Made by a program: the position numbers and the translations under genes. A stretch of DNA of 64,000 bases, from IMG/VR virus record IMGVR_UViG_2875713109_000001; one strand, given 5' to 3'. Positions 1 to 64,000 of this stretch are shown here, one piece after another. This stretch comes from a virus. Its lineage: Duplodnaviria > Heunggongvirae > Uroviricota > Caudoviricetes. How positions within the stretch are numbered: the stretch's first letter is position 1; the number at the start of each line of letters is the position of its first letter. Below the pieces are notes generated by a model. The model was not told the DNA's origin, ran no database searches, and saw nothing but the letters and a program-made list of their open reading frames with translations.

Positions 1-272
1 TATACGAGAAACGTCCCCTAAATTAAGCCGTTTTATTGCGTCAACAATAGGGTCCACTGATGGCGCATTGGTCACAAAGTCAGGACGTGAATTTTCGATT
101 GTGCGATTTAATGCCGACACACTGCGAGAGACAGGATCAACAGTTGCAACTCGTTCCCCTTTCAAATCTTCAACAGCTTCCCGAATACCTGCAAGCTCTT
201 CCAGCTCTTTCGCGCTGGCGGTTTCAACTGTCCTTATAACATCGTCAATATTGGCGTTTTTTCTTTCCATGA
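1..272 (-). CDS. hypothetical protein, N-terminal part (gene runs past window start)
   Basis: Minus-strand ATG at 272 with GGTAGG-like SD upstream; reading frame open to the window edge, so absent from the complete-ORF track; co-oriented with neighbouring minus-strand genes. Confidence 0.3.
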
Positions 273-351
273 TCTTATCGCCTACCGTTTCGGTTTAAGT
301 TTTTCTTCCAGTTTCTCCAACAGGAAAAACGCATAGGATTCAGTAAGCCTT

Positions 352-1233
352 TCAGCGTCCTGAATCGGTATACCCCCATACAAAACCAGGTTGGACACTA
401 AGGTCTGATAGCTTTTCAATCCCCACCTGTGGAATGAAGTCGGTAGCCCGAAAGGGCACCCACAGACGGGTATATGCACCCTCTGTGGACTCCTTTTTAT
501 CCTGATTTGGGCATTTATGCGGCGGGAGACGAAGACGCATTTCACCTTTATCGATGTAGCACGGTAAACCATGTTCGAGCTTTTCATGAGCCAGTCGGAT
601 GTGTGCCGCCAGCTTCATAAATTCAGTATCAATGGCCATCCGTTTAATCGTTTCATAACGACGCTCAGCCTGATCTTCACGAGTACCGCTAACATCGTTA
701 TAAAGCTCACACTGATAAGCGAATTCCCAAAAACGCAAATCAACGATCGCTTCTTTGAATTCCGCGTCGTCTTCAGGTGGCAATGCTGCACGGCGCATCT
801 CCAGCATTTCCATTGCCCAACCATCAAGCGGCACGATACGCCATTGATAAGGTACTCCCTCTACAGACACCTCAATATCGTCAATGAAAGGTTCCACTTC
901 CAGGACCTGGATATCTTCAGCCAGAGCATTCATATCGCAATCGTAATAATGCTCTTTACCGCAATGTTTACAGGTGTAGGTGAATGTCTCGACCGGTGTT
1001 TCACGGGAGCCGGTAAATATCCACCATAACGCGGTAATCCGGTCCTGCGCCGTCCATGTCAGGGGATCATGTTTCGCGGGTTCAGCCAGCAAGGCTTTTA
1101 AATACGCCGTTGTCTGTTGTTCTTGTTCCTCCGGTGTTATCGAGTTGAAACGCATCGCATCAGCAATATTTGGCTGACGGAACTGGATCAATTCAGTTGG
1201 CCGCGATGGTAGCGGGAAAAGGGGTAAAAGCAT
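352..1233 (-). CDS. hypothetical protein (293 aa), probable morphogenesis block
   Basis: Long ORF in tight co-oriented minus-strand array; no recognisable catalytic motif. Confidence 0.45.
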   Translation of the reverse strand: MLLPLFPLPSRPTELIQFRQPNIADAMRFNSITPEEQEQQTTAYLKALLAEPAKHDPLTWTAQDRITALWWIFTGSRETPVETFTYTCKHCGKEHYYDCDMNALAEDIQVLEVEPFIDDIEVSVEGVPYQWRIVPLDGWAMEMLEMRRAALPPEDDAEFKEAIVDLRFWEFAYQCELYNDVSGTREDQAERRYETIKRMAIDTEFMKLAAHIRLAHEKLEHGLPCYIDKGEMRLRLPPHKCPNQDKKESTEGAYTRLWVPFRATDFIPQVGIEKLSDLSVQPGFVWGYTDSGR

Positions 1234-1247
1234 CCTTGCTCCTTAAT

Positions 1248-1859
1248 TCAAAGAGAAAAACTAAAGCCCAGAAGGGAAGCCAAAGAACTTGAGGATTGGT
1301 TAAACGTGCTGTGCAATGCGAAGGTCATTGGGAATGACTTAAATTCCGTAACCTGATCCCGCGCATAGGTGACATCGCCGGTAGTGACCGGGAATACCGT
1401 CATCTCATTTTCCAGTTTGGTTAAGCCGGAAGACAGCAACCGATAAATACGCACATTGAGCAAATATTTAGACGGTATATTCCCGGTACCGTCCGGATTG
1501 ATCACCCGACTTTTTGCCGTCTTAAACCAGTCTAAAACGAGGCCATCAACGGTATCCCTGACCATCATTGTTATCTGCCCAGGCGAACGCTCCGTTGGTT
1601 GAAGGATATTCCCTCCGCCGATTTTAATCGTTTCATATTCGATGCTGTAATCGTGGTAGGTAATGTCTTTGGCAAAGAAGTCTGCCCCCTCCAGTCCATC
1701 AACTTCGACAGAGAACTGCCATCCTTGCGCGAACAGCATTTTGTTCATGATGATTGACGTCAGCTTACCAACTTCCCGCTCACCAACGCCGGAGCCAAAT
1801 AATGTCGTCGTTAATGCCGAAGATACATAAGACTTTACTGAAGCAACATTAAGCCCCAT
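1248..1859 (-). CDS. hypothetical protein (203 aa)
   Basis: ORF packed 10-15 bp from neighbours in same orientation. Confidence 0.45.
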   Translation of the reverse strand: MGLNVASVKSYVSSALTTTLFGSGVGEREVGKLTSIIMNKMLFAQGWQFSVEVDGLEGADFFAKDITYHDYSIEYETIKIGGGNILQPTERSPGQITMMVRDTVDGLVLDWFKTAKSRVINPDGTGNIPSKYLLNVRIYRLLSSGLTKLENEMTVFPVTTGDVTYARDQVTEFKSFPMTFALHSTFNQSSSSLASLLGFSFSL

Positions 1860-1869
1860 ATCAGCCCCC

Positions 1870-2460
<591 letters not shown>

Positions 2461-2516
2461 TTAACAGATTCTACGAGTTGTCATTTGTGACAGTATGCTC
2501 GCAATCGTAGTGATTA

Positions 2517-3056
2517 CTACCACCAACTGCTAGCTTTCTTCTCTCTAGCTTTTCCTTCGCTTTGCAGTAAATCTTTACTTCCTGTAGAAATATTTCTATT
2601 TGCATCAGCCTCAGACTGAATTACATCTGTCTTAGCTGCTCTCTCCTTCAACTCCTGCTCTATAAAATCGTTTTCTCGCTGGACACGAGCCGCTTTTGCT
2701 TGCAGTTCGAGTTTCATGCTTTCGAGTTGCAGCTTGCGAAGCTCATCCTCATAAGCTTGATCTCGCTTCTTGTCATTTGCTAGCTCGGCTTCTCGTTTCG
2801 CTCTACGTTCATTTTCTGCAGCAACACGCTGTTTTTCGCGTGCAGCAGCGGCAGATGCTGCTTTTTCTCTTCTAATACGTTCAGCTTGTGCTTGTTGGCG
2901 AATAAGTTCTTTTCTGGCATCCTCAGCTTGCTGCTCTTTAGCTCGCCCTTCATTTTCCGCTTGAGCAATAGCAGCAATTTGACTTTGCAACGAGTTAGCC
3001 AAGGCAGTGCCTACACTAAACGTAGAAAAGATTAGAAATAAAATAATTTTATTCAT
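2517..3056 (-). CDS. secreted coiled-coil protein (signal peptide, A/E/K/R/Q-rich repeats)
   Basis: N-terminal hydrophobic signal MNKIILFLIFSTFSVGTALA followed by low-complexity charged helical repeats; located next to immI where P1 carries superimmunity (sim) genes. Confidence 0.5.
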   Translation of the reverse strand: MNKIILFLIFSTFSVGTALANSLQSQIAAIAQAENEGRAKEQQAEDARKELIRQQAQAERIRREKAASAAAAREKQRVAAENERRAKREAELANDKKRDQAYEDELRKLQLESMKLELQAKAARVQRENDFIEQELKERAAKTDVIQSEADANRNISTGSKDLLQSEGKAREKKASSWW

Positions 3057-3059
3057 AAA

Positions 3060-3581
3060 TTATTTCTTTTCTGGACAAGTAGCATTTGGCTGAATTCGAG
3101 TTTCATTATCTTTAGTTGAAATAAGCACAGCAAGCCCCGTTGTAAACTGGCATGCTTTACCAACTTGAGTTGAAGTGAACACCTTAGTTCCTTCTTTATA
3201 AGTCAGTGAAACACCTTCAACAATTGTTTTATCACTAACCAAAGAACCAGCCGCTGCACCAAGAGCCGCACCACCAGTACCGCCAGCTACAGCACCCAGT
3301 GTCGATGTGCCTTTAACATTATAACCGGCAACGCCCCCAGCAACAGCTCCCAGTACCGCACCAAATGTCTGTGCCGCTTCTTTATTAGCTTTATTATCAA
3401 CTTTCACTTTAGCTGGAAGCACAGAGATAATATTGACTGTCTTTGTTTCCTGCTTCGAATTCAATTGAGCGGTATCATAAACATCGGCAGCATAATCAGC
3501 ACCGCTAGATTGACACCCAGAAAGAAGAATTGCAGATACAACAAGAGCGCATAAAGTATACTTTTTAGACATAAGAATCAT
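3060..3581 (-). CDS. lipoprotein with glycine-zipper segment
   Basis: Lipobox LLSGC after hydrophobic N-terminus (alternative ATG at 3572); G/A-rich GxxxG repeats (GAVLGAVAGGVAG...). Confidence 0.55.
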   Translation of the reverse strand: MILMSKKYTLCALVVSAILLSGCQSSGADYAADVYDTAQLNSKQETKTVNIISVLPAKVKVDNKANKEAAQTFGAVLGAVAGGVAGYNVKGTSTLGAVAGGTGGAALGAAAGSLVSDKTIVEGVSLTYKEGTKVFTSTQVGKACQFTTGLAVLISTKDNETRIQPNATCPEKK

Positions 3582-3862
3582 CCCAGAAAAACAAAAACCG
3601 GCGAGAAGTTACCACGAGAACGGAAAGTAAACAAGAATACTCCCATTGACTTATATCAAATAATCAACTTTTTATAAGCTATCCCTAACTTATTGTGTAT
3701 AGCTGAAAAGTCAGAGATAAGTTCACCATCTGCATTATTTCTTAAGTTAATAGTTTATTGCTAACTTAATTTATGTATCGACTATTGATATCCATCTTAA
3801 AGTAACAATATCCCTCTGCATTATTTTTCATCACAAATAATACATCTATTGCACTACGCTCA

Positions 3863-3879
3863 CCTGCTCTAATAAATTT
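3863..3879 (+). promoter_or_regulatory. C1 repressor operator-like site upstream of immI
   Basis: cctgctctaataaattt, 15/17 match to ATTGCTCTAATAAATTT motif that recurs at more than 15 places in the window. Confidence 0.6.
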
Positions 3880-4066
3880 GTATTTTTAAGTCGCGAATGC
3901 TATCTTTTCGCATCATATTGACCTTTTAATCGTTCAGGCTTATAGTTTCGCCGTCGTAGCAAATTCTGCGACCAGGTTTGACAGCCTGAATGATTGTGCG
4001 GACAACCGCAGATTTCCGATATTGCGGTATTTTTGTGTCCGTTAAACCGCGTTACGCCCAAATTAT

Positions 4067-4143
4067 GGTGGGGCGTGATGGGGAGGCTTCGGCCTGCTGG
4101 TTTCACAATCGCCAGTCTGTCAACCCTGTCACGTCCTGCCACC
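4067..4143 (+). ncRNA. c4: c4-like antisense regulatory RNA (about 77 nt)
   Basis: Structured segment closed by ggtgg/ccacc with UUCG hairpin; internal cacaatc and caacc are complementary to gattgtg and ggttg found both upstream (3972-3999) and at the icd RBS (4146-4183), the a/b target layout expected for c4. Confidence 0.45.
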
Positions 4144-4193
4144 TGTTTGACAGCGGGTAGCAGGTTGTTAAACCTGATTGTGAGGCCGTAACT

Positions 4194-4415
4194 ATGGTTA
4201 ATGCCAATCCTTGCGCACGCCCAGAATTCATCTGGCGTTTCTATTCCTGTAAAAAACACCACTATCACTTCGTTATCGCAGCAACTGAAGACGAAGCACG
4301 CTCTCAATTGCCTGATGGCCCCTGCATTTTTACTGCCCGTTTTTCAACTAACTCGCGCAATTCACTTAGTTACTGGAGCCTCCCCTTCTCTGCCGACGTT
4401 CAGGGGGGTTTATGA
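4194..4415 (+). CDS. icd: Icd-like small protein (73 aa)
   Basis: 73-aa ORF directly upstream of and overlapping (ATGA) the antirepressor gene; paralog at 50988-51209. Confidence 0.65.
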   Translation: MVNANPCARPEFIWRFYSCKKHHYHFVIAATEDEARSQLPDGPCIFTARFSTNSRNSLSYWSLPFSADVQGGL

Positions 4416-5446
4416 AAACACCTCTCGTCACCCGTAATGAAATAGCCGAAGCGATCGCCTTGCATACTGCCTGTATGCCGACACGGGAGATCCCCGGCGC
4501 AATTGCTAACTATTTCATGATAACCAGACGTTTTTATACCCGAACAGATAAGGCTGTGATCAACAGGCTACTGATAGCCGAGATCAGGGATTATTTGATT
4601 GAACAAGGACGTCTACGTTACGCAACAGTGGCAGCAGAAATGAGAAAGGAGGCACATAGAATGACCGGTAATAATTTAAATGTTGAAAAACCAGCACCTG
4701 TTGCTTCAGCTACGCCAGCACCAGCCCTGAATGTCATCCCCAACACCGGAGACACAATCGACAGCCAAACATTGTTGAAGATGGTCAATGAGGCACGGAA
4801 ATTATGTAGCGAAAAACCAGTTCGCAACAATGATTTCATTGCCAGAGTTAAGGATGAGCTTGAAGGAGAAACCTACGAAATTTTCGTAGGTCAAAAAAAC
4901 GGCGCAGAAATAGATATTATAACCATGACCTACAAACAAGCCCTGCGAGTTGCCGCGCGCGAGTCAAAAGCGGTCCGCCGTTCGCTGATCGACAAACTGG
5001 AAGAATTGCAGCAGGCAAACTCCCCTACCCCATCGATCCCCCAAACATTACCAGAAGCTCTACGCCTGGCTGCCGAGTTGGCAGAACAGAAAATGCAGTT
5101 GGAACAACAGCTGGTGGCCGCAGCCCCTAAAGTCGATTTTGCCGACCGGGTATCAGTGGCCAATGGAATCCTGATCGGGAACTTTGCAAAGGTCGTTGGA
5201 CTTAAGCAAAACGCCCTTTTCTCATGGTTGCGCCAGAACGGCATTCTCATGGCTTTTGGTGCGCGCAAAAACGTACCGCGCCAACAGTACATCAACGCCG
5301 GGTATTTCACAGTGAAAGAAGTGGTGCTGGATGATGAAAATGGCTACCAGATACGGCTGACGCCCCAATTAACGGGTAAAGGCCAGCAGTGGTTAACTCG
5401 CAAGCTACTTGATGCTGGTTTGTTAAAACCAGTAGCAATAGGTTAA
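4412..5446 (+). CDS. ant: antirepressor Ant (Rha-like middle region, KilA-C-type C-terminal domain)
   Basis: 344 aa; C-terminal about 130 aa shared with KilA (5611-6411) and with the 371-aa paralog at 51206-52321; immI position after c4-like RNA and icd. Confidence 0.75.
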   Translation: MKTPLVTRNEIAEAIALHTACMPTREIPGAIANYFMITRRFYTRTDKAVINRLLIAEIRDYLIEQGRLRYATVAAEMRKEAHRMTGNNLNVEKPAPVASATPAPALNVIPNTGDTIDSQTLLKMVNEARKLCSEKPVRNNDFIARVKDELEGETYEIFVGQKNGAEIDIITMTYKQALRVAARESKAVRRSLIDKLEELQQANSPTPSIPQTLPEALRLAAELAEQKMQLEQQLVAAAPKVDFADRVSVANGILIGNFAKVVGLKQNALFSWLRQNGILMAFGARKNVPRQQYINAGYFTVKEVVLDDENGYQIRLTPQLTGKGQQWLTRKLLDAGLLKPVAIG

Positions 5447-5458
5447 CAAAAGAAAAAA

Positions 5459-5484
5459 ACCTGCCAGCAAACTGGCAGGTTTCT
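5459..5484 (+). terminator. intrinsic terminator-like hairpin after ant
   Basis: acctgccag-caaa-ctggcaggt stem-loop followed by TTCT, preceded by A-run. Confidence 0.45.
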
Positions 5485-5524
5485 GAGCAGATCGTCCAAC
5501 CCGATCTGGATCGAGTCAGAAAAA

Positions 5525-5541
5525 TTTGCTCTAATAAATTT
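5525..5541 (+). promoter_or_regulatory. C1 operator-like site upstream of kilA-repL
   Basis: tttgctctaataaattt, 16/17 match to operator motif, about 70 bp upstream of kilA ATG. Confidence 0.65.
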
Positions 5542-5610
5542 CGTTTTCTAAGTGCAAAGAATCACCATTTCGAGCTGGTGATTGAAGGTTGATGCAAATT
5601 TGGAGAAAAA

Positions 5611-6411
5611 ATGCAACAAACATTCAATGCGGATATGAATATATCAAACCTTCATCAAAATGTCGATCCTTCAACCACTCTGCCTGTTATTTGTGGTGTT
5701 GAAATTACGACCGACCGCGCTGGCCGTTACAACCTTAATGCTCTACACAGAGCGAGCGGACTCGGTGCCCATAAAGCGCCAGCTCAATGGCTAAGAACGC
5801 TGTCAGCCAAACAGCTCATTGAAGAGCTTGAAAAAGAAACTATGCAGAATTGCATAGTTTCGTTCGAAGGCCGTGGCGGCGGCACTTTTGCACATGAATT
5901 GCTCGCAGTGGAGTACGCAGGTTGGATTTCTCCCGCGTTTCGGCTGAAGGTAAACCAGACATTTATCGACTATCGAGCTGGAAGATTACAACCTGCTATT
6001 CCGCAGAGCCTCCCAGAAGCTCTCCGTTTGGCTGCTGACCTGGCAGAGCAAAAGCAACGGCTGGAGCAAAAAATGCTGATGGATGCACCTAAAGTCGAAT
6101 TCGCCGAACGCGTTGCTACCGCCAGCGGGGTTCTAATCGGCAACTATGCCAAAGTGCTCGGCCTGGGCCAAAACTATCTCTTCACCTGGTTGCGTGATAA
6201 CGGAATTCTGATCGCAACCGGTGAACGCAGGAACGTCCCCAAACAAGAATACATATCCCGTGGGTATTTCACCCTTAAAGAAACCGTGATCGATACAAGC
6301 AATGGAAGCAGGATTTCTTTCACGACTCGTATAACCGGCAAAGGTCAGCAGTGGCTGATGAAGCGATTGCTTGATGCTGGTGTGCTGGTACCTGTCGCGG
6401 CAACGCGCTAA
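5611..6411 (+). CDS. kilA: KilA (KilA-N domain plus KilA-C domain)
   Basis: 266 aa as in P1 KilA; N-terminal KilA-N-like region; C-terminal domain homologous to Ant C-terminus; GGAGAAAAA SD. Confidence 0.8.
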   Translation: MQQTFNADMNISNLHQNVDPSTTLPVICGVEITTDRAGRYNLNALHRASGLGAHKAPAQWLRTLSAKQLIEELEKETMQNCIVSFEGRGGGTFAHELLAVEYAGWISPAFRLKVNQTFIDYRAGRLQPAIPQSLPEALRLAADLAEQKQRLEQKMLMDAPKVEFAERVATASGVLIGNYAKVLGLGQNYLFTWLRDNGILIATGERRNVPKQEYISRGYFTLKETVIDTSNGSRISFTTRITGKGQQWLMKRLLDAGVLVPVAATR

Positions 6412-6440
6412 CAGACGTAGTAAGAACCACCAGCATTGTA

Positions 6441-7286
6441 ATGCTGGCTAAAGTCACTTTCCTGAGCTGTATAACGATGAGCGATTTTACTTTTTCTGGC
6501 TATGAATTGGCTTGCTTTGTAACACACTCCGGTCTATCCCGTAGCGCCGGGCATATCCTGTCGCAATGTGCAAATCTCGCGGCAACAACCAGTGAATACT
6601 TCATTCACAAGCCTCACCGCTTGATCGCGGCAGAAACTGGTTATAGCCAATCAACCGTCGTTCGTGCATTCCGTGAAGCTGTAAACAAAGGAATCCTGTC
6701 TGTAGAGATTGTTATCGGCGATCACCGTGAACGTCGCGCTAACCTGTACCGGTTTACACCATCCTTTTTGGCCTACGCACAACAAGCCAAAAATGCGCTG
6801 ATTGAAAGCAAATTAAAGATCTCTTCAGCCGCAACCAAGGTTAAAGCTGTTCTCGCTAAGACATTGGCTTTATTTAATTTTTTATCCACACCCCCATGTC
6901 AAAATGATACCCCCTCCCCCTGTCAGGATGACGTGGCAATAAAGAATAAGAAGTCACAAGTTAAAAAAACAAAAAGATCAGTTTCCGGCGGTGCCGGAAC
7001 GACCAGACTCAAAAAATTGACTTCATGGATCGCTGAGGCAAAAGCAAAGGCTGACAATCTGCGGTTATCCAAAAAACGCGCTCAAAAACATGAGTTCAAG
7101 CAGAAAGTAGAGGCGGCAGCGCGGAAATATGCTTACCTGAAGAACAAGCGTTCTCCTGATATTGACGGGGTATCAAACTTCGATAATTTGCCGCATTGCA
7201 TGACGGTAAACGAAGCTCTTAATGCGGTTTTAGCCAAAAATAAAGATAACGAACAATGGGGTATACCGGCAGGATTCAGAGGGTAA
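6441..7286 (+). CDS. repL: RepL lytic-replicon initiator (oriL expected inside the gene)
   Basis: 281 aa, size and position immediately after kilA match P1 RepL; basic K/R-rich middle region; alternative start at 6477. Confidence 0.7.
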   Translation: MLAKVTFLSCITMSDFTFSGYELACFVTHSGLSRSAGHILSQCANLAATTSEYFIHKPHRLIAAETGYSQSTVVRAFREAVNKGILSVEIVIGDHRERRANLYRFTPSFLAYAQQAKNALIESKLKISSAATKVKAVLAKTLALFNFLSTPPCQNDTPSPCQDDVAIKNKKSQVKKTKRSVSGGAGTTRLKKLTSWIAEAKAKADNLRLSKKRAQKHEFKQKVEAAARKYAYLKNKRSPDIDGVSNFDNLPHCMTVNEALNAVLAKNKDNEQWGIPAGFRG

Positions 7287-7328
7287 TGAATTGTTCTAAT
7301 TATAACCATGCATACTTTCAACGCCTCT

Positions 7329-7348
7329 AGTTTGCCATGAGGCAAACT
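7329..7348. other. perfect 8-bp-stem hairpin between repL and the AT-rich cassette
   Basis: agtttgcc-atga-ggcaaact. Confidence 0.4.
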
Positions 7349-7454
7349 CATAGGCGTCCTGGTAAGAGGGCACTGTTGCCAAAACTGGACGTCCCATTAT
7401 TGCAATTAATAAACAACTAACGGACAATTCTACCTAACAATAAGTGGAGTTAAC

Positions 7455-8159
7455 ATGTTGAACCGAAGAACATTTAATGTATTCTGCGATGAATCCTGTC
7501 ACCTACTAAATGATCATAATAAAGTCATGGTATTGGGTGCGCTTTGGTGCCCTGGCACTATCACAAAAAAAATTGCTAGAGACATCAAGGAATTAAAATT
7601 AAAACACAATCTAAAACCTGATTTCGAAATCAAGTGGACTAAAGTATCTGCGTCCAAGGTTGAATTTTACTTAGATGTCGTAGATTACTTCTTCAGCAAC
7701 CCAGCATTGCGCTTTAGAGGTGTTGTTGTTCCTGATAAAGAGCAACTGGACCATGCTCGATTCCATCAAGATCATAATACTTTCTATTATAAGATGTTTT
7801 TTTATGTCTTAAAAAACATAATAGAAAGTAACAACACATACAATATCTACCTAGATATAAAAGATACTTTAGGTATTGAAAAAATTGAGAAATTAAGAGG
7901 AGTTCTTCACAATGATCGCTATGATTACAATCATGAGTCGATAAACAGAATTCAACATATACGATCTCATGAAGTGCAACAATTGCAGCTAACGGATCTT
8001 TTCATTGGTGCGTTAGGCTACGTTCATCGAGGAATGAATAGCAACGCGGGAAAAATCCAAGTCATAAACAGGATAAAATCACATACAAACAGGGATTTAC
8101 TAAAAAGCACTCTTCCAACAGAAAGTAAATTTAATATTTTCGTGTGGGAGGCTCGCTGA
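7455..8159 (+). CDS. DUF3800-like protein (234 aa), AT-rich cargo gene
   Basis: ORF with GTGGAG SD; N-terminal FNVFCDESCH and C-terminal QLQLTDLFIGAL resemble the conserved ends of DUF3800 proteins (from memory, not searched); local GC far below flanks. Confidence 0.5.
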   Translation: MLNRRTFNVFCDESCHLLNDHNKVMVLGALWCPGTITKKIARDIKELKLKHNLKPDFEIKWTKVSASKVEFYLDVVDYFFSNPALRFRGVVVPDKEQLDHARFHQDHNTFYYKMFFYVLKNIIESNNTYNIYLDIKDTLGIEKIEKLRGVLHNDRYDYNHESINRIQHIRSHEVQQLQLTDLFIGALGYVHRGMNSNAGKIQVINRIKSHTNRDLLKSTLPTESKFNIFVWEAR

Positions 8160-8623
8160 TGCTTCAAATGCCAGATTTATTGTACTTCAATGGAAGTTGG
8201 CAAGAGTATATAGACGATGTATATTATGTTGTCAGAGAAGACATTTTAATCTCTAATATAACGTTTAAGGGTCTCCCTGTTCGGTTACGTTATTCACCGG
8301 AATATGATGGGAAAGAGTTCGGATTTTGGCATTTAGTATCAGAGGGAAAAATAGAAGAAGAACGAATACCTGATCTTGAACGGTGTAAGCGGATCCGCTG
8401 GATCGCGCATATGATAAGGAATTATAACCATTCCGATATATCATGTTGGTCTGAAAGACGAGGACCAACTGAAGAATGGGTAATCTGGAACGAGTGTGAA
8501 AACTACGTTGTTGTGCTATCCGCACGTAGAGACTATTGGCTTCTTAAAACAGCCTATGTTGTAACCTATAACAGTAAAATCAGAACACTCAAACAAAGCA
8601 GAAAAAGAGCGCTTGGGACATAA
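8159..8623 (+). CDS. hypothetical protein (154 aa) translationally coupled to DUF3800-like gene
   Basis: ATG overlaps upstream stop (TGATG) with GGGAGG SD; YD...(13)...LVSEGK spacing is compatible with a PD-(D/E)xK nuclease core (speculative). Confidence 0.45.
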   Translation: MLQMPDLLYFNGSWQEYIDDVYYVVREDILISNITFKGLPVRLRYSPEYDGKEFGFWHLVSEGKIEEERIPDLERCKRIRWIAHMIRNYNHSDISCWSERRGPTEEWVIWNECENYVVVLSARRDYWLLKTAYVVTYNSKIRTLKQSRKRALGT

Positions 8624-8630
8624 AAAAGCT

Positions 8631-8662
8631 GAACCCGACACATATTGCTATGTATCGGGTTC
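8631..8662. terminator. hairpin between convergent gene B and minus-strand ORF
   Basis: gaacccga...tcgggttc inverted repeat just after gene B stop, A-run upstream. Confidence 0.4.
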
Positions 8663-8789
8663 GATCGCTCTTTCTACACATGGTAGATGAGTAAGGCAAA
8701 TCTAACCGATCTACTTTAGCTTTTCAATAGCTAGCTATAACTTTCCGCACATATTCTTCTGATAATTCCAGTATGGCTGTTGGGTTTTC

Positions 8790-9086
8790 TTATGCTTTTC
8801 TGCGCAGAGGTGCACATTTATTCAGCAACAATAAATGTAATTCTTTGTTATTCCTAAGTATTTCGACACACCAATATCGTAACGTGTTCACTTCAAGTGT
8901 AGCCAGCACCTTATGTCGAAGTCCTCCCTCCCCTGCACATAACGATGACTGACATTCTGCTAAGGCACATAACCATGTATTGGCATCATAGAGAATCCAA
9001 TAATGCTCCTCTGAAATAGTTTTGCATCCAATTATTTCGAATCTTCGTTCTATCGTTTCAGGAGAGTATGAAAAATCAATTTCCAT
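8790..9086 (-). CDS. hypothetical Cys-rich small protein (98 aa)
   Basis: ORF only; weak RBS; sits between a minus-strand terminator and the cassette. Confidence 0.25.
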   Translation of the reverse strand: MEIDFSYSPETIERRFEIIGCKTISEEHYWILYDANTWLCALAECQSSLCAGEGGLRHKVLATLEVNTLRYWCVEILRNNKELHLLLLNKCAPLRRKA

Positions 9087-9126
9087 AATATGCTCAAAAT
9101 TTCGCTATACCAGCATAATTTAAGCA

Positions 9127-9152
9127 CAAAAAAAGCTCCCGCAGGAGCTTTA
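9127..9152 (-). terminator. intrinsic terminator of minus-strand structural operon
   Basis: agctcc-cgca-ggagct hairpin followed by T-run on minus strand, just downstream of ORF ending at 9171. Confidence 0.5.
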
Positions 9153-9170
9153 AAATACAAGGGATGACTC

Positions 9171-9680
9171 TTAATCCCACTCAATCCAGTTGTAAACGAT
9201 ACGAAGTGACGGGCGCACAGCGGCAGTCACATCTTCGGTACTAAAGTCGATTGCATCACTGTAGATTTTGCAGTCCAACATTTCAATTGTTGTAGCAGCT
9301 TTTGTCACAGCGTTAACCCCGGAAGATTTGGATTCAGGGGTCGCAGCCATCGTGATATCAACATAGTCCTTCGCCGCAATGCGATCTTTAATGAACTGAA
9401 GAATATCGCCTTCGATAGTCTCCACGCACTGGACCTGGATTTCCCCGGAGTTACGGATTGGACCGTGCTGGTTGAACTTCACACCATTCGGACCATAGTC
9501 CTCCACATCCTCGCGGGTCATTTCAGGAATTTGCGACGTGCGAACCAGTACGCTGATATCTTCATGGCCTGCAAAAGTGAGCTGGAATTCAGAAGATACC
9601 AGTCGTTCGCCTTTGGCCGCGTTGGCAGTATAGCGGCCCTTAATAAATTTACGGTTTCCCTTAGTGTTATTGTGCCCCAT
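9171..9680 (-). CDS. virion structural protein (169 aa), tail-tube-sized
   Basis: Last gene of co-oriented structural array; size typical of myovirus tube proteins; no motif confirmation. Confidence 0.35.
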   Translation of the reverse strand: MGHNNTKGNRKFIKGRYTANAAKGERLVSSEFQLTFAGHEDISVLVRTSQIPEMTREDVEDYGPNGVKFNQHGPIRNSGEIQVQCVETIEGDILQFIKDRIAAKDYVDITMAATPESKSSGVNAVTKAATTIEMLDCKIYSDAIDFSTEDVTAAVRPSLRIVYNWIEWD

Positions 9681-9691
9681 ATAAAATCCTT

Positions 9692-10273
9692 TTACTGGAA
9701 CGCCCGAACAATATCGGAGCTGTTATATATCGAAGAACCGGTCAACTGGAGGTTGACGGTGTTTTTCAGGAAATGCCCATTGCTGTCCCTGGGCGCATCG
9801 AGATCGAAACTTATGTCCTGGATAGCGACATCAATGATGTTGATCCGGCGACCAATGTTTAGCGTCACACGCTCCGGGATTCGACCACCAATACTGGCAT
9901 CTTTAAGTTCCGGGCTAATCATCGCTGACAATGCGGCGATAGCTCCTGAAACCTCCGTGAATGGGTCAAACAAAGCGATGAAAGTTACTGGCAGCGTGAA
10001 AGTCGGCGGTGTTCCCCCTTCCCAAACCATTAAGCTGTTCCAACGGGCAACCGACGTTGTTTCAGTACCAACCTGCGCAAAACCACTGAAGGCACCAGCA
10101 ACAGATCCCATGGACATACCGGTAAACGGCGCTTCCCAATTCTGGGCCATGTTCATTGCCGCTCCCTGGCTGATATATCCGGTAACCTGGTACTGAGAGT
10201 TCGTTAAAGTAACTTTCAGATATGGCGATACACCGTCAGCCTGGCTGTAAACCCCATAAGGTATAGGTGCCAT
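9692..10273 (-). CDS. virion-associated hypothetical protein (193 aa)
   Basis: ORF in structural array. Confidence 0.4.
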   Translation of the reverse strand: MAPIPYGVYSQADGVSPYLKVTLTNSQYQVTGYISQGAAMNMAQNWEAPFTGMSMGSVAGAFSGFAQVGTETTSVARWNSLMVWEGGTPPTFTLPVTFIALFDPFTEVSGAIAALSAMISPELKDASIGGRIPERVTLNIGRRINIIDVAIQDISFDLDAPRDSNGHFLKNTVNLQLTGSSIYNSSDIVRAFQ

Positions 10274-10308
10274 TCAAGTTAAAGGCCGGAGTTCTCCGGC
10301 CTCCTCCT

Positions 10309-11124
10309 TTAGCCAAGGCGCTTACGGCGCAGTTTCATTGACTTTTTGCGGGCAAGTTTTGCCGCGCCGGTCTGGGCTTTTCGACGCGCTTTTTTCAGCG
10401 CCGATTTTTGAGCCGCAGTCAGACGTTTTTTACGCAGGCGTTTACGGATGAGTTTGATCTCACCGTTACGAACAACCTTCTTAAATGCTTCAGTCAGCAT
10501 TTCATCAGAAGTGCCAGCAACAACAAACGCCGCTTCCAGTTCGTCGCGGTCGTCGCTATCTAAACCAGCGATAGAGGCACCAACATCAGCAGCAGCGTCG
10601 TCGTCTTCATCGTCAGCCAGTGCTTCGATCAGGTCATCATCTACACCGCATGCTGCGAGGAAGTCAGCAACATTTGCCCATGCTTCGTTATAGGCATCGT
10701 CCTGTTCTTCTGTAACTTCGGAGTCGTCGTCATCAGAGATACCAGCGATAGCCTGAACGAAACCATCAAGGGAGTCGAAAGTCAGATCACCGCTATCAGC
10801 CCAGGCGAAAACGGCGTCGGCCGCATCACTCAACGCATTCTGCATAGCACTTCGATTTGCAGCTTCCAGAATCATCTGGTGCGCCTGTTCGACGGTCCAT
10901 TCTTTACCGTCTTTCCCTTCCAGGATTTGCTCAGGAGCCGGGGCAGATGGAACGTTATCGTTAGTCTGTGCCGCCGGTTCCGGATTATTATTAATAACCG
11001 GATCTGTTGGCGGTTCGGCGCTTGCTCGGGCAGACTCCATCAGCTGCACAGGATCAGAGTTCAAAGCGAAACGGGACAGTCCATTCCCCAAAAATGCCCC
11101 GGATTGAAAAAAGTTTTTGCTCAT
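10309..11124 (-). CDS. acidic protein with highly basic C-terminal tail (271 aa)
   Basis: D/E-rich body, C-terminal KRLRKKRLTAAQK...RRKRLG; ATG start with SD. Confidence 0.45.
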   Translation of the reverse strand: MSKNFFQSGAFLGNGLSRFALNSDPVQLMESARASAEPPTDPVINNNPEPAAQTNDNVPSAPAPEQILEGKDGKEWTVEQAHQMILEAANRSAMQNALSDAADAVFAWADSGDLTFDSLDGFVQAIAGISDDDDSEVTEEQDDAYNEAWANVADFLAACGVDDDLIEALADDEDDDAAADVGASIAGLDSDDRDELEAAFVVAGTSDEMLTEAFKKVVRNGEIKLIRKRLRKKRLTAAQKSALKKARRKAQTGAAKLARKKSMKLRRKRLG

Positions 11125-11133
11125 TGTATTCCC

Positions 11134-12723
11134 TTACTTAATAAGCAGCGGTACGCCCTGGATACGACGGGCTACGCCAGTCGGGCAGCAGGCCCAGACT
11201 ACTTCCCATTTATCGAATTCCGCCTGCGTAACTTTCAGCACATACGGTTCTGTACCGTCAGCATCAGGATCACGAGGAGCCACCAGAGCGCCGGAGGCGA
11301 CAAAGCGATCCAAAAGTTTGGTCATCCCTTTAGTCAGACCAGCGGCAGTAATACCGTCAGGGCTATGCTTCATCTGGCGGGCTAACTGGACAAAGAAACG
11401 GCTGATTGCATTCATCAGGGATGGGACGTGCTGGAAGTGCAGATAGTTATCCTGCGTGCAGCAAGTTAAAGCATCGTCGATGATCATCTGGCCAGAGGTG
11501 CCAACAGATACTTTATTGAGGCGGCCCTTAACCATTGCTTCTTCGTCCGGGGTATCTTCCGGATACAGCGGTTGAATTGACGCACGAGCAATGACGGCAC
11601 GTTCTTCACCAGCCGGTGAGTAATGCCAACCGCCGACATCAGAGTTTTTCTTGACGCCACGAGCTTTCGCCGCATACGCCGCGCCAGACAGACCGAAGAC
11701 CACACGGGATTGGGTCCATTTGTCTTTGCAGGAGAACGGGAAGTGATAGACAGAACAGCTTACATAATCGGTACCAAGTAAACCGGTGCCCTCAACAGCT
11801 GTTAGTGCTTCTGCGTACCTTAATGTCGGTTTGACATCAAAGAAGCCATCAATCAGGCGATCTGCACAGATTTTACCTAATGCGGTGATAGCCGCATTGT
11901 CATAGCAGCCCAGGCCAAGAACAGCGGTGTACATGTACGGCGCATTGTTCAGCACCTTAACCGCACGCAGGTACGCAGCGGTTGAGATTTTCGACTGATC
12001 ACCGTTGGTACCACCAGTGAACGCCAACGATTTTTTGTTTGTTACTTTCGCTGTAGAAATCAGATCTTCATTAACAACCGCGCGCAGATATTTAGAACGA
12101 GCTTCCAGAGCCGTAGGCAGATAACACAAGCGGCCCATGTCATCTTTCGCTTCTTCCGCCAAAGACACAGTGTGTGTCTCCAGGGTCGTTACCACACCAA
12201 GCGAAGTCGTCTGGGTCAGTTTTAAGATGAAGCGTTCATTACTCGCGCTGTCCGCTGTTGCCGTTTCGATGGTTAACTCACGGGTAGGTGAAATACACGG
12301 ATCACCATCATCAACGTAGATAGCAAAGGCTTCGCCGCTATCAAGTTCAATTTCAGAACCGTATGGCAACGCACTGTAAGCCGGTTCGCCTGATTCATCG
12401 AACATAATAATCGGGAACTTCGCATCATCCGGAACAGCACGGACAACATAACCAGACGTTTGCTGAATAGCTTCGTACACATGGCGAATTGGTTCGAACT
12501 GTGAGCCGGTAGACGGCTTCAGCGGTTCGCCGAGAACATCTTCGTAATTGGATTCAGTAACCGCAAGAACAGTAAACGGCTTGCCACGCGCAAATACGCC
12601 AATACCAGCCCATAAGCTGCTATTTAATGCAACACCGGTAGATAACGTCGCATCGGCATTGATCGGGCTAACCGCGACGCCGGATGCATTACCTAATGAC
12701 TGTTGAATTGAATATTGAGACAT
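11134..12723 (-). CDS. large virion structural protein (529 aa), candidate tail sheath
   Basis: Long ORF with AGGGAA SD directly downstream of the capsid-like gene; assignment by size and position only. Confidence 0.35.
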   Translation of the reverse strand: MSQYSIQQSLGNASGVAVSPINADATLSTGVALNSSLWAGIGVFARGKPFTVLAVTESNYEDVLGEPLKPSTGSQFEPIRHVYEAIQQTSGYVVRAVPDDAKFPIIMFDESGEPAYSALPYGSEIELDSGEAFAIYVDDGDPCISPTRELTIETATADSASNERFILKLTQTTSLGVVTTLETHTVSLAEEAKDDMGRLCYLPTALEARSKYLRAVVNEDLISTAKVTNKKSLAFTGGTNGDQSKISTAAYLRAVKVLNNAPYMYTAVLGLGCYDNAAITALGKICADRLIDGFFDVKPTLRYAEALTAVEGTGLLGTDYVSCSVYHFPFSCKDKWTQSRVVFGLSGAAYAAKARGVKKNSDVGGWHYSPAGEERAVIARASIQPLYPEDTPDEEAMVKGRLNKVSVGTSGQMIIDDALTCCTQDNYLHFQHVPSLMNAISRFFVQLARQMKHSPDGITAAGLTKGMTKLLDRFVASGALVAPRDPDADGTEPYVLKVTQAEFDKWEVVWACCPTGVARRIQGVPLLIK

Positions 12724-12783
12724 AACTTTCCCTGTTATGCGCCCCGCACGGGGGCGCTATGTTAAACGGAGAACTTCCCGTGA

Positions 12784-14490
12784 TTACTCAGAGTCACCGG
12801 CATCAATCATGTTACCGGTCAGGAAGTTAATTCCGCCATTTTTGGCCATAGTCAGAGTTACACGCGTGAAGTAGTCAGCGCCGTTACGTGGGTGCATATC
12901 GTTGATAGCCGAACCCCACAGAGTGGTTCGGTTAACTAGTGCCGGGGTGGTCGGATGCTGGAATGGGACAGCCGGGACTGCATCACCAGTTACGAAGCCC
13001 GCTTTGCCCGGATTTTCATCACGGACGTAGCACAGCACATCCATTGGGCTGAACTGGATACCGTCGGCGGTCAGGTTCGTACAAATACCTTCTGGTACTT
13101 CGAACACTTTGACGTTGCCGAACAGATTGCCAATGTAGTGGACGTATGGGGTCTGGATGTAATCTTCTGCTGGCTGGAAGAAATCCTTCGGCAATTGTTT
13201 GAAGAAAGATGCCGCATCAGCACCGGCATACATCCCCATCGCACCAGAAGATTTAATACGCTCAATAATACCGCGATATACCGTCTGGAATTTGCCTCGA
13301 ATGATGGTTGCCCACACATCAAAGGACTGGTTAGCTGGCAGTGCAATATCAAAGGAGTCGGTCGCAAGAGTTCGCCAAATCATGATACGAAGACGAAGCA
13401 TATCTTGCTCATGGGACAGGTATTCCTTCAGGGTGCGGAACTGTAGGGAGCCAAGATCCAGACCAAATTCACGCTGTGCTTCATACGCCGCCTGTACCGT
13501 GTGCTCAGCCGCGATGACGAACTGGTTTGGGAACAGGGTGTAACTCTTCATTTCGTGGTTGATAAGTGGGATCAGCTCAGGAGCTGCTTCTATATTGATC
13601 TCCGCCTCAATGGCGATCTCTGTACCTTTATCTGGCGCTTTGGAGAACGACAGGACAATCTGACCAACGTTGTAATTCAAAGAGCAAGTAACAGTGATTT
13701 GTTCGCCTGCTTTGTTATTGAATGTGTGAAGCAGAGTGCCGGAGCCGTTATCAACAACAGACTTAATACGGTTAACGTAGATGTTTGTGCGACCTTTGCG
13801 AATCGGGACATTCTGACCTTCGACATCTTCCATCTTGAAGGTTGCAGTTTTGCTGGTGCCGTCGGAGCTTGCAACCAGCACATAGCGGCGGCGCAACTGG
13901 CTGTACACGCCAACGGATTGCATGTCCAGAACATCACCAATAGCATAAGAGCCAAAAGAAGAACCCGCTACGTTAAAGATTTCATAGATTTCGGACTTGT
14001 CACGCGTAACCGGAATGAATGTACACGCATCAGCGGTAGCTGCCCCCAACTGAACAGGCAGGATCATCGCCAGGAATAAAGGCAGACGCATAACCCCGTC
14101 AGAAACACTCATCATCTCTGCCGCGACTGATTCCAGCATCGCTTTATTGGTGGCATCCATGCTATTGCGGGTGGACTCAATCAGGCAGTTTTCCAGCGTC
14201 TGGTGGCAGGAGGCCAGAATTTCCGGACGTGGCATAGATTTATGTGTTGCGGCGTAGTCAGCCAGTGCACTTGCCCACGCTGTAGCGATTTGAGCGGTGG
14301 CATTATCAGAGATACCCGCAAAAATTGGGTCTTTACGTGCAGCTTCAAGGATAGATGCGGCACGCGCGGCATCATCTTTAATGAATTGGTTATCAGTACC
14401 GAACTGCGCAGTGCTTGCCCAGCCAAGCACAGCTTTAGAGCGTTTTGCGATATCTGCAATACGATTCTGGTATTCGCGTAAGTTACTCAA
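12784..14490 (-). CDS. large virion structural protein (about 568 aa), candidate major head protein
   Basis: Long ORF adjacent to parS/parB as gene 23 is in P1; probable TTG start at 14490 after AGGAAG SD (track start 14511 is also TTG). Confidence 0.35.
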   Translation of the reverse strand: MSNLREYQNRIADIAKRSKAVLGWASTAQFGTDNQFIKDDAARAASILEAARKDPIFAGISDNATAQIATAWASALADYAATHKSMPRPEILASCHQTLENCLIESTRNSMDATNKAMLESVAAEMMSVSDGVMRLPLFLAMILPVQLGAATADACTFIPVTRDKSEIYEIFNVAGSSFGSYAIGDVLDMQSVGVYSQLRRRYVLVASSDGTSKTATFKMEDVEGQNVPIRKGRTNIYVNRIKSVVDNGSGTLLHTFNNKAGEQITVTCSLNYNVGQIVLSFSKAPDKGTEIAIEAEINIEAAPELIPLINHEMKSYTLFPNQFVIAAEHTVQAAYEAQREFGLDLGSLQFRTLKEYLSHEQDMLRLRIMIWRTLATDSFDIALPANQSFDVWATIIRGKFQTVYRGIIERIKSSGAMGMYAGADAASFFKQLPKDFFQPAEDYIQTPYVHYIGNLFGNVKVFEVPEGICTNLTADGIQFSPMDVLCYVRDENPGKAGFVTGDAVPAVPFQHPTTPALVNRTTLWGSAINDMHPRNGADYFTRVTLTMAKNGGINFLTGNMIDAGDSE

Positions 14491-14534
14491 TTTACTCTTC
14501 CTTAAACACAAGGCACTTGTGTGAATCCCTTTTC

Positions 14535-14725
14535 GGAAGAGATTTTATTGAAAGTCACTTGTTGACTTTCTCGCGAAAAGTAATTTTTTAAATTTTTTTG
14601 TGCGGGGAGGAGAACGAGTAATACAGGCGTTAAATTGTGGGAATTTCAGCCTGAAATCTTTTATGAATATTTATATATATCATGCACTTATACATGAAAT
14701 CGGCGCGGGACATTTTAGGCAGAGG
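14535..14725. other. putative parS centromere region
   Basis: Non-coding AT-rich region downstream of parB with palindrome gaaagtcacttgttgactttc (14550-14570), TCGCGA hexamer and atttcag/ctgaaat inverted heptamers resembling ParB box elements. Confidence 0.35.
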
Positions 14726-14756
14726 AGGAGGCTAAAACCACCTCCCACCAGCTGGA

Positions 14757-15722
14757 TTATTCCCCAGCAGACATTTTCCCAATGATTTTTTTTATTGCTT
14801 CGTCAATTTCAGTTTGCACTTCAGACGGGAGTCTGGAGAACTCGTAGGCGACTACCCGTTTTTTCGGATCAGACTTCTTTCTGGCGTATTGACGACGGTC
14901 AGAGAAGTCTCGCAGCTTCTCAACCACCACAGATTTAACCGGCGCGGGCTTCAGGCTTTTGCTTTCCGCTTTGAAGATAGCCAGTATCTTCGCTTTATCC
15001 TCTTTCGCGCCCTCAGTCTCTGCAATTCGTTCGCGCACCGTATCAACCAGCTCTTCAATAGGTACGCTTTTAGCGTTGGCATCCTCGGAGATCTGGAGCA
15101 GTAACTGGTAATCTGGCAGGGCGAGATCGCTGGCAACAGGGAAGACAGCAATCATCTCATCCGGCACCGCTGCCGCCTGGAACGCGCGCGTAACTTTAGC
15201 CTTTGAAATGTTCTCAGCGCGGGCGATCTCTTCTTTGGTCATGCTCTTACCATACATAACCTCGAAGCGTTTACCCAGTTCGCGCAGGGTGTGTTCGCGG
15301 GCTGTCTGGATATCAATGGCCAGCTGGCGTGCATCCGCCAGGCTGATCTCATCTTTCGTCACCAGAATCTCAAATTTCGTTTCATTAAAGATACACGCAG
15401 CGCGGCGACGTGATCCGTCCAATACCTCAATGCGCTCCCCAACCATACGACCGATAGCCGGGAAGAACTGTTGCAATTTAATGGTGCGGGAAATATCGCT
15501 TACCGACTCAGGGGTGAGCAGAGACTGATCGCGGCCGTTAACTGCCGGGTCAACGAACGTGCGCGACTCAATCTCACCACTCAGCACAACGGTAAGCAAA
15601 AATTTAGCCTGGCGGCCAGATTTTAGGGTAAAGGTTTTGGTGCCTTCACTGCCTTCAAGCATGCGAGCAAACTCGGAGCTATTCTTGCCCAGCACTCGTC
15701 CACGGGAAACTATTTTTTTCAT
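14757..15722 (-). CDS. parB: ParB partition protein
   Basis: 321 aa immediately downstream of and overlapping parA; position between parA and centromere-like region. Confidence 0.75.
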   Translation of the reverse strand: MKKIVSRGRVLGKNSSEFARMLEGSEGTKTFTLKSGRQAKFLLTVVLSGEIESRTFVDPAVNGRDQSLLTPESVSDISRTIKLQQFFPAIGRMVGERIEVLDGSRRRAACIFNETKFEILVTKDEISLADARQLAIDIQTAREHTLRELGKRFEVMYGKSMTKEEIARAENISKAKVTRAFQAAAVPDEMIAVFPVASDLALPDYQLLLQISEDANAKSVPIEELVDTVRERIAETEGAKEDKAKILAIFKAESKSLKPAPVKSVVVEKLRDFSDRRQYARKKSDPKKRVVAYEFSRLPSEVQTEIDEAIKKIIGKMSAGE

Positions 15723-16930
15723 GCCGCCTCACCCCTAACAAACTCAATTCGATCAAACACAGCCTTAGTGAAACGCTCGGCCTCGGTTCGTGCCTTCTTC
15801 AGCGCCTCTGCGCTGCCTGGATACGATTGCGGGTTGGCACTGATTACGGTGTCGAAAGACTCGCCGCATCGCTCAAATCCATCCAGACGAGGCAGAGAAG
15901 AGTCCAGAATGTTGCTGGCGTAAACCTCACGCGCAAGGCTGTGTGATGTCTCGTGATCGCGCTTGCCGGTCATCTTCGACATAAAACCAATGCTGGCGCT
16001 TAAACGCGGTTCTACGCCTTCCTCCTCCAGTTGCTCCAGCATTTCTGGCAGACGGGTGAGATATTTCAGTGTTGAGTGGAAGTCAACCTGGGCTGGTGGG
16101 GTAGGGGTAAGCAGCAAATCGCTGGCCGCCAGACCGTTGAGCAGGAACGGATCCAGGTGTGGACCGGTATCAATAAAGATAAAGTCATAATCATCCGCAA
16201 CACGATCAATGATATTGCGTCGAAGGATTTCGTACTGATTTTGTCCGGGAAGATGCTCTTCAACCAGCTCTTTCCATTGGCTGGCAACAAAGCCATCGTC
16301 GATAGAGGCTGGAATCACGTCTACGCCAGGAACGATGGTCGGACGAATCACCTCTTTGCGTAGCGTCTCCGCGTCCAGGTCGTTCAGCATCGCCTGCGCA
16401 GCGGTTTCCAGGATGGAACCAATACTGTGAGTATGGTCGAGGAACATTGTGCTGGATGCCTGAGGGTCAAGGTCAATTACCAGAATACGCAGATCGTGAC
16501 GCAGTAAATCCTGATGCACACGCAGAGCGTGCGCCAACGTGACTGTGGAAACCGTTTTGGATACGCCACCCTTCAGGTTTACGACAAAAATAACGTAAGG
16601 CGATTTGTGAATGTCGCGATATTTTGGGATCTTACGGTGGGCATAGATATCAATGACGTTCTGGATGGTCAGCGCGTACTGTTCAACGTTACCGACCTGT
16701 TTCTTGTTGAACTGGTACCCATTATCTTCCATCTCTTTGATGGCCTGCTCCACAATGCGGCGGCTCAGCTTCGGCAACTTTGCCACAGCGTTACGAGTGA
16801 ACGTCTGATAATACTCGGTCTGATTGAACTCTTTGCGCTGATCTTCAATATCCTGACTCATGGCCTTAAGTAATGCGCTTGCACGAAGAGCTATGGTGCC
16901 GACACCGCCGTAATCGCGTTTCATCATCAT
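15719..16930 (-). CDS. parA: ParA partition ATPase
   Basis: Deviant Walker A KGGVSKT in YVIFVVNLKGGVSKTVSTVTLAHA; recognisable but diverged similarity to recalled P1 ParA (e.g. LPRLDGFERCGESFDTVISANP conserved). Confidence 0.85.
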   Translation of the reverse strand: MMMKRDYGGVGTIALRASALLKAMSQDIEDQRKEFNQTEYYQTFTRNAVAKLPKLSRRIVEQAIKEMEDNGYQFNKKQVGNVEQYALTIQNVIDIYAHRKIPKYRDIHKSPYVIFVVNLKGGVSKTVSTVTLAHALRVHQDLLRHDLRILVIDLDPQASSTMFLDHTHSIGSILETAAQAMLNDLDAETLRKEVIRPTIVPGVDVIPASIDDGFVASQWKELVEEHLPGQNQYEILRRNIIDRVADDYDFIFIDTGPHLDPFLLNGLAASDLLLTPTPPAQVDFHSTLKYLTRLPEMLEQLEEEGVEPRLSASIGFMSKMTGKRDHETSHSLAREVYASNILDSSLPRLDGFERCGESFDTVISANPQSYPGSAEALKKARTEAERFTKAVFDRIEFVRGEAA

Positions 16931-17038
16931 CTCCTTATCATTTCGTATGAGTGAATTGTACGTTTGATTCTGCTACGTGCAACTTATTTTGATTTGTGCG
17001 TAAATTATTGCACGTAAAAAATGGCGATGAGGCTATTA

Positions 17039-17323
17039 GATGTGTGCTGGAGGGATGATGCAGGACCAGAATGTGCGATAGAGGGAAGTCGCATTGAATT
17101 ATGTGTTGTGGAGGGATCGCTGGTATCAAATATGTGCGCTGAAGGGAAAGATAGAAGATTAGATGTGCGCTGGAGGGAAACTTGGATGGTTAGATGTGTG
17201 CTGGAGGGAATGTCTGGGCAAACTGCGTGGCGCAACCCTCCAGCGCACACCAAAAACAGGAAAATGGGCAGGCATTCCCGGCAGCGCACATTTTTCAAAT
17301 GCAGCTGCCCTCCAGCACACACT
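17039..17323. repeat. incA iteron array (9 copies of 19-bp RepA-binding repeat, 6 forward and 3 inverted)
   Basis: Repeats of GATGTGTGCTGGAGGGAAA-like units directly downstream of repA. Confidence 0.75.
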
Positions 17324-18183
17324 TATTCGGGAAGTTTCAGCTTTGGATTGCGAGAATGGACGATTACAAAACTTTCCCGGCCTTTCTTCTCAATTGAACA
17401 GTCGAGATAGCCGATTGTTTTAAGCTGTTCTATCGCTTTCTTAATGATACGGTTTTGCTCGCCAACAGCTGACTGCAAAGCCAGGCGCTCACGGATTCGC
17501 GCGAACGATAGCGGCAACGGGTTCTGCGGAAGGCTTTCGATGAAAGTGTAAATGGCTTGTGCAGCTTCTTTCTTCGGAAGGGCACGCAAGGCGTGGTGTT
17601 GCAACAGAACGCGATAATCAAGCTGGAACAGCTCCCAGAGCTTCGAATCGGCCTCCAGCTCTATCAGATCAAGGTCAGCATCAAAACGCCCGACCTTCAG
17701 CAGACCAGTCTGATAGCCGCCTTTAGCATCTTTTCCGCGCTTAAAAGCGATACCCTTGTTACGCAAGCGTCCAAGTGATTCATGAATGGTTAAACGCAGT
17801 TTCGCATCCAGACGTTTTGAGGGGAAACCACAGGCTTTAGCGAACTCCTGAAACGATAACTGGATGGTGTTTGAAGACAAGCCGTATTTGCTGAACGCGT
17901 AGATGACACCGATCCACGTTTTGAAATCAGTATCCATATCGAGTCGAGGACCGGTGATTTTAATATCATCGTAACCCTCGGCTTTAGCTATCTCCAGCTG
18001 GGAAAACGCTTTGGTGGCATCAATCTCTTTACTTTCTCCTTTGCTCTTTGATGGCTTCGGCACGAATACCCCCAAGCGCATCAACGCTACAGGCTGCACA
18101 GTGTTGTTTGAATTAACTGTTAGTTCTTTTGCCTTACTTTCAATGTCTGCGTAAAGAATATCGGAGATAAATGATTGATTCAT
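17323..18183 (-). CDS. repA: RepA plasmid replication initiator
   Basis: 286 aa as in P1 RepA; flanked by 5 iterons upstream and 9 downstream, with DnaA boxes and GATC cluster upstream. Confidence 0.85.
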   Translation of the reverse strand: MNQSFISDILYADIESKAKELTVNSNNTVQPVALMRLGVFVPKPSKSKGESKEIDATKAFSQLEIAKAEGYDDIKITGPRLDMDTDFKTWIGVIYAFSKYGLSSNTIQLSFQEFAKACGFPSKRLDAKLRLTIHESLGRLRNKGIAFKRGKDAKGGYQTGLLKVGRFDADLDLIELEADSKLWELFQLDYRVLLQHHALRALPKKEAAQAIYTFIESLPQNPLPLSFARIRERLALQSAVGEQNRIIKKAIEQLKTIGYLDCSIEKKGRESFVIVHSRNPKLKLPE

Positions 18184-18240
18184 ATTACTTTTTCCGAATT
18201 ATGTGGATAGTTTTTATAAGTGGTGATAACTACCCAGGCT

Positions 18241-18343
18241 TTCCCGTCAGCACACATCCTATATCCCGCCAGCACACATTAGCAACCCGTCAGCACACAT
18301 TTTTATCCCTCCAGCACACATCGTTTTCCCTCCAGCACACATC
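18241..18343. repeat. incC iteron array (5 direct 19-bp repeats) of oriR
   Basis: Five tandem TTTCCCTCCAGCACACATC-like units upstream of repA start. Confidence 0.75.
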
Positions 18344-18374
18344 GCGATACACTTCTAAGCCAGACGTGGCGCGG

Positions 18375-18460
18375 CCTGCAACGATCAGGGATCTATATGG
18401 ATCTAATTGGGATCTGTATGGACCTAATTATTGGATCTACCCAGTGGATAATGTGGATAA
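18375..18460. other. oriR accessory region: five GATC sites and two DnaA boxes
   Basis: GATC at 18383, 18390, 18400, 18411, 18434; agtggataa and tgtggataa (TTATCCACA reverse) at 18442-18460. Confidence 0.6.
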
Positions 18461-18500
18461 GTGAAAAACCGGCCAACATAGCCGGTTGGAAGGAAGGGTA

Positions 18501-18893
18501 TTATTCTACGCTTTCGATAAGAAGACCATGTTCATAACATTTAAGCTCATCGCCTTCGTACAGGAATTGGTATCCAATACCACCATTTTCATGGACATTA
18601 GGGAATAACTCATAACTCACTGAAGAGCAAATCACACCAATGCAGCGATCAACGCCTTCTCGTCCTTCAGTGCTGAAAAAATCCTCTTCGGTAAGAACAT
18701 GAGTACATTGCTCATCAGCATAGGTCGGAAATACATGCTCGATGCAATCCGGGTGTTTTAAACCAAGCTGATCGGCAAGCTCGAAAGCATGACGGTATTG
18801 TTCAGATCCTGGCTTGCCAACAGTGATGTGCTCAATTTTGTAGATTGAAGTCGCTTTGTTGATAGTTTTCTTTACTGTTACTTTATCAGACAT
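18501..18893 (-). CDS. hypothetical protein (130 aa)
   Basis: ORF downstream of spanin-like pair on minus strand. Confidence 0.4.
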   Translation of the reverse strand: MSDKVTVKKTINKATSIYKIEHITVGKPGSEQYRHAFELADQLGLKHPDCIEHVFPTYADEQCTHVLTEEDFFSTEGREGVDRCIGVICSSVSYELFPNVHENGGIGYQFLYEGDELKCYEHGLLIESVE

Positions 18894-18904
18894 AAAAATC
18901 CCTT

Positions 18905-19237
18905 TTAGTTACCTCTGATAGCGCGGTTGTAATCATTAACGTTGCGATTCTTCCTGTTAATCCCCATCAGCATCGTTTCTGTATCGAGGATATACGCTGG
19001 CAGATCATCAAAATATTCACTGCTAAACTCTGGCATCCTGCACATAAATGCACTTTTGGGGGCAGGGTGGTTAACCTTTGTCGGCGTCGGCGTTAAATTC
19101 GGTGATCGACTGCCGGAGCAACCGCTGAGTGTCAGCAGGAATGCGCTGGCGAACATTACCCGCCGCAACCAGTTGTTTCTGAACTTCAGCTTTTCGTTCC
19201 ATTTGCCTGTCAGCATATTTGGCTTGTTCTGATTCAT
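18905..19237 (-). CDS. o-spanin-like lipoprotein (Rz1-like), overlapping the 3' end of the upstream gene
   Basis: Lipobox LTLSGC, Pro-rich mature region with late Cys; AGGAAG SD before ATG 19237; frame-shifted overlap with 19071-19493 typical of Rz/Rz1 pairs. Confidence 0.4.
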   Translation of the reverse strand: MNQNKPNMLTGKWNEKLKFRNNWLRRVMFASAFLLTLSGCSGSRSPNLTPTPTKVNHPAPKSAFMCRMPEFSSEYFDDLPAYILDTETMLMGINRKNRNVNDYNRAIRGN

Positions 19238-19493
19238 TTTTCACTTCCTGGCTGTGAAAATGTTGCTCTGCTTTGTTCATCGTCTCAATGGTCTGGTTAA
19301 GATCCATTATTGACTTATCACGTTCCTTAACAGCCTGATCAAGACTGCCAATTTTCTCCATGGCTTGCTTTAGCTGATGACGTTCCCATGCAAACCCAGC
19401 ACCAACAAGTGTGCAAATCAGAACAAGAACACCAGTAGCAGCAAGTTTCTCCTTCAAAGACAAAGCTGTTTTTAACGTAGAAAAGAATGACAT
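19071..19493 (-). CDS. i-spanin-like protein (Rz-like): N-terminal TM plus coiled coil
   Basis: AGGAGG SD 5 nt before ATG at 19493; TM LAATGVLVLICTLVGAGFAW then charged helical region. Confidence 0.4.
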   Translation of the reverse strand: MSFFSTLKTALSLKEKLAATGVLVLICTLVGAGFAWERHQLKQAMEKIGSLDQAVKERDKSIMDLNQTIETMNKAEQHFHSQEVKNESEQAKYADRQMERKAEVQKQLVAAGNVRQRIPADTQRLLRQSITEFNADADKG

Positions 19494-19532
19494 GTCTTCC
19501 TCCTGAAGAAAAATTATCAATGAAGTCCTTTG

Positions 19533-20321
19533 TTACTGTGCCGCTTTGTTTAATTCATCAAGAACAGAATCAGGAACCAAAGCGGCAACTGCGCTGGCTG
19601 TGCTGACCTTATTTGCTGATGCTTCCGCAAGCGCGGTACCGATAGCATGGTTATAAGCAGTTATGGCTACGTTGGCGCTTTCATTCGCTCGTTCATACTG
19701 CTGTTGTAACGCAGTTGTGGGCGCTGTTGTCTGGTTGAAAACAACCCCAAACTGTTCAGTTGCTACTTTCAGAGATTCAATTTGCTCTTCTGTTAGTGCT
19801 GGTGGGGGAGTGGCAGTGCCGCCGCCTGAACCAGAGCCTGACGAGCTTCCTGAGCCAGTGTTAAGGGTCTGGTTAATCTCCCCCATAGCAGCGACTAAAC
19901 TTGATGTATTAAGCGCGTTAACAGCGTCCTCAAGCGATTTAGTAATATTCACATCACCAATGGCAATAGAGATCGGCAGTTCTGAAACTTCTCGCTCATT
20001 AGCACGGCAGTAAACATCCCAACCAATATCGAGTTGAAGCAGCATTGACAGATCTGCATAACCAGCCAACAGGTCCGCGTGCTTAGTTGCCAGTTCTCCA
20101 ATGTTCGTTAAGCCAGTTGTGGTTGTTCTGATCGTTGAAACATAGCTGGTAATAGTGTCGGGATAGACAATTGTATCCAGAATTAATCCGGTCAATTCTT
20201 CTGCAAGCAGTTTTGCTGTGTTAGCACTGTTTCGTGCCGATGTTATGGCACCAGGTGTTTTCATCCCACCGGCGGCGGCCAATTTTTTATATGCGGATAA
20301 CTGGTAGTCTTTTTCCAGCAT
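19533..20321 (-). CDS. hypothetical protein (262 aa) with Gly/Ser linker
   Basis: AGGAG SD before ATG 20321; central TGSGSSSGSGSGGG linker; overlaps end of PAAR-like gene. Confidence 0.45.
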   Translation of the reverse strand: MLEKDYQLSAYKKLAAAGGMKTPGAITSARNSANTAKLLAEELTGLILDTIVYPDTITSYVSTIRTTTTGLTNIGELATKHADLLAGYADLSMLLQLDIGWDVYCRANEREVSELPISIAIGDVNITKSLEDAVNALNTSSLVAAMGEINQTLNTGSGSSSGSGSGGGTATPPPALTEEQIESLKVATEQFGVVFNQTTAPTTALQQQYERANESANVAITAYNHAIGTALAEASANKVSTASAVAALVPDSVLDELNKAAQ

Positions 20322-20329
20322 GATATCTC

Positions 20330-20614
20330 CTAACTTACCTGAACCAGGCCGTCTCCGGACGCTACGGTAGATCCGCATGAAACAGGGTCACCAACGCATA
20401 CGATCCCTTTACCATTGACGGTAAACCATGCCCTGGTTGATATAGCTTGCCCACCGTGCGTACTGTTTCCATCGGTATGCTGTGCATATTGCTTACCATC
20501 AACTAACACTTCGACTCCGTTGACTTTAAGTAGTGGTTCACTCTCTACAGGAGGCCTGGATGGGAATCCTCCGTGCCCCGAACAAATGCTGTCTTTTGTT
20601 GCAATACTTGCCAC
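20330..20614 (-). CDS. PAAR-like domain protein (94 aa)
   Basis: Repeated H-G-G and GDPVSCG motifs with short beta-strand spacing as in PAAR spike-tip proteins (from memory). Confidence 0.4.
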   Translation of the reverse strand: MASIATKDSICSGHGGFPSRPPVESEPLLKVNGVEVLVDGKQYAQHTDGNSTHGGQAISTRAWFTVNGKGIVCVGDPVSCGSTVASGDGLVQVS

Positions 20615-20694
20615 GTCATCACCAATTATTTGCTCTGGTTTTCGTTATTTTAACTTAGGTTACTTGTGGTCTACATGGTGTTAACTATTAAATA

Positions 20695-20711
20695 ATTGCT
20701 CTAATAAATAT
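20695..20711 (+). promoter_or_regulatory. C1 operator-like site upstream of hrdC-dmt operon
   Basis: attgctctaataaatat. Confidence 0.65.
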
Positions 20712-20782
20712 TGTTTTTTATGTCGTGTTTTCGGTACCATTCAGCCATCGCCCTTCAATGGGTATTTGTTTGGAGTCGTCAG

Positions 20783-21067
20783 ATGCAGATGGAGCTAATA
20801 AGCCGCAAAGAGTTCGATAGCCGTGTAACCAGCGGTGAACTCGACAACTTGCAGGCTATCAAGGTGAAAGAAGGCTTTTGCCTCATTGGGAATCAGAGCG
20901 GAACAAATCGCGTTTTTATGCTTCGCCGTACGGATTTGAAGCCATTTGTCTGGAAGAACGAAATTGGTCCCAGCTCATACGCTCAAACTAGGGGGTGCCT
21001 CAACCTGGCCTTTTTCTACAAAAACGAGCTTTCTGTGGTTGATATTCAAGGGTTACAACATGTTTAA
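20783..21067 (+). CDS. hypothetical small protein (94 aa)
   Basis: ATG 20783 with GGAG SD; first gene after operator; overlaps hrdC start. Confidence 0.4.
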
Positions 21068-21965
21068 GCACTGGAAAAACATTACTATTTTTAAACTTTC
21101 TCGTGAGGCGGATCTGACCGACTTGGAAGATAAAAAGAAAATGATCCTTTTCACGCCATGCGGTAGTCAGGATATGGCCAAGTTCGGTTTTGTATCTCCA
21201 TTTGGTGATAATTCCGAAGTTATCGCTATGCATGGAAATGGTTTTATCCTTGTTGAAGCAAAGCGCGAAACAAAAATTCTTCCCCCGCCGGTTATCCAGC
21301 GAGCTATTCAAGAAAAAATTGAAAAACTCGAGCAAGAACAAGCGCGTAAACTGAAGAAAACAGAGAAGGACTCCCTGAAAGACGAAGTTCTGCATTCTCT
21401 TCTGCCACGGGCTTTTTCAAAGTTCTCTGTTATCCAGGCGATCTACGACGGTTCAACTAAACGTATCTATATCAATGCCAGCGCGCGGCAGGCAGAGGAT
21501 ATGCTCGCGCTTATGCGTAAATCTCTGGGTTCTCTTCCTGTTGTTCCCCTAAGTGTTGAAAATCCCATTGAATTAACGCTGACCGACTGGGTACGTGATG
21601 GTAGTGCTCCACAGGGATTTCAAATGGGGGATGCGGCAGAACTTAAGGCAGTGCTTGAGGATGGCGGTATTGCCCGAGTGAAAAAGCAGGACTTGGGAAG
21701 TGATGAAATATCCACACACCTGGAAGCTGGCAAGCTCGTCACTAAGTTGGCACTCGACTGGCAGAACCGCATTAAATTTACACTGGACCATAACTTCAGC
21801 CTTACCAGCGTCAAATTTGCGGATGAATTGCTTGAGCAGAACGCTGATATTGATAGTGAAGATGTTGCGCAGCGACTGGACGCAGATTTCTTCCTGTTGA
21901 CCAGTGAAATTTCGTGCCTGGTTGATGCTCTGGTAAATGCCCTTGGTGGAGAGGCTAAGCAGTGA
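21059..21965 (+). CDS. hrdC: RdgC-like recombination-associated protein
   Basis: Strong similarity to recalled E. coli RdgC along full length ([13 protein letters not shown]..., KILPPPVI..., [35 protein letters not shown]). Confidence 0.8.
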
Positions 21966-24226
21966 AAGAGCTGTGCTATGGATCTGTTTGCAGTGGAATT
22001 GAAGCCGCGAGTATTGCCTGGGAACCGTTGGGTATGCGTCCGGCGTGGTTTGCTGAAATCGAGCCTTTTCCATCTGCCGTTCTTGCGCACCGCTGGCCCC
22101 ATGTCGCCAACCTTGGCGACATGACAAAACTTGCCAAAAAAGTCCTGGCTGGGGAAATCGAATCCCCTGATGTGCTCGTCGGGGGAACACCTTGTCAGGC
22201 ATTCAGTATCGCTGGATTACGTGGTGGGCTTGATGATGAGCGTGGCGCGCTAACTTTAAAGTATGTGGAGCTTGCAAATGCAATTGACGACAAACGGGCT
22301 GAGTCATTTCTCAAACCAGCCGTTATCGTCTGGGAAAATGTCCCAGGAGTCTTGTCATCGGCAGATAACGCCTTCGGATGTTTCCTTGCCGGATTGGCTG
22401 GAGAAGATGCGCCATTTGAACCAGGTGATCGACCTGAATCAGGAAAAAGTAACGCGTTCTGGCGGTGGGATGGCAAAACCGGTTGCCATGCTCCAAAGTG
22501 GCCGCAGTGTGGTTGTATTTATGGACCGCAGCGAAAGGTGGCCTGGAGAATCCTTGATGCCCAATACTTCGGAGTGGCACAACGACGCCGACGCGTGTTT
22601 GTTGTCGCAAGTGCTCGAACAGACCTCGATCCCGCAACGGTACTTTTTGAGTTCGAAGGCGTGCGCCGGGATATTGCGCCGAGCCGAAAAAAGAAGGAAA
22701 TCGCTTCCGCCATTATTGCAAATGGCGCTGCAATCAGTGGCGAAAGCCTAAATCCATGCCTACATGCTGACATGCCACCCGGTATGAAATCGACGAAAGC
22801 CGTAAACGCTTTCAGGATGGCAGCATTTGGGGAATATATTGACGATGAAACCGCATCGACAGTAAAGGCAAGAGATTTTAAAGATGCCACTGACCTTGCC
22901 GTTTTTAGCAGCACAGGAGCAGCTTTTTGGTCAGAAGGGCATGGTACATTGCGGGCACGTGAGCAAGAAAGCCATGAGCATCTTGTTACATTGGCTTTTC
23001 CTGAGCGTATGAGCGGTACACAACATGCTGCAACTAAGAATACTTCACCATCTCTAATGGCTAAAAATCCAACAGCTGTTTGCTATGAAGTAAGAAACGC
23101 AGAAGTAGCTGTCCGCCGTCTTACCCCTGTCGAATGTGAAAGGCTGCAAGGTTTTCCTGATGGGCATACGTTGATCCCGACGGAAAAGCGTAAAAAAGTT
23201 AGTTCAGATGAACTGGCATATCTTCGCAATCACTATCCAGATTTAAGCGAAGAAGAGGCCGTGATGCTTGCAGCTGACGGACCGCGTTACAAAGCGATCG
23301 GCAATAGTATGGCAATACCAGTAATGCGCTGGATTGGCGATCGGATTACTAAGGCCGTATGTCGGCAGAAAGAAGGAAGTGAAACAAAAGAGCGAAAAGT
23401 TAAACCAGCGGCAGAATTCGAACGGTCCATATTCAAATGGGCTGGTGGAAAATTTGGTGTTCTGGAACAAATCTTTCGCTATTTGCCAGAAGGGAAGCGC
23501 CTGATTGAACCTTTCGTTGGTGGCGGAGCTGTCTTCATGAATGCCGGATACCAGGAAAATCTGCTAAATGATGTGAATGCTGACCTGATTAACTTTTACA
23601 AGACTCTGCAACGCGAGGCGCATTCACTTATCACTCTGGCACATCGTTTTTTCCTGGACTACAACACCCAGGAGGGATACTTGGCAGTACGGAATGCGTT
23701 TAACAAACAAGTCTATGATGATTTACATCGCGCAGCGGCGTTTTTGTTCCTGAACCGACATTGTTTTAACGGATTGACGCGTTACAACCAGGCCGGTGAG
23801 TTCAATGTCGGTTATGGGAAGTATAAAACTCCGTATTTCCCATTACAGGAGATGGAAGCCTTCCTCGGTGCGGAAGGGCGGTCTGAGTTTGTATGCGGTG
23901 ATTTTGCAGCGGTGATTGAAGCTGCCGGAGAAGGAGATGTCATCTTTTGCGATCCGCCGTATGAACCGCTCCCCAATACAGAGGGGTTCACGAACTATTC
24001 CGGTCATGACTTTAAGTTTGAAGAGCAAAAACGCCTGGTGTCTCTGTTGACGGATGCTCATCGTCGAGGTGCAAAGGTTCTCATTACTAACAGTGGCGCG
24101 CCAAACATCAGAGAGCTTTATCATGACAGTGGCTTCAGAGTGGAACCTCTTTTTGCCAGACGTTCTGTGTCTTGTAAGGGGGACACTCGAGGTGTAGCTC
24201 ATGACGTTTTGGGTATATTGCTCTAA
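21962..24226 (+). CDS. dmt: bifunctional DNA methyltransferase Dmt (N-terminal C5-cytosine MTase-like, C-terminal Dam-like N6-adenine MTase)
   Basis: 754 aa; [12 protein letters not shown] and ENVPG (C5 motifs IV and VI); C-terminal [13 protein letters not shown]..., DPPY (IFCDPPYEP). Confidence 0.85.
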
Positions 24227-24233
24227 TAAATTA
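24217..24233 (+). promoter_or_regulatory. C1 operator-like site at start of tRNA-ban operon leader
   Basis: attgctctaataaatta overlapping dmt stop; TAATAT -10-like hexamer 10 bp downstream. Confidence 0.6.
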
Positions 24234-24407
24234 ATTAGTGTAATATCGCCTCAATGAATCGTGATTTATAGAGCGATTTAGCTGTTAGCCGCGACAGGCG
24301 CGGCGGTAAGCATGGCTGGGCCTAGTCCTCCCAGACAAACCACCGAGTTGCCAGGTTGACCATGCGCCTAAGTGGCAACGCCGAAGTGCGTTACGAGCTT
24401 CCAGTTT

Positions 24408-24433
24408 GCCCATCTTCGGGTGGGCGTTTTTTT
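24408..24433 (+). terminator. intrinsic terminator or attenuator in operon leader
   Basis: gcccatc-ttcg-ggtgggc (UUCG tetraloop) followed by GTTTTTTT. Confidence 0.5.
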
Positions 24434-24899
24434 CAGGGTTTTCGTCATGGTTAGCGACTTTGCGGCGGTTTAGAAACTGACCATTAAAGTAAATGCAAAC
24501 GATGATCTGATGATGGTAGCGGCCTAAGAAACCAGATGCCACGGGGTATGAGTCGTCCCCCGTCAAAAAAATCGACCGCAGAGTGTCCCCGTCTGTGTAT
24601 TAGGGAACGGGGAGGCACAACAGGTAAGGGCGCTGGTGTGATTAACCAGATGAACGAGAAGGGGCCATCTGTTGGTCAGCGTCCTTTCCTGTTGCGTTTT
24701 CTTTTCAGCGTAACAGCGGTGCTTAACAGCACTTTGGGTACAGTTCCACGAATTTACGGGTATATCCCGTCATGCTGAAGGCGCTAATCACGCTGGAAGC
24801 CAGGGTTGTGCATCCCCTGTTACCGAATTGCAGCCAGGGCGCGGTGCGCCGAAAAGCATACGGAGGTGGAAGCCCTCGCCGGAGACGTACCCGGCAAGT

Positions 24900-24975
24900 G
24901 ATGGTGTAGCTCAGCGGTTAGAGCGGTTGACTGTTAATCAACGGGTCGATGGTTCAAATCCATCCACCATCGCCA
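24900..24975 (+). tRNA. tRNA-Asn (anticodon GUU)
   Basis: Cloverleaf folded by hand: acceptor gatggtg/caccatc, anticodon stem gttga/tcaac with loop ctGTTaa, T-arm gatgg-ttcaaat-ccatc, 3' CCA encoded. Confidence 0.85.
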
Positions 24976-24977
24976 AT

Positions 24978-25053
24978 GCCGGTTTAGCTCAGTTGGTAGA
25001 GCGCCTGCCTTGTAAGCAGGATGTCAGCGGTTCGAGTCCGTTAATCGGCACCA
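24978..25053 (+). tRNA. tRNA-Thr (anticodon UGU)
   Basis: Acceptor gccggtt/aatcggc, D-arm gctcagttggtagagc, anticodon stem cctgc/gcagg loop ctTGTaa, T-loop ttcgagt, CCA encoded. Confidence 0.85.
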
Positions 25054-25785
25054 GCACAACAGGTAAGGGTATTTTGCGACGCCGGAGATCGCCGAGCTTG
25101 GCAGAGGGTTCGAATCCCTACGAAGTACCCTTACCGTTGTGATGAAGTGCAGCTCTTTGAAGCAACCAGAAGATAAGCATCTGGCTTCACAACATAAACC
25201 GCAGGAACGACCAATAAACGGTAGTCCGTATGGAGAACACCCCGTTGAGGAAGAGGCCTGGCCGGAACCGTAACCGGCACTACAACGTTGAGAACACTGG
25301 CGTAACGGGGTCATATCCCAATCTACGAATAAATGTTGCGTTGCAGCGTGACAACCAGTGTTCTCAACATTGTGGTGAATGCACAGGCTGATGTGCCGCA
25401 ACTACAGTAGTGCGCGCTTTGCGGGGCTTGCTACAACCCTGTGTCGGAGTTCAGCACCGACCATCACAGTTTGATTCTCTGGCATGAGCATAACGCTGAA
25501 ATAAGTCCAGTCTGGTGCGGCCCGATCACCCGCCGTTAGCTCCACGAAACGGAGCACGTAACAGGTAAGAGCATTCTCCTGTAACGGGTTCATATCCCAA
25601 TCTACAGGTCCACCAAGAATGCTCTTTCCGTTGCGGTGAATGCGGCTAAGCGCACGCGGGGAAATGGTTATATCAGTCCATTCATTTCTCCTTGTTTCCC
25701 CGTCCACGGTGGATAACCAGCCAAAGGACACCGGGAGGCACCCGGCACCGCAGCTTTTTTATTCGTTAAATAATGGAGTGAGAGG

Positions 25786-26022
25786 ATGCAGAACAATCCG
25801 AACAAATGTCGAACGCTATGGGTGCGGTTATATATTTATGCCGTCCTCTGTTTGATTGTGTCACTGGTTCTGTATGTTTGGCTTTTGCCAAATATGATCT
25901 CATCTAACAGCACAATACTTGTATTGTTGGGAGTCCTTCTCGCGCTCATTTACCCGGCTTTCGCAGTAGTCTTTTTTCGTGAAAAAACCAGGAAATTAAT
26001 TAATGAAAAAAACGTTGATTAG
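25786..26022 (+). CDS. small membrane protein (78 aa)
   Basis: Two hydrophobic segments; overlaps start of downstream lipoprotein gene. Confidence 0.45.
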   Translation: MQNNPNKCRTLWVRLYIYAVLCLIVSLVLYVWLLPNMISSNSTILVLLGVLLALIYPAFAVVFFREKTRKLINEKNVD

Positions 26023-26830
26023 TGCAGCGATTATTTTGGGTTCTTTATGTCTGACCGGATGCGATCGGGTAGAGCCAGGTAACGTAGGGATCAAAGTAAA
26101 TAAGCTGGGGGATGATAAAGGTATCGGTGAAGTAGTTGGCGTTGGTCGCTACTGGACAGGCTTGAATACTGAAGTTTATATCTTCCCGACCTTTAAGCAA
26201 ATGAAGACATACGATGAGCCGTTCAGCTTCCAGATGAGCGACGGAACAACCATTGGTTACCACATCGGCGTAGCCTACAAGGTTGATCCAGCAAAAGTCA
26301 CAACGGTATTTCAGACCTATCGCAAAGGTGTAGATGATATTACTGATACCGATCTACGCCAGAAGGTTGCAGATGCTCTGAACCGGTTAGCCAGCAAAAT
26401 GACCACCGACAAATTTATCGACGGTGGCAAATCTGAATTGCTTGATGCAGCCCTTAAAGACATTCAGGAAGAAATGACGCCAATCGGCATTCAGGTGATG
26501 AGCCTCTCTTATGTAGGTAAGCCAGAATACCCGCCAACAGTTATTGACAGTATTAACGCCAAAGTCACGGCAAACCAAAAAACCCTGCAACGCGAGCAAG
26601 AGGTCAAACAACGTGAAGCAGAGGCCAACATGCTGCGCGCGGAAGCTGCCGGACAGGCTGATGCTATTCGCACAAAAGCCCAGGCCGAAGCTGATGCCAT
26701 TCGTTTACGTGGTGAAGCTCTGCGCCAGAACCCCGGTGTTATGGAGTTGGAAGCGATCAACAAATGGAACGGTACATTACCGCAGTATATGACCAGTAAT
26801 ACCGCTGTTCCGTTTGTTCCGGTGAAATAA
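26003..26830 (+). CDS. lipoprotein with SPFH/band-7-like domain and coiled-coil C-terminus
   Basis: Signal plus lipobox LTGC; central domain then EAEANMLRAEAAGQADAIRTKAQAEADAIR helical repeats typical of SPFH family. Confidence 0.5.
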   Translation: MKKTLISAAIILGSLCLTGCDRVEPGNVGIKVNKLGDDKGIGEVVGVGRYWTGLNTEVYIFPTFKQMKTYDEPFSFQMSDGTTIGYHIGVAYKVDPAKVTTVFQTYRKGVDDITDTDLRQKVADALNRLASKMTTDKFIDGGKSELLDAALKDIQEEMTPIGIQVMSLSYVGKPEYPPTVIDSINAKVTANQKTLQREQEVKQREAEANMLRAEAAGQADAIRTKAQAEADAIRLRGEALRQNPGVMELEAINKWNGTLPQYMTSNTAVPFVPVK

Positions 26831-26857
26831 AAGCGTAAGCAAAATTGGCAGTAATCC

Positions 26858-26933
26858 GGCCCTTTAGCTCAGTGGTTAGAGCTGGCGACTCATAATCGCA
26901 CGGTCACCGGTTCAAGTCCGGTAGGGGCCACCA
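26858..26933 (+). tRNA. tRNA with CAU anticodon, Ile2 (ileX)-type
   Basis: Near-identical over most positions to recalled E. coli tRNA-Ile2; acceptor ggccctt/aggggcc, anticodon loop ctCATaa, CCA encoded. Confidence 0.8.
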
Positions 26934-27219
26934 TATTTGGTTGTAACACGGCGTCTGGCACATGCGTCGTTAGCGGTCTGGTGACGTTAAAAGGGGGGAA
27001 CCTTGCCCCTAGCTCAGGCAACGAACCAGGTAGCCGGAATGTGCAAGCCACCGTTTGTTGTTTCTCGGGTAAAGGGATTCACCATCCTGGCGATTCGGTG
27101 TGACAGCCGGGAAGAGTCCGGCGCATTAATCCTGATTTTCTGGTGATGACTCATATCGTTAGGAGTGATTTGAGTATGCCGATTATATCTGACATTCAGC
27201 ACGCCTGGGTGGAGTGCTA

Positions 27220-28584
27220 ATGTCTGCATCCCCTCTTGAATCCATGCCAAATTCCCTTAGTGCAGAACAAGCTGTACTTGGTGGCTTAATGCTTGATAAC
27301 TGCCGCTGGGATGAAGTTGCAGATCGTATAGTTGCTGATGATTTTTATACCAGTGCTCATCGTGAAATTTTCAGTGAGATGGAGAGGTTATTAAGTCATG
27401 GCAAACCGATTGATTTGATAACACTTGCTGAAGCACTTGAACAGAACGGTAAATTAGAACGCGCCGGTGGTTTTGCGTACCTTGCGGAGATGTCAAAGAA
27501 CACGCCCAGCGCGGCAAATATTTGTGCTTATGCGGATATCGTTCGTGAACGCGCGGTTGTTCGTGAAATGATTTCCGTCGCAAATGAAATAGCCGAAGCT
27601 GGATATGCGCAGGATGGCAGGGGCAGCAATGAATTGCTAGATATGGCCGAGCGCCGCGTTTTTGAAATAGCTGAAAAACGACAAAAGAGCGGTAGTGGTC
27701 CAAAAGATATCGCCAGCATTCTCGATGCAACGGTATCTCGCATAGAAGAGTTGTTTCAGCGACCACATGATGGTGTAACGGGGCTTGATACGGGATTTAC
27801 CGATCTCAATAAGAAGACGGCAGGGCTTCAGCCGTCCGATCTCATCATTGTCGCCGCCCGCCCATCTATGGGGAAGACCACGTTTGCGATGAATCTCGTC
27901 GAAAATGCCGCAGTTCGTAACGATAAGCCCGTATTGGTTTTTAGCCTTGAGATGCCGAGCCACCAGCTGATGATGCGCTCACTGGCTTCTCTTGCACGCG
28001 TTGATCAGACTCGTATTCGGACAGGGCAACTTAACGACGAGGATTGGGCGCGGGTTTCTGGCGCAATGGGTATTCTGTTGGACAAGCAGAATATTTTTAT
28101 TGATGACTCAAGCGCCCTGACACCTACAGAGCTTCGTTCCCGCGCTCGTCGTGTTTATAAAGAAAATGGTGGTTTGAGCATGATTATGATCGACTACCTG
28201 CAACTTATGCGCGTCCCCGAGCTGCAAGATAACCGAACGCTGGAAATTGCCGAGATTTCTCGCTCACTGAAGGCGTTGGCGAAGGAATTACAAGTACCGG
28301 TGGTGGCATTGTCACAACTTAATCGATCGCTTGAACAGCGTGCGGACAAACGACCGGTAAATTCAGATTTACGTGAATCAGGAGCAATTGAGCAGGACGC
28401 AGACCTGATCATGTTTCTGTATCGCGACGAAGTTTATCACCCGGATAGCGAAATGAAGGGCATTGCCGAGGTAATTATCGGAAAGCAACGAAATGGCCCA
28501 ATTGGCACGGTGAGATTGGCTTTTAACGGCCAATACTCACGGTTTGATAACTATGCTGGTGCTGACTGGCAAGAGGATTATTAA
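27220..28584 (+). CDS. ban: DnaB-family replicative helicase Ban
   Basis: DnaB N-terminal domain and RecA-like domain with Walker A PSMGKTTF; GGTGGAG SD before ATG 27220 (track start 27214 is GTG). Confidence 0.85.
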   Translation: MSASPLESMPNSLSAEQAVLGGLMLDNCRWDEVADRIVADDFYTSAHREIFSEMERLLSHGKPIDLITLAEALEQNGKLERAGGFAYLAEMSKNTPSAANICAYADIVRERAVVREMISVANEIAEAGYAQDGRGSNELLDMAERRVFEIAEKRQKSGSGPKDIASILDATVSRIEELFQRPHDGVTGLDTGFTDLNKKTAGLQPSDLIIVAARPSMGKTTFAMNLVENAAVRNDKPVLVFSLEMPSHQLMMRSLASLARVDQTRIRTGQLNDEDWARVSGAMGILLDKQNIFIDDSSALTPTELRSRARRVYKENGGLSMIMIDYLQLMRVPELQDNRTLEIAEISRSLKALAKELQVPVVALSQLNRSLEQRADKRPVNSDLRESGAIEQDADLIMFLYRDEVYHPDSEMKGIAEVIIGKQRNGPIGTVRLAFNGQYSRFDNYAGADWQEDY

Positions 28585-29582
28585 TGCAATGGAATGAGGA
28601 AAAGCCGATGAACATCCTGATCATTGGGCGAAAATTTGAAGCTATCAGTGATGTGAAAACATATACGGAAATGTGGGCTTATAACCTGGCCTGCGCCTTT
28701 AGTGAGGCAGGGGTAACATTGCAATACCATCGTCCATATTCCCCTGGCGTCGAAAGCCCGGAGGATTATGTTGAAGCTGTGTTGACTGCTGCGACCGCAT
28801 GTTCTGCGAAGGCCATTTTGGCACCAGGATTGAGGTATTTTACTACGGTACCCAGGGAAATAGGCATGCAACTGTGTCGCCGATTCTCTGGATGGGTAGC
28901 CCAGGTATATGACGGTTCTATGCTGGATTCGGCACCAGTCGATATTACTTTTACTGTCCGCGATGATACCTGGCGGTACCTGGATAATCCCGGCAGGTTA
29001 GAGCGTCATAATCGTTTTAACAAACATGTTGGATGGGCAGCGAATCAGGAGCTGTTCCATCTGGAAACCAAAACAGACGATATTCTGCGTATTTTTGTAG
29101 ACCACGCTGCATTTGATGTTAGTGGTTTTGATCACTCCTTAAGTATCCTTATGAACCTTCAGCGTCTGACCGTTCCGTATGAGGCCAGAACGTTGACTGA
29201 TGACGGATTGGTTACCATTGATCCGGGGAATATTTCGGTAACTCCATACAGGCGGACGCCGGTGCCAGCAACCGAATTTGCAGCTGAATTGCGTAAGAGT
29301 GACGTTTTTATCGTTACGCATCCCGAAAGCCTTGGATTAACTGTTCTTGAGGCGGCAATGTGTGGAGCGTTGATATTAACTCCGCCCGATTGCCTTCCGC
29401 CGGATCGCCTGGAGTTGGTGAACCATATGGTTATCAAGTCGCGGATTGATTGGGATGAGGTTATTGCTCGCGTTGATCGCGTGAAAAATGCTGAAAAGGT
29501 CCAGTGTCACACCTGGTCGGCAATTGCGGAAAAGATGCTTGAGACGTTTATCACGCAGAAACCGTCGCGCGGTAACGGATAA
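28584..29582 (+). CDS. GT-B (family 1-like) glycosyltransferase-like protein
   Basis: N-terminal NILIIG Rossmann start; C-terminal ESLGLTVLEAAMCGALILTPP resembles GT1 EX7E region; overlaps ban stop. Confidence 0.45.
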   Translation: MQWNEEKPMNILIIGRKFEAISDVKTYTEMWAYNLACAFSEAGVTLQYHRPYSPGVESPEDYVEAVLTAATACSAKAILAPGLRYFTTVPREIGMQLCRRFSGWVAQVYDGSMLDSAPVDITFTVRDDTWRYLDNPGRLERHNRFNKHVGWAANQELFHLETKTDDILRIFVDHAAFDVSGFDHSLSILMNLQRLTVPYEARTLTDDGLVTIDPGNISVTPYRRTPVPATEFAAELRKSDVFIVTHPESLGLTVLEAAMCGALILTPPDCLPPDRLELVNHMVIKSRIDWDEVIARVDRVKNAEKVQCHTWSAIAEKMLETFITQKPSRGNG

Positions 29583-29604
29583 AAAATTGAACCCGTCATA
29601 ACAG

Positions 29605-29628
29605 AAAAGCCCGATCGCCGGGCTTTTC
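29605..29628. terminator. bidirectional terminator-like hairpin
   Basis: aaaagcccg...cgggctttt between convergent genes. Confidence 0.4.
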
Positions 29629-32775
<3,147 letters not shown>

Positions 32776-42041: not shown

Positions 42042-42251
42042 ATGGCTATCGCTGCAAGTTACACCATGCATCTCTATTGTGATTGCCTCCAGTGTACAGA
42101 TGGCAAATATAAGTCGCCAGACTTCGGTGAGTATATAGGTACGTCATGGGCTGGCTGTGCAAAAGAGGCGCGCAAGGATGGCTGGCGAATAAGCAAAGAC
42201 AAAACGCGTGCTTTTGCGCCCGGGCATAAAGTTTTGAGGATTAACAAATGA
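42042..42251 (+). CDS. small Cys-rich protein (69 aa)
   Basis: AAAGGAGAG SD; CDCLQC...C pattern. Confidence 0.45.
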   Translation: MAIAASYTMHLYCDCLQCTDGKYKSPDFGEYIGTSWAGCAKEARKDGWRISKDKTRAFAPGHKVLRINK

Positions 42252-42964
42252 CCACTATAACCAAAGAGCGACTGCTGACAATCAAGCAGTGGCGCGAAAC
42301 ATACGGACCTGGTAGCAACGTTGTACTGCCAGCAGAAGAAGCGGAAGAACTGGCACGAATTGCGCTGGCATCGCTGGAAGCAGATCCAGTTGCTTATATT
42401 TTCAAACATCCGGCCGGGAAATTATTCTGGGCTTTAACGGATGAAAGCAATAAAGAGCAAGCGGACGTTATTCCTGTTTATGCTGCCGCGCCTGCGTCGG
42501 TTGTGCCGGATAATGCATCAGAGCCTCTTGCTTATGCTTACAAAGAGCTTACGCCTGAGATTATGCGCAACCATTTAGCTGTATTCGAGCGATATGGAAT
42601 AGCCCCAAACGATAGCTCTACCACAATTCAGGCACTGCGAATCGCGCTGGATGGCATAGAGCGGAGCGACGCCATGCTTCATGGTGCCGAACCTGTAAGC
42701 CAAACTTACAAGTTGAACCAGCTATCGGGCAACTCTCCGGCAACTCCGGATGGTTGGATAAGCTGTAGTGAGCGAATGCCGAATACCAAAACAGCCGTTC
42801 TTGTTGCCGTGGAGTTTGACAGGAAAGGTGACTGGCGAATGAAATGGGCTACTTACATCCCCGGGCATCCTGACGCTAATGATGGGTGGATAATTCCTGG
42901 TGCGTCGTGGAAACCGTCACACTGGATGCCGCTACCAGAACCGCCGCAGGAGGTGAATCAATGA
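42248..42964 (+). CDS. DUF551-like domain protein
   Basis: C-terminal GWISCSERMP...W...HWMPLPEPP resembles DUF551. Confidence 0.45.
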   Translation: MTTITKERLLTIKQWRETYGPGSNVVLPAEEAEELARIALASLEADPVAYIFKHPAGKLFWALTDESNKEQADVIPVYAAAPASVVPDNASEPLAYAYKELTPEIMRNHLAVFERYGIAPNDSSTTIQALRIALDGIERSDAMLHGAEPVSQTYKLNQLSGNSPATPDGWISCSERMPNTKTAVLVAVEFDRKGDWRMKWATYIPGHPDANDGWIIPGASWKPSHWMPLPEPPQEVNQ

Positions 42965-43028
42965 GCTGGCCTGAAGCATTCACCACGGTAGGAATTGTGA
43001 TGGCGGCAGCACTGGGTTTGTATTCAAT

Positions 43029-43280
43029 TTGTCGCTGGTGGTAACGATGGGAAAAATAACTTTTGTAGTCGAATTTGAGGATGGCAAAGAGCCACCTGTT
43101 AGCGCCAATCTTGATGTTGCTGGTGGCAGGCTGGTTTCGGTTCTATTTGGTGATTACCGCGACGACTTCTTTCAGCCTGAAGAAGTTGATGTAGTGCGAG
43201 AAGCATTAAACGAGCTAAGTGTTGATAACGATGATGCTCATGCGGAAATCATCAAAAAAATGGAACTGCTAACTCACTAA
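43029..43280 (+). CDS. hypothetical acidic small protein (83 aa)
   Basis: ORF only. Confidence 0.35.
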   Translation: MSLVVTMGKITFVVEFEDGKEPPVSANLDVAGGRLVSVLFGDYRDDFFQPEEVDVVREALNELSVDNDDAHAEIIKKMELLTH

Positions 43281-43458
43281 ATTATCAATTATGGTGCTAT
43301 CACCTACGACACCGAGAGAAAATTTATAATGTCAAAAGTAAATGTTTTGATTTTTTCAGCAATTGTTGGCTTTGGTTTTACTGCCGGAGTGCAGATTTAT
43401 ATTGCGTGGGAAAAAATCATCAACTACGCATGGAGTTGTTTTATTAAGTGAGGTAAGT

Positions 43459-43752
43459 ATGTGGAGAGGTAATAGTCATGGCAAAAGCCAGATGATACTT
43501 ACCGAATATCAGTTTGACCATAAAACCAATAAATCACGTTCAGTATATTTGCTTCGGCACAATAGCCGCGTAAGGAATACCGTGCTGGAGCAAAATCTGA
43601 CTGTTGAAATGGATAATTACGGGGGCTTCAAGCCAACAATTTCGCTTGATGATTTTCCTCGTGGTTTAAGCGAAAGAGAAGCAATGCTGAAATTAGCAGA
43701 ATGGCTACAAAGATTAAGCATTGCTATTGAAGATAACTGGTCTGAACCTTAA
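43459..43752 (+). CDS. hypothetical protein (97 aa), AT-rich gene
   Basis: GTGAGG SD before ATG 43459; low GC. Confidence 0.4.
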   Translation: MWRGNSHGKSQMILTEYQFDHKTNKSRSVYLLRHNSRVRNTVLEQNLTVEMDNYGGFKPTISLDDFPRGLSEREAMLKLAEWLQRLSIAIEDNWSEP

Positions 43753-43758
43753 ATTTAT

Positions 43759-44133
43759 ATGATGACACTAAAACATTTTCTTGACCGCCCATTATGGGCG
43801 GCAGCCGCAGGCTATGACTTTAATTATATGGATTGCATGTCTTATACCGCCAATGCATACGACCATTCCTTCAGTCTGCTGTTTAATTCTTTAAGAATAT
43901 TGCCGCAAACAGAAGTTGGAGAGCTTCATTTATGGCTATTGGGCTTTATCGCGGCTGGAGTTGGTATTGCTGTATGGCCTTTTATTTTCTGGCTGGTGGC
44001 TGTTGTAGTGTGGTTTAAGTGCAAGACGTACCGGAAAAAGTATTTCTTAGGTGATGGAATGACTGATATTGCCAAAATGAACATTGAAAAATGGACTAAG
44101 GAATGTGAAAAGAAATGGCGCAAAAAGAAATGA
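43759..44133 (+). CDS. membrane protein (124 aa) with basic C-terminus
   Basis: TM LWLLGFIAAGVGIAVWPFIFWLVAVVVW then KKWRKKK. Confidence 0.45.
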   Translation: MMTLKHFLDRPLWAAAAGYDFNYMDCMSYTANAYDHSFSLLFNSLRILPQTEVGELHLWLLGFIAAGVGIAVWPFIFWLVAVVVWFKCKTYRKKYFLGDGMTDIAKMNIEKWTKECEKKWRKKK

Positions 44134-44774
44134 CTACTCTAACGACAGCATACTTACAGCAATTGGTATTTTTTGCAGGCGAGGCTACTTGTCATCCTGA
44201 CGCAAACTATTTATTGGAATTTGAGAGGTTAGCGTCACCCGGTATCGTTCTGGAACTGGCCCAACAGGTGCTGGCCTTAAGACAAAAAGAGCAACATGAA
44301 AGTAATACGTGTAGATTGAACTTTGAGCAGTGGCTGGAACAGCAACGCGGAAAAATCGATGTGGACTGTGGTTGTGTGTCTACTGAAACATTCATGCACT
44401 GGCTGCGGGTAGCTTACGAGGCTGGCAACTATCCGGATATTCCGGATAGTTCGGTGCCAGGGCCAGGAAAGGGCGTCACCGGTGAACGTATCCGCATTAA
44501 GCCGCATGTTTATCGCGAACTGGTTAACCGTCTCCACGATACAGCGATCAAGTGTGCTGGCACCCAGCAATTACGAGAAAGAATTAGCCGTGTTTTGGGC
44601 GACGTTATTAAGCCAGACCATCATAAACAAGCCGAGAAAAGTGGCCTGGAAAGGTGTCACCTTGAGGCGGCATTAAACATTAACCCGGGGCATACGCTTG
44701 GCATTATTGATGCACTATTGGTTCATAAGATGGCCAGGGCTTTATTGCCGCTGGTAGGGGGCAATGACAACTAG
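44115..44774 (+). CDS. hypothetical protein (219 aa)
   Basis: ORF overlapping upstream gene end. Confidence 0.4.
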   Translation: MAQKEMTTLTTAYLQQLVFFAGEATCHPDANYLLEFERLASPGIVLELAQQVLALRQKEQHESNTCRLNFEQWLEQQRGKIDVDCGCVSTETFMHWLRVAYEAGNYPDIPDSSVPGPGKGVTGERIRIKPHVYRELVNRLHDTAIKCAGTQQLRERISRVLGDVIKPDHHKQAEKSGLERCHLEAALNINPGHTLGIIDALLVHKMARALLPLVGGNDN

Positions 44775-44858
44775 GAAAAAATCGCATTACTGGTGGCAAA
44801 GCCATAACTACTGATACAATATTTCTAGGTTAAAGATCTGGCATTAGGTAGAGATAGC

Positions 44859-45323
44859 ATGTTTCTTCATATCAATCCCGATTGGGCATCAGCTATTGCG
44901 GCATTTGGGTCAGCAATAGCTGCTTTTATTAGTTTGCGCACAAGTAAAAATCTTGGATTATTCGATAAGGAAAAATTTTATAGTGAAGCATTGATAAACT
45001 TTGCTGATAGGGCAAATAAAATAGCAACAGGAAAAGCTGGATCAGACTGGGATGTTAATGACGCAAGTAATATAATTCTTTCACTAAATGCCGCAAAAGA
45101 AACTATTGAAAGTGCGCCAAAACCTATTCGAGAGAAACTAAAACAATATTACAAACATAATCTTTGCCATGAGATCATAACTGAATTAGAGGCTCACTCT
45201 CCCCCAGATTCAGTAATTGTAAGAGAACCATCAGAGTATGAAGGCAAGATCATGGGATTGTGGGATGAGATTAAAATATTTCTGGGTTATACAGTGGTAT
45301 CAGAAGCAGACCTTGAAGATTAA
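44859..45323 (+). CDS. membrane-anchored protein (154 aa), AT-rich gene
   Basis: N-terminal hydrophobic segment WASAIAAFGSAIAAFISL; low GC relative to neighbours. Confidence 0.4.
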   Translation: MFLHINPDWASAIAAFGSAIAAFISLRTSKNLGLFDKEKFYSEALINFADRANKIATGKAGSDWDVNDASNIILSLNAAKETIESAPKPIREKLKQYYKHNLCHEIITELEAHSPPDSVIVREPSEYEGKIMGLWDEIKIFLGYTVVSEADLED

Positions 45324-45430
45324 AGTTTGGTGTGACCACATCATTTCATCAATGATGCCCGAAGTGGGGAGTTTGACGATTGTCCGGTGATTTAAGCTGC
45401 AAAGTGCTGGTGCTTTATGCTTGTGAAGTT

Positions 45431-45458
45431 TATAATTGTGTACACATAACGAGTACAC
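45431..45458 (+). promoter_or_regulatory. phd-doc promoter/operator
   Basis: TATAAT at 45431 followed by palindromes tgtgtacaca and gagtacac just upstream of phd. Confidence 0.55.
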
Positions 45459-45467
45459 GAGGTGTTT

Positions 45468-45689
45468 ATGCAATCCATTAACTTCCGTACCGCACGCGGC
45501 AACCTTAGCGAAGTGCTCAATAATGTTGAAGCAGGGGAAGAGGTTGAAATCACCCGCAGAGGCCGTGAGCCAGCAGTAATTGTCAGCAAGGCTACTTTTG
45601 AAACCTACAAAAAAGCGGCGCTGGATGCTGAATTTGCATCCCTGTTTGACACCCTGGACTCCACCAACAAGGAACTGGTTAACCGATAA
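45468..45689 (+). CDS. phd: Phd antitoxin
   Basis: 73 aa [39 protein letters not shown]... matches recalled P1 Phd. Confidence 0.9.
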
Positions 45690-46069
45690 TGAGGCATATA
45701 TCACCGGAAGAACTTATTGCGCTTCATGATGCGAATATAAACCGCTACGGCGGCCTGCCGGGAATGTCAGATCCGGGTAGGGCTGAGGCCATTATCGGGA
45801 GAGTTCAGGCCAGAGTTGCCTACGAAGAGATCACCGACCTTTTCGAAGTCTCCGCCACCTACCTGGTGGCTACAGCGAGAGGGCATATATTCAATGATGC
45901 CAATAAGCGTACCGCGCTAAACAGTGCGCTGCTATTTCTACGCCGTAACGGGGTGCAGGTATTTGATTCACCAGAACTGGCAGACCTTACCGTAGGGGCT
46001 GCGACCGGAGAGATATCTGTATCTACTGTCGCCGCCACGTTACGTAGATTGTATGGTTCTGCGGAGTAG
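45689..46069 (+). CDS. doc: Doc toxin (Fic-fold kinase)
   Basis: 126 aa, ATG overlaps phd stop; [19 protein letters not shown] core motif. Confidence 0.9.
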
Positions 46070-46073
46070 ATTA

Positions 46074-46253
46074 ATGGCACGTAAATACAACAAATTGTCC
46101 CGTAGAGCGTTAAAGATGCTTCTTGATGGCGTGAGTCGCCGCGAGGTAAAGCAATACCTGGTTGGTAAGCAAATTGGTGCCAGGACCGCTATTGCTGTGT
46201 TATGCCGTCAGGAAATGGTTGTGCTTAAACAGAAAATGCCGGGCAGCAGATAA
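46074..46253 (+). CDS. small basic protein (59 aa)
   Basis: ATG overlapping doc stop; K/R-rich. Confidence 0.3.
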   Translation: MARKYNKLSRRALKMLLDGVSRREVKQYLVGKQIGARTAIAVLCRQEMVVLKQKMPGSR

Positions 46254-46280
46254 AGCCAAATCAGTGATGAAAGGTGTGAT

Positions 46281-47324
46281 GTGAAAGCCGTAATTACTCC
46301 CTTTGTACAAAAAGAGCTTGGCGTCGCCACATTCAAAGTGGATCAGGAAGTCAGAAAGCTGGTGGAGGCTGGCCGTAAATTTATTATGGAGCCGGTGCCG
46401 CGTGAGTTAATCGAGCACATGGACGACGGCCTCGTTGTTTCCGAGCAAACTATGGCAACAAATGAGGCGTTGCAGCCGTTTTTTAACAGCGATGAACTGT
46501 TTCGCCGTATTGGTGGAATTGACGCGCTGGTGGCGTGGTTGCGCAGGAAAGAGGGGCAATGCCAGGCCGCAGATCGTAGCTGGTGTGACAACCATATTGT
46601 CCACGCTGAACGAGACAACAGCGCGGTGTTGTTGTGCTGGCATCACGATAATCATTACCGGATGCGTGGTTTTAATGAGCTGAAAGAAACGCTGCATAAT
46701 AATCGCGTTAACTGGATACTGGATGTCGCTCGTCAGGAAATGGGCCTTTCTGATGGTCATGATTTAAGTATTCAGGAGCTGTGCTGGTGGGCTTTCATGC
46801 GCAACATGATCCACCTCATGCCGGAAGAAGTCTGCCGTATATCAATAAATAAGGTGAGGGCTGCAACGCAGGATAGCGGACCTCTGAAAGAGGCGGATAT
46901 TCGCCCGTATGACGATCGCGCTACAGCATATGTTCAGATGATGGAAGAACGCGCCGCGCCGATGCGTGCAAAAGTATGCCCTGTGGATGTTGACTCCGAC
47001 CCTGGCATGGCGCATTTCAAAATACCAAAACTGCAATCGCTAAAATTACCTGAGTACATGGACTTTGTTGCTTCCCGTCCATGCTGTGGGTGTGGAGCTG
47101 CGGGAGCTGGCGCTCACATTACGCCTTATATCGTTCGTCATAGTCGATTATGCGCGCATGACATTTACGCAATTCCTCTGTGCCAGTCATGCCAGCGTGA
47201 TATTGAGCGTGACCGCGATAATTGGGAGAAGACGCACGGCAGGCTGGCGATGCATCAACGATTGTTCTTTGATTACGCGCTTGGAGTCGGCGTTATCACA
47301 AGTCACTCGTCGAGCGTTAGATAA
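46281..47324 (+). CDS. Cys/His-rich protein (347 aa)
   Basis: GTG start with AAGGTG SD; clusters CWHHDNHY and PCCGCG...CAHD...PLCQSC suggest metal-binding or HNH-like module. Confidence 0.45.
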
Positions 47325-47325
47325 A

Positions 47326-47342
47326 ATTGCTCTAATGTATTG
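47326..47342 (+). promoter_or_regulatory. C1 operator-like site upstream of lpa
   Basis: attgctctaatgtattg. Confidence 0.55.
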
Positions 47343-47412
47343 CTATTTCTTTAATCGAGGGTATTATATTCGTCGTTGATTAGTTGACATGGGCTAATCA
47401 GTAGGTGACAGG

Positions 47413-47865
47413 ATGTTACTTAACTGGCAGGGACGCCACTTCATGGAAATAAATCACTCACGAATTACATCGTATGAGATTGCGGATTACATGATCCGCA
47501 CTAAATCTCTTCTATCAGCGAAAGAACTCGCAGCAATCCTTGAAAAGGAATACCCGCATCTGGATGTCGATAAGCGCGATGTTTATCTGCGCTTAAAGGC
47601 TATCGCTGTGTCTAAGTATTCGTCTGTTTTGATTGATGACAGTACACGCCCACGTAGATTTCAGATCCACTCTCTGAATCCTGAATTCTTTCGCCGCAGC
47701 CGCGCTCCGCGCCGGTTTGATGAAAAACTCCAGAACGAACTCTATATGACGCAGGACGAAAAGGAACGCCGGGAGCACCAGCCTTGGGTAATGGCGCGTC
47801 AACTTTTCAATAAGGTGGCCCGTCAGCACCGTCATTACGGTAATGCCACATCCGCACGTATCTGA
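47413..47865 (+). CDS. lpa: late promoter activator Lpa (tentative)
   Basis: 150-aa ORF immediately upstream of pacA and downstream of a C1 operator, as lpa is in P1; AGGTGA SD. Confidence 0.5.
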   Translation: MLLNWQGRHFMEINHSRITSYEIADYMIRTKSLLSAKELAAILEKEYPHLDVDKRDVYLRLKAIAVSKYSSVLIDDSTRPRRFQIHSLNPEFFRRSRAPRRFDEKLQNELYMTQDEKERREHQPWVMARQLFNKVARQHRHYGNATSARI

Positions 47866-47950
47866 TTGATTGCTTGCCCGTTCCGGGCCTTTTGACATGT
47901 GACTTTCGTTACCCTCGCGTCAAAAAGAGTTTTTACGAAAGGAAGCATAA

Positions 47951-49144
47951 GTGACCTGGGACGATCACAAGAAGAATTTTGCTCGCCTGGCGCGAGATGG
48001 TGGTTACACCATCGCACAGTATGCCGCCGAGTTTAATCTTAACCCTAATACCGCACGTCGTTATCTCCGTGCCTTCAAAGAAGACACCAGGACAGCGGAC
48101 AGCCGCAAGCCAAATAAGCCAGTCAGGAAGCCACTAAAAAGCATGATCATTGATCACTCTAATGATCAACATTCCGGTGATCACATTGCGGCTGAAATAG
48201 CAGAAAAACAAAGGGTTAATGCCATTGTCAGTGTCGCAGTCGAGAATGCGAAGCGCCAAAATAAGCGCATAAATGATCGTTCAGATGATCATGACGTGAT
48301 CACCCGCGCCCACCGGACCTTACGTGATCGCCTGGAACGCGACACCCTGGATGATGATGGTGAACGCTTTGAATTCGAAGCTGGCGATTACCTGATAGAT
48401 AACGTTGAAGCGCGGAAGGCCGCGCGCGCTATGTTGCGTCGGTCCGGGGCCGATGTTCTGGAAACCACTCTTCTTGAAAAGTCTCTTTCTCATCTCCTTA
48501 TGCTGGAGAACGCCAGGGATACGTGTATTCGCCTGGTGCAGGAAATGCGCGATCAGCAAAAAGCCGATGATGAAGGTACTCCGCCTGAATACCGTATCGC
48601 GAGCATGCTAAACAGCTGTTCCGCGCAGATAAGCAGTCTGATCAACACCATTTACAGCATCCGGAATAACTATCGAAAAGAAAGCCGGGAGGCGGAAAAG
48701 CACGCTTTGTCTATGGGGCAAGCTGGCATTGTTAAGCTGGCATACGAACGAAAGCGTGAAAATAACTGGTCAGTGCTGGAAGCAGCTGAATTTATCGAGG
48801 CGCATGGCGGGAAAGTGCCGCCCCTGATGCTGGAGCAAATCAAAGCCGATCTGCGTGCTCCTAAGACCAATACCGATGATGAGGAAAGGCAAACTGCCGT
48901 CGGTGGTCCTTCTCTTGAAGATCTGGACAAAGTTGCGCGAGAACGGGCCGCCAACCGCCGCGCCGATGCCGCATTGTGGATTGAGCAGCGTAGGGAAGAA
49001 ATCGCCGATATCGTTGATACAGGCGGTTATGGAGATGTTGATACTGAAGGTGTATCAAACGACCCATGGCTGGAACAAGACCTGGACGAAGACGAGGAGG
49101 AAGACGAAGAAGTTACCCGCAAGCTATACGGGGATGATGATTAA
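47951..49144 (+). CDS. pacA: PacA terminase small subunit (pac recognition)
   Basis: 397 aa as in P1 PacA; contains the pac hexanucleotide clusters; GTG start with AAAGGAAG SD. Confidence 0.85.
48144..48303. other. pac packaging site
   Basis: Four TGATCA hexamers (48144, 48151, 48163, 48178) and three TGATC(A/G) (48274, 48286, 48298) about 100 bp apart, the 4+3 Dam-site layout of P1 pac. Confidence 0.8.
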
Positions 49145-50628
49145 TGGCCAGAAGTTGCGTAACGGATCCACGTTGGCGCGAGCTGGTGGCGCTATATCGT
49201 TATGACTGGATTGCGGCCGCTGATGTTTTGTTCGGCAAAACACCTACCTGGCAGCAGGATCTGATTATTGAGTCTGTGCAGGAACAGGGTAGCAAGACAT
49301 CTGTTTCGTCTGGTCACGGTACCGGGAAATCAGACATGACTTCTATCATGATCATGTTGTTCATAATCATGTATCCCGGTGCCCGAGCCATTATCGTTGC
49401 GAACAAAATTCAGCAGGTAATGACCGGTATATTCAAGTACATCAAGATAAACTGGGCTACTGCCACCAGCCGTTTTCCATGGCTTGCTGATTATTTTGTT
49501 CTGACAGAAACCGCTTTCTATGAGGTTACTGGTAAAGGTGTATGGACTGTAGTACCGAAGGGCTTTCGTCTGGGAAGTGAAGAAGCTCTCGCCGGTGAAC
49601 ACGCAGATCATCTTCTGTATATTATCGATGAAGCCTCCGGTGTCAGTGATAGAGCTTTCGGTATCATCACCGGTGCTCTTACCGGACAGGATAACCGCAT
49701 CTTATTGCTGTCACAGCCTACACGCCCAAGCGGCTATTTCTACGATACACACCATAAACTGGCCAAGCGTCCTGGTAACCCTGATGGCGTTTATACGGCG
49801 ATCACGCTTAACAGTGAGGAATCACCGCTGGTAACGCCAGCATTTATCAAAATGAAGCTGGCGGAGTACGGCGGGCGTGATAACCCTATGTACATGATTA
49901 AGGTACGCGGGCTATTCCCTAAATCACAGGATGGCTTCCTTCTTGGACGTGATGAGGTTGAACGTGCAACGCGGCGGAAAGTCAAGATTGCCAAAGGATG
50001 GGGCTGGCTTGCATGTGTGGACGTTGCTGGTGGTACGGGAAGGGATAAGTCCGTTATCAATATCATGATGGTGTCCGGCCAGAGAAATAAACGCCGTGTA
50101 ATCAACTATCGAATGCTGGAATACACAGACGTTACAGAAACGCAGCTTGCCGCCAAAATTTTCGCAGAATGTAATCCTGAGCGATTCCCAAATATCACCA
50201 TAGCGATAGACGGCGATGGTCTGGGTAAAGCAACGGCGGATCTGATGTACGAGTATTATGGTATTACCGTACAGCGTATACGCTGGGGTAAAAAGATGCA
50301 TAGCCGTGAAGATAAGAGCCTGTACTTTGATAAACGTGCTTATGCCAACGTTCAAGCCGCAGAGGCCGTAAAATCTGGTCGTATGAGACTGGATAAGGGT
50401 AATGAAACTATTGAGGAAGCGTCGAAAATCCCTGTAGGGATTAACTCCGCAGGTCAATGGAAGGTGATGAGTAAGGAAGATATGAAGAAAAAACTCAACC
50501 TGCACTCACCGGACCATTGGGATACATATTGTTTCGCTATGTTGGCGAACTATGTTCCCCAAGATGAAGTGCTTAGCGTCGAAGACGAAGCGCAGGTTGA
50601 TGAAGCTCTGGCATGGCTTAATGAGTAA
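49144..50628 (+). CDS. pacB: PacB terminase large subunit
   Basis: 494 aa, ATG overlapping pacA stop; Walker A-like [10 protein letters not shown]. Confidence 0.85.
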
Positions 50629-50631
50629 AAA

Positions 50632-50648
50632 CTTGCTCTAATAAATTG
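50632..50648 (+). promoter_or_regulatory. C1 operator-like site upstream of second immI-like module
   Basis: cttgctctaataaattg. Confidence 0.6.
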
Positions 50649-50851
50649 TGTTTTTTGACTGCCGATGTTACATTGAACCTGACCTCTTGCGCCTTGAGGC
50701 ATTTTCGGTTTATGCTTATCAGGCACCTCATTAAAACGGGTGCCGGGATTGGAACCCCGGATAATGCAAAAGGCGACACAGACGCCAAAAGCGTCTTTTT
50801 TTGTGTCATGCCATCGCACAGCCATACGTAGCACATAGCTCCGAGATCAAT

Positions 50852-50926
50852 GGTAGTGCTGGCTGGGCTGCCGAAAGGCAGGCCGGTTCCCTTTTGCGCC
50901 GGTAGTTCCAACCCAGTCAGTGCTAC
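50852..50926 (+). ncRNA. second c4-like structured RNA (tentative)
   Basis: About 75 nt closed by ggtag/ctacc with GAAA-loop hairpin ctgcc-gaaa-ggcag; same position relative to the icd-like gene as 4067-4143. Confidence 0.3.
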
Positions 50927-50987
50927 CGCCATTGAGATTGGAACCTCACGCGGTAGCTCCTTAAGTTAGCAAAAGGAGGCTGCCATT

Positions 50988-51209
50988 GTGGCTACTATCC
51001 CTACCCCTGCTCATCCTGAATTTATCTGGCGCTTTTACTCCTGCCAAAAACGTCACTATCACTTCGTTATTGCACCGACAGAAGATGAGGCACGTTCTCA
51101 GCTTCCTGACGCCCCATGTATTTTCTCTGCCCGTTTTTCCACTGATTCACGCAATTCTCTCAGTTACTGGTGCCTCCCTGTTAACGCTTCTGCTCTGGAG
51201 GGGCTATGA
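50988..51209 (+). CDS. Icd-like small protein, second copy
   Basis: 73 aa, about 70% identical to 4194-4415 product; GTG start 8 nt after AAAAGGAGG. Confidence 0.6.
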   Translation: MATIPTPAHPEFIWRFYSCQKRHYHFVIAPTEDEARSQLPDAPCIFSARFSTDSRNSLSYWCLPVNASALEGL

Positions 51210-52321
51210 GAACATCATTAGTCACCCGTAAAGAAATGATCGAGGCAATTGAACAGCACACTGCCTGTATCAGTACCAGGGATATACCTGGCGTTATTGC
51301 CAACTACTTCATGATCACCAAACAACTTTACCGGAGAAAGGACAAAAACGCGGTTCACCGCATTCTGCTAACCGATATCCGTGAATACCTGCTCGAACAG
51401 GGTCATCTGAATTACGCAACCGTCGCAGCCGAAGCACGCAAGGAGGCACACAGAATGAAAGCAACTAACGTTAAATCAGAAAAAACTCATGCACCTTCAG
51501 TTCAGGAATCGGAGCTGGTGGTTGTTCAGAATCAGTCTGATGAAATTCCCGTTCTGGAATGGCTGGGAGTGCGTGTAGTGACAACTAAGATCCTTGCTAA
51601 GGGGTATGGGACAGATGCGGATAACATCAAGAAGAACTTTTCCCGTAATGCTGAACGTTTTTGTGAAGGCAAGCATTTCTATAAAGTTATTGGAGATGAT
51701 TTGAACAATTTGCGGGTGACTTTAAGTAACTCACAAAATCCTATCTCTCCTAAAGCCCGCTCACTCATCCTCTGGACGGAACGCGGCGCAGCCCGCCACG
51801 CTAAAATGATCGAAACCGATCAGGCATGGGCATTCTTTGAAAAACTGGAAGACAGCTACTTCCGACAAAAAGAACAGCAACCGATCGCAATCCCCCAGAC
51901 GCTTCCAGAAGCTCTGCGCCTTGCTGCCGAACTGGCTGAACAAAAGCAACTTCTGGAACAGAAAGCCCATCAGCTAAATCAGCAGCTGGTGGCCGCAGCC
52001 CCCAAAGTCGATTTTGCCGACCGGGTATCAGTGGCTAAGGGGATCCTGATTGGGAATTTTGCAAAGGTCGTTGGACTTAAACAAAATGCGCTGTTTGCCT
52101 GGTTACGGGAGAACGGCATTCTGATAGCGTCCGGCGGCCGTAAAAATGTACCGTTCCAGCAGTACATAAACGCCGGATATTTCACAGTGAAAGAAGTGGT
52201 GCTGGATGATGAAGAGGGCTACCAGATACGGCTGACGCCCCAATTAACGGGGAAAGGCCAACAGTGGTTGACGCGTAAACTGCTCGATGCTGGCTTGTTA
52301 AAACCGGTGGCGGCTGAATAA
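51206..52321 (+). CDS. antirepressor-like protein, second copy (ORF6N-like middle domain, KilA-C C-terminus)
   Basis: 371 aa; N- and C-terminal regions homologous to Ant, different central domain; ATG overlaps icd-like stop. Confidence 0.7.
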   Translation: MRTSLVTRKEMIEAIEQHTACISTRDIPGVIANYFMITKQLYRRKDKNAVHRILLTDIREYLLEQGHLNYATVAAEARKEAHRMKATNVKSEKTHAPSVQESELVVVQNQSDEIPVLEWLGVRVVTTKILAKGYGTDADNIKKNFSRNAERFCEGKHFYKVIGDDLNNLRVTLSNSQNPISPKARSLILWTERGAARHAKMIETDQAWAFFEKLEDSYFRQKEQQPIAIPQTLPEALRLAAELAEQKQLLEQKAHQLNQQLVAAAPKVDFADRVSVAKGILIGNFAKVVGLKQNALFAWLRENGILIASGGRKNVPFQQYINAGYFTVKEVVLDDEEGYQIRLTPQLTGKGQQWLTRKLLDAGLLKPVAAE

Positions 52322-52328
52322 TGGAAGA

Positions 52329-52350
52329 ATGCCCGGTTGATGCCGGGCAT
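52329..52350. terminator. bidirectional terminator-like hairpin between convergent ant-like and c1
   Basis: atgcccgg-ttgatg-ccgggcat. Confidence 0.45.
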
Positions 52351-52353
52351 AAT

Positions 52354-53205
52354 TTATTGCGCGCTTTCGGGGTTGTCGTTTACTGGCTGCCCCTTCTTGG
52401 TTTTACGGCTGCGCGTAACTGATGCGGCTGACTTAACCTTTTTCTCTTCGCGAGTGATGGCAATTTGTTTTTTTACATTTTCAATATCTGCCAGGCGATA
52501 TATTTTTGCTTGTGGCCAGCGGTCGCAGATGATCGGTTCTATGGAGTCATAAAGGCTAAATTTTGCTTTTTCGAATTCACCGTTGATGATGATTCCATCA
52601 CGGAGAGTTTCATCGCAGATAAACACGCCACACAGCGGTACATGGTAACTAACTGATTTACCATCATTGTAGTTAGGGCTACTGGAGATGTAGTGGACGC
52701 GCAGCATTGTTTCGCTAAAGCCGTGTACACGCATACGGAATTTTTCATCCTCCGGGTACTGCCTCATTAGCTCTTTTGTTGCTTCCAGGTTCTCTATGTA
52801 TTTCGCACTGTGCTCATTGATCCCCGCGCTTTTTTGGATGCGAATGTCCTTATCAATCAGATGAATAATGCGGCCAGCGGTCATGTTGACGCTGTTCACA
52901 GCTTCTGTCTGATAAGTTGTAACCTTGCGCACACCGCGAAGGATGTTAGGCACTGGATATAAAATAGTCTTTGGGATATTGAGGTCTGGGTACTGTTCCA
53001 GTTCCCGCGCCATTAAAGTCCATTTATCAATTTCAGCCTGAATGCTGTCAGTTTCTTTGAACGGTAGAACGACAACCGGGCGTACAGGACGACCGTCGCT
53101 GGCTGTATCAACGTGTTGGGCGCGTGCAACAGCTTTTTTTAGAAAGAGATCCCTGAAGCTGACGAACTCCTGGTACAGTTGTTCGCCGTAGACATAATTT
53201 ATCAT
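52354..53205 (-). CDS. c1: C1 master repressor
   Basis: 283 aa as in P1 C1; GGAGGAGG SD; genome carries many copies of its operator motif. Confidence 0.9.
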   Translation of the reverse strand: MINYVYGEQLYQEFVSFRDLFLKKAVARAQHVDTASDGRPVRPVVVLPFKETDSIQAEIDKWTLMARELEQYPDLNIPKTILYPVPNILRGVRKVTTYQTEAVNSVNMTAGRIIHLIDKDIRIQKSAGINEHSAKYIENLEATKELMRQYPEDEKFRMRVHGFSETMLRVHYISSSPNYNDGKSVSYHVPLCGVFICDETLRDGIIINGEFEKAKFSLYDSIEPIICDRWPQAKIYRLADIENVKKQIAITREEKKVKSAASVTRSRKTKKGQPVNDNPESAQ

Positions 53206-53315
53206 TGATCCTCCTCCAGAATTGACATGGTCAATAACGCCCGGCTGAGAAAACCGGTCATTACTGACCTATATTATAGAGGGATCAAACAAAAATAATA
53301 GATTTATTAGTGCAT

Positions 53316-53525
53316 TTATTGTGAGTCTAACTGGTTAGTTGCCATGAGATATTCGATTGTGTCAGTGAGGTCATCCAGGTCGTCTTGGGTGATGCGGTAC
53401 TCCTGATTGGATATCTTTGAGTAGTGTTCAGCAATGGCGCGGGCAGCGTCGGTTTCGGCAGGGTCTACAGATAAAGCGTTAGAGCAATGTCTAACGTCGT
53501 CGATGGTTGGTTGAATGAAAGCCAT
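53316..53525 (-). CDS. coi: Coi (C1 inactivator)
   Basis: 69-aa ORF immediately upstream of c1 on same strand, size and position as P1 coi. Confidence 0.75.
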   Translation of the reverse strand: MAFIQPTIDDVRHCSNALSVDPAETDAARAIAEHYSKISNQEYRITQDDLDDLTDTIEYLMATNQLDSQ

Positions 53526-53763
53526 AATTATGCCTCACTGTATTGACAACACAGAGCCTGAAGCTCTGACCTACTGTTTCACCCATGATCCATGCTGGGG
53601 TAATCTAACAACATTGCGCTGTGTGTAAGATGAGCAATGCATAGCTGTAATGCCGTTGTATAAGGTTTCCCTGTTTGCTCATTTCCTTCTGAGCCGCTCT
53701 ACAACGCTGAAGACACATTAAATAGTGAATCCAAAGTCGTATTACGTAACGGCGGCAAAACTA

Positions 53764-53780
53764 TAATTTATTAGAGCAAT
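53764..53780 (-). promoter_or_regulatory. C1 operator-like site (immC)
   Basis: taatttattagagcaat, reverse complement of operator motif. Confidence 0.65.
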
Positions 53781-53846
53781 TGTCAAACAACTATGAAAAA
53801 CAATCCAGTTTTTAGCTGGTGGAGTGGGATTTTTCTCTCTAAATTT

Positions 53847-53863
53847 ATTGCTCTAATAATTAT
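53847..53863 (+). promoter_or_regulatory. C1 operator-like site (immC)
   Basis: attgctctaataattat. Confidence 0.65.
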
Positions 53864-53906
53864 TGATTTTTGTGCACAGCTGGACGTAAACTCCTCTTCG
53901 GACCTG

Positions 53907-53940
53907 ATAACTTCGTATAGCATACATTATACGAAGTTAT
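53907..53940. other. loxP site-specific recombination site
   Basis: Exact 34-bp ATAACTTCGTATA-GCATACAT-TATACGAAGTTAT. Confidence 0.97.
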
Positions 53941-54129
53941 CTTAAGGGTTATTGAACATGATCAATTTACCTGTAAATCCATACAGTTCAATACCTTATC
54001 AGGTCAAATAGTGATCACTTGATCATTTGATCAAGGTTGCGCTACGTAAAATCTGCGAAATGTTGGCAGTGTTAGTGCTCCAGATTTCGCGTAGCGCACT
54101 TAGCACCACCAATCAATCAGAGGTGAAAA

Positions 54130-54351
54130 ATGGGATATTCAGCTGCTAAAGTGTCCACTCATCTTGAGCTTGAGAAAAACCGTGGTTACTGGCGGGCAAA
54201 AGGGTTTGATCGTGATAGTTGTCAACTGTCATTATCGCGCGGTGAAGAGAAAATAGAACGCACGCGCGGTCGCTGGCGTTTCTATGACGAGAACCATAAA
54301 CAGGTAAAGGCAGAGCCGATCCTGTACACTTTACTTAAAACCATTATCTGA
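54130..54351 (+). CDS. hypothetical small basic protein (73 aa) between loxP and cre
   Basis: GAGGTGA SD 6 nt before ATG; ends 7 bp before cre start. Confidence 0.3.
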   Translation: MGYSAAKVSTHLELEKNRGYWRAKGFDRDSCQLSLSRGEEKIERTRGRWRFYDENHKQVKAEPILYTLLKTII

Positions 54352-54358
54352 GTGTTAA

Positions 54359-55390
54359 ATGTCCAATTTACTGACCGTACACCAAAATTTGCCTGCATTA
54401 CCGGTCGATGCAAGGAGTGATGAGGTTCGCAAGAACCTGATGGACATGTTCAGGGATCGCCAGGCGTTTTCTGAGCATACCTGGAAAATGCTTCTGTCCG
54501 TTTGCCGGTCGTGGGCGGCATGGTGCAAGTTGAATAACCGGAAATGGTTTCCCGCAGAACCTGAAGATGTTCGCGATTATCTTCTATATCTTCAGGCGCG
54601 CGGTCTGGCAGTAAAAACTATCCAGCAACATTTGGGCCAGCTAAACATGCTTCATCGTCGGTCCGGGCTGCCACGACCAAGTGACAGCAATGCTGTTTCA
54701 CTGGTTATGCGGCGGATTCGAAAAGAAAACGTTGATGCCGGTGAACGTGCAAAACAGGCATTGGCGTTCGAACGCACTGATTTCGACCAGGTTCGTTCAC
54801 TCATGGAAAATAGCGATCGCTGCCAGGATATACGGAATCTGGCATTTCTGGGGATTGCTTATAACACCCTGTTACGTATAGCCGAAATTGCCAGGATCAG
54901 GGTTAAAGATATCTCACGTACTGACGGTGGGAGAATGTTAATCCATATTGGCAGAACGAAAACGCTGGTTAGCACCGCAGGTGTAGAGAAGGCACTTAGC
55001 CTGGGGGTAACTAAACTGGTCGAGCGATGGATTTCTGTCTCTGGTGTGGCTGATGATCCGAATAACTACCTGTTTTGCCGTGTCAGAAAAAATGGTGTTG
55101 CCGCGCCATCTGCCACCAGCCAGCTATCAACTCGCGCTCTGGAAGGGATTTTTGAAGCAACTCATCGATTGATTTACGGCGCTAAGGATGACTCTGGGCA
55201 GAGATACCTGGCCTGGTCTGGACACAGTGCCCGTGTCGGAGCCGCGCGAGATATGGCCCGCGCCGGAGTTTCAATACCGGAGATCATGCAAGCTGGTGGC
55301 TGGACCAACGTAAATATTGTCATGAACTATATCCGTAACCTGGATAGTGAAACAGGGGCAATGGTGCGCCTGCTGGAAGATGGCGATTAG
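54359..55390 (+). CDS. cre: Cre tyrosine recombinase
   Basis: 343 aa, essentially identical to recalled Cre (MSNLLTVHQNLPALPVDA...MVRLLEDGD), one substitution noticed. Confidence 0.97.
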   Translation: MSNLLTVHQNLPALPVDARSDEVRKNLMDMFRDRQAFSEHTWKMLLSVCRSWAAWCKLNNRKWFPAEPEDVRDYLLYLQARGLAVKTIQQHLGQLNMLHRRSGLPRPSDSNAVSLVMRRIRKENVDAGERAKQALAFERTDFDQVRSLMENSDRCQDIRNLAFLGIAYNTLLRIAEIARIRVKDISRTDGGRMLIHIGRTKTLVSTAGVEKALSLGVTKLVERWISVSGVADDPNNYLFCRVRKNGVAAPSATSQLSTRALEGIFEATHRLIYGAKDDSGQRYLAWSGHSARVGAARDMARAGVSIPEIMQAGGWTNVNIVMNYIRNLDSETGAMVRLLEDGD

Positions 55391-55407
55391 CCATTAACGC
55401 GTAAATG

Positions 55408-55424
55408 ATTGCTCTAATTCTTTG
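55408..55424 (+). promoter_or_regulatory. C1 operator-like site
   Basis: attgctctaattctttg downstream of cre. Confidence 0.55.
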
Positions 55425-55440
55425 ATATTTATGGTGACAT

Positions 55441-55752
55441 ATGAGAAAGGATTTCAACATCGACGGAAAATATGTAGTGCTGTCTGTAAGCACTAATATT
55501 CAGTCGCCAGCCGTCATTGTCACTGTAAAGCTGAGCGATAGAATGCCTGATATTGATTCAATATCCGTTGCGTTCCCTGTCAAAAGTATGCGTGGTGCTG
55601 AACATTTCGTGATGAATGCCACCGAGGAAGAAGCACGGCGCGGTTTTGCTAAAGTGATGTCTGAGTTTGGCGAATTTTTGGGGCACGTTGACAAAGCCCT
55701 CTCAATCAGTTCAGCAAGGTCCAAAGCGTTAACAGCTTCCATGATGAAATAA
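55441..55752 (+). CDS. small protein downstream of cre (Cra-like)
   Basis: 103-aa ORF following an operator, in the position of P1 cra. Confidence 0.5.
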   Translation: MRKDFNIDGKYVVLSVSTNIQSPAVIVTVKLSDRMPDIDSISVAFPVKSMRGAEHFVMNATEEEARRGFAKVMSEFGEFLGHVDKALSISSARSKALTASMMK

Positions 55753-55883
55753 AAAAAGCCTGGCAAGGAGCCAGGCTGCACAAAAGAGCGGGTTTGTATT
55801 CCGCATCCAATCAATCAAGAAGGAGTATAGCACACAGGTACTGAAGTGAAAAAATGTGATTCGCGAGAAACAAAATATCTACC

Positions 55884-55913
55884 ATTGCTCTAATTGATTG
55901 CTATAATTGAGCC
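55884..55913 (+). promoter_or_regulatory. two overlapping C1 operator-like sites upstream of ref
   Basis: attgctctaattgattg and attgctataattgagcc. Confidence 0.6.
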
Positions 55914-55999
55914 GCAGTTTTTGTCAACTACGAAGACGTTGCCATTACTTCACTCCTTGACATCATAGGCGGCCATTAGGCCGCCTTTTTTTTGACCAT

Positions 56000-56560
56000 A
56001 TGAAAACAATCGAACAAAAAATTGAACAGTGCCGCAAGTGGCAGAAGGCAGCCAGAGAACGAGCGATCGCTCGGCAACGGGAGAAGTTGGCTGATCCGGT
56101 CTGGCGAGAATCTCAATATCAGAAAATGCGGAATACTATCGATCGCCGTATCGCTAAACAGAAAGAGCGCCCACCAGCCAGCAAAACGCGGAAAAGCGCG
56201 GTAAAAATAAAATCTCGTGACTTGAAGGGACGAACACCGACGGCGGAGGAACGGCGCATAGCCAATGCTCTTGGCGCTCTCCCCTGCATTGCCTGCTATA
56301 TGCATGAAGTAATATCTGAAGAGGTGTCTCTGCACCATATCTCCGGTCGTACCGCGCCTGGTTGTCACAAAAAGCAATTGCCACTTTGTAGATGGCACCA
56401 CCAGCATGCAGCACCGGCTGAAGTAAGAGAAAAATACCCCTGGCTGGTCCCTGTTCATGCCGATGGTGTGGTTGGAGGCAAGAAAGAATTCACCTTGCTG
56501 AACAAGTCAGAGATGGAGTTGCTGGCTGACGCCTATGAAATGGCAAACATCATGCACTAA
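56000..56560 (+). CDS. ref: Ref recombination enhancement protein (HNH nuclease)
   Basis: 186 aa as in P1 Ref; Cys/His-rich HNH-like core CIACYMHE...HHISGRTAPGCHKK...CRWHHQH. Confidence 0.85.
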   Translation: MKTIEQKIEQCRKWQKAARERAIARQREKLADPVWRESQYQKMRNTIDRRIAKQKERPPASKTRKSAVKIKSRDLKGRTPTAEERRIANALGALPCIACYMHEVISEEVSLHHISGRTAPGCHKKQLPLCRWHHQHAAPAEVREKYPWLVPVHADGVVGGKKEFTLLNKSEMELLADAYEMANIMH

Positions 56561-56749
56561 TAAATATATTATTTTTAATCTTAAATGATTGACAACTGAC
56601 AAGTGACTTGAGTCAGAATCATCACACGCCCGGTACGGATGGATCCCTTTTCAAATATTCCATGGACGGCACAGTCTGAGTACCGGGCGCTACCTTCTGT
56701 TGTATTGCTAAGCCGCCGCTGGTGGCTTTTCTTTTTTGTAGGGGGCGCT

Positions 56750-57391
56750 ATGGATAAGAAAATATGCGTTGTTTCAATGAGCGTCGGCAAACCGGCGTCA
56801 ATGACTGCTGCATGGATCAACAATGAGCTGATAATGGCTGAGCGGACCAGCTACCCTGAACGCCGCCGCGATATGGAACTCCAGCTGCTGCGCGAATTGC
56901 GAGAAAAAGAGGAAAAGGGTTTTATCGTGCTGGTGGAAGAGGAAAACAGCTTTATTACCGGTCGAGTTGGCCAGCGTGTAAGGTTGCGTGATCCCTTCAT
57001 GAACGGTAGACCGGTACTGATTGAAGCAATGCAGATTTACAAGGAATTGGAACGCCAGAAAGCGATCAAGTTACCGCGCAAGGAATCCGGCAAATACATC
57101 CTCCACCAAAGCATCTTCGATTCCGAACATGACAAAAAAGGCGATGAATTTTTCAACATCAACTGGAGCGAAATAACGACAGAGCACGTTCTGACGTTGT
57201 TATGCTGCTTCGCAACGGAATACAACAACGTTGCAAACTCCGACTACATCAGGGCAATGGCTGGAGAAGTTGAGCCACGCCAGGAACCATCGTTACTAAG
57301 CCCACTGATTAACATAATTCGCGGCACACAGAGACTTGCGGAAAAAAGCGTTCCACATGGAATCTTAACTGGAAAGGGAAACTATTTTTAA
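56750..57391 (+). CDS. mat: Mat-like protein (tentative)
   Basis: ORF between ref and res as P1 mat; ATG 56750 preferred over upstream track start. Confidence 0.5.
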   Translation: MDKKICVVSMSVGKPASMTAAWINNELIMAERTSYPERRRDMELQLLRELREKEEKGFIVLVEEENSFITGRVGQRVRLRDPFMNGRPVLIEAMQIYKELERQKAIKLPRKESGKYILHQSIFDSEHDKKGDEFFNINWSEITTEHVLTLLCCFATEYNNVANSDYIRAMAGEVEPRQEPSLLSPLINIIRGTQRLAEKSVPHGILTGKGNYF

Positions 57392-57432
57392 CGACCTGAG
57401 CGCCACTTCTTTCAGGTCGTGTTGGATGTCAT

Positions 57433-57457
57433 AAAAAGGAGGTTTTCACCTCCTTTT
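57433..57457. terminator. bidirectional terminator between mat and res
   Basis: aaaaaggagg-ttttca-cctcctttt. Confidence 0.55.
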
Positions 57458-57466
57458 AAACTGGAA

Positions 57467-60379
57467 TTATGGTAATGCGCTCTTGATTAACTGATAAATA
57501 TCATCATTAGCAAACTGCGTTTTGAATTCAACTTTAACAGACTGACTTATTTGATTGAAAAGCGCCTGGGCATGTTCAATTTTCTTTTTTTCTTCAAGCC
57601 GTAAACTATCCTTACTATCTACGTTTTTTGTTTCAATGATAAAGTTAAGATAATCACCTTCTGCTGTTTTTACAACATAAGCAAAATCGGGTGAGTAAGT
57701 GTATCCACCAGCTACCGGGATCTTAATAGAATTCTTCGGTATCTTTGAAAAAACAACAACAGACTGGATCTCTCTATCTGTTATATTACGCCTTTCAAGC
57801 TCTGAATCATAAAAAACCTCTTCAAAAAGATAAGTATCTAATGGTGCTTTTGAATTATCCTGTAATACACCAAGATCACTTGATAATACCTCGTCTAGAG
57901 GCTTACCATCAGCATTTGTGAACTTTGTGGGATGAATTGAACCCGAAATCAAATTATATCCGAGGCTGAATTTGTTAAACGAATTGTTCAACAAATACTT
58001 ACTAAAACCAGATTTAATTTTTCTGATTGTTTGAATATTCAGGTATTCAGTGATATTAATAGTGTCTTTTATATCACAAAAAACTTTATGTAAAGTATCG
58101 TGTTTAACAAAAATAGTCTGTGATAAGTTATCGAGAAACTCTCGATAACTCATTGTGTTTAGCTTAGCAAAGTCATCGTCATCACTAACAATGCTTTTCG
58201 ACATTGCCATATCATTGTGGATGTAAATTTTATCAATGCGAGTATGAACGCCTGATTTGGTAAATCGTTCTGTTTCTTCGAGCATGAATGACTTGAAAAT
58301 GGATAAAAACTCATTTTCACTGTTTATTTTGTACTCAATCACCGCTTTTTGATTGATTAATTCCCATAGTTCTTTCAGCTCACTGAACTTACCAACACGC
58401 ATTTTAGTGCGTCTTTTTCCATCAGTAGCTTTTTTGATTTTACCTGGTTTCACTCCTATAGGGAATGCTGCTGGATATTTGGATTTTAAGCGGCTGTAGG
58501 CATCTGAATCTTTGAAATTATCATTTTCATCAATGATTTCATCATTGAAAAGTTCATTCATTAGTGCTCTGGATGAAAGCTCAGGATACTGAGCCCTGAT
58601 TTGTTCCTTAAGCTCTTGAGTAAACTTACTTGGAACCCTTTCTTTGAAAGAACTCTCATTGACCTCTTTAACAAGTGAGTCAACAAAATCCTTTTCTGTA
58701 AAATCGACATAATATTTAAGGGTAAAATTGCGGTCTTTCACTCGACACATGTATTCATTCACAGGAAGACGCAAACCGCGCCCTACCTCTTGAAGCTTGG
58801 ATGTGGTACTACCGCTCGAACGGAGCTTACAGATCTGAAAGACATTAGGATTATCCCATCCCTCACGCAACGTCCATTTGGAGAAAATGAAACGACGTGG
58901 ATTATCTAAAGACAGCAAAAGCTCTTTGTCATGAAGGATTTCGTTGATTTCCTTCTCGATTTTATCATCCTTATCACTGTTATCTTTTGAAAAATAACCG
59001 CCATGAACGGAAGATATATCTTTAACTGTTTTTTCAAGATAGTTACTATAAAACTCATCTTTTTCTATTTTTAACAGTTCATTAGCTTCTGCCAAAACAT
59101 ATTCTTCGAACTTAGCTTTCAAACTTCCGGCAATATTATTACCGTCACGATAACCTTCAATATCATCAATAAAGAAAAGAGTAAGAGGCTTTATGCGTGG
59201 CCTTTGTGTCAGAAACTCTTTTTCTAACTTAAAGTGTTCTTTGATAGCTTTCCTCATCATGCTGTCAGCAAGTGTCTGATCGTAAGAATAGGGGTTTATT
59301 GAGCAACCAATTTTTAGCTCAATACCATTACTCAACACTACTGTATTCTTGCCTAAGGCATCAAGAGTTAAATCGTGAATAGCACTATGTGTCTTAGATA
59401 GAGATTCACCTTTTGTTAACTTAAATAAAGTTTTCTTGTTATTTTCATTTAGCTCAAATGTAACTTCTTCCCCATCAGATTTAATGAACTTTAGGTTGGC
59501 GTCACCATCACCAACAATATCCTCAATGTACGCATCAATACCTTTAACAAGGTCTTCATTAAATGCATCCACAGCTGTAAGTCGATAAACTAAATTCTTA
59601 TAGCCTTCACTAAAGGTCGCACCGTAGCGGATAATATATTGAGCATTAAACTTCTCTATATTTTCCCATGTCTTTTTACCAGTAGGAAATTTATGTGGTT
59701 CATCAATGATAATGAATGGTTTTACCGCACCAAGAGCTGAAAAGGGAGAATCAAAATGATTGTCAAGCAAGCCAACATCATAAGTGGAATTTAAATTCTT
59801 AGAGTGAATCATTCCCGTGTTAATAACAAGAACGTGTATATATTTCTTATTGAAATTACTAGCTTCAACAAAATCATGTATAGCTTGAGGCATATACGAT
59901 TTTGTGCTTTTACCGGCATTTTTCTGACTTTCAACAACGTAAGTCTTTATTTCACGCTCATAATCATCTCTAAAGTGTTCTTTTAACGCATCGCTTTTCA
60001 AAAAGTTCACTGTTCCAGCTTTGATCGATAGAGTAGGAACAATAATGATAAACTTATTAATGCCAAATGATTTGTTCAGATCAAAAATTGTTTTAGTGTA
60101 GGTATACGTTTTACCTGTACCTGTCTCCATAGAAACATCGATTACGTTGCTTCCAGCATCGTAATTATTTTTTACATGTTCAATACCATTGAGTTCCTGA
60201 ACTTTTTTTATATTTTTATAGTATTGCTGTTCAGTAAGCCGTAATTCTGGATTAACTAACAGGCGAATAGAAACATTATCCTCCTGATGAGATGTCGCGG
60301 AAACAAAAACGTTCATCACCGCATCGACACCTGCTTTCTGATGCGGTAAGTTCTTTTCGAATGTGAACCCTTTTGACAT
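57467..60379 (-). CDS. res: type III restriction enzyme Res subunit
   Basis: 970 aa as in EcoP1I Res; helicase motifs METGTGKTYTY (Walker A) and IIIDEPHKF (DEAH-like); AT-rich. Confidence 0.9.
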   Translation of the reverse strand: MSKGFTFEKNLPHQKAGVDAVMNVFVSATSHQEDNVSIRLLVNPELRLTEQQYYKNIKKVQELNGIEHVKNNYDAGSNVIDVSMETGTGKTYTYTKTIFDLNKSFGINKFIIIVPTLSIKAGTVNFLKSDALKEHFRDDYEREIKTYVVESQKNAGKSTKSYMPQAIHDFVEASNFNKKYIHVLVINTGMIHSKNLNSTYDVGLLDNHFDSPFSALGAVKPFIIIDEPHKFPTGKKTWENIEKFNAQYIIRYGATFSEGYKNLVYRLTAVDAFNEDLVKGIDAYIEDIVGDGDANLKFIKSDGEEVTFELNENNKKTLFKLTKGESLSKTHSAIHDLTLDALGKNTVVLSNGIELKIGCSINPYSYDQTLADSMMRKAIKEHFKLEKEFLTQRPRIKPLTLFFIDDIEGYRDGNNIAGSLKAKFEEYVLAEANELLKIEKDEFYSNYLEKTVKDISSVHGGYFSKDNSDKDDKIEKEINEILHDKELLLSLDNPRRFIFSKWTLREGWDNPNVFQICKLRSSGSTTSKLQEVGRGLRLPVNEYMCRVKDRNFTLKYYVDFTEKDFVDSLVKEVNESSFKERVPSKFTQELKEQIRAQYPELSSRALMNELFNDEIIDENDNFKDSDAYSRLKSKYPAAFPIGVKPGKIKKATDGKRRTKMRVGKFSELKELWELINQKAVIEYKINSENEFLSIFKSFMLEETERFTKSGVHTRIDKIYIHNDMAMSKSIVSDDDDFAKLNTMSYREFLDNLSQTIFVKHDTLHKVFCDIKDTINITEYLNIQTIRKIKSGFSKYLLNNSFNKFSLGYNLISGSIHPTKFTNADGKPLDEVLSSDLGVLQDNSKAPLDTYLFEEVFYDSELERRNITDREIQSVVVFSKIPKNSIKIPVAGGYTYSPDFAYVVKTAEGDYLNFIIETKNVDSKDSLRLEEKKKIEHAQALFNQISQSVKVEFKTQFANDDIYQLIKSALP

Positions 60380-60381
60380 GA

Positions 60382-62322
60382 TTAGTTCCTTACCACTAAA
60401 TCTAACTCAATAGATTTTTTGTTAGCATAACTTTTTAGCGCCTCATTAAGCTCCCTTTGTTTTGCACTTTCAAAGTTACAACCATAAAACACGACTTTGT
60501 TTGGGGCAAAATCTTCATCTGAATCCAGCTTTTGGAGCAACGCTTTCAATGCTTCGCTAGTAAAATTAGGTGCAATCAAATACAGACGGCCATTGCAAAA
60601 GTGTGCTGTATAGCCACTAAGATCAACATCTTCAATAGGTGTTGTTAACAAGCTACCATCATATACACACCATGTAGTCAATAGGGCATCATACTGTTCA
60701 GGCGTTAATACCGCATCATCAAAGAATGTATGATTAGTGAGCGTAAGTTCAGACTCAACTTTTGCTCTAAAGTCATCAATAGTATGAATCACTTTGAAAC
60801 CTATTTTAGCCGCATTATCACTTGTGGTTGTGCTTTTTTTAAATACCTCCTGTATCCTTTTTTTTGTTATTTCAAAAATAGATCTATAGCCAAGAGAATA
60901 GGCATTCTTTGTTTTATTTATAACTTCATCTTTTTGTATGCATATAAAATTCCTACAGCCTGAATCTTTTTCATTTAAATATGCAACAGCTTCTGCTGTC
61001 GTACCAGAGCCAGCAAAAAAGTCAAGAACTAATGAATCCTTTTTTGTTCCTATTTTTACAAGATCGGTTATAAGAGGAACAGGTTTTGGTCCTTCAAATA
61101 ATTTTGCACCTAAAAGATTTTTAAGCTCAGTTGTCGCCGTGCTTGTACTATATTCAGGTTTATACCAAATTGATTTTGGCTTTTTAGTTGGTAGCTCTCC
61201 AAGAGCAGGCCGCTGTTTTTTATAGATATTTTTACCATCTTTTATATCTATTACTATTAGATTATAAAACTCATCATTTATTTTTTTCTTTCCCCACGAC
61301 CATGAAAGCTCTTCACCCGTAGGGCTTACTGGGTAAAGTACATAGTCATCTTCGTTAAGAGGTTTATCATCATCTGTTACATAAACCTTATTTTCTGAAT
61401 TGATGAATACCGGAAACCAACCTTTTGGTCTTGATTTTCTAGAAGCATCTTGGCCAGTACGCTTTAATGTATCAGCTCTTTTAAATAGCCCATATTCATC
61501 TTCATCCCACTCTTTTTCAACTTCACTTTCATCAATATCGAATTGCCCCAAACTACAAACATCTTTGTTTTTAGCGTATACATATATATATTCATGCGTA
61601 TCTGAAAAGCCAAAGTTATCATGATTGCCTTTGAGATTCATGATTGTAGGGAGTTTTGCAACAAAATTACCTTGCCCAAATACTTCGTCGCATAATAATC
61701 CCAACTGTTTATCTTCGTTATCGTCTATGGAGATGAATATTACTCCATCCTCTTTTAAAAGTTCACGTGCAATATAAAGACGAGGATAAATGAATGTCAG
61801 CCATGCACTATGACTGCTTGAACCCTTGGTGGTAAATTCAAGTATGCGGTTAGCCTCATCAAGCTCGATACCTGCCAGTTCAGAAAGCTGTTCTGGTGTA
61901 AACTTGCGATCATCGTTATAGACGAATCCATCTTTACCCGTATTGTATGGTGGGTCAATGTAAATCATATTCACCTTTTCAGCATAAGCATTAACCATAT
62001 GCTTCAATACTTCGAGGTTATCCCCTTTGATTAACAGGTTTTGACTGTTCTTGTTCTCTTCTTGTTGGTTATGTGTTTTATCTTCTGCCAACAACGTTTT
62101 CGGTGGTAGATTGGCCAACAAACGGGCATAAGATTTACCCAGCCAGTTTAAACTGTATGATTCTTTAGAGAGTTCAACCTCCGATGCTCTAATAATCTCA
62201 AGCAATTTTTCTTGAATGAAGGCTCCGTTTTTATCAAAACACTGTGGGAAATTAGCTTTCAACACAGCCAGTTGCTTGCTGTTAGCCGTTTCTACTTCGG
62301 AAAAAATCGTTTCTTTTTTCAT
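60382..62322 (-). CDS. mod: type III modification methyltransferase Mod subunit
   Basis: N6-adenine MTase DPPY (IYIDPPYNTGKD) and FxGxG (VLDFFAGSGTTAEA); start at MKKETIF gives 646 aa (track ORF begins 21 nt upstream). Confidence 0.9.
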   Translation of the reverse strand: MKKETIFSEVETANSKQLAVLKANFPQCFDKNGAFIQEKLLEIIRASEVELSKESYSLNWLGKSYARLLANLPPKTLLAEDKTHNQQEENKNSQNLLIKGDNLEVLKHMVNAYAEKVNMIYIDPPYNTGKDGFVYNDDRKFTPEQLSELAGIELDEANRILEFTTKGSSSHSAWLTFIYPRLYIARELLKEDGVIFISIDDNEDKQLGLLCDEVFGQGNFVAKLPTIMNLKGNHDNFGFSDTHEYIYVYAKNKDVCSLGQFDIDESEVEKEWDEDEYGLFKRADTLKRTGQDASRKSRPKGWFPVFINSENKVYVTDDDKPLNEDDYVLYPVSPTGEELSWSWGKKKINDEFYNLIVIDIKDGKNIYKKQRPALGELPTKKPKSIWYKPEYSTSTATTELKNLLGAKLFEGPKPVPLITDLVKIGTKKDSLVLDFFAGSGTTAEAVAYLNEKDSGCRNFICIQKDEVINKTKNAYSLGYRSIFEITKKRIQEVFKKSTTTSDNAAKIGFKVIHTIDDFRAKVESELTLTNHTFFDDAVLTPEQYDALLTTWCVYDGSLLTTPIEDVDLSGYTAHFCNGRLYLIAPNFTSEALKALLQKLDSDEDFAPNKVVFYGCNFESAKQRELNEALKSYANKKSIELDLVVRN

Positions 62323-62473
62323 ATCCATTTTAAACCAGATCATTTAGCAACAAAGCGCCGCCTCCCCAGCCCGTTAGAGCCAGAAGTTGTGGCACTATCA
62401 CTATCTATATGTTTGAAGAATCGTGCTTCTTTGAGCGATGCTCGGTGAGCAAACAGCCATAATTTGGGGAAGT

Positions 62474-62722
62474 TTAATCCGCATTGAGAAGCAATGCATT
62501 ATCTATGATGATCTGCTCCCATTCTTCGAATGCCCGGTCACGGACGCCCTGGGGAACGCTGTTAGTTTTGAAATCGACGACCGTACGCCATTTCCCGTCC
62601 GGACGGTACATGCGCAGAGCTTTACTTCCCCCTTCCCTGCGCACCTCAACGTTATGCTTATCAGCAAACTCTTGTAATGCTCGTAGCGTCCCATGCTTTA
62701 CTGTGTAGTATCGCTTTTTCAA
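62474..62722 (-). CDS. lxc: Lxc/Bof-like C1 corepressor
   Basis: 82-aa ORF directly upstream of mod, matching size and position of P1 lxc. Confidence 0.65.
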   Translation of the reverse strand: MKKRYYTVKHGTLRALQEFADKHNVEVRREGGSKALRMYRPDGKWRTVVDFKTNSVPQGVRDRAFEEWEQIIIDNALLLNAD

Positions 62723-63159
62723 GTTTTCTCTCCAGCCTGTGCCAAGGCTTCAACTTCCAAATCGTAAGACTCAAACTCATAGTCCTGGTCGTCAACTTCT
62801 TCAGGCACTGGCAGTAAATGCCAGGCTGAGTATATCTGACCATTATCAAAACGCTCCTGGCTGTAGAGCGTCGCGGCTATGAGTGTTAGCGCCGGGCGGT
62901 CATAACGGTAAATTTTGCGAACGTCACGGTCAACGAGACGACCGAAATTACCATAACCGCGCTCCAGTAATAATTTTTTAATTTCCGGCCAGTATGGACC
63001 ATAGCTGCGGTACAGGCGGGGATTTTTCAGTAATCGCCCGCGTAGCCCTGACAGGAAGAAATCAACGTATTCGTCTTCTGTCTTTCCTAACAACGCTGTA
63101 CGGAGTACCGCCTCAAGATATGTTTTATTCGGTTTTATTGTATCAGATAGTGTGGCCAT
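62719..63159 (-). CDS. hypothetical protein (146 aa), ulx position
   Basis: ORF overlapping lxc start. Confidence 0.45.
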   Translation of the reverse strand: MATLSDTIKPNKTYLEAVLRTALLGKTEDEYVDFFLSGLRGRLLKNPRLYRSYGPYWPEIKKLLLERGYGNFGRLVDRDVRKIYRYDRPALTLIAATLYSQERFDNGQIYSAWHLLPVPEEVDDQDYEFESYDLEVEALAQAGEKT

Positions 63160-63192
63160 ATTATGCGACGCCCGGCGAACCGGGCGCTCCTG

Positions 63193-64000
63193 TTATGCGT
63201 ATTGTTGGATGACGGCCAGAACGTCCGCCACGTTGTGTTTTGTCTCGATAATCCACCAGTTACCTGGGAAGTCGCTGTTCTTCGCCTTCGCTGGCAACCA
63301 GCGAGCGCCGAATTTCGCCTTGATTGCGTCTTTCGCACGGAAAAGAACCCCTTTCATGCCGGAGGCTTCCTGAAGCCCAAATACCTCGCCAGCGGCGAAT
63401 TTTGGTGCGTACATCATCTTCAGGTCGGCGGTGGATACGCGATAATTCAGACCAAGAGACTGAGCTATGCTGGTGGCATCACCCTGTATTGATGATAACT
63501 CTTCTTGTTTCTCGTTTCTGGCGGCAATTTCTTCCTCCGTGATGTTGCCAAGGGCCAGGTTTATCCGATCAGCATCTGCCTGTTTCTCTTCATCGGTGCG
63601 CCCGGCAAGTACCGTGTTAATTCTGTGCAATATCTCCACATGATTCTTGCGCATGCTGAGCAATTCCGGCGTAACCTCGTTAAGGTCCACCAGCCCAAGG
63701 ATGGCAAGGTCGGTAAACATTGATACCAGGTTGTAGGTCATGCGATAGCTGAGTTGCCCATAGGCTGATGGCAACTGCACCGCATCCATTTGATAGGCAT
63801 CCATAAATTTAGAGCCGTCGTTTACGACATCCGCAATTGCCGGTGTGATTTTCCCTGTGGTGGCGGCCTCCCTGATTGCTGTTACCCACGATTGAGTCAG
63901 CGCGGCGAATGCATGATTCAGATTGGCTTCCCGTTCTGCTGCGATGCGCGCGCTTGCTGCGTCCATTGCCTGCTTGATCTCGGCTTTATTGCTGTAAATG
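63193..64000 (-). CDS. C-terminal part of a large protein (possibly DarB-region gene); 5' end beyond window
   Basis: Minus-strand frame open from window end to stop at 63193; position upstream of ulx/lxc/mod. Confidence 0.4.
   Translation of the reverse strand, partial: IYSNKAEIKQAMDAASARIAAEREANLNHAFAALTQSWVTAIREAATTGKITPAIADVVNDGSKFMDAYQMDAVQLPSAYGQLSYRMTYNLVSMFTDLAILGLVDLNEVTPELLSMRKNHVEILHRINTVLAGRTDEEKQADADRINLALGNITEEEIAARNEKQEELSSIQGDATSIAQSLGLNYRVSTADLKMMYAPKFAAGEVFGLQEASGMKGVLFRAKDAIKAKFGARWLPAKAKNSDFPGNWWIIETKHNVADVLAVIQQYA

What the first reader, a model, noticed from the sequence alone, without database searches (positions are those of the whole stretch)
28584..29582. GT-B glycosyltransferase-like gene immediately downstream of ban
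The N-terminal Rossmann start and C-terminal EX7E-like motif suggest a family-1 glycosyltransferase. With the DxD protein at 37374 this gives the phage two candidate sugar transferases. Targets are unknown (LPS core is the P1 receptor).
Basis: partly seen in the sequence, partly recalled or inferred. Interest (0 to 1): 0.3.

Follow-up and report, generated by a model that had tools for sequence, protein, structure and literature searches.

The report
P1 dbn: predicted GT-B sugar transferase
The gene after the phage P1 helicase gene ban is the known, dispensable gene dbn, and structure prediction confirms it looks like a sugar-transferring enzyme that travels with three other predicted sugar transferases of the same phage, though what they decorate is still untested.

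Summary
A 332-codon ORF lies at 28584..29582 (+) and overlaps the ban stop codon by one base. The window is a P1-type phage and the ORF is P1 dbn, called glt in P7. GenBank already annotates it as "possible glycosyltransferase", so the finding itself is not new.

- **Fold:** AlphaFold (pLDDT 87) plus Foldseek place it in the GT-B fold. An E248-x7-E256 motif is invariant in close homologues and nearly so across the family.
- **Atypical features:** the family is small and isolated, with 370 cluster representatives among 1.8 billion. Dbn scores below Pfam's cut-off. An invariant Asp173-His174 appears to replace the usual basic phosphate-binding residues.
- **New context:** in two other phage lineages dbn homologues lie in one overlapping gene block with homologues of P1 pmgO, pmgP and pmgQ. 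In a third lineage they lie about 6 kb from that trio. In bacteria, relatives lie directly after a WaaZ-like Kdo-transferase gene in Kdo/capsule loci.
- **Published genetics:** deletions of all these genes are non-essential.

Best reading: Dbn is an accessory fourth transferase of a phage glycosylation cassette, perhaps acting on Kdo-containing envelope glycan. The target is inferred only.

The parts
28584..29582 (+). dbn ORF as annotated in GenBank for P1 (332 aa, stop included). It is a predicted GT-B-fold, GT4-like glycosyltransferase.
   Evidence: ORF. Identity to P1 dbn, P7 glt and the RCS47 'putative glycosyltransferase'. AlphaFold model. Foldseek. Pfam Glycos_transf_1 at E 3.3e-5 (below cut-off).
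28608..29582 (+). Probable conserved reading frame starting at Met9 (324 aa). GAGGA lies at 28596..28600, 7 nt upstream of this ATG.
   Evidence: All divergent homologues start 'MKILIIG', aligned to Met9. P1-like contigs L093-L101 have about 300 bp inserted after ban and start at this ATG behind AAGGAG. Sequence.
28571..28586 (+). ban stop / dbn start overlap (ATTAATG) with AAGAGGA at 28571..28577. This arrangement suggests translational coupling of the annotated start to ban.
   Evidence: Read directly from the sequence.
29325..29351 (+). Codons for E248-x7-E256 ('ESLGLTVLE'), the GT4-type EX7E motif at the N-terminus of helix 252-259 of the C-terminal domain.
   Evidence: Both Glu invariant in alignment A1. 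In A2, E256 is invariant and E248 is kept in at least 90%. The motif aligns to the EX7E of AmGGT (8xsg) and MshA (3c4q).
29100..29105 (+). Codons for D173-H174, invariant in the whole family. They sit at the end of the first strand of the C-terminal domain, where GT4 enzymes normally carry Gly-Arg of the diphosphate-binding Arg/Lys pair.
   Evidence: Invariant in 81 representatives. Strand 168-173 in the model. The positional equivalence to the GT4 Arg is my inference from topology, not a superposition.
29603..29629 (.). G+C-rich hairpin flanked by A and T runs, lying between convergent dbn and baseplate gene 5. It is a likely bidirectional intrinsic terminator.
   Evidence: strand folding gives -17.6 kcal/mol (z -3.6) on the + strand and -18.7 kcal/mol (z -2.5) on the - strand. 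The simple terminator scan missed it.
27214..28584 (+). ban, the DnaB-like replicative helicase. It is the upstream gene of the same C1-controlled operon and is context, not part of the enzyme.
   Evidence: ORF. P1 annotation with operator Oban and promoters.
35517..36179 (+). pmgO (220 aa), an MptE-like / WaaZ-like / sialyltransferase-like protein and a partner gene of the cassette.
   Evidence: P1 annotation. PHROG 4603 'alpha-2,3-sialyltransferase' at E 4e-74. Pfam MptE-like at E 5.7e-5, below cut-off. Homologues lie in the same block as dbn homologues in L019 and L008, and about 6 kb from them in L020.
36077..36703 (+). pmgP (208 aa), a paralogue of pmgO with an MptE / Cst-II-like fold and a partner gene of the cassette.
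   Evidence: hhalign of PmgP against PmgO gives 96% probability. AlphaFold pLDDT 94. The top Foldseek hits are MptE (8sd5) and Cst-I/Cst-II. Homologues 54-55% identical lie in the same gene block as the dbn homologues: directly upstream in L008, one gene away in L019.
It is annotated as a glycosyltransferase and is a partner gene of the cassette.
   Evidence: P1 annotation. PHROG 1962 'glycosyltransferase' at E 1.5e-127. Homologues directly follow and overlap the dbn homologue in L019 (48% identity) and L008 (33%).

Best explanation
The ORF is phage P1 dbn. It encodes a soluble cytoplasmic enzyme with two Rossmann-like domains (GT-B fold). It carries the GT4-type Glu-x7-Glu motif that, in characterised relatives, holds the ribose of a nucleotide-sugar donor and the transferred sugar.

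It most likely transfers one sugar from an activated donor onto a growing glycan. It is not a stand-alone enzyme. It is the optional fourth member of a conserved phage glycosylation cassette.

- **Core of the cassette:** PmgO and PmgP, two paralogues related to the Kdo transferase WaaZ and to Cst-type sialyltransferases, plus PmgQ.
- **Layout in P1:** the cassette is split. dbn lies behind ban in a C1-repressed early operon. pmgO-pmgP-(ppp)-pmgQ lie about 6 kb away, behind a late promoter and C1 operators.
- **Bacterial relatives:** dbn relatives sit immediately after a WaaZ-like gene in ABC-transporter capsule loci or Kdo-synthesis loci.

I therefore infer that Dbn adds a sugar to, or next to, a Kdo residue. 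In E. coli the obvious Kdo-bearing acceptor is the inner core of nascent LPS at the cytoplasmic face of the inner membrane. Such a change would alter the surface that P1 and other phages bind.

**Shown:** the ORF, its conservation, the fold, the motif, the gene linkage and dispensability.
**Inferred:** catalytic activity, donor, acceptor and biological role.

Rough sub-confidences:
- GT-B fold: 0.9.
- Active glycosyltransferase: 0.75.
- Same pathway as PmgO/P/Q: 0.65.
- Kdo-containing acceptor such as LPS core: 0.3.
For: **Fold**
- AlphaFold pLDDT 87.4, pTM 0.85, with alternating strand-helix elements in two domains.
- All top PDB matches have the GT-B fold and most are GT4 enzymes: GlgM 6tvp E 4e-9, PimB' 3oka TM 0.65, BshA, PglA, LPS glycosyltransferase 5n80.
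- The best viral match is a Tupanvirus glycosyltransferase at E 4e-18, TM 0.76/0.79.

**Sequence**
- Pfam Glycos_transf_1, Glyco_trans_1_2 and Glyco_trans_1_4 are the only hits.
- Distant family members P0101, P0150 and P0120 pass the Pfam cut-offs.
- The family profile hits AmGGT (8xsg, E 6.6e-5) and MshA across the EX7E segment.
- E256 is invariant and E248 is kept in at least 90% of 81 representatives.

**Cassette linkage in phages**
- L019 (lambdoid): pmgO-like, pmgP-like, a 189-aa gene, dbn-like and pmgQ-like are contiguous and overlapping.
- L008: pmgP-like, dbn-like, pmgQ-like and pmgO-like are contiguous.
- L020, L004 and L102 (about 95-kb Citrobacter-type elements): the trio lies about 6 kb from dbn-like.
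- L107: the trio occurs without dbn, between the lysis genes and terminase.

**Bacterial context**
- A WaaZ-like gene lies directly upstream of the dbn-like gene in L009, L014, L016 and L018, and one short ORF away in L005.
- L018 also carries KpsC/S-type Capsule_synth, Poly_export and the ABC transporter.
- L014 also carries KdsA, KdsB-KdsC and a KpsF-type isomerase.
- A profile of those neighbours matches E. coli WaaZ at E 1.6e-17.

**PmgO and PmgP**
- Pfam MptE-like at E 5.7e-5 and 3.3e-4. PHROG label 'alpha-2,3-sialyltransferase'.
- The PmgP model's best PDB matches are MptE and Cst-I/Cst-II.

**Precedent**
- WaaZ adds a third Kdo, WaaS then adds rhamnose, and those LPS glycoforms have a truncated outer core (review PMC4651636).

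**Accessory nature**
- In-frame deletions of dbn, pmgO, pmgP, pmgQ and ppp give no plaquing defect (PMC9024508).
- CRISPRi knock-down gives an EOP of about 1 (PMC10695390).
Against: - No biochemical or phenotypic datum exists for Dbn.
- Dbn is below the Pfam gathering score (23.9 against 26.4 bits). NCBIfam gives nothing significant.
- The glycine-rich N-terminal loop of GT4 is absent. The basic Arg/Lys pair that binds the donor diphosphate in GT4 enzymes seems to be replaced by the invariant Asp173-His174. The donor could therefore be unusual, or the protein could have a different chemistry.
- The PmgO/PmgP link to WaaZ is weak at sequence level: hhalign 67-75% probability and Foldseek E 1e-3 to 0.1 with TM 0.4-0.5.
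- The Kdo/LPS acceptor is guilt by association from distant relatives (30-43% identity). P1 is not known to change host LPS.
- Both P1 operons are C1-repressed. The genes are therefore off in lysogens, which fits poorly with classical lysogenic conversion.
- Some family members lie in loci without any WaaZ-like gene (L012, L017).
Confidence: 0.6

Rival explanations
1. Dbn, with PmgO/P/Q, glycosylates phage proteins such as tail fibre, sheath or capsid during morphogenesis. MptE-domain Maf enzymes glycosylate flagellin in a comparable way, and some mycobacteriophages glycosylate their virions.
For: - The partner genes lie in a late-promoter operon among tail and head genes and were named 'putative morphogenetic'.
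- In lambdoid phages the cassette lies between the lysis genes and terminase, in late-transcribed DNA.
- The MptE-like fold of PmgP is the fold of the Maf flagellin glycosyltransferases (my knowledge of that family).
Against: - Deletions give no plaquing defect.
- Bacterial relatives sit in polysaccharide loci, not protein-glycosylation loci.
- dbn itself is in the early ban operon.
- No report of P1 virion glycosylation was found; the P1 structure and knockout paper has no occurrence of 'glycosyl' in its main text.
Confidence: 0.13
2. Dbn glycosylates phage DNA, or a modified base in it, as an anti-restriction measure. The GT-B DNA glucosyltransferases of T4 and the arabinosyl/glycosyl transferases of 5-hydroxycytosine phages work this way.
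For: - dbn overlaps the stop of the replicative helicase gene ban and shares its early, C1-controlled operon.
- The second-best PDB match is the glycosyltransferase of phage HY126 (9ir0, E 2.3e-8). That phage carries arabinosylated 5-hydroxycytosine (PMC13326640).
Against: - The 9ir0 match (TM 0.53/0.49) is no better than the matches to ordinary GT4 enzymes.
- The delta-dbn phage shows no change in anti-restriction activity.
- In other phages dbn is not next to replication genes but inside the transferase cassette.
- Bacterial relatives are in capsule loci.
- P1 is not known to make a hydroxylated or hydroxymethylated pyrimidine acceptor (established knowledge, not tested here).
Confidence: 0.04
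3. Dbn has the GT-B fold but is not a glycosyltransferase. It could be a sugar-nucleotide epimerase-like enzyme, a transferase of a non-sugar group, or a catalytically dead scaffold for the PmgO/P/Q enzymes.
For: - UDP-GlcNAc 2-epimerases, which are GT-B but not transferases, appear among the matches (7vz6, 3ot5, 1f6d).
- The canonical GT4 basic pair and glycine loop are missing, and Asp-His is invariant in their place.
- The protein scores below the Pfam cut-off.
Against: - Both Glu of the EX7E motif and the surrounding 'ESxGLxxLEA' are strongly conserved, as in active GT4 enzymes.
- Epimerase hits rank below transferase hits, with lower TM (0.48-0.55).
- Strong purifying selection and about 16 invariant or near-invariant residues argue for an active site.
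Confidence: 0.1
4. Dbn acts alone on the LPS outer core, the P1 receptor, independently of PmgO/P/Q.
For: - GT4 enzymes such as WaaG act on LPS core, and an LPS-biosynthesis glycosyltransferase (5n80) is among the structural matches.
- In P1 dbn is physically separate from the other transferase genes.
Against: - Every dbn homologue found on a long phage contig has pmgP- and pmgQ-like genes on the same contig, often adjacent and overlapping.
- Bacterial relatives are paired with a WaaZ-like gene.
- The Dbn profile does not detect WaaG or WaaB of E. coli.
Confidence: 0.08

Closest known systems
P1 Dbn (YP_006544.1) / P7 Glt (AAQ07543.1) / RCS47 'putative glycosyltransferase, Dbn'
   Same: This is the same gene: 96.6-100% nucleotide identity over the full 999 bases and the same position between ban and baseplate gene 5. 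The depositors already wrote 'function unknown, possible glycosyltransferase'.
   Different: Nothing essential differs. The window allele is 100% identical to MH422554, MH445380 and MH445381, and 2.2% diverged from the reference P1. The deposited P7 copy carries a TGG-to-TGA change at codon 32 and was annotated from an internal start.
CAZy GT4 / Pfam Glycos_transf_1 retaining GT-B glycosyltransferases (PimA, PimB', WaaG, MshA, BshA, GlgM)
   Same: Both have a two-domain GT-B fold. The EX7E motif sits on the loop and helix after the fourth strand of the C-terminal domain. Both are soluble or peripheral cytoplasmic enzymes acting on lipid-linked or soluble acceptors.
   Different: - Dbn is smaller (324-332 aa against about 360-440).
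- It scores below the Pfam cut-off.
- It has no glycine-rich loop after strand 1.
- It has an invariant Asp-His where GT4 has Gly-Arg, and no conserved Lys follows.
- The family profile recovers only 370 representatives and does not run into bulk GT4.
E. coli WaaZ + WaaS (third-Kdo transferase followed by a rhamnosyltransferase acting on that Kdo)
   Same: The logic is the same: a WaaZ-type enzyme is paired with a second transferase, and the pair acts on a Kdo-containing glycan. Bacterial dbn relatives sit directly after WaaZ homologues. Adding KdoIII goes with outer-core truncation.
   Different: Dbn shows no detectable sequence similarity to WaaS. PmgO and PmgP are only remote relatives of WaaZ. 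No effect of P1 on LPS has been shown.
Phage Gtr (GtrABC) and other O-antigen-modifying lysogenic-conversion modules
   Same: Both are accessory, non-essential gene sets of temperate phages that are predicted to alter a surface glycan.
   Different: Gtr systems use a bactoprenol-linked sugar, a flippase and a periplasmic membrane transferase (GT-C). They are expressed in lysogens. The P1 set consists of soluble cytoplasmic GT-B, GT-A-like and MptE-like proteins without membrane segments (maximum hydropathy 1.55). It sits behind C1-repressed and late promoters.

Membership tests
GT-B fold superfamily | Two Rossmann-like beta/alpha/beta domains, with a C-terminal helix crossing back to the N-terminal domain | tested here: met
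   The AlphaFold model (pLDDT 87.4) has strands and helices alternating in two blocks, 10-148 and 168-305, plus a terminal helix 311-324. In Foldseek, 76 PDB matches reach E<=1e-3 and the top 50 are all GT-B proteins.
CAZy GT4 / Pfam PF00534 Glycos_transf_1 | Match to the family profile at or above the curated cut-off | tested here: not met
   PF00534 scores 23.9 bits against a cut-off of 26.4, covering residues 229-315 only. Remote family members P0101 (29.9 bits) and P0150 (28.4 bits) do pass. The link is therefore transitive, not direct.
CAZy GT4 / Pfam PF00534 Glycos_transf_1 | E-x7-E motif in the C-terminal domain | tested here: met
   E248 and E256 are both invariant in A1. In A2, E256 is invariant and E248 is kept in at least 90%. 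The motif aligns with the EX7E of AmGGT and MshA.
CAZy GT4 / Pfam PF00534 Glycos_transf_1 | Basic Arg/Lys pair after the first strand of the C-terminal domain that binds the donor diphosphate (e.g. PimA R196/K202; recalled from the literature) | tested here: inconclusive
   The loop after strand 168-173 reads D173-H174-AAFDVSGFD. Asp-His is invariant and no basic residue is conserved. The equivalence rests on topology only: no coordinates were available for superposition, and hhalign to WaaG/WaaB failed.
CAZy GT4 / Pfam PF00534 Glycos_transf_1 | Glycine-rich loop after the first strand of the N-terminal domain | tested here: not met
   The sequence after strand 10-14 is 'GRKFEAISDVKTYTEMW'. 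Only one Gly is present, and it is not conserved in the 81-sequence alignment.
CAZy GT4 / Pfam PF00534 Glycos_transf_1 | Transfer of a sugar from a nucleotide sugar with retention of anomeric configuration | not testable with these tools
   This needs an enzyme assay and product NMR.
Phage DNA glycosyltransferases (T4 alpha/beta-GT, HY126-type) | Co-occurrence with enzymes that make the modified pyrimidine acceptor, and an anti-restriction phenotype | tested here: not met
   The neighbours in five phage lineages are other transferase-like genes, not nucleotide-modifying enzymes. The delta-dbn phage has unchanged anti-restriction. I did not scan the whole window specifically for pyrimidine hydroxylases.
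Known anti-phage defence systems (PADLOC) | Match to any defence-system protein model | tested here: not met
   There are no hits for Dbn, PmgO, PmgP, Ppp or PmgQ at E<=0.01.
MptE-like / WaaZ (GT73) / Cst (GT42) superfamily (for the partner proteins PmgO and PmgP, not Dbn) | Profile match and fold match to MptE, WaaZ or Cst enzymes | tested here: inconclusive
   - Pfam MptE-like at E 5.7e-5 and 3.3e-4, below the 34.6-bit cut-off.
- Many PmgP homologues carry a precomputed PF01973 hit.
- hhalign to WaaZ-like proteins gives 67-75% probability.
- For the PmgP model (pLDDT 94), 12 of the top 13 PDB matches are MptE (8sd5) or Cst-I/Cst-II chains, but at E 1e-3 to 0.1 and TM 0.35-0.5.

The most novel reading that the evidence does not exclude
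P1 and many temperate enterobacterial phages (P1-like phage-plasmids, Citrobacter-type phage-plasmids and lambdoid prophages, including one found in Citrobacter rodentium) carry a previously unrecognised cytoplasmic glycosylation cassette. It consists of two WaaZ/sialyltransferase-like enzymes plus PmgQ, with the Dbn GT-B enzyme as an optional fourth step. In this reading the cassette uses host CMP-Kdo and a second nucleotide sugar to build a short Kdo-containing branch on the LPS inner core, or on the Kdo linker of capsules, during lytic growth. That would remodel phage receptors from the inside. Such a system would differ in enzymes, location and timing from the Gtr and O-antigen acetylase conversion modules.
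Probability: 0.2. Interest if true: 0.6.

Novelty: already known. Interest (0 to 1): 0.3.

Why it matters
As submitted, the finding re-derives a GenBank annotation that the records attribute to the published P1 genome analysis, so on its own it matters little.

What adds value is the context. The four P1 genes dbn, pmgO, pmgP and pmgQ are all dispensable and have no assigned role. They turn out to be one conserved, mobile transferase set whose bacterial relatives work in Kdo-containing capsule loci.

That turns the vague question 'what does dbn do' into a concrete, cheap experiment. The deletion strains already exist. One would compare LPS, capsule and virion glycans, and phage adsorption, with and without the cassette.

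If the cassette does rewrite the LPS inner core, it would be a new route by which temperate phages edit their own receptor. It would also be relevant to P1 transduction host range.

Tried and rejected
- **PDB by sequence.** The close-homologue profile gave a top hit to KtrA (E 1e-4). This is a generic Rossmann match, inflated by a tandem-duplicated chain, and I discarded it. The broader profile reached only the EX7E segment of AmGGT and MshA.
- **NCBIfam.** It gave only a non-significant sucrose-phosphate-synthase domain hit.
- **PHROG.** PHROG 2518 has no function assigned.
- **PADLOC.** There were no hits for any of the five proteins.
- **Genome contigs.** With the close alignment it found only a P1-like contig and a 209-bp fragment.
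- **Viral contigs.** The close alignment returned only P1-like phages. P0011 found nothing. P0008 and P0015 added four loci.
- **Second word-index search.** Using the broad alignment added almost nothing.
- **Residue mapping.** hhalign of the Dbn family against single WaaG and WaaB sequences failed. The Dbn HMM does not detect any E. coli Waa protein. The missing Arg/Lys pair is therefore an inference from topology.
- **More transferases in the window.** I looked for a further MptE/WaaZ-like gene, or a homologue of the 316-aa capsule-locus neighbour. Only pmgO and pmgP scored, and weakly.
- **Transition transferases.** I considered the capsule 'transition transferases' (PMC11666461) as a model. 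Those are TagF-like glycerol-phosphate transferases, so I dropped the comparison.
- **The P1 genome paper.** The Lobocka 2004 paper is not held in the library. Its view is therefore taken from the GenBank notes.
- **Terminator scan.** The simple scan missed the hairpin after dbn. Folding confirmed it.


Full report
**What is at the coordinates**

The ORF listing shows one long ORF at 28584..29582 on the + strand (332 aa). Its ATG shares a base with the TAA of the preceding 456-aa DnaB-type helicase ORF at 27214..28584 (ATTAATG). Downstream, on the opposite strand, lie baseplate and tail genes.

Megablast against phage records identifies the window as a P1-type phage (Punavirus). The 999 bases are 100% identical to three 'P1' records. 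They are 97.8% identical to dbn of reference P1 (NC_005856), 98.1% to glt of P7 and 96.6% to RCS47.

The depositors' notes read as follows:
- P1: 'function unknown, possible glycosyltransferase'.
- P7: 'encodes putative glycosyltransferase'.
- RCS47: 'putative glycosyltransferase, Dbn'.
- RefSeq copy of RCS47: 'glycosyltransferase family 4 protein'.

Both the observation and its interpretation therefore re-derive an existing annotation.

**Is it a real gene, and where does it start?**

Eighty-three P1-like loci keep the frame open. Among 52 distinct full-length alleles there are 79 synonymous and 47 non-synonymous codon variants. None touches a residue that is invariant in the wider family. 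This is purifying selection.

The annotated start at 28584 has AAGAGGA seven bases upstream and overlaps the ban stop. However, every divergent homologue starts 'MKILIIG', aligned to Met9. A group of P1-like contigs (L093-L101) also has about 300 bp inserted between ban and dbn, and there the only start is that Met, behind AAGGAG. The conserved protein is therefore probably 324 aa, starting at 28608, which has its own GAGGA.

A strong hairpin at 29603..29629 separates dbn from convergent gene 5 and looks like a bidirectional terminator (-17.6 kcal/mol, z -3.6). The protein has no hydrophobic segment (maximum 19-residue hydropathy 1.55).

**Fold and motifs**

Sequence profiles alone are weak:
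- Pfam Glycos_transf_1 scores E 3.3e-5 but 23.9 bits, under the 26.4-bit cut-off, and covers residues 229-315 only.
- PHROG 2518 has no function.
- NCBIfam gives nothing significant.

An AlphaFold model built on 19 homologues is confident (pLDDT 87.4, pTM 0.85). It shows two strand-helix domains plus a terminal helix.

Foldseek against the PDB gives 76 matches at E<=1e-3, and the top 50 are all GT-B proteins:
- Mostly GT4 transferases: GlgM, PimB', BshA, PglA, an LPS glycosyltransferase (5n80), and also GtfC/Gtf3 and SenB.
- One phage DNA-modifying transferase (9ir0).
- Lower down, UDP-GlcNAc 2-epimerases.

Against predicted viral structures the best match is a Tupanvirus glycosyltransferase (E 4e-18, TM 0.76/0.79).

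The E-x7-E pair is E248/E256 in 'THPESLGLTVLEA'. A single such pair is what chance gives (1.4 expected). It is nevertheless strongly conserved: both Glu are invariant in 19 close homologues, and across 81 representatives E256 is invariant and E248 is kept in at least 90%. It also aligns to the EX7E of AmGGT and MshA.

**How typical is it?**

It is not very typical.
- An exhaustive profile search of 1.84 billion cluster representatives found only 370 relatives at E<=1e-3. The family does not merge into the enormous GT4 family. A few remote members do pass Pfam's cut-offs, and one is fused to a methyltransferase.
- Residues conserved throughout are D110, G150-W151, D173-H174, D183, F242, T245-H246, E248-S249, G251, E256, G261, W290 and W311.
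- D173-H174 ends the first strand of the C-terminal domain. GT4 enzymes have Gly-Arg there, followed by a Lys. From my knowledge of PimA, WaaG and MshA, these bind the donor diphosphate. No conserved basic residue follows in Dbn.
- The glycine-rich loop after the first N-terminal strand is also missing.
- I could not superpose coordinates, and hhalign to WaaG and WaaB failed. This departure is therefore an inference, but it leaves the nature of the donor open.

**Context: the main new result**

In P1 dbn looks isolated. Its homologues elsewhere are not.

*Phage loci*
- L019, a lambdoid contig: pmgO-like, pmgP-like (54-55% identity to the window gene), a 189-aa gene with a weak nucleotide-sugar-transferase hit, dbn-like, and pmgQ-like (48%). 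All are contiguous and overlapping.
- L008, a second phage contig: pmgP-like, dbn-like, pmgQ-like, pmgO-like, again contiguous and overlapping.
- L020, L004 and L102, Citrobacter-type elements of about 95 kb: the pmgO/P/Q trio lies about 6 kb from the dbn homologue.
- L107, a lambdoid prophage contig whose PmgP-like protein is also recorded from Citrobacter rodentium: the trio occurs without dbn, between the lysis genes and terminase.

The PmgP family is also much larger than the Dbn family. The trio is therefore the core, and Dbn is an optional fourth enzyme.

*The corresponding window genes*
- pmgO at 35517..36179.
- pmgP at 36077..36703.
- ppp, a phosphatase gene, lies between pmgP and pmgQ in P1 only.

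**What the partners are**

- PmgO belongs to PHROG 4603 'alpha-2,3-sialyltransferase', and PmgQ to PHROG 1962 'glycosyltransferase'.
- PmgO and PmgP are paralogues (hhalign 96%).
- Both give sub-threshold Pfam MptE-like hits. Many PmgP homologues carry a precomputed PF01973 hit.
- A confident PmgP model (pLDDT 94) has as its best PDB matches the archaeal MptE enzyme and the Campylobacter sialyltransferases Cst-II and Cst-I. The scores are weak (E 1e-3 to 0.1, TM 0.35-0.5).

**Bacterial relatives**

More distant Dbn relatives (30-43% identity) lie in polysaccharide loci. In each locus below, an MptE-like/WaaZ_KDO_III gene lies just upstream of the dbn-like gene: immediately upstream in four loci, and one short ORF away in L005.
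- L018: KpsC/S-type Capsule_synth, Poly_export, ABC transporter.
- L014: KdsA, KdsB-KdsC, KpsF-type isomerase.
- L005, from a Colwellia MAG: Poly_export.
- L009 and L016.

A profile of these neighbours matches E. coli K-12 WaaZ at E 1.6e-17. WaaZ adds the third Kdo of the inner core. WaaS then adds rhamnose, and these glycoforms have a truncated outer core (PMC4651636).

Not all relatives follow the pattern. L012 is a GT2/epimerase locus with two Dbn paralogues, and L017 is phage-like with methyltransferases.

**Genetics and regulation from the literature and the P1 record**

- In-frame deletions of dbn, pmgO, pmgP, pmgQ and ppp were among 24 knock-outs with no plaquing defect and no change in anti-restriction (PMC9024508).
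- CRISPRi gives an EOP of 1.3 for dbn and 0.7-1.4 for the others (PMC10695390).
- dbn sits in the ban operon behind the C1 operator Oban, with predicted internal promoters.
- pmgN-pmgQ sit behind the late promoter LPpmgL and the C1 operator Oppp.
- The genes are therefore accessory, and are repressed in lysogens but on during lytic growth.
- None of the five proteins matches a PADLOC defence model.

**Most likely mechanism**

Dbn is a cytoplasmic GT-B transferase that adds one sugar within a short pathway run by PmgO, PmgP and PmgQ. Three observations suggest that the acceptor carries Kdo:
- The pairing with WaaZ-type enzymes in both phages and bacteria.
- The presence of the full Kdo pathway in one bacterial locus.
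- The universal availability of CMP-Kdo in the hosts.

In E. coli the LPS inner core is the obvious candidate, and changes there are known to go with outer-core truncation, where P1 adsorbs. This last step is inference only.

The rivals are listed with their tests in the Rival explanations section. They are virion-protein glycosylation, DNA glycosylation, a non-transferase GT-B function, and a solitary outer-core transferase.

**Verdict**

The gene is dispensable and of unknown target, so interest is modest. The added value is the linkage of dbn to pmgO, pmgP and pmgQ and to Kdo/capsule loci, which makes a testable hypothesis.

Noticed in passing
window 35517..38075 (pmgO, pmgP, ppp, pmgQ): Three P1 genes annotated 'putative morphogenetic' are predicted transferases. 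PmgO and PmgP are MptE/WaaZ/Cst-like, and PmgQ falls in the PHROG 'glycosyltransferase' family. Together they form a mobile trio found in lambdoid prophages and phage-plasmids. The phosphatase gene ppp sits inside the trio only in P1. pmgO and pmgP overlap by 103 nt in different frames.
   Followed up: partly
L002 (P7 AF503408) 1501..1640, equivalent to window 28677..28679: The deposited P7 sequence has TGG changed to TGA at codon 32 of dbn/glt. This explains why P7 glt was annotated from an internal start (287 aa) lacking the first strand and helix. It is either a pseudogene in that stock or a sequencing error.
   Followed up: yes
L093..L101 (IMG/VR P1-like contigs), about 9700..10000 of each locus: A subset of P1-like phages carries about 300 bp of extra DNA between the ban stop and dbn. 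This removes the ban/dbn overlap and the first eight codons. I did not examine the content of the insert.
   Followed up: partly
L005 5713..5904 and 6001..6702 (Colwellia sp. MAG; same in L006, L007): The Dbn-like gene of this capsule locus is split into a 63-aa N-terminal ORF and a 233-aa C-terminal ORF in several independent assemblies. It is a likely pseudogene or a programmed or assembly frameshift.
   Followed up: no
L012 3358..4362 and 7954..8994: One metagenomic polysaccharide locus carries two Dbn-family paralogues together with two GT2 genes, a methyltransferase, an epimerase and GlmS, but no WaaZ-like gene. The family is therefore not restricted to Kdo contexts.
   Followed up: no
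L104 (IMGVR GVMAG-M-3300017963-53) 6001..6936; BFVD A0A6N1NPH0: Dbn-family members also occur in giant viruses. A giant-virus MAG carries one at 24.5% identity over 330 aa. A Tupanvirus glycosyltransferase is the best structural match.
   Followed up: no
L019 9435..10004: In the lambdoid cassette a fifth gene (189 aa) sits between the pmgP-like and dbn-like genes. It has weak Pfam Nucleotid_trans and Mannosyl_trans3 hits and no homologue in the window.
   Followed up: partly
L014 4177..5127, L018 6294..7247, L005 2827..4733: A conserved gene of 316-319 aa with no Pfam hit precedes the WaaZ-like/Dbn-like pair in three capsule-type loci. It often follows a large Glycos_transf_1 protein of about 700 aa. 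There is no homologue in the window.
   Followed up: partly
RefSeq/NCBI product names for PmgP homologues (NC_005856 gp089): The typo 'norphogenetic protein' from the original P1 record has spread as the product name of hundreds of homologues in NCBI.
   Followed up: no

Follow-up and report, generated by a model that had tools for sequence, protein, structure and literature searches.

The stretch at 43290-45323 of the window, by which we mean the whole 64,000-nucleotide DNA analyzed, is composed of several parts and does not constitute a single functional unit. It forms the distal 2 kb, at the 3' end, of a rightward array of about 5 kb (40.2-45.3 kb), which occupies the hypervariable region 8 (pmgT to humD, between pap and phd) of P1-like phage-plasmids. 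As judged from its sequence, the window is itself such a phage-plasmid. The array is a patchwork, in which modules have been swapped at gene boundaries with the early regions (ea/exo-xis and nin) of lambdoid and N15-like prophages. The best explanation of the region 8 array, which we consider probable, is that it consists of dispensable early-lytic accessory genes, not of genes for lysogen defence.

Over the 2.9 kb compared, E. coli pVPS18EC0801-3 (CP063718.1) is 100% identical to the window, and the flanks of the pap-phd interval align with P1 at 96-97% identity. The interval itself differs in every relative sampled: the window and six relatives (P1, vB_EcoM-813R1, pEC190329_2, pRHB09-C18_2, an E. 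albertii plasmid, and an E. marmotae plasmid) present seven architectures in seven elements. The variable hotspot that the initial annotation proposed to look for across related phage-plasmids is thus borne out, and a locus conserved without variability is contradicted, as the pmgU-phd interval varies. The segment from pmgT to humD has been published as variable region 8 of the P1-like group, and low GC was associated with variable regions in the same study (PMC9603915). There, gene content was scored against P1 genes, and the extra genes of the window are not described. All the region 8 genes of P1 tested by CRISPRi are non-essential, as are those within the deletion survey (PMC10695390). The window shares with P1 the slot between pap and phd-doc, the C1 operator at its head, and the pmgT-like (orf195) and pmgU-like (orf219) genes; with region 8 of P1-like elements in general, it shares the low-GC patches and a content that varies from relative to relative. 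In contrast to P1, it carries about 3.4 kb of lambdoid-type cargo between pmgT and pmgU, and a single orf154 cassette in place of pmgV through humD.

The two drops in GC content reported initially, at 43290-43760 and 44800-45320, are real, with values of 0.376 and 0.365 versus a window mean of 0.467 (sd 0.05). They fall within the lowest 8% and 6.5% of 470-bp intervals, about 2 sd from the mean, and are not the deepest of the window. The cluster taken as a whole is no more than mildly AT-rich, with a GC of 0.413 (15th percentile), and its largest gene, orf219, has 48% GC. The first dip corresponds to orf40 and orf97, followed by orf124, while the second is the 570-bp orf154 cassette. The cluster of small genes is real: all the ORFs are present on the + strand at close spacing, and orf40, orf97, orf124, and orf219 are separated by gaps of 6-7 nt or joined by a 19-nt overlap. 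The position just upstream of the phd-doc addiction module (45468..46069, + strand) is likewise accurate, as the next genes are phd (45468-45689) and doc (45689-46069), with their own promoter region retained.

The array is headed by a promoter-like site and a C1 operator (40191..40235, + strand), the equivalent of P1 PpmgT/OpmgT, formerly Op88. The promoter-like hexamers lie at 40191-40220. The operator at 40219-40235 (ATTGCTCTAATAAATAT) has one mismatch to the consensus, and its position agrees with the P1 annotation. C1 operator-type sites are far more numerous in the window than expected (15 observed versus 0.4 expected), and the next one after 40219-40235 does not occur before 47326. From 40.3 to 45.9 kb, terminator prediction on the + strand gave two weak stem-loops and nothing strong. 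The number of promoter-like sites in the region is not above the shuffle expectation. An Rfam scan of 39000-47500, in which an antisense RNA of a type I toxin system facing orf40 might have appeared, detected no RNA family; a GcvB match at 40262-40345 was sub-threshold (E 0.43). The genes pmgT, pmgU, hot, and humD are not named in the main text of the P1vir transcriptome paper (PMC8201110). In this arrangement, the C1-controlled promoter probably drives a joint transcript of orf40, orf97, orf124, and orf219 once C1 is missing, as in infection or induction, and C1 control probably extends to the distal genes. Since the C1 operator heads the array, orf40-orf219 should be repressed in the lysogen, and this predicted repression makes them a poor fit to lysogen-expressed exclusion. 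The operon logic instead points to early-lytic accessory roles.

The first gene behind the operator, orf195 (40414..41001, + strand), encodes a PmgT homolog (BLASTP versus P1 PmgT, E 4e-58; phrog_874). It is followed by cargo of the lambdoid ea-region type (40988..42964, + strand), comprising an Ead/Ea22-like gene, tandem small basic ORFs, and a DUF551 gene (Pfam Ead_Ea22, E 6e-38; DUF551, E 2e-21), and P1 has no match over this segment. A conserved module then spans 43.0-44.1 kb. Its first gene, orf77 (43047..43280, + strand), encodes an acidic small protein that is annotated in relatives and matches phrog_3876 over its full length (E 5e-53). The orf40-orf97-orf124 part (43329-44133) is present in 310 PLSDB records, compared with 578 for pacA, the marker used to count P1-like plasmids, and thus in about half of them. 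Relatives of this part reside in lambdoid and N15-like prophages, within their early regions. The orf40 gene (43329..43451, + strand; GC 34%) encodes a 40-aa single-helix hydrophobic peptide matching phrog_5525 over 40/40 residues (E 1e-24), with homologs of about 50% identity beside eaa/ea22 in lambdoid phages. It is separately exchangeable, as some relatives match only from 43453. Its KD19 of 1.83 classifies it as membrane-spanning on simple scales rather than by a dedicated topology predictor. The orf97 product (43459..43752, + strand; GC 40%) is a full-length member of the phiKO2 Gp43 family (phrog_1258), 60-70% identical to prophage proteins of Klebsiella, Salmonella, and Citrobacter. A kinship between orf97 and a 79-aa gene upstream of distant orf124 homologs was dropped because it came from one pairwise comparison with E 0.017.

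The initial annotation described a transmembrane protein with a poly-Lys tail at 43759-44133, which corresponds well to orf124 (43759..44133, + strand; phrog_2638). This 124-aa membrane protein contains a 31-residue hydrophobic core (residues 57-87) and a Lys/Arg-rich C-terminal tail ending in KKWRKKK. With a KD19 of up to 2.38 (residues 53-89) and a dG19 of -0.48, it is classified as membrane-spanning on the same simple scales. Its family is narrow (16 clusters); homologs with 51-56% identity are located between RNase_T and Dam genes, in prophages whose gene content is N15/phiKO2-like, and in the E. albertii and E. marmotae plasmids a 58-aa gene takes its slot. The last gene before the cassette, orf219 (44115..44774, + strand), shares its first 19 nt with the end of orf124 and encodes a long form of P1 PmgU. 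Residues 114-219 align with PmgU residues 1-106 at 88% identity (E 6e-68), and the nucleotide match to P1 within the gene covers 44414-44755, while the N-terminal 113 residues have no P1 counterpart. Matches to phrog_60 and phrog_924 extend over short shared segments only. A relationship to DUF551 as a paralog was rejected, since orf219 showed no resemblance to the window's DUF551 protein.

The second dip is a single-gene, low-GC cassette of 570 bp (44756..45325, + strand): homology to all relatives ends at 44755 and restarts at 45326. Its GC content is 0.37, compared with 0.46-0.49 in the flanks, and it replaces pmgV-upfMNO-hot-lxr-humD of P1. At the right junction, a 70-bp humD 3' remnant (45326..45395, + strand) comprises the last ~69 nt and the stop codon with a 1-nt indel in an alignment of P1 and two plasmids. 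One recombination event installed the cassette, leaving this humD stump. A further 79 plasmids match only the remnant part; among the matches listed, all are annotated as S24 peptidase or DNA-repair. The cassette was found in 9 PLSDB plasmids, of about 570 that are P1-like; of 5426 complete E. coli genomes, 10 have it, in each case on a plasmid. The E. albertii and E. marmotae plasmids carry it at 99% identity, with flanks at 93-97%. The lateral acquisition suggested initially is supported, and for orf154 it shows in the clean junctions, the GC3 of 0.24, and the presence in 9 of ~570 P1-like plasmids. A promoter-like site with an extended -10 element lies inside the cassette (44793..44820, + strand; GTGGCA-16-TGnTACAAT, a consensus match only). 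No terminator was found between orf154 and phd, so that a transcript from this site would read towards phd-doc. Neither a P1 late-promoter element nor a LexA box was found near the cassette, and control by LexA or a late promoter was dropped because there are no such sites.

The gene itself, orf154 (44859..45323, + strand; phrog_1779, E 1.5e-62; GC 0.363, GC3 0.239), encodes a 154-aa protein predicted to fold as a helical bundle; its N-terminal helix is weakly hydrophobic, and its C-terminal tail, EADLED, is acidic and conserved. The AF2 model has a pLDDT of 86.6, and the N-terminal helix reaches only 59-70. This helix is rich in Ala, Gly, and Ser (maximum KD19 1.49; summed Hessa-type dG +3.9). 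Most homologs have KD values of 1.6-2.5, with dG19 ranging from -1.2 to +4, and one homolog is fused to a polytopic membrane domain. Accordingly, of the two membrane proteins proposed in the initial annotation, orf124 stands, whereas the N-terminal anchor of orf154 is weak here, although more hydrophobic in most homologs, and orf40 had been missed as a candidate.

A word-indexed protein search with orf154 returned its own cluster only, and an exhaustive HMMER search was needed to recover the family, which comprises 21 clusters among 1.84 billion representatives. All ten homologs placed in context lie among temperate-phage genes, nine of them in recognizable early regions, and each is co-oriented with its upstream neighbor. 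The gene for Pol III theta is next to or near the homolog in 4/10, with Ead_Ea22, DUF551, and Dam near others, and at two loci the distance to the theta gene is 0-4 bases. Clear intrinsic terminators follow three of the four homologs examined, and all four lie 7-20 GC points below their flanks. A conserved partner gene was considered and dropped: a Cys-rich small downstream protein, which we take to be a TraR/DksA-type zinc finger, is common to two loci only and was regarded as regional synteny.

Searches for known functions covered exclusion and Abi families as far as models exist in Pfam, NCBIfam, and PADLOC. PADLOC-DB v2 gave no matches to the seven window proteins at E<=1, and only scattered single matches (E>0.002) to the 21 members of the orf154 family. 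The best Pfam E value for the orf40-orf154 proteins was 0.019, with all hits below the curated cut-offs, and the Pfam scan of the 21 members gave nothing consistent. Nothing was found in an NCBIfam scan or in PDB sequence searches. The two confident or fair models (orf154 and orf97) yielded no informative fold match, and a Foldseek search of BFVD returned nothing at E<0.1. On the sequence evidence, a link of any of these genes to phage exclusion or Abi is unsupported.

The early accessory reading may be compared with the exo-xis/ea and nin accessory genes of lambdoid phages, including Ea22, orf60a, orf61, orf63, and ea8.5 (PMC3824215, PMC8614690). The array resembles them in its Ead/Ea22 and DUF551 genes, in the orf40 homologs beside eaa/ea22, in the orf154 homologs situated in ea or nin regions near theta, and in being made of small dispensable genes in early operons. 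It differs in that the carrier is a P1-type plasmid prophage and the control is by C1 instead of CI/N, and homology to a characterized exo-xis protein was found for none of the five proteins of the stretch. By likeness to the exo-xis/nin genes with which they travel, the products of orf40-orf219 would be dispensable early accessory proteins acting on the host cell, two of them in the inner membrane. The orf154 gene may additionally use its own promoter-like site, and its product would be a helical bundle whose N-terminal helix is marginally membrane-active and whose acidic tail may serve for docking. Some considerations count against this explanation. The promoter-like site, the terminators of homologs, and the deviant GC content are hallmarks of morons, which makes expression of orf154 in the lysogen possible. 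In addition, exclusion factors are common among the small membrane proteins that temperate phages encode.

The initial annotation suggested laterally acquired single-gene functions of the exclusion or Abi type. One or more of the genes, most plausibly orf154 and less certainly orf40 or orf124, would then be expressed from the plasmid prophage and act at the inner membrane. This view draws on these same features: the low GC and GC3, the hotspot locus, the promoter-like site belonging to the cassette itself, and products that are membrane or membrane-proximal, including the homolog fused to a polytopic domain. The small membrane exclusion or Abi proteins of coliphages, SieB, T4 Imm and Sp, P1 SimC, and RexB, are similar in being small, phage-encoded, located in accessory regions, and provided with one or two hydrophobic helices. 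However, no sequence or fold similarity of the window proteins to them was detected, the database scans yielded only the scattered family matches mentioned above, and no known defence gene was seen next to any of the ten orf154 homologs. Moreover, orf40 and orf124 lie inside the operon headed by the C1 operator, and the predicted C1 repression is opposite to what exclusion by a lysogen needs. Moron-like anatomy, that is, an independent promoter-gene-terminator unit (PMC3594210), speaks for the exclusion view as far as the terminators after 3/4 homologs and the deviant GC are concerned. The cassette indeed displays the moron trait of a substituted gene with deviant composition (GC 0.37, GC3 0.24) and has an upstream promoter-like site, but in the window orf154 is without a terminator, and its homologs are co-oriented with early lytic operons, at two loci within 0-4 bases of the neighboring gene. 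On balance, an exclusion or Abi factor appears unlikely. Similarly doubtful is a broader proposal, in which the orf154 family would be an unrecognized membrane-associated effector that docks onto a host protein through its acidic tail, as a one-gene anti-phage or replication/host-takeover factor; that such an effector would, in addition, be read through into phd-doc here is, taken together with it, also improbable.

A tentative possibility, which we rate above the exclusion view, is that these are early counter-defence or host-takeover factors that aid establishment or replication in particular hosts. The C1 control of the array, as read from its operator, would suit such a role, as would the dispensability and patchy distribution of the genes, the position of homologs in early operons near Dam, DNA methylase, theta, DinI, and Ead/Ea22, and the conserved acidic tail of orf154, which suggests docking onto a host protein. 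Nevertheless, such neighbors are generic for early regions, and no similarity to characterized anti-defence proteins was found, a weak test without a dedicated anti-defence library. The proximity of phd-doc, which had been taken as a functional hint, looks instead like a hotspot position. That orf154 belongs to the addiction module as its third component, or modulates it, could be read from its location directly upstream in every close copy examined, including the E. marmotae element with its different backbone, and from the lack of a terminator between them. Yet all the copies have the same junctions, so that one insertion event spread with its flanks; about 570 other P1-like plasmids have phd-doc without orf154; none of the ten distant homologs has a called phd or doc neighbor; and the phd promoter region is retained. 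We regard this tie as extremely improbable. Morphogenetic genes or non-functional leftovers are likewise a very unlikely reading, despite the label 'putative morphogenetic' that the P1 annotation gives to pmgT, pmgU, and pmgV and despite the humD stump, which indicates that decay does happen here. The three pmg genes are non-essential in P1 (PMC10695390), and the genes are absent from many infectious relatives. Furthermore, each ORF matches a PHROG profile of fitting length from a conserved family, and the orf154 and orf97 families have conserved motifs and confident or fair models.

The stretch is unlikely to be a new defence locus. The practical value of the analysis is mostly corrective: the hotspot had already been described, and its genes belong to a stock of accessory genes that lambdoid early regions share. 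Should orf154 or the two small membrane proteins confer phage resistance or modulate the host, each would offer a compact single-gene tool. In a small plasmid lineage, a member of the rare, well-folded orf154 family now stands where the SOS-mutagenesis gene humD, along with hot and lxr, used to be. In the reference phage P1, pmgT and pmgU look like the remnants of a ~3.4-kb deletion from a longer array, which is still carried by about half of the natural P1-like plasmids.

A 2.9-kb query (42900-45800) is 100% identical to the E. coli plasmid pVPS18EC0801-3 (CP063718.1, IncY, 93 kb) and matches many P1-like phage-plasmids with 96-99% identity across parts of its length, as well as phages such as vB_EcoM-813R1, SJ46, and RCS47, also in parts and at 96-99%. 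The genes to the left (pap) and right (phd, doc, pdcA, pdcB, lpa, pacA) of the array, the rightward gene series at 40.2-45.3 kb, follow the P1 order. In the E. albertii plasmid p06-3542, a gene for a TnpB-family RNA-guided endonuclease is inserted between lpa and pacA (L016 8634-9845). The ORFs described in the initial annotation are present in the window, and its GC drops were confirmed at 43290-43760 (0.376) and 44800-45320 (0.365), compared with a window mean of 0.467. With a standard deviation of 0.05 across 470-bp windows, the two tracts rank in the lowest 8% and 6.5%, respectively; the dips are real, not extreme, and the window has another five tracts with GC equally low or lower. Low-GC tracts elsewhere (≤0.38 in 470-bp windows) include 3301-4121, 7221-9191, 53541-54191, and 57281-62351, some of them deeper. 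The description as an AT-rich cluster holds for the two dips, but 43290-45323 as a whole is just mildly AT-rich (GC 0.413) because orf219 (44115-44774) has 48% GC.

Comparison with P1 by blastn aligned window positions 39001-40469 and 40731-40846 with pap and the 5' part of pmgT, 44414-44755 with pmgU, and the sequence from 45326 onward with the end of humD followed by phd-doc. The orf195 product (40414-41001) is a PmgT homologue (E 4e-58), and the whole of P1 PmgU is 88% identical to the C-terminal 106 residues of orf219. Between pmgT and pmgU, the window holds approximately 3.4 kb of genes that are extra relative to P1, comprising Ead/Ea22, two paralogous small basic ORFs, DUF551, orf77 (43047-43280), orf40, orf97, orf124, and the N-terminal half of orf219. 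About half of the natural P1-like plasmids retain the orf40-orf124 block and, with it, at least part of this longer array. In reference P1, pmgT and pmgU look like products of a deletion of about 3.4 kb (window 40414-41001 and 44115-44774). The 3' tail of pmgT in P1 corresponds to window ORF 44482-44676, an alternative reading frame in that DNA (P1 locus L002, 2584-3653). The small basic ORFs form a tandem pair of 58 and 62 aa at 41506-42040, both beginning with MKNRKAK and 37% identical (E 5e-10), and a third basic ORF lies just upstream of them.

A C1 operator (40219-40235; one mismatch to the consensus) and a promoter-like site overlap immediately downstream of pap, in the exact position of P1 PpmgT/OpmgT. 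The next C1 operator lies at 47326, ahead of lpa. The plus-strand genes at 40414-44774 are tightly packed, with small gaps or overlaps throughout: orf97 follows orf40 after 7 nt, orf124 follows orf97 after 6 nt, and orf219 overlaps orf124 by 19 nt. No strong intrinsic terminator was predicted on this strand. Neither a P1 late-promoter element nor a LexA box was found near the distal end of the array, and an Rfam scan of the region returned no RNA family. Judging from these sequence features, we infer that orf40-orf219 would belong to a C1-repressed early operon.

None of the proteins encoded in 43290-45323 matched Pfam above threshold, NCBIfam, PADLOC, or PDB sequences. The gene orf40 (43329-43451), which was absent from the initial annotation and is annotated in vB_EcoM-813R1, encodes a 40-aa hydrophobic peptide that matches a PHROG profile of 40 columns end to end (E 1e-24). 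Its homologues of about 50% identity adjoin eaa/ea22 genes in lambdoid phages. Some relatives align from 43453 onward only, without orf40, which is therefore a separately exchanged module. Two promoter-like hexamer pairs on the minus strand (43456-43520) are antisense towards orf40; they probably arose by chance, since promoter-like sites in the region are no commoner than in shuffled sequences. Over its full length, the orf97 product (43459-43752) belongs to the phiKO2 Gp43 family, whose members have a constant length of 97 aa and are widespread among prophages, including those of Klebsiella, Salmonella, Citrobacter, and Erwinia. In its predicted model (pLDDT 76), a beta meander of four strands packs against a C-terminal helix; a structural search gave no specific neighbour. 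The orf124 product (43759-44133) is, as initially described, a predicted transmembrane protein with a lysine-rich tail, with an unambiguous hydrophobic core at residues 57-87 and the C-terminus KKWRKKK. Its family is narrow (16 clusters); homologues (51-56%) are flanked by dam and a gene for an RNase_T-family exonuclease in prophages whose gene content is N15/phiKO2-like, and a 58-aa gene replaces orf124 in the E. albertii and E. marmotae plasmids.

The proposal that the locus is a variable hotspot proved correct across related phage-plasmids, whose gene content differs here. The segment 42922-44134 is common to other relatives at 98-99%, with differing DNA on both sides. Using pacA as the marker for P1-like elements in PLSDB (578 records), the orf40-orf124 block was found in 310 records (nearly complete in 249) and the orf154 gene in nine. 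Of 5426 complete E. coli genomes, 10 carry orf154, each time on a plasmid. The interval pmgT..humD has been published as one of eight highly variable regions of P1-like phage-plasmids (PMC9603915), so the hotspot is already known; low G+C is associated with such regions, hot-lxr (printed 'hox-lxr') being named among them (PMC9603915).

Lateral acquisition, as initially proposed, is borne out for the orf154 cassette by its sharp junctions, its deviant composition, and its rarity among P1-like plasmids. The cassette is 570 bp long (44756-45325; 37% GC), and homology to every relative is absent in between. On the left, homology ends at 44755, six codons ahead of the orf219 stop; on the right, it restarts at 45326, two bases past the orf154 stop and within the last ~69 nt of humD, a stump that survives with a 1-nt indel (pseudogene at 45326-45395). 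The cassette contains orf154 (44859-45323; GC3 0.24) and a promoter-like site with an extended -10 (44793-44820); no terminator was found within it. Compared with the E. albertii and E. marmotae plasmids, identity is 99% for the cassette and 93-97% for its flanks, with unchanged junctions, which indicates a single acquisition that would have spread later through recombination in the flanks. Beyond doc, the backbone of the E. marmotae element differs: in pRHBSTW-00605_3 (L017 6816-11611; also L025), the orf219-orf154-humD stump-phd-doc module is followed by integrase, dut, and DUF2829 genes, not pdcA, pdcB, and lpa. The cassette gene fills the slot where relatives have hot and humD. With humD reduced to a stump and lxr, hot, and the LexA box lost, the plasmid lineage lacks P1's humD, lxr, and hot at this locus.

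A word-indexed protein search with orf154 retrieved its own cluster only, whereas an exhaustive HMMER search of 1.84 billion representatives (E<=0.001) yielded 21 clusters with 28-41% identity. The family shares a hydrophobic Ala-rich N-terminal helix, A-x-R/K-A-N, P-D, and W-x(5)-F-F motifs, an invariant Trp inside D-W-x-F-x-x-A-A-N-I, and an acidic C-terminal tail (D-x-D-L-x-D). The confident AlphaFold2 model (pLDDT 86.6) shows one long helix that leaves the hydrophobic segment and enters a compact bundle of helices. The N-terminal anchor initially assigned to this protein is weak: in the window copy, the Ala/Gly/Ser-rich helix WASAIAAFGSAIAAFISL falls below the usual transmembrane thresholds, and most homologues have higher scores. 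One homologue (P0012, 288 aa; L018 5001-5867) fuses an N-terminal domain of several hydrophobic helices to an orf154-like domain, which supports a membrane location for the family; membrane association of orf154 is plausible.

All ten homologues placed on contigs lie among temperate-phage genes and are co-oriented with their upstream neighbour, and nine are in recognisable early regions. Some are nin-region genes, located between O/P and Q; others belong to ea regions, with recombination genes on one side and integrase on the other. Ead_Ea22, DUF551, and Dam or DNA methylases are among the neighbours. A Pol III theta (hot) homologue is directly adjacent or two genes off in four cases (five loci), at a gap of just 0-4 bases in two loci. 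The theta-associated loci are in lambdoid prophages (L011 4028-5495, L020 1221-1939, L026 4001-4824, L027 4001-4824, and L030 1293-2022). The homologues are 7-20 GC points below their surroundings in all four loci checked, three of which have a clear downstream terminator. No conserved partner gene was found, and no defence genes were seen near the ten homologues.

The initial annotation read the placement beside phd-doc and the composition as signs of exclusion or Abi-type single-gene functions. The adjacency is best explained by the location of the hotspot, and none of the tests run gave positive support to such functions. For orf40 and orf124, they conflict with the predicted C1 repression; for orf154, they are unlikely. 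In its single-gene form, deviant composition, and promoter-like site, orf154 partly resembles morons (PMC3594210), an anatomy by which it may possibly be expressed in the lysogen. The best-supported interpretation is that 43290-45323 forms the distal end of a dispensable early array under C1 control within the known hotspot, built from modules that circulate among temperate elements of lambdoid, N15-like, and P1-like types. None of the tested P1 genes of the region is essential for plaque formation (PMC10695390). In function, the nearest parallel is with the accessory genes of the lambdoid exo-xis/ea and nin sets, which are transcribed early and modulate phage-host interaction (PMC3824215, PMC8614690). 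The stretch is an ordinary, already charted variable region of conserved hypothetical genes, in which one rare cassette is of interest.

Follow-up and report, generated by a model that had tools for sequence, protein, structure and literature searches.

PdcB of P1-type phage-plasmids, a YdfU/DUF968-family protein with an apparently degenerate HNH active site, and its small neighbour PdcA

The DUF968 and DUF1364 proteins have been assigned to group 7 of the His-Me fingers, with YdfU and YbcO (PDB 3g27) as named members, and a role in recombination was hypothesised for this group by the authors of that classification (PMC5714182). YdfU is encoded in the Qin prophage and, together with the DUF968 proteins of lambdoid phages, is 330-350 aa long, whereas YbcO (DLP12 prophage, DUF1364) consists of a single domain of 96 aa in which the catalytic His and the CxxCH motif are intact. 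Phage P1 itself encodes Ref (PDB 3plw), an active, RecA-dependent HNH endonuclease whose HNH site is intact and whose N-terminal region is basic and unstructured (PMC4330346). Gp16 of the staphylococcal phage phiNM1, an accessory early gene product of a temperate phage, has been described as a RecA-dependent nickase whose function requires its zinc ligands (C148, C181 and H184) and the residues of its nuclease centre (H157, H185 and H189) (PMC12817073). Gp16 matches the Pfam family HNHc_6 (PF16784) over its full length and its HNH part also scores above the DUF968 cut-off; its motifs follow the same order as in the DUF968/YdfU family, that is CxxC, His, Gly-rich loop and C-x-x-H-H-x3-H. Fusions of an Orf/NinB domain to an HNH domain, to which Gp16 is related by its NinB/Orf-like N-terminal domain, are known among DUF968/HNHc_6 proteins of Gram-positive hosts (PMC4118853, PMC12817073).

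Here we compare with these systems two ORFs located between doc and lpa in a stretch of 64,000 nucleotides of viral DNA (hereafter the window). The locus belongs to a P1-type phage-plasmid: between 45.4 and 47.9 kb the window is 97.2% identical to the DNA of bacteriophage P1, while the identity to the P1-like phage vB_EcoM-673R5 over approximately the same region (~45.4-47.9 kb) is 98.2%. The genes phd, doc, pdcA, pdcB, lpa, pacA and pacB follow one another as in P1 (Table 1), and the two ORFs are the catalogued P1 genes pdcA and pdcB ('post-doc'), names that did not appear in the original prediction. Both are recorded as 'unknown protein function' in the P1 genome record, which also points out an identity of 25% between PdcB and the Qin-prophage protein YdfU of E. 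coli (P76162), and the description of their function as unassigned thus holds for the P1 literature as well, where both genes count as non-essential.

Table 1. Features of the region between phd and lpa (coordinates refer to the window).
Feature	Coordinates	Strand	Basis or remark
phd antitoxin	45468..45689	+	Pfam PhdYeFM_antitox, E 1.4e-12; P1 annotation maps here; first gene of the co-oriented string
doc toxin	45689..46069	+	Pfam Fic/DOC, E 1.9e-9; P1 annotation
pdcA, 59 aa, very basic	46074..46253	+	PHROG 3345 (unknown function), 1-59 of 59 positions, E 6e-42
pdcB, 347 aa, YdfU/DUF968 family	46281..47324	+	Pfam DUF968, E 1.5e-49; PHROG 96 over full length, E 4.5e-128
PdcB N-terminal domain (residues 58-195), putative zinc module 1	46452..46865	+	Well predicted
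PdcB C-terminal His-Me (HNH) finger (residues 255-340)	47043..47300	+	Putative zinc ligands kept, catalytic positions replaced
C1 operator Olpa and promoter Plpa	47326..47367	+	P1 annotation transferred, offset 43899
lpa late-promoter activator	47413..47865	+	Pfam BPP1_LPA, E 3.1e-57; conserved downstream neighbour of pdcB

The positions and strands of the ORFs agree with what had been proposed: both lie between doc and lpa on the + strand, co-oriented with phd-doc, and the pdcB reading frame, which opens with GTG and closes with TAA, is preceded by a good Shine-Dalgarno sequence (AAAGG, 6 nt ahead of the GTG). The genes are closely packed, with 4 nt separating doc from pdcA and 27 nt separating pdcA from pdcB, and Olpa begins 2 nt past the pdcB stop according to the P1 annotation. 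No intrinsic terminator was detectable between doc and lpa by the terminator scan, and neither doc nor pdcA was seen to be followed by a hairpin; the terminator and promoter scans gave counts no higher than those for shuffled sequence, and the only site recovered was the known Plpa (TTGCTA-16-TATTAT at 47340-47367). Most simply, the phd-doc transcript started at Pphd would extend through pdcA and pdcB. Searches of Rfam at a permissive threshold gave no match; NCBIfam and PADLOC returned nothing relevant, thus a known defence system is unsupported at this locus.

PdcB from the window shares 96% amino-acid identity with P1 PdcB, and its sequence places it in the YdfU/DUF968 family (His-Me finger group 7). 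The Pfam DUF968 profile (PF06147) scored 168.8 bits (cut-off 27.8), with PdcB residues 161-337 covering profile positions 1-171, and PHROG 96, labelled 'HNH endonuclease', matched the protein end to end. Using word-indexed searches together with one exhaustive profile search, we recovered 791 library representatives of the family at E <= 1e-3, of which ~40 are full-length and collinear; homologues that are 25-37% identical align over 98% of the query. YdfU and the lambdoid DUF968 proteins are likewise collinear with PdcB from end to end, with 25-33% identity, and what they have in common with it is an N-terminal CQ...C/H...CW-x-H/C module, an ELCWW helix and a C-terminal CxxC...HD...PLC. In some homologues the N-terminal half appeared fused to a tail-fibre, capsid or portal protein or to Q; we rejected these arrangements as hints to function, as they look like chimeras that deletion or assembly has created from defective prophages. 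A search of PDB sequences with PdcB alone gave no match, while the family profile retrieved only YbcO (E 0.13), with PHH aligned to the catalytic A-H and C-x-x-C-H to C-S-A-C-H.

The large ORF had been singled out for two Cys/His-rich clusters resembling metal-binding sites, possibly of HNH or zinc-ribbon type. Twelve of its residues are Cys (3.5%) and 16 are His (4.6%), and the motifs that had been noticed map to residues 119-126 (CWHHDNHY), 267-272 (PCCGCG), 291-294 (CAHD) and 299-304 (PLCQSC). We counted the corresponding alignment columns in 79 full-length family representatives, among them 63 canonical members and 14 from the P1 clade. In the N-terminal cluster, C94 is found in 77/79 and C119 in 78/79, position 102 is C or H in 77/79 and position 122 is H or C in all 79. 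The C-terminal cluster is comparably kept, with C268 in 79/79, C271 in 68/79 and C301 in 73/79, position 304 being C or H in 63/79 and rarely E or D, while H293 occurs in 71 representatives and D294 in every one. Columns C94, Q95, C119, N141, E166, L167, C168, W169 and W170 are invariant in the family alignment, and within the P1 clade the putative zinc-ligand set CxxC ... C-x-x-[C/H] (C268, C271, C301 and C304) is present in 14/14 members. The conservation across homologues on which the original prediction depended is therefore found, the ligand-like positions being near-invariant among the 79 representatives, and the alignment argues that the Cys/His pattern is not due to chance. Both clusters also appear to be of the HNH/zinc-finger type that had been suggested, as the C-terminal one falls within DUF968 and the best structural matches of the N-terminal one are HNH domains.

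This structural assignment comes from an AlphaFold2 model built with 42 sequences, which reached a moderate pLDDT of 72.5 and in which residues 60-190 and 260-335 are well predicted. Two beta-beta-alpha units are present, at residues 106-111/114-119/120-129 and 280-284/297-301/302-319, and the model thus shows, as a prediction, the beta-beta-alpha-metal fold of HNH/His-Me fingers. In the first module the putative ligands are C94, C102, C119 and H122, and the two strands are followed by the helix bearing CWHHDNHY; the region ahead of the C-terminal finger is predicted to be helical or disordered. PdcB would therefore be built from a poorly predicted stretch of 57 residues, an HNH-like zinc module, a helical linker and a C-terminal His-Me finger. 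Structural matches, with their scores, included IscB (5.4), ScoMcrA (4.9), EcoKMcrA (4.3), Cap5 (4.0), Ref (4.0), Hpy99I (4.0), the GVE2 HNH (3.9), the ZRANB3 HNH (3.4) and YbcO (3.3). Foldseek against the PDB found nothing significant (best E = 1), yet the top of its list is taken by HNH domains. Because the hhalign alignment between the profiles of the N- and C-terminal modules was topologically sensible but insignificant (probability 1.3%), we do not claim a common origin of the two modules by internal duplication.

Set beside the described proteins, PdcB differs from YbcO in having an additional N-terminal half and a degenerate site, and from Ref, with which it shares 9% identity over the aligned part, in its N-terminal half and in the absence of the catalytic His. 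Gp16 is distinguished by retaining all catalytic His behind its NinB/Orf-like domain, in place of which PdcB carries the HNH-like zinc module; no Pfam match to NinB was obtained in PdcB at E <= 1, and the domain defining the Orf/NinB-HNH fusions is thus not seen in it. By motif position, the Gp16 zinc ligands C148, C181 and H184 correspond to C271, C301 and C304 of PdcB and are kept, while the nuclease residues H157, H185 and H189 correspond to I284, Q305 and E309 and are lost; the equivalence of H157 and I284 rests on motif reasoning, since near H157 the HMM alignment is shifted by a single residue.

The loss becomes clearer within the family itself. Members from lambdoid prophages carry the canonical C-terminal motif C-x-x-C-G-x-x-A-D-D-P-H-H-[IL]-I-G-H-G-Q-G-G-M-G-T-K-A-H-D-L-F-x-I-P-L-C-R-x-x-H-x-x-L-H, whose core is a His pair ending strand 1 and an H-x3-H in the helix, which we take to be the arrangement of colicin E9. 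YdfU-type proteins keep the PHH, the GHGQGGMGTK loop and the H-x3-H, all of which PdcB has lost. Position 283 is H in 62/63 canonical members and Y or F in the P1 clade (Y283 in PdcB); the general-base His at position 284, present in 63/63, is I, L or M in 14/14 P1-clade members (I284 in PdcB). Of the two helix His, each found in 62/63 canonical members, that at position 305 is Q in all 14 and that at 309 is replaced by A, E, S, V or R (E309 in PdcB), while the Gly-rich loop has been deleted and position 291 changes from K (62/63) to C (14/14). The nearest relatives of the clade, the metagenomic P0020 and orf98 of phage D6 (~37% identical), are degenerate in the same way. What the phage-plasmid lineage has kept are the putative zinc ligands, H293-D294 and the R-D...W-E...G segment that follows. 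Tyr283 was considered as an alternative catalytic residue and rejected because Phe occupies this position in some P1-clade members.

The N-terminal module does not appear to supply the missing residues, as no family member has a His ending its strand 1, which finishes in E-R in P1 and in R/K plus a variable residue elsewhere, and neither H121 nor H125 of the CWHHDNH motif is conserved outside the P1 clade. PdcB thus has neither the general-base His nor the helix H-x3-H of a competent HNH nuclease. The structural part of the original prediction, an HNH-like or zinc-binding fold, was right in kind; the nuclease activity that it implied is probably not there, given that the His at the general-base position, the adjacent one and the two in the helix are all replaced. 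Since PdcB kept the putative zinc-binding Cys yet lost every catalytic His, the 'HNH endonuclease' label that it carries in RefSeq and PHROGs is doubtful and probably wrong.

From this pattern we think it rather probable that PdcB folds on two structural zinc ions and has lost phosphodiester cleavage by the HNH mechanism. It would most likely be a zinc-stabilised pseudo-nuclease that acts by binding, whether its target is DNA, a DNA structure or a protein partner, in a role descended from the recombination-associated nucleases of temperate phages. Zinc binding, the absence of nuclease activity and a function exercised by binding only are, as judged from the alignment and the predicted fold, the most likely properties of the protein. 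PdcB is mildly acidic overall (pI 6.35), a feature that speaks against a strong general DNA binder, although the C-terminal domain by itself is basic (pI 8.3).

The main rival to the pseudo-nuclease reading sees in PdcB a functional HNH endonuclease, in line with its RefSeq and PHROG 96 labels, with a non-canonical catalytic set, taking part in recombination or DNA processing in the manner of Ref or phiNM1 Gp16. Such a set could consist of H293/D294 with Q305 and E309, or of residues in the N-terminal HHDNH helix. His-Me fingers do accept variant active sites, for example N for the last H or D-H for H-H, and this plasticity is a point against the pseudo-nuclease reading, as is the invariance in the clade of H293-D294 and Q305, which might conceivably make up a different metal site. 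Membership of a nuclease family, the HNH fold, the invariance within the P1 clade of H121-H122-D123-N124-H125 as well, the purifying selection described below, which marks a functional protein, and the activity of the related Gp16 (PMC12817073) and Ref all fit this possibility. However, the motif-defining His, found in 62-63 of the 63 other members, are all four replaced, an aliphatic residue takes the place of the general base, position 309 varies even within the clade and the Gly-rich loop is gone; the candidate residues of the N-terminal helix fare no better, with a strand 1 that ends in E-R and His that are unconserved outside the clade. In Gp16, alanine substitutions of the helix His weaken the nuclease phenotype (PMC12817073). 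With either candidate set, we consider an active nuclease unlikely, albeit with some small chance of being right.

Whatever its activity, PdcB behaves as a maintained protein under strong purifying selection, since dN/dS for pdcB is about 0.1 (0.13 in the comparison with P1 and about 0.10 with the Klebsiella P1-like element, at 67% protein identity). In a survey of 77 P1-like phage-plasmids pdcB was among the 21 most conserved genes and was used as a PCR marker (PMC9603915). Knock-down of pdcB by CRISPRi gave an efficiency of plating of 0.68 and the gene was scored as non-essential (PMC10695390); a pdcB::kan phage has been built, the lysogens of which are stable (PMC10067587, PMC10999674). We did not find a published assay on PdcB in the searchable literature. 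As a zinc-stabilised pseudo-nuclease, PdcB would provide an accessory function that is dispensable in the laboratory.

The limits of homology among relatives bear on the module to which each gene belongs. In the Klebsiella P1-like element the homology to the window begins exactly at the pdcB start codon and runs through lpa, and the genes upstream of pdcB, which encode a DUF6884 protein and an acidic protein of 85 aa, are unrelated. The pdcB homologues of this element (67%) and of the metagenomic contig L009 (37%) are each followed immediately by an lpa homologue, and phd-doc does not adjoin the pdcB homologue in either of them or in D6. Phage D6, on the other hand, carries phd-doc-pdcA at 96% identity, with homology stopping just past the pdcA stop, while its pdcB homologue (37.5% identical) is found 5 kb away from that cassette, among early genes and not beside lpa. 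In IncF plasmids, phd-doc-pdcA is joined to a remnant of pdcB that comprises its first ~92 codons and is truncated by an IS fragment, and this arrangement identifies their phd-doc-pdcA cassette, on sequence grounds, as a captured piece of P1. From the boundaries in the Klebsiella element, L009, D6 and the IncF plasmids we conclude that pdcB goes with lpa-pac and pdcA with phd-doc; co-occurrence of pdcB with phd-doc is not conserved across relatives, whereas pdcA accompanies phd-doc both in D6 and in the IncF plasmids, in the latter inside the P1-derived fragment. The accessory function of PdcB would then be part of a pdcB-lpa-pac block rather than of the addiction module, and the link of PdcB to Phd or Doc that had been suggested finds little to stand on, as homologues at 67% and 37% adjoin lpa without phd-doc and D6 has phd-doc-pdcA without an adjacent pdcB.

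PdcA is a small and strongly basic protein, with 15 K+R against 3 D+E and a pI of 11.3. Its ATG at 46074 is preceded by GGAG 7 nt upstream; the P1 annotation places the start at an ATG 21 nt earlier (46053), giving a product of 66 aa that overlaps doc, but the later start is backed by RefSeq calls on IncF plasmids, by the annotation of SJ46 and by the 59 positions of PHROG 3345. The good Shine-Dalgarno sequence and the start located just past the doc stop make it probable that pdcA is translated, by coupling to doc. We found pdcA in 1161 plasmids and 21 phage records, and 515 of the plasmids are IncF-type replicons that are conjugative or mobilizable. Every homologue that could be detected has 73% identity or more, is named PdcA and is confined to the cassette in Escherichia, Salmonella and close relatives; no distant homologues were detected. 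PdcA looks helical by eye, no Pfam family matched it, and the only NCBIfam match was the N-terminal helix-turn-helix domain of a transposase (E-value 0.14), so that the helix-turn-helix idea serves as a lead only.

The constraint on pdcA is weak. Variable sites at codon positions 1, 2 and 3 number 3, 7 and 7 in pdcA against 2, 1 and 10 in phd and 2, 3 and 10 in doc, and the excess of third-position changes is thus absent from pdcA; pN/pS values were 0.47, 0.09 and 0.10, respectively. The PdcA protein collection forms 98 clusters at 90% identity and includes many length variants. We regard it as possible, although with less than even chances, that pdcA has no protein function at all. PdcA appears to move together with phd-doc as a cassette.

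A bolder proposal combines both genes: the YdfU lineage of phage-plasmids would be a conserved tandem HNH pseudo-nuclease turned from a recombination nuclease into a non-cutting binder and, separately, PdcA would be a third, unnoticed companion of phd-doc. Targets of the re-purposed binder may be RecA-bound or branched DNA, or an HNH-type nuclease of the host or of a rival. If true, this would mean a benefit in plasmid-prophage maintenance, anti-recombination or counter-defence that escapes plaque and lysogeny assays in the laboratory; we judge the combined proposal to be distinctly unlikely.

A further alternative makes pdcA, pdcB or both working parts of the phd-doc module, affecting Doc toxicity, Phd stability or autoregulation. 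The co-orientation, the tight gaps and the failure to find a terminator agree with such a role, and so does the company that pdcA keeps with phd-doc in D6 and in many IncF plasmids, 515 of the 1161 pdcA-carrying plasmids being conjugative or mobilizable. However, phd and doc suffice for addiction by themselves, pdcB homologues occur in Klebsiella-type elements, L009 and D6 without an adjacent phd-doc, and pdcA may be a passenger of the P1-derived fragment in the IncF plasmids; its high pN/pS relative to phd and doc and its length variants also speak against such a role. We consider a role in addiction, which would concern mainly pdcA, very unlikely.

Both pdcB and the canonical family members precede a late regulator. 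YdfU-type genes of lambdoid phages are found in a nin-like region, directly or closely upstream of the antiterminator Q, with RusA, KilA-N, Dam or DUF1064 neighbours, whereas pdcB stands before lpa in a plasmid prophage; a position ahead of the late regulator is therefore common to both, and it may reflect either common descent of the gene block or a functional tie. A role of PdcB as a zinc-finger regulator of the early-to-late switch, in which it would target or assist Lpa or the lpa promoter, would suit this position in P1, in the Klebsiella element and in L009, the equivalent placement before Q in Yersinia and metagenomic lambdoid prophages, and the lpa C1 operator starting right behind pdcB, but the D6 homologue is not adjacent to lpa, lpa is essential for plaques while knock-down or disruption of pdcB has little effect, shared ancestry of the block explains the nin-like position equally well, and no DNA-binding motif beyond the HNH-type modules was found, leaving this the least probable of the explanations considered.

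The genes and the family are known and no new system is described here; the only new point is the degenerate active site of the phage-plasmid lineage, a modest refinement of annotation. P1 serves as a model phage and as the prototype of the phage-plasmids by which resistance genes are spread, and pdcB ranks among the most conserved of its genes. The 'HNH endonuclease' label appears to have been transferred from relatives that have the catalytic residues lost by PdcB, which calls for caution when nuclease assays are planned or the protein is brought, as a nuclease, into models of defence or recombination. The two ORFs split into different mobile modules, phd-doc-pdcA and pdcB-lpa-pac, and effects of PdcB on Doc or Phd have little support.

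The part of the window between 44756 and 45400, directly upstream of phd, had no close match among P1-type phage records, and the hot-lxr-humD genes of P1 are missing from it. The ORF occupying their place encodes 154 aa. It has a hydrophobic helix at its N-terminus and no family was found for it in Pfam. This stretch falls inside a "highly variable region" published for P1-like phage-plasmids (PMC9603915).

Downstream of doc, public records differ in the start codon of pdcA, the gene of a small basic protein: P1, P7 and RCS47 use an upstream ATG at 46053 (66 aa, overlapping doc), whereas SJ46, the PHROG profile and annotations of plasmids in RefSeq take the ATG at 46074, a start preceded by a Shine-Dalgarno sequence. 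Conjugative and mobilizable IncF plasmids (L007 and L008) carry a P1-derived fragment comprising phd-doc-pdcA and the first ~92 codons of pdcB, with an IS fragment at its end; in L007 a type I restriction-modification locus adjoins it.

At the other end of pdcB, the C1 operator Olpa overlaps the -35 element of Plpa and lies so close to the stop codon that any pdcB read-through would therefore enter the repressor-controlled promoter of the late activator.

Features located in the window and in related elements
Feature	Location	Remark
154-aa ORF	window 44859-45323	replaces P1 hot-lxr-humD upstream of phd
C1 operator Olpa and Plpa	window 47326-47367	Olpa begins 2 nt past the pdcB stop codon
DUF968/YdfU-type gene and late regulator	L005 6001-7897	
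DUF968/YdfU-type gene and late regulator	L010 3544-5749	
DUF968/YdfU-type gene and late regulator	L002 (Klebsiella-type P1-like element) 4001-5582	
DUF968/YdfU-type gene and late regulator	L009 (metagenomic contig) 376-1940	
IncF P1-derived fragment	L007 3116-3985	NZ_AP022327, IncF plasmid of E. coli O25:H4

In widely differing phages, a late-gene regulator lies directly or closely downstream of genes of the DUF968/YdfU type: lambdoid prophages have the Q antiterminator in this position, and P1-like elements have Lpa. Phage D6 is an exception to this siting.

In several library proteins (P0086, P0093, P0095, P0103, P0132, P0135 and P0069), a YdfU-type N-terminal half appears joined to sequence from a tail fibre, tail tip, capsid, portal or Q. 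Rather than real architectures, these are most likely deletion or assembly chimeras from defective prophages.

P0088, a homologue from the canonical branch, retains Q-H at the end of the strand but lacks part of the Gly-rich loop and both helix histidines (C-K-S-H-A-K-E-L-R-N). These losses are independent, so active-site decay has occurred more than once within the DUF968/YdfU family.

Follow-up and report, generated by a model that had tools for sequence, protein, structure and literature searches.

In the 64,000-nucleotide window that forms the whole stretch of DNA analysed here (IMG/VR record IMGVR_UViG_2875713109_000001), pacB ends at position 50628 and c1, which lies on the minus strand, ends at 52354. 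The interval between them comprises 1,725 bp (50629-52353, stop codon to stop codon). Only 24 bp lie at the pacB-c1 junction of the reference P1 genome (NC_005856), and the segment is also absent from the P7 genome. The interval contains the following features:

50632..50648, plus strand: C1-operator-like site, CTTGCTCTAATAAATTG
50646..50674, plus strand: putative promoter corresponding to P2c4 (former P51a) of P1
50688..50716, plus strand: putative promoter corresponding to P1c4 (former P51b) of P1
50723..50801, plus strand: IsrK/a1b1-type leader RNA
50846..50933, plus strand: C4-family antisense RNA
50938..50979, plus strand: target sites a2 and b2 in the leader of the icd-ant mRNA
50988..51209, plus strand: icd-like gene, 73 aa
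51206..52321, plus strand: Ant1-like antirepressor gene, 371 aa
51455..52321, plus strand: nested Ant2-like frame, from Met84 of the Ant1-like frame
52329..52350, plus strand: hairpin that ends the cassette

The canonical module of the same window served as comparison:

3863..5446, plus strand: canonical immI (operator 3863-3879; a1b1 leader 3940-3992; C4 4061-4146)
4194..4415, plus strand: canonical icd
4412..5446, plus strand: canonical ant1

A sequence-only reading of this DNA had proposed that a second immI-like module, absent from P1 at this position, is inserted between pacB and c1. All the parts it listed were found, among them a C1 operator of its own (a sequence-level site at 50632-50648) and a paralog of Icd, and neither P1 nor P7 carries the segment. 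Two parts had been overlooked, namely the leader RNA (50723-50801) and an Ant2-like start inside the antirepressor gene (51455). By its sequence, the segment is confirmed as a complete second immI-type operon, i.e. an antirepressor operon predicted to be controlled by an antisense RNA with its own specificity. It is a real variant of the known immI system, not a new kind of system: the parts of P1/P7 immI (Oc4/Op51, P51a/b, a1 b1, c4, a2 b2, icd, ant1/ant2) have counterparts in the same order, and three overlaps are shared, namely operator on -35, b2 on the icd Shine-Dalgarno sequence and icd stop on ant start. The cassette differs from P1/P7 immI in its location (pacB-c1 instead of sim-kilA), in a leader that scores as isrK rather than c4-a1b1, in the GTG start of icd and in the ORF6N middle of its Ant protein.

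The junctions of the cassette fall exactly at the stop codons of pacB and c1. Its terminal hairpin, located by a terminator scan, consists of ATGCCCGGTTGATGCCGGGCAT, then AATTTATT, with the c1 stop codon 3 nt further on, and the same hairpin also ends copies of the cassette at other genomic sites (loci L082, L051, L041 and L034). The ORF list of the window held no transposase ORF that would point to a transposon or IS origin of the insertion, and a repeat search of the cassette flanks revealed neither terminal repeats nor a target-site duplication beyond short matches of chance length.

The sequence-only reading had implied that a module at this position is rare, which proved wrong. The cassette occupies the pacB-c1 site in phages RCS47 (95.5% identity), JL22 and 673R5, in 283 PLSDB plasmids and in 265 of 5,426 complete E. 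coli genomes, and is common in natural P1-like plasmids. RCS47 (NC_042128), pTZ20_1P (MN510447), JL22, vB_EcoM-673R5 and many IncY plasmids share both the site and the genes, at 92-99% DNA identity. The cassette sequence is thus already known, and its genes are mentioned by Venturini et al. (2019; PMC6906374); our literature search found no description of its RNA layer or of its population diversity.

These frequencies bear on the origin of the cassette, as distinct from its function. Conceivably the filled pacB-c1 junction is ancestral and the cassette was lost from the laboratory phages P1 and P7, since among complete E. coli genomes filled junctions are no rarer than empty ones (268 records filled; 20 of 60 rows filled and 16 of 60 empty in an evenly spaced sample of the ranking), and PLSDB gives a similar picture. 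We hold this order of events to be possible but give it limited credence: the operator-to-terminator unit also occurs at at least three other sites in related genomes, which fits a moving cassette, and the 24-bp P1 spacer contains no clear cassette remnant, its only match being the 7-nt ATGCCGG, which is too short.

The operator-like site departs from the consensus ATTGCTCTAATAAATTT by two mismatches, both at end positions. A window-wide scan for C1 operators returned 15 sites with at most three mismatches, compared with 0.4 expected from shuffles, and the site at 50632-50648 is conserved in the cassette-bearing IMG/VR loci. It overlaps by 3 nt the proposed -35 of the first putative promoter (-35 TTGTGT, 17-nt spacer, -10 TACATT), similarly to Oc4/Op51 and P2c4 in annotated P1; judged by its sequence, the cassette would thus have a C1 operator on its upstream promoter, as P1/P7 immI does. 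This candidate promoter was read off the sequence and placed by position relative to annotated P1 (TTGTAT/17/TATCTT). For the second (-35 TTGCGC, 17-nt spacer, -10 TATGCT), a MAFFT alignment set the -10 against TATAGT of P1, and module B of the P1 relative D6 has TTGCGC/18/TATATT in its place; the predicted start at ∼50723 is also where the isrK model match described below begins (model position 1). Both are weak matches, and a strict consensus promoter scan called neither.

The leader RNA consists of hairpin 1, hairpin 2 with a1 (TTGGAAC, 50749-50755) in its loop, b1 (GCAAAAGG, 50766-50773) and an intrinsic terminator, whose stem (50780-50796) and following T-run were detected by the terminator scan independently of Rfam. 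The leader matched the Rfam isrK model (RF01394) over model positions 1-77 with 62.4 bits (gathering score 50), whereas the c4-a1b1 model (RF03163) gave 23.1 bits on 50710-50763, under its gathering threshold of 46.7. The canonical leader scored 55.2 bits with c4-a1b1 and 43 bits with isrK. Since both models cover the same pair of hairpins, the two leaders appear to be alike in kind, with ours falling under isrK. Matches to isrK and C4 also stand in tandem in at least five chromosomal loci of different genera (four enterobacterial, one Vibrio), drawn from the matches listed by a pattern scan of genome contigs with GTGCCGGGATTGNNNNCCCG and not amounting to a census. Most of the matches listed by that scan were chance matches in unrelated organisms.

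The Salmonella prophage Gifsy-1 offers a precedent for an IsrK-family leader. There, translation of anrP rises 139-fold when IsrK is supplied in trans, STnc1160, a stable processed RNA complementary to IsrK, lies between isrK and anrP, and phage are no longer produced spontaneously once the isrK promoter is deleted (Hershko-Shalev et al., 2016; PMC4825925). Hfq binding by IsrK and in-trans activation of antirepressor translation are known only for Gifsy-1, and the authors explain the regulation by alternative mRNA structures that IsrK opens, not by a C4-type repressor RNA (PMC4825925). The isrK-orf45(STnc1160)-anrP region resembles the cassette in its IsrK-family leader, its partly read-through terminator, its processed RNA complementary to IsrK and the dependence of antirepressor translation on an upstream small ORF; it differs in having no icd between RNA and antirepressor and no C1 operator, and its output is antQ activation. 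We infer that STnc1160 is the equivalent of C4.

Like the Gifsy-1 IsrK-AnrP locus, the cassette might be a physiological switch for induction. The short, terminated leader RNA would accumulate under certain host conditions, bind with a1 and b1 to the C4-like RNA or to the long transcript, and so release icd and ant translation; the main role of the cassette would be prophage induction from within the cell rather than superinfection specificity. A leader that exceeds the curated isrK threshold and ends in a strong intrinsic terminator is what such a switch would have; over 15 nt, a1 and its flanking bases are 80% complementary to the a' region of the C4-like RNA, and both the in-trans effect in Salmonella (PMC4825925) and the isrK/C4 tandems speak for it. 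Yet the canonical P1 leader has the same layout, which is therefore not specific to the cassette, and its established role in P1 is immunity; that STnc1160 is a C4 homologue is our own supposition, and the allelic diversity with strict joint variation described below is predicted by selection for inter-phage specificity and unneeded for an internal switch. The mechanism is compatible with an immunity role of the cassette; as an account of its main role we find it possible but doubtful.

Downstream of the leader, the C4-family RNA matched the Rfam C4 model (RF01695) with 76.7 bits (gathering score 45), above the 68.4 bits of the canonical C4 at 4061-4146. Aligning it with P1 c4 places the predicted mature RNA, here called C4-2, at 50852-50930 (∼79 nt); the structured RNA of the sequence-only reading is therefore present, but its length of 75 nt needs correction. 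The minimum-free-energy fold of C4-2 (-46.6 kcal/mol) agrees with the family architecture and includes an acceptor-like stem with an unpaired 3' GCC(A) tail, and an alignment of nine C4 sequences contained compensatory changes at 15 of 28 pairs. The b' element (CCTTTTGC, 50890-50897) lies in the loop of hairpin 2, and a' (GTTCCAA, 50905-50911) in a single-stranded junction.

A 39-codon ORF over C4 is given as an 'ash family protein' in public annotation of same-site cassettes, which covers proteins only and leaves the RNA layer unannotated. We rejected this ORF as a gene: the frame has 14 codons in P1 and enters icd in a related locus (L011).

The C4 RNA of P1 and P7 is processed from the operon transcript by RNase P. 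P1 C4 reportedly represses Ant synthesis, and small differences in a and b are reported to underlie the heteroimmunity of the two phages (Citron & Schuster, 1990, 1992; Heinrich et al., 1994, 1995; all listed in PMC8546580). In the cassette, a2 (TTGGAAC, 50938-50944) and b2 (GCAAAAGG, 50969-50976) follow C4-2 in the order and with the spacing of annotated P1. In GCAAAAGGAGG, b2 overlaps the Shine-Dalgarno sequence AGGAGG (50974-50979), 8 nt upstream of the icd GTG at 50988. The elements a1 and a2 are identical to each other and exact reverse complements of a' (7 nt), as are b1 and b2 of b' (8 nt). The same three-way match of leader, RNA and target occurs in P1, P7, both modules of D6, and RCS47, with different letters in each.

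The letters also differ between the two modules of the window. The second module has TTGGAAC/GCAAAAGG, compared with TTGACAG/GTTAGTG in P1 and TTAGCAG/GATTGTG in P7, while the canonical module here combines a P1-type a (TTGACAG) with a P7-type b (GATTGTG). C4-2 departs from the canonical elements at 3 of 7 positions in a and 6 of 8 in b. As far as these letters tell, the two modules are more different in their recognition elements than P1 and P7 are, and should therefore not cross-repress. Summed short-duplex energies were ∼ -21 kcal/mol for cognate and ∼ -11 kcal/mol for non-cognate pairs of C4 and target, crude values from short segments that ignore intramolecular structure. With the exact matches at its own sites, these differences lend computational support to the earlier suggestion that the second module could change immunity specificity.

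Natural alleles of the cassette fall into five specificity classes at pacB-c1, and leader, RNA and target sites change together in each. Four classes, seen in IMG/VR loci, are the combinations of {TTGAGAC, TTGGAAC} with {GCAAAAGG, GTCAAAGG}; RCS47 carries TTGAGAC with GTCAAAGG, and the window TTGGAAC with GCAAAAGG. These combinations were found in 13, 7, 6 and 3 loci with both flanks, plus one locus with the pacB flank only, and every locus showed a perfect leader/RNA/target match. The fifth class (20 loci) pairs through G-U wobbles.

The icd-like gene starts with GTG, and its TGA stop overlaps the ATG of ant (ATGA, 51206-51209). Its product is 79% identical to canonical Icd, as befits the paralog expected by the sequence-only reading, and matched phrog_1426 (E = 6e-45); the frame is intact in all 47 loci surveyed at pacB-c1. 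The Ant1-like protein, assigned by Pfam, BLASTP against Ant1 and PHROG, is 55% identical to Ant1 overall in BLASTP, in which residues 1-84 and the last ∼145 align well and the middle does not. It matched phrog_63, 'anti-repressor Ant' (E = 1e-133), ORF6N (PF10543) at residues 117-201 (E = 4e-18; 65.9 bits, cut-off 27.8) and ANT/KilAC (PF03374) at residues 259-360 (107.7 bits, cut-off 25.3). Matching termini and an ORF6N middle had both been noted before, and correctly so; the description of the Ant1 middle as Rha-like found no counterpart, for Pfam gave no match to it even at E up to 10. The same held for the shared N-terminal 83 residues. The family phrog_1726 aligns to the middle regions of both proteins, which may therefore be remote homologues. 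In P1, ant2 starts at codon 84 of ant1, and the same Met and Shine-Dalgarno sequence are present in the cassette and in the canonical copy; AAGGAGG at 51440-51446, 8 nt upstream, makes 51455 a probable start of an Ant2-like product.

Ant1 and Ant2 of P1 reportedly antagonise C1, which they bind and inactivate. The Ant protein of the cassette has a middle domain unrelated in sequence to that of P1 Ant1, so its target might not be C1. It could instead act on repressors of other resident prophages, or have another function through ORF6N; on this view the cassette would serve to attack, or to sense, unrelated elements that share the cell. An ORF6N middle third without detectable similarity to P1 Ant1 is consistent with such a target, as is the independent recombination of the RNA-icd and ant parts, exemplified by D6 module B with its 93% identical RNAs and a different Ant. 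We nevertheless think this unlikely. Both ends of the protein (84 N-terminal and ∼145 C-terminal residues) closely resemble P1 Ant1, a nested Ant2-type start is retained, the two middles may be related through phrog_1726, and a C1 operator is present in a cassette almost confined to C1-encoding P1-like plasmids (1,412 of the 1,437 E. coli genome places that carry it are on plasmids).

Decay of a non-functional immI duplicate would also leave a second module, and the ∼86% DNA identity with the 3' part of canonical ant is what a duplication would give; in 3 of the 47 surveyed loci Ant is truncated. In the other 44, however, the Ant1-like gene is full length, and with dN/dS values of 0.03-0.18 it is under purifying selection. 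Intact frames, a three-way match of recognition elements in every allele, a C4 score above that of the canonical copy and the presence of the cassette in hundreds of plasmids make decay a very improbable explanation.

Taken as a whole, the anatomy makes it fairly likely that the segment is a self-contained immI-type cassette that works like P1/P7 immI with a different RNA specificity. We infer its promoter use, RNA processing, translational coupling, protein target and ecological role as follows. Transcription would proceed from two promoters, the upstream one overlapped by the C1 operator. Part of it would end at the terminator of the IsrK-type leader, which might stop most transcription before C4, and the rest would read into the C4-like RNA, icd and ant. 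The C4-like RNA, excised from the operon transcript, would pair through its exposed a' (GUUCCAA) and b' (CCUUUUGC) with a2 and b2, covering the icd ribosome-binding site, and the overlapping ant frames would stay unexpressed without icd translation. In a cell that has no matching C4, or too little of it, Icd and the Ant1/Ant2-like proteins would be made, and the antirepressor would inactivate a repressor, presumably C1.

Teaching on P1 immunity usually draws on a pair of laboratory phages with one immI module each, P1 and P7, which are experimentally heteroimmune. At least two modules are present in the window and in roughly one in three E. coli records with a match to this region. Since the elements of the cassette differ from those of the canonical module, a resident prophage of this kind should silence incoming relatives only when it can recognise every ant module they carry; when it is the invader, a cassette-bearing phage should escape any resident prophage that lacks either matching RNA. 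Should the second module function in the way its anatomy predicts, the outcome of a meeting of two P1-like plasmids, be it exclusion, co-residence or induction, would depend on a pair of RNA specificities. This would be relevant to the spread of resistance genes, which many such plasmids carry, and to P1 derivatives as delivery vehicles in natural isolates. With five natural specificity classes at one site and few nucleotide differences per recognition element, the cassette also offers a test bed.

More speculatively, the RNA specificities of natural P1-like phage-plasmids may form an 'immunity barcode' that is multi-locus and combinatorial. Operator-to-terminator immI cassettes may move among at least four intergenic sites, each with one of many a/b alleles, of which pacB-c1 has five classes and P1-type leaders show at least six a/b combinations. 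Genomes may stack two or three mutually non-recognising cassettes, selected by superinfection conflicts, and the IsrK-type leader may act as an inherent decoy, titrating the C4 RNA of its own cassette. Tentative as it is, this proposal, if true, would re-explain the Salmonella IsrK-AnrP switch as a C4-type system.

Two further relatives share parts of this architecture. D6 also has two icd-ant modules, the second one P1-type, and in its module B (74.0-75.5 kb of the record) the leader, C4 and icd start are 93% identical to the cassette of the window. The D6 modules lie at other genomic sites, one adjoining ref and one adjoining repL, and encode different, shorter Ant proteins. In P4 immunity (seqA - CI RNA - seqC), a processed small RNA between copies of its own target likewise controls the downstream genes, although there the RNA acts by terminating transcription of replication genes prematurely, and antirepressors play no part. 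P4 immunity is cited as a structural analogue by the authors of the IsrK study (PMC4825925).

The convergent genes pacB and c1 have stop codons 1,725 bp apart in the window, compared with 24 bp in reference P1, and sequence comparison showed the intervening segment to be absent from P7, SJ46 and several further sequenced relatives as well. This confirmed the sequence-only reading, which took the region for DNA that reference P1 lacks. The same reading had proposed a second immI-like module, a view that is now supported. We assign the mechanism of the cassette from the part-for-part homology of the segment with P1 immI and the joint variation of its recognition elements, and we infer its promoter use, RNA processing, translational coupling and protein target.

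Features of the pacB-c1 region of the window
49144-50628, + strand: pacB, converging on c1
50632-50648, + strand: candidate C1 operator CTTGCTCTAATAAATTG, mismatched to the C1 operator consensus at the two end positions only
50646-50674, + strand: putative promoter 1 (TTGTGT/17 nt/TACATT), by position relative to annotated P1
50688-50716, + strand: putative promoter 2 (TTGCGC/17 nt/TATGCT), −10 aligned with that of P1c4 (P51b)
50723-50801, + strand: leader, Rfam isrK, 62.4 bits (curated threshold 50)
50846-50933, + strand: C4-family antisense RNA, Rfam C4, 76.7 bits (threshold 45)
50988-51209, + strand: icd-like gene, 73 codons, 79% identity to canonical Icd
51206-52321, + strand: ant-like gene, 371 codons, start overlapping the icd stop
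52329-52350, + strand: end hairpin, 3 nt short of the c1 stop
52354-53205, − strand: c1, converging on pacB

C1-operator-like sites with ≤ 3 mismatches numbered 15 in the window, against 0.4 expected from shuffles. The −35 of promoter 1 overlaps the operator by 3 nt, much as P2c4 (P51a) overlaps Oc4 in annotated P1. Both promoters are weak matches that a consensus promoter scan did not report, and were placed through homology only. A strong intrinsic terminator closes the leader, and the antisense RNA outscores the window's canonical C4 (68.4 bits). The ant-like gene has a second in-frame start, Met84, preceded by AAGGAGG; P1 ant2 starts at the same codon.

Annotated P1 marks four short C4 target sites, a1, b1, a2 and b2. 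We read out the corresponding elements of seven modules; in each, the copies upstream and downstream of the RNA agreed with one another and with the reverse complement inside it.

Recognition elements of seven modules
P1: a, TTGACAG; b, GTTAGTG
P7: a, TTAGCAG; b, GATTGTG
Window, canonical module: a, TTGACAG; b, GATTGTG
Window, cassette: a, TTGGAAC; b, GCAAAAGG
RCS47 cassette: a, TTGAGAC; b, GTCAAAGG
D6 module B: a, TTGAGAC; b, GCAAAAGG
D6 module A: a, TTGACAG; b, ACTTACG

In the folded cassette RNA, a′ (50905-50911) lies in a single-stranded junction and b′ (50890-50897) occupies the second hairpin loop; b2 (50969-50976) overlaps the AGGAGG ahead of the icd start. The heteroimmune phages P1 and P7 differ at two positions in a and two in b; within the window, the cassette and the canonical module differ at 3/7 and 6/8 positions respectively. 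Summed short-duplex energies, a crude measure that ignores intramolecular structure, were ∼−21 kcal/mol for matched and ∼−11 kcal/mol for mismatched pairs. Given these differences and energies, we expect that the two modules should not cross-repress. The canonical immI is itself a P1/P7 hybrid in its recognition elements (window 3940-4200), with a as in P1 and b as in P7, and its alleles agree across a1/a2/a′ and b1/b2/b′. By the logic of P1/P7 heteroimmunity, neither P1 C4 nor P7 C4 might fully repress it.

Searching IMG/VR with the cassette Ant protein yielded 79 loci. At the pacB-c1 site, all four combinations of {TTGAGAC, TTGGAAC} with {GCAAAAGG, GTCAAAGG} occurred (13, 7, 6 and 3 loci with both flanks, plus one with the pacB flank only), each locus with perfect three-way agreement of its recognition elements. 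A fifth class of 20 loci carries a different leader (isrK, 60.8 bits) and C4 (75.9 bits), whose targets pair with one G-U wobble each. The icd frame was intact at 47/47 loci and Ant full length at 44/47; ant dN/dS relative to the window copy was 0.03-0.18. Nine C4 sequences from phage-plasmids and bacterial chromosomes had a common fold in which 15 of 28 pairs showed compensatory changes. Collectively, the intact frames, low dN/dS, three-way agreement and compensatory changes make a decaying duplicate very unlikely.

The Rfam models isrK and c4-a1b1 span one and the same pair of hairpins. With c4-a1b1 the cassette leader scored 23.1 bits, against 62.4 with isrK; the canonical P1-type leader scored 55.2 bits with c4-a1b1 and 43 bits with isrK, the latter match taking in a hairpin with a U-run behind it. 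An isrK match is followed on the same strand, ∼25-50 nt downstream, by a C4 match in at least five chromosomal loci from Klebsiella pneumoniae, Brenneria, Shigella flexneri, Atlantibacter and Vibrio albus.

Tandem isrK-C4 loci (Rfam; survey locus and position)
L152: 1613-1799
L101: 6660-6850
L160: 3236-3424
L161: 1834-2049
L142: 6176-6366

These tandem loci and the cross-scoring of the two models suggest that the Rfam isrK family comprises leaders from C4-type modules and should be grouped with clan CL00128. In Salmonella Gifsy-1, the IsrK terminator is read through, a stable processed RNA complementary to IsrK (STnc1160) lies downstream, and IsrK in trans activates antirepressor translation 139-fold; mutations at G28 and G31 of IsrK are activating and are compensated downstream at C162 and C159 (Hershko-Shalev et al., PMC4825925). 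In the Rfam consensus, positions 26-31 form the loop corresponding to a1. On this basis IsrK would be a C4-type module's a1/b1 leader, and the short terminated leader could serve as a decoy to the C4 of its own module.

Contiguous pacB-cassette-c1 was found in phages RCS47 (95.5% identity), JL22 and vB_EcoM-673R5, in 283 of 803 matching PLSDB records, and in 268 records from 265 of 5,426 complete E. coli genomes, nearly all on plasmids. Of 60 rows sampled at even spacing from the E. coli ranking, 20 had the filled junction and 16 the empty P1-like one; the filled form is therefore no rarer than the reference form. RefSeq names the proteins 'host cell division inhibitor Icd-like' and 'phage antirepressor KilAC domain-containing', and in near-identical plasmids also draws a 39-codon 'ash family protein' gene that coincides exactly with the C4-like RNA (window 50850-50969). 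Since this frame has 14 codons in P1 and continues into icd in another locus (L011), the ORF probably reflects an RNA gene wrongly annotated as protein-coding; matches of PHROG 'transcriptional repressor' families to it probably have the same cause. Venturini et al. (PMC6906374) mention the cassette as an ant insertion, naming RCS47. Our literature search, mostly without subscription journals, found no paper on the module's RNA layer, specificity alleles or experiments; the sequence is public and the insertion in print, but we found no earlier analysis that treats it as a module under RNA control with a specificity of its own.

The cassette junctions coincide exactly with the pacB and c1 stop codons, and examination of flanks and ORFs revealed no terminal repeats, target duplication or transposase. 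In related IMG/VR contigs, the operator-to-hairpin cassette also occupies three other backbone positions.

Alternative cassette sites (window equivalents)
Site 1: replaces 55991-56552, where the window has a 186-codon ORF (56000-56560)
Site 2: between 57392 and 62476
Site 3: between 29575 and 29633

Cassettes there (survey loci L021, L041, L034, L082, L051 and L073) have P1-type leaders and b alleles GTACATG, ACTTACG and ACGAATG, and IMGVR_UViG_648276648_000009 carries two cassettes ∼7 kb apart. Both D6 modules lie at yet other sites; module B has RNAs 93% identical to those of the window cassette and encodes a different Ant, indicating that the RNA-icd and ant parts recombine separately. P1 and P7 may have lost the cassette; its several genomic sites and the D6 modules fit a cassette that moves by recombination.

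The 3′ parts of the two ant genes (51971-52305 and 5036-5436) share ∼86% DNA identity in direct orientation, ∼47 kb apart, and offer a substrate for recombination between the modules. The cassette ant converges on c1 (52321-52356), separated only by the 22-bp hairpin and a weak T-run; speculatively, read-through upon derepression would yield RNA antisense to c1. Elsewhere, the window carries three tRNA genes (Rfam; 24900-24972, 24978-25050 and 26858-26930), as expected for a P1-type genome.

Follow-up and report, generated by a model that had tools for sequence, protein, structure and literature searches.

A conserved 61-nt inverted repeat in the loxP-proximal control region of cra-cre in a P1/P7-type phage-plasmid

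Introduction

Few recombination systems have been studied as thoroughly as Cre-lox. The control region of cre was reportedly described by Sternberg and colleagues in 1986, with three promoters; full Dam methylation is said to lower the activity of one of these, pR1, and cra-cre transcription is said to go up on unmethylated or hemimethylated DNA. The IS10/Tn10 transposase promoter pIN and the IS50 transposase promoter are also Dam-sensitive, with a GATC located within a promoter hexamer.

The region is well covered by GenBank annotation. Entry X03453 (Sternberg et al. 1986) lists a "pot. ORF1 (aa 1-73)", a ribosome-binding site and the promoters pR1-pR3, and the title of the accompanying paper names Dam regulation of cre. 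In the P1 genome record AF234172 (Lobocka et al. 2004), a LexA site is annotated at 46-65, P2coi at 41-68, cra at 207-428 and cre at 436-1467. Promoter P3cre, which equals pR1, has its -35 hexamer at 104-109 and its -10 hexamer at 124-129, and P2cre and P1cre lie inside cra. The P7 record (AF503408) contains four Dam sites at precisely the four positions found in the DNA analysed here. Both genome records label the GATCs as "Dam methylation sites within the regulatory region of cre". A published map places cra between loxP and cre (PMC2409434), and the gene (P1_gp002, "cre associated function") is listed as non-essential for plaque formation in a CRISPRi survey (PMC10695390). The P1vir RNA-seq paper mentions neither cra nor cre.

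Here, we describe positions 53941-54351 of a 64,000-nt stretch of viral DNA, referred to as the window. A previous reading of the interval, made from the letters alone (the sequence-only reading), had pointed to a cluster of Dam sites, an inverted repeat and a small open reading frame between loxP and cre. We compare these elements with the annotated P1 and P7 loci and with more divergent relatives, and consider what the inverted repeat may do.

Results

Identity of the locus

A megablast search with positions 53800-54500 matched 24 phage records, and P1, P7, phiW39, SJ46 and RCS47 share 97-99.5% nucleotide identity with the window across this entire segment. The annotations lying under the match comprise cra, cre, the lox recombination site, four promoters and the Dam sites. 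The coordinate offset is exact, with position n of P1 (AF234172) corresponding to window position 53923+n. The cre regulatory regions in X03453, AF234172 and AF503408 share with the window loxP, the Dam sites, the LexA box, P2coi, pR1, pR2, pR3, cra and cre, all at equal offsets (Table 1). As in P1-type cre regions, loxP is found directly upstream of the interval and cre directly downstream. Given the P1/P7/phiW39-type identity and a Cre protein matching that of P1 at 342 of 343 residues, the region represents the loxP-to-cre interval of a P1/P7-type phage-plasmid. Positions 53941-54351 are thus almost certainly the loxP-proximal control region of its cra-cre operon, in which cre is served by three sigma-70 promoters and pR1 is linked to Dam.

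Compared to P1, the window has four GATC sites, as P7 does, where the second P1 site reads GACC. Further differences are a few substitutions in the interior of the inverted repeat, residue A5 in Cra (T5 in P1) and a T19R exchange in Cre. The latter (codon 54413-54415) is the sole difference from the reference P1 Cre. Upstream of the interval, the minus strand contains a 283-aa and a 69-aa ORF. The homologue of the 283-aa protein in related loci matches the phage C1 repressor Pfam family, and going by the P1 map we take the two ORFs to be c1 and coi. The Dam-regulated promoter, cra and the SOS box are therefore real features of this DNA that are already known and annotated.

More divergent leaders were examined in Cronobacter phage JK004 (L005), a Salmonella type (L086), a Klebsiella type (L089) and a further locus, L104. 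Apart from these relatives, an exact 34-nt loxP was observed at 17548-17581 of Lactococcus phage Q33 (JX564242.1 / NC_049809.1), within the annotated portal gene. A match of this length is not expected by chance; an engineering scar or contamination of the assembly may explain it.

Table 1 Features of the loxP-to-cre region, in window coordinates.
Feature	Position	Strand	Remarks
loxP	53907-53940	.	Exact canonical ATAACTTCGTATAGCATACATTATACGAAGTTAT; 13-bp inverted repeats around an 8-bp spacer; lox in AF234172, X03453 and AF503408
GATC 1	53960-53963	.	P1/P7 positions 37-40, annotated Dam site; absent in 5 of 52 distinct P1-group sequences and in L104
P2coi	53964-53991	-	From AF234172 41-68; reads leftward over loxP toward coi
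LexA (SOS) box, CTG-N10-CAG	53969-53988	+	Annotated LexA site in P1 and P7; CTGTAAATCCATACAG kept in five lineages
GATC 2	54013-54016	.	P7 Dam site 2; GACC in P1
GATC 3	54021-54024	.	Alternative -35 of pR1 in X03453; invariant in 52 distinct P1-group sequences
P3cre (pR1)	54027-54052	+	From AF234172 104-129 and X03453 147-180
61-nt conserved dyad/hairpin element	54038-54098	+	Arms 54038-54055 and 54081-54098; without annotation in the P1, P7 and X03453 feature tables
CCAATCAATCA motif	54109-54119	+	Directly upstream of the cra Shine-Dalgarno; precedes the first leader gene in five lineages
Shine-Dalgarno of cra, GAGGTGA	54120-54126	+	Putative rRNA binding site in X03453
cra (ORF1)	54130-54351	+	73 aa; "putative cre associated function"; annotated in P1, P7, phiW39, SJ46 and RCS47
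P2cre (pR2)	54206-54235	+	From AF234172 283-312; -35 TTGATC with a further GATC at 54208-54211; -10 CATTAT
P1cre (pR3)	54323-54347	+	3' end of cra; from AF234172 400-424; TGTACA/ATTAT
cre	54359-55390	+	343 aa; 342 of 343 residues identical to P1 Cre

GATC sites and promoter pR1

The GATC tetramers of the interval start at 53960, 54013, 54021 and 54029, with three of them located within 20 bp. The sequence-only reading had counted four sites within 60 bp; the number is correct, but the stretch they occupy, from the 53960 to the 54029 site, is 73 bp long and not 60. In the 52 distinct P1-group sequences, site 2 is removed by an 8-bp deletion in three and mutated in two. Site 4 (54029-54032) lies inside the -35 hexamer of pR1 and is invariant in all 52 sequences as well as in five divergent lineages; by the P1 and P7 annotation, the sites at 54021 and 54029 both overlap the pR1 -35. 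The TGATCA directly upstream of the inverted repeat likewise shows no change across five lineages, between which synonymous sites have reached saturation.

Both hexamers of pR1, the -35 (TTGATC, 54027-54032) and the -10 (TAAAAT, 54047-54052), are identical to those of P1. The promoter displays the sequence arrangement of a Dam-sensitive promoter, namely a GATC that overlaps a core hexamer and is kept in relatives. Its spacer measures only 14 nt, which is why pR1 fell below the threshold of a consensus promoter scan. The -10 hexamer is poorly kept in the JK004 (TGAATT) and Klebsiella (TGAATA) lineages.

When 259 GATC sites were placed randomly in 64 kb, at least one four-site cluster arose in 52% of trials, so that a single cluster is unremarkable by number alone. 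Overlapping four-site runs number five in the window, against 0.8 expected. These five dense runs resolve into three loci: oriR/incC (18383-18437), pac inside pacA (48145-48326) and the cre region. Dam sites are annotated in oriR/incC, and every GATC cluster of such density in the window is a known Dam-linked element.

Judged by its sequence, the locus is one for which regulation of cre expression by Dam methylation is established. The link is stated in GenBank feature notes and in the title of the 1986 paper, and pR1 is reportedly more active without Dam methylation. Methylation-sensitive regulation of cre, as put forward in the sequence-only reading, thus appears right in substance, and it is not new in view of the Dam-site annotation of AF234172 and AF503408 and the 1986 title.

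The IS10/Tn10 pIN and IS50 promoters likewise have a GATC in a core hexamer, a comparison drawn from general knowledge and the 1986 title. In contrast to these, the GATCs of the cre region lie in the -35 (TTGATC) and are repeated every 8 bp, and the gene product is a resolvase/cyclase, not a transposase. With a GATC in a core hexamer, promoter strength would follow methylation, so that expression would be tied to the moment when the replication fork passes or unmethylated DNA enters. Repression of pR1 by full methylation would result in a burst of cra-cre expression on newly entered or newly replicated DNA. The unmethylated or hemimethylated state right after infection or replication would coincide with the time at which Cre cyclises the genome or resolves dimers.

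The LexA box and the remaining promoters

Within 53969-53988, the palindrome CTGTAAATCCATACAG overlaps P2coi and constitutes a putative LexA binding site. Minus-strand promoter-like sites equivalent to P2coi are present in L086, JK004 and L104. The position of the box over P2coi would tie SOS induction to coi, the gene for the C1 inactivator.

The LexA box forms the centre of a 21-nt imperfect palindrome in the surrounding segment (53950-53993), which includes TTGAAC (53952-53957) and GTTCAA (53986-53991). Two -35-like hexamers thus face each other at the box. One belongs to P2coi, and the other could drive a weak, SOS-controlled plus-strand promoter toward cra-cre. Plus-strand promoter matches at the box are better in L086 (10/12) and JK004 (9/12) than in the window. 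Upstream of the repeat, the scan returned no plus-strand promoter above its threshold in the window, L089 or L104.

At the sequence level, the hexamers of the predicted promoters pR1, pR2 and pR3 are all present at their annotated offsets. Transcripts from pR1 would carry cra with its strong Shine-Dalgarno sequence, and pR2 and pR3, located within cra, would express cre alone. The sequence-only reading had overlooked the LexA box with P2coi as well as pR2 and pR3 inside cra, all of which are annotated.

The cra gene and its protein family

The 73-aa ORF begins with an ATG and stops 7 nt ahead of the cre ATG (54359). Its extent, its GAGGTGA Shine-Dalgarno sequence and its distance to cre had been correctly recognised in the sequence-only reading. 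Its description there as unannotated does not hold, as the ORF is cra/ORF1 in the GenBank records of P1, P7, phiW39, SJ46 and RCS47 and has been known as ORF1 since 1986. The encoded protein is 98.6% identical to Cra of P1 and 100% identical to Cra of phiW39 and SJ46.

We find that cra is a real, conserved protein gene under purifying selection. Among the 52 distinct P1-group sequences, codon position 3 accounts for 17 of the 29 variable columns and, with singletons left out, for 12 of 15. Between lineages, dN amounts to 0.25-0.35 with dS saturated, and dN/dS ranges from 0.04 to 0.30 where dS is computable. The small co-expressed protein suggested earlier, which was to be doubted if translation signals and conservation were lacking, has both a Shine-Dalgarno sequence and this signature of selection; the suggestion was right in substance, and not new.

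Cra matches PHROG 804 over its full length (E = 7e-35). Homologues with 59-73% identity occur in P1-like elements of Salmonella, Klebsiella and Cronobacter, and others with approximately 40% identity in SSU5-type phage-plasmids. In total, 97 homologous protein clusters were obtained, and tblastn located a Cra homologue in 1470 PLSDB plasmid records. The conserved core of the family reads E.E...GYWRAKGF...R..I...R..W..Y...L..LLK.

Members of PHROG 804 are also found away from cre. In the SSU5 type, the homologue ends an operon beside repA. The copy in the Salmonella phage SSU5 itself (L004, 3510-3722) is without an adjacent tyrosine recombinase, and this approximately 40% identical type is widespread in SSU5-type phage-plasmids. 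Since the SSU5 homologue does not lie beside a recombinase, "cre-associated" describes a position and not a function. A further homologue was observed in a 108-kb Yersinia pestis contig (L096).

Searches of Cra against Pfam and NCBIfam gave no match, and an HMM search against PDB sequences returned nothing. The AlphaFold2 model (pLDDT 70) consists of two helices, a three-stranded sheet and a C-terminal helix. A Foldseek comparison of this model with PDB and BFVD yielded no match at E <= 0.001, and its viral (BFVD) matches are all uncharacterised proteins. A recognisable DNA-binding fold was not found in the predicted model. Methyl-CpG-binding domains appeared low in the PDB list (E = 2.0-3.9, TM 0.16-0.26) and were rejected as noise.

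Several NCBI-derived records name Cra proteins of 71-73 aa "creatininase" (P0002, P0005, P0006, P0024 and P0029-P0031; plasmid matches H62, H71 and H77). No Pfam or NCBIfam model backs this name, which seems to have arisen when the gene symbol cra was wrongly expanded and the error was passed on between records.

Structure and conservation of the inverted repeat

Among the elements considered so far, the 61-nt inverted repeat is the only item of the region that is unannotated, going by the P1, P7 and X03453 feature tables. The arms gcgctacg and cgtagcgc noticed in the sequence-only reading are present (54039-54046 and 54090-54097). A repeat finder extends them to 18 nt each, 16 of which are complementary, with 25 nt between the arms. 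That reading placed the repeat downstream of the regulatory sites. In fact, the annotated pR1 -10 (54047-54052) is part of its left arm. With the -10 inside the left arm, pR1 transcripts should start in the loop and be devoid of the left arm.

The repeat is exactly 61 nt long in the window, P1, P7, JK004, L086, L089 and L104 (six lineages). In an alignment of 12 sequences, no variation is seen in 23 of the 36 arm columns, whereas all 25 loop columns vary. Scanning IMG/VR for GCTACG followed by CGTRGCGCA with exactly 43 nt between them returned 112 stretches, all of one length. At spacings of 28-42 nt the scan returned none, and at 44-60 nt two matches in coding-like sequence, which are evidently due to chance. 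The right arm ends in GCGCA in all sequences, including those in which the partner bases differ.

As RNA, the repeat of the window folds with -26.3 kcal/mol (z = -4.2 against shuffles), and across five lineages the folds range from -22 to -30 kcal/mol (z -4.2 to -6.7). A covariation test on the only six lineages found 87.5% of cells paired and two pairs changed on both sides; 69 of 500 shuffles reached the observed score, which is not significant. The retention of pairing is mostly explained by both arms being conserved in sequence. In the P1 group, inner-stem changes at 54056 and 54080 are uncompensated.

Neither strand of 53700-54600 contains an intrinsic terminator, and the repeat is followed by CTTAGCACC. 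The best overlap in Rfam 15 is mir-137, which at 16.6 bits (E = 2.6) stays below the gathering score of 56.7. Beyond the repeat itself, no copy of an arm with fewer than two mismatches occurs in the 64-kb window. Two likenesses noticed by eye were set aside: an arm matches a loxP half-site at 7 of 13 positions, about chance level over the possible alignments, and the resemblance to an ARG box consists of TGAAT and ATTCA in two lineages, approximately 40 bp apart.

Leaders of other P1-like lineages and the CCAATCAATCA motif

The leaders share a common order, consisting of lox, TGATCA, the LexA box, two to three more GATC sites, the inverted repeat, CCAATCAATCA and a start codon. The GATC by the dyad, the LexA box, the dyad arms and CCAATCAATCA persist in five lineages, and the sequence between them is unalignable. 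A recognisable Shine-Dalgarno sequence follows CCAATCAATCA in the window, JK004 and L104 only. A scan of genome contigs for more lineages contributed SSU5-like loci and a single Pantoea MAG lacking the repeat, and nothing else.

In the four comparison loci (L005, L086, L089 and L104), the leader first enters a 356-aa ORF, followed by cra and cre; in the Salmonella and Klebsiella types, the 356-aa ORF (1934-3004 in L086 and L089, 2437-3507 in L005) is preceded by a 68-aa ORF at about 1688-1904. Neither ORF has a match in Pfam or NCBIfam. Distant homologues of the 356-aa protein (46-57% identity) were observed in unrelated, GC-richer viral contigs.

Like the dyad, CCAATCAATCA is without annotation in the P1, P7 and X03453 records. 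Exact plus-strand copies are located at 40293-40303, 54109-54119 and 55807-55817 of the window. Allowing one mismatch, seven copies are present against 2.0 expected, a number reached in none of 100 shuffles. Each exact copy lies 0-2 nt ahead of a Shine-Dalgarno sequence, and two come after terminator-like hairpins. Other P1-like lineages likewise have the motif ahead of the 68-aa ORF, the 356-aa ORF and the cra leader; it may act as a translational enhancer or represent a module-junction motif.

Discussion

The chances that the 61-nt dyad is functional at all appear evenly balanced. If it is, our best guess is that it modulates cra-cre expression. As a conserved cis element, it would modulate either pR1 or the leader, and it could do so as a stem-loop in transcripts started upstream or as a DNA-level dyad overlapping the promoter. 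Tentatively, and somewhat short of an even chance, we postulate an undescribed cis-regulatory element of cra-cre, being either a leader stem-loop of an SOS promoter or a two-site operator that clamps pR1 and is perhaps bound by Cra. These two readings and a third, in which the repeat does nothing of its own, are rated about equal, and each taken singly is improbable.

The complementarity of the arms may be incidental, with the left arm being promoter sequence and the right arm having an unrelated role in the leader. This is fairly unlikely, as no lineage has lost the complementarity of the arms at 16 of 18 positions, even with a randomised 25-base interior and saturation at synonymous sites, and as z lies below -4 in five of five lineages. 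In addition, the invariant GCTACG sits in the promoter spacer, which is not read by sigma-70. The non-significant covariation, an A-C mismatch at pair 11 in most sequences and the uncompensated inner-stem changes of the P1 group nevertheless speak in its favour.

An RNA stem-loop in the 5' leader of cra-cre, which we consider unlikely, would require transcripts from upstream of 54038, for instance from a LexA-controlled plus-strand promoter, and could stabilise the transcript as a 5' hairpin or be processed by RNase III. It would account for the stable folds in five lineages, and the hairpin also survives in a 160-nt context fold (z = -3.5). Where a pair has changed in one arm only, which is the case for four of them, the plus strand retains a G-U wobble each time, and at pair 14 A-T is exchanged for T-A. 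In L086 and JK004, sites resembling plus-strand promoters adjoin the LexA box or overlap it; however, the scan found none upstream in the window, L089 or L104. Transcripts from pR1 would lack the left arm, and the pR1 leader alone is unstructured (z = 0.0). The covariation score, the absence of an Rfam match and the invariance of the right-arm GCGCA regardless of its partner also argue against a structure selected as RNA.

The repeat may instead act as DNA, with inverted sites over the pR1 -10 and approximately 43 bp downstream that are bound by a regulator, either a host factor or an operon product such as Cra, or that form a cruciform; either would repress pR1. This reading too has a low probability. 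It is consistent with arms that are kept by sequence and not by covariation, as the invariant columns of arm and loop indicate, and with a spacing that is constant in 112 of 112 IMG/VR copies and six lineages despite a scrambled interior. The left arm overlaps the -10, and the distance between the arm centres, 43 bp, corresponds to about four turns of the helix. Cra also goes by the name "putative Cre-associated regulatory protein" in the entries of some depositors. On the other hand, no binding protein for the repeat is known, the 64-kb window holds no further good arm copy, the Cra model appears to be without a recognisable DNA-binding fold, and SSU5-type phages have Cra but not the repeat. 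The distance from lox to the repeat is near constant as well (97 nt in four of five lineages), so the fixed repeat length may merely reflect an indel-poor region.

Taken as a whole, the locus offers little discovery value, as publications and GenBank records have covered its Dam promoter, small gene and SOS box for decades. cra itself is a widespread, selected phage-plasmid gene, present in approximately 1470 plasmid records that include SSU5-type and pMT1-like (Yersinia pestis) plasmids. If the postulated cis-regulatory element were indeed a pR1 operator bound by Cra, this would provide the first function for the protein. The residual interest lies in the 61-nt dyad and CCAATCAATCA in the native cre leader, either of which could affect the timing of natural cre expression.

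What the first reader, a model, noticed from the sequence alone, without database searches (positions are those of the whole stretch)
57392..62343. Intact EcoP1I-type type III R-M with no IS element between mat and res
Res (970 aa) and Mod (about 646 aa) are full length with all catalytic motifs. The mat-res gap is only a 75-bp terminator region, whereas reference P1 carries IS1 near here. Specificity cannot be read from sequence.
Basis: partly seen in the sequence, partly recalled or inferred. Interest (0 to 1): 0.3.

Follow-up and report, generated by a model that had tools for sequence, protein, structure and literature searches.

The report
Ordinary wild-type EcoP1I restriction-modification cassette
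This is the well-known EcoP1I restriction-modification gene pair of phage P1, intact and in its usual place in a P1-like phage or plasmid; the supposed contrast with the reference genome comes from misremembering where the reference carries its insertion sequences.

Summary
The ORFs are real. res is 57467-60379 (-), 970 aa. mod is 60382-62322 (-), 646 aa; the longest ORF runs to 62343. The mat-res gap is 75 bp (57392-57466) and holds two strong hairpins.

- The mod DNA and the Mod protein are 100% identical to the characterised M.EcoP1I (X06287). Specificity can therefore be read from the sequence: AGACC.
- Res differs from P1 Res at two residues (R76G, D618E). P7 shares both, and Res is identical in Salmonella plasmid pSA20030575.2.
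- The 75-bp gap is byte-identical in reference P1, P7 and phi456. No reference has an IS there.
- Reference P1 (NC_005856) is the laboratory mutant mod749::IS5. Its IS5 sits inside mod, at mod nucleotide 749, which is window base 61574. Its IS1 lies about 19 kb away, between isaA and isaB.
- Of the 48 closest plasmid records, 46 carry the cassette as one uninterrupted piece at 99.7% identity or more; several are 100% identical.

Verdict: already known, low interest. Unrelated to the finding, the window carries a second isrK-C4-icd-ant immunity module between pacB and c1.

The parts
56639..57391 (+). mat (maturation control), the upstream neighbour that converges on res
   Evidence: 250-aa ORF. 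It corresponds to P1 mat at 2716-3468 by collinear alignment, window = P1 + 53923.
57392..57466 (.). 75-bp mat-res intergenic region between convergent genes, with two hairpins. Hairpin 1 is 57392-57419. Hairpin 2 is 57434-57457 (AAAAGGAGGT-TTTC-ACCTCCTTTT), flanked by A/T runs, so it looks like a bidirectional intrinsic terminator.
   Evidence: Folds at -25.3 kcal/mol (+ strand) and -27.7 kcal/mol (- strand); 0 of 200 shuffles fold as well. The sequence is identical in P1, P7 and phi456. Terminator function is inferred: the consensus scanner did not list it, because the T-run is absorbed into the stem.
57467..60379 (-). res, the EcoP1I restriction subunit (970 aa): an SF2 helicase/ATPase with a C-terminal PD-(D/E)xK nuclease
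   Evidence: Pfam ResIII, DEAD and RE_endonuc. NCBIfam equivalog NF012027 scores 1081 bits against a cutoff of 564. PADLOC REase_III. 968/970 identical to P1 Res, with the differences R76G and D618E both shared with P7. 100% identical to Res of pSA20030575.2. Full-length match to EcoP15I Res, PDB 4ZCF_C.
60382..62322 (-). mod, the EcoP1I modification and recognition subunit (646 aa). In-frame ATGs further upstream give 648 aa (the PGAP start) or 653 aa (62343, the longest ORF).
   Evidence: 646/646 identical to the X06287 mod product, and the DNA is identical to P1. Pfam N6_N4_Mtase and T3RM_EcoP15I_C. PADLOC MTase_III, 839 bits. Against EcoP15I Mod (4ZCF_A), the N-terminal ~205 and C-terminal ~150 residues are nearly identical; the middle segment, which holds the TRD, is divergent or unaligned.
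61571..61574 (.). Empty IS5 target site (TTAG). In reference P1 mod749::IS5, IS5 is inserted here, and window base 61574 is nucleotide 749 of mod.
   Evidence: The two alignment pieces to NC_005856 overlap by these 4 bp. The junction sequences and the annotated 4-bp duplication agree.
60481..60875 (-). res promoters inside the 3' part of mod, placed by coordinate transfer from NC_005856: P1res 60481-60509, P2res 60814-60842, P3res 60849-60875
   Evidence: Taken from the P1 annotation. The DNA here is 100% identical to P1. The consensus scan independently finds the P2res hexamers at 60842..60814. Function was not tested here.
62373..62499 (-). mod promoters, placed by coordinate transfer: P1mod 62373-62401 and P2mod 62471-62499. 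P2mod overlaps the 3' end of lxc (62474-62722, -).
   Evidence: Taken from the P1 annotation. Window 62301-62557 is identical to P1.

Best explanation
The region is the wild-type EcoP1I type III restriction-modification operon (mod followed by res) of a natural P1-like phage or plasmid prophage. It sits at its canonical position between mat and lxc.

The mechanism below is established for this exact Mod protein and for a Res protein that differs at 2 of 970 residues:
- A Mod dimer recognises 5'-AGACC-3' and, using SAM, methylates the internal adenine on one strand.
- With Res bound, the complex uses ATP through the SF2 helicase-like motor for long-range communication along the DNA.
- It cuts 25-27 bp from one of two unmethylated, inversely oriented sites.
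- This destroys incoming foreign DNA, while the hemimethylated host and prophage DNA stays protected.

The absence of an IS is the normal wild-type state. The IS5 in the reference genome is a laboratory mutation inside mod.
For: Shown here:
- Both ORFs are intact.
- Mod protein and mod DNA are 100% identical to P1 X06287 and to NC_005856 once IS5 is removed. Res is 968/970 identical.
- All helicase, nuclease and methyltransferase motifs are present.
- Family models score far above their cut-offs. There are full-length matches to the EcoP15I structure 4ZCF.
- The region is collinear with the P1 cre-c8-ref-mat-res-mod-lxc-ulx-darB neighbourhood.
- The annotated res and mod promoter regions are base-identical to P1.
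- 46 of the 48 closest plasmid records carry the 5.1-kb stretch as one uninterrupted piece at 99.7% identity or more. 41 E. coli complete-genome records match at 99% or more.

From the literature:
- EcoP1I recognises AGACC and methylates the internal adenine (PMC2962900).
- Cleavage needs two inversely oriented sites, occurs 25-27 bp downstream and depends on ATP (PMC3874151).
- The reference is mod749::IS5, and res-mod is the variable locus RD-1 of P1-like elements (PMC6906374).
Against: No activity or methylation data exist for this element. Res carries two substitutions relative to laboratory P1, and G76 lies 8-11 residues before the Walker A motif. However, P7 has both substitutions, the same Res sequence occurs in pSA20030575.2, and EcoP15I has K at position 76, so that position is variable. 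The terminator role of the hairpins is inferred only.
Confidence: 0.97

Rival explanations
1. The ORFs are intact but the system is restriction-deficient, because the Res substitutions R76G and D618E impair the ATPase or nuclease. That would leave a modification-only system.
For: R76G lies close to the Walker A motif, GTGKT at 87-91.
Against: Phage P7 Res has both residues. The identical Res protein is encoded by pSA20030575.2, and the cassette DNA is 100% identical in several other independent plasmids. EcoP15I has K at 76 and D at 618, so position 76 is not conserved and D/E at 618 is a conservative change. The laboratory P1 allele looks like the minority variant.
Confidence: 0.02
2. This is an allele with a new or different target-recognition domain and therefore an unknown specificity.
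For: TRD-swapped alleles do exist in P1-like plasmids. Records H174-H177 match at about 92% identity over only 80% of the cassette, in two pieces. EcoP15I Mod diverges only in the middle segment.
Against: Mod here is 646/646 identical to M.EcoP1I, and the mod DNA has zero differences from P1.
Confidence: 0.005
3. The IS-free state is a derived, noteworthy state, for example a precise excision from an IS-bearing ancestor such as reference P1.
For: Insertions into this cassette do occur in nature: IS1 inside res in CP098997.1 and ISVsa5 in CP070907.1. IS5 sits in mod in the reference.
Against: The wild-type P1 sequence X06287 has no IS. The reference strain is a named laboratory mutant (PMC6906374). 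46 of the 48 closest plasmids are uninterrupted. The window has a single TTAG at the IS5 target, with no footprint. There are no IS1 or IS5 remnants anywhere in the window.
Confidence: 0.005

Closest known systems
EcoP1I (phage P1 res/mod; GenBank X06287; NC_005856 with IS5 removed)
   Same: Mod is identical in protein and DNA. Res is 968/970 identical. The same 75-bp mat-res gap, the same 2-nt mod-res junction, the same promoter regions and the same genomic position between mat and lxc.
   Different: Five nucleotide differences in res, two of them non-synonymous (R76G, D618E). No IS5 in mod, unlike the mod749::IS5 reference strain.
Phage P7 res/mod (NC_050152)
   Same: 99.9% DNA identity. P7 shares the Res residues G76 and E618. 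The 75-bp gap is identical.
   Different: P7 Mod has I560 where the window and P1 have T. P7 Res has F590 and L593 where the window has L and Q.
EcoP15I (plasmid p15B; PDB 4ZCF)
   Same: The same architecture. Res aligns over its full length with high similarity (2004 bits). The N- and C-terminal parts of Mod are nearly identical.
   Different: The central segment of Mod (roughly residues 206-500, including the TRD) is divergent or unalignable. EcoP15I recognises CAGCAG, not AGACC (PMC3874151).
res-mod cassettes of natural IncY P1-like plasmids (e.g. pSA20030575.2 NZ_CP030183, NZ_CP075059, CP063718)
   Same: The 5.1-kb cassette is 100% identical in DNA. Res is identical to WP_001697581.1. The neighbours are the same.
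   Different: Nothing differs within the cassette. The backbones are mosaic and only about 98% identical elsewhere.

Membership tests
Type III restriction-modification system (EcoP1I/EcoP15I family) | Two adjacent co-oriented genes, with mod immediately upstream of res | tested here: met
   mod is 60382-62322 (-) and res is 57467-60379 (-). Two nucleotides separate the mod stop from the res ATG.
Type III restriction-modification system (EcoP1I/EcoP15I family) | Mod is a beta-class N6-adenine methyltransferase: catalytic motif IV (DPPY) lies N-terminal to the SAM-binding motif I (FxGxG), with the TRD between them, plus the type III C-terminal domain | tested here: met
   DPPY at 123 and FAGSG at 436. 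Pfam N6_N4_Mtase (1e-42) and T3RM_EcoP15I_C (4e-34). PADLOC MTase_III, 839 bits.
Type III restriction-modification system (EcoP1I/EcoP15I family) | Res has SF2 helicase/ATPase motifs and a C-terminal PD-(D/E)xK endonuclease | tested here: met
   GTGKT at 87, DEPH at 226, QEVGRG at 530 and PD898...E916-T-K918. Pfam ResIII and RE_endonuc. NCBIfam equivalog NF012027, 1081 bits against a cutoff of 564.
EcoP1I specifically | The Mod sequence, including the TRD, matches the characterised M.EcoP1I | tested here: met
   646/646 identical to the X06287 mod product, and no nucleotide differences from P1 across mod.
EcoP1I specifically | Located in a P1-type genome between mat and lxc (locus RD-1) | tested here: met
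   The window is collinear with P1 977-11276 across cre-c8-ref-mat-res-mod-lxc-ulx-darB. RD-1 is defined in PMC6906374.
EcoP1I specifically | [quoted passage not shown] | not testable with these tools
   Inferred from the 100% identity of Mod, together with PMC2962900 and PMC3874151. A methylome is needed to show it.
EcoP1I specifically | ATP-dependent cleavage 25-27 bp from one of two inversely oriented unmethylated sites | not testable with these tools
   Biochemical property (PMC3874151). Inferred from the near-identity of Res.
Phase-variable type III mod ('phasevarion') | A simple-sequence repeat tract in or before mod that allows frame switching | tested here: not met
   Only three trivial two-copy repeats (scores 30-41) occur in 57300-62800. 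None is a homopolymer or short-unit tract in the 5' part of mod.

The most novel reading that the evidence does not exclude
The Res allele found here and in P7 and natural plasmids (G76, E618) might differ functionally from the R76/D618 allele of laboratory P1 that was used for essentially all EcoP1I biochemistry. It could, for example, differ in ATPase coupling or in the delayed onset of restriction. In that case the textbook enzyme would be a laboratory variant.
Probability: 0.03. Interest if true: 0.12.

Novelty: already known. Interest (0 to 1): 0.03.

Why it matters
It matters little. The result is useful only as annotation: this P1-like element carries a presumably functional EcoP1I system, with AGACC specificity and m6A modification. 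That predicts its lysogens restrict unmodified incoming DNA, and that SMRT data should show AGm6ACC. The work also corrects a misconception worth flagging for future scans. The RefSeq P1 genome is the mod749::IS5 laboratory mutant, so an intact mod in a P1-like element is the wild-type condition and not a departure from the reference.

Tried and rejected
- The terminator consensus scan did not list the hairpin in the 75-bp gap. Direct folding shows why: the flanking A and T runs pair and extend the stem, so no free T-tail is counted. I keep 'terminator' as an inference only.
- I looked for avoidance of AGACC in the window. There are 56 sites on both strands against a Markov(k-2) expectation of 59.9. 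AGACC is the rarest permutation of its base composition, but its sub-words explain this, so there is no specific signal.
- I looked for phase-variation repeats in mod and found none.
- I looked for IS1 or IS5 remnants in the window and found none.
- I tried to read Lobocka et al. 2004 (PMC523184) for the original description of mod749::IS5. It is not held in the library, so I relied on the GenBank annotation and PMC6906374.
- I tried to find the exact source record. No phage or plasmid record matches the flanking 24 kb at 100%; the best is 97.8-98.6%. The window is a mosaic P1-like element absent from those collections.
- I did not use the large protein and metagenome searches or structure prediction. 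Identity to a characterised protein with a solved homologue made them unnecessary.

Full report
**What is there.** ORF listing gives mat at 56639-57391 (+, 250 aa) and res at 57467-60379 (-, 970 aa). mod runs from 60382 on the - strand to the first ATG at 62343 (653 aa); counted from the ATG at 62322, the start annotated for P1 mod, it is 646 aa. G+C drops from about 0.45-0.51 in the flanks to 0.33-0.38 across res-mod. This fits the literature description of res-mod as a low-G+C, recently acquired module (PMC6906374).

**Protein families.**
- Res matches Pfam ResIII, DEAD and RE_endonuc. Mod matches N6_N4_Mtase and the type III EcoP15I C-terminal domain.
- The NCBIfam equivalog for type III endonucleases scores 1081 bits against a cutoff of 564.
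- PADLOC gives REase_III and MTase_III over the full length of each protein.
- Motif positions in Res are GTGKT 87, DEPH 226 and PD898...ETK916-918. In Mod they are DPPY 123 and FAGSG 436. Neither gene has an internal stop.

**Identity.**
- Megablast against phage records shows the 6.9 kb around the locus is 99.5-99.9% identical to P1, P7, phi456 and vB_EcoM-813R1.
- Mod is 646/646 identical to the mod product of X06287, the original P1 res/mod sequence. The mod DNA has no difference from NC_005856 once IS5 is removed.
- Res differs from P1 Res at two residues, R76G and D618E, arising from five nucleotide differences. P7 shares both residues.
- The Res protein is identical to that of Salmonella plasmid pSA20030575.2.
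- Against the solved EcoP15I complex (4ZCF), Res aligns end to end. Mod is nearly identical in its first ~205 and last ~150 residues but divergent or unaligned in the middle, which is where the target-recognition domain lies.
- Because the whole of Mod equals M.EcoP1I, the specificity can be read from the sequence. It is 5'-AGACC-3' with methylation of the internal adenine (PMC2962900; PMC3874151, Table 1).

**The IS claim.** The 75-bp mat-res spacer (57392-57466) is byte-identical in reference P1, P7 and phi456. No reference has an IS there.

The annotation of NC_005856 shows IS5 at record 7652-8846, inside mod, with a 4-bp target duplication. Transferred to the window, the empty target TTAG is at 61571-61574, and base 61574 is nucleotide 749 of mod. 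This matches the allele name mod749::IS5. PMC6906374 states that the reference is the 'P1 mod749::IS5 c1.100 mutant'.

The IS1 of P1 lies at record 22626-23393, between isaA and isaB. That is about 19 kb from res and outside the part of the genome covered by this window. The window holds no IS1 or IS5 sequence.

**How common the cassette is.**
- In PLSDB, 129 plasmids match the cassette. Of the 48 closest (99.7% identity or more, at least 98% coverage), 46 carry it as one uninterrupted piece from the end of mat to upstream of mod.
- The other two are interrupted, by IS1 inside res (CP098997.1) and by ISVsa5 (CP070907.1).
- Several plasmids are 100% identical over 5.1 kb.
- Among 5,426 complete E. 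coli genomes, 89 have a match and 41 match at 99% or more.
- Other P1-like phages and plasmids carry different cargo at this locus (records covering only 22-26% of the query). This is the known variable region RD-1 (PMC6906374).

**Regulatory anatomy.**
- The spacer folds into two hairpins, 57392-57419 and 57434-57457. The second has a 10-bp stem flanked by A and T runs on both sides, which is the form of a bidirectional intrinsic terminator between convergent genes. No shuffle out of 200 folds as well on either strand. The consensus scanner did not list it, so terminator function is an inference.
- The promoters annotated in P1 (P1-P3res inside mod; P1mod and P2mod upstream) map to 60481-60875 and 62373-62499. 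They lie in DNA identical to P1.
- No phase-variation repeats are present.

**Mechanism.** For this protein pair the mechanism is established knowledge, not inference from resemblance. A Mod dimer binds AGACC and methylates one strand. The Mod2Res complex uses ATP for long-range communication and cuts 25-27 bp from one of two inversely oriented unmethylated sites (PMC3874151, PMC4005696). What is not shown here is that the system is expressed and active in this particular element. That requires a methylome or a restriction assay.

**Verdict.** The observation of intact genes and a 75-bp gap is correct. The reasons given for interest are wrong. The locus is wild-type EcoP1I: already known, ordinary and widespread.

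**Context of the window, unrelated to the finding.** The window is collinear with P1 44141-94800 followed by 1-11276, with several replaced segments.

The most notable is a 1.7-kb insertion between pacB and c1 (50629-52354). It carries a second complete immunity-I-type module: an isrK-like RNA, a C4 antisense RNA, an icd-like ORF and an ANT/ORF6N antirepressor. This is in addition to the canonical c4-icd-ant locus near 3940-5500.

Noticed in passing
window 50629-52354: A 1.7-kb insertion, relative to P1, between pacB (49144-50628) and c1 (52354-53205, -). It carries a second immunity-I-type module: isrK-like RNA (50723-50801, 62 bits), C4 antisense RNA (50846-50933, 77 bits), an icd-like ORF (50988-51209) and an ANT/ORF6N antirepressor (51206-52321). 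Nucleotide identity to P1 icd/ant1 is only 71-81%. The canonical c4 locus is also present (c4-a1b1 at 3940-3992, C4 at 4061-4146). Two antirepressor modules with different C4 RNAs in one P1-like genome may be worth a separate look.
   Followed up: partly
window 2489-3864: The P1 sim (superimmunity) region is replaced by two unrelated ORFs: DUF5384 (2517-3056, -) and a weak TraT-like protein (3060-3581, -).
   Followed up: partly
window 14661-17035: The partition genes parB (14757-15722, -) and parA (15719-16930, -) have no blastn match to the P1 par region, although the flanks are 96-97% identical. This is a different par allele, possibly the P7 type, since P7 covers 98% of window 1-25000.
   Followed up: partly
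window 25761-26848: The P1 tciA-tciC region is replaced by an SPFH/Band 7 protein (26003-26830, +), next to the tRNA genes at 24900-25050 and 26858-26930.
   Followed up: partly
window 40506-44413: A non-P1 segment replaces part of the region downstream of pap (P1 84580-85181, including the 5' part of pmgT). It has lambdoid-type ORFs: Ead/Ea22-like at 41045-41506 and DUF551 at 42248-42964. This probably explains why 539 phage records, including Stx-converting phages, hit window 25001-50000.
   Followed up: partly
window 47422-50628: The lpa-pacA-pacB region is only 89.5% identical to P1, against 96-99% for most of the backbone.
   Followed up: no
window 57392-62343: All three AGACC sites inside the cassette lie on the - strand (GGTCT at 58732, 59551 and 61427) and none on the + strand, so the cassette contains no inversely oriented pair. 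Window-wide there are 25 sites on the + strand and 31 on the - strand, with no avoidance beyond that of the sub-words.
   Followed up: partly
L008 (CP098997.1) 2151-2848; CP070907.1 (H129): Natural relatives with an identical cassette that is interrupted: IS1 inside the 3' part of res in CP098997.1, and ISVsa5 in CP070907.1. IS hits on this cassette do occur in the wild, but they are a minority, 2 of the 48 closest plasmids.
   Followed up: partly
plasmid hits H174-H177 (e.g. NZ_CP057246.1, NZ_CP027443.1): These P1-like plasmids match the cassette at about 92% identity over only 80% of its length, in two pieces. This is consistent with alleles carrying a different central (TRD) segment of mod.
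   Followed up: no
L004 (ON470617.2, phage vB_EcoM-813R1) 2877-7436: In this record, which is 99.8% identical, res and mod are annotated as four fragmented 'hypothetical protein' CDSs. This suggests frameshifts or sequencing errors in that record, not a different gene content.
   Followed up: no
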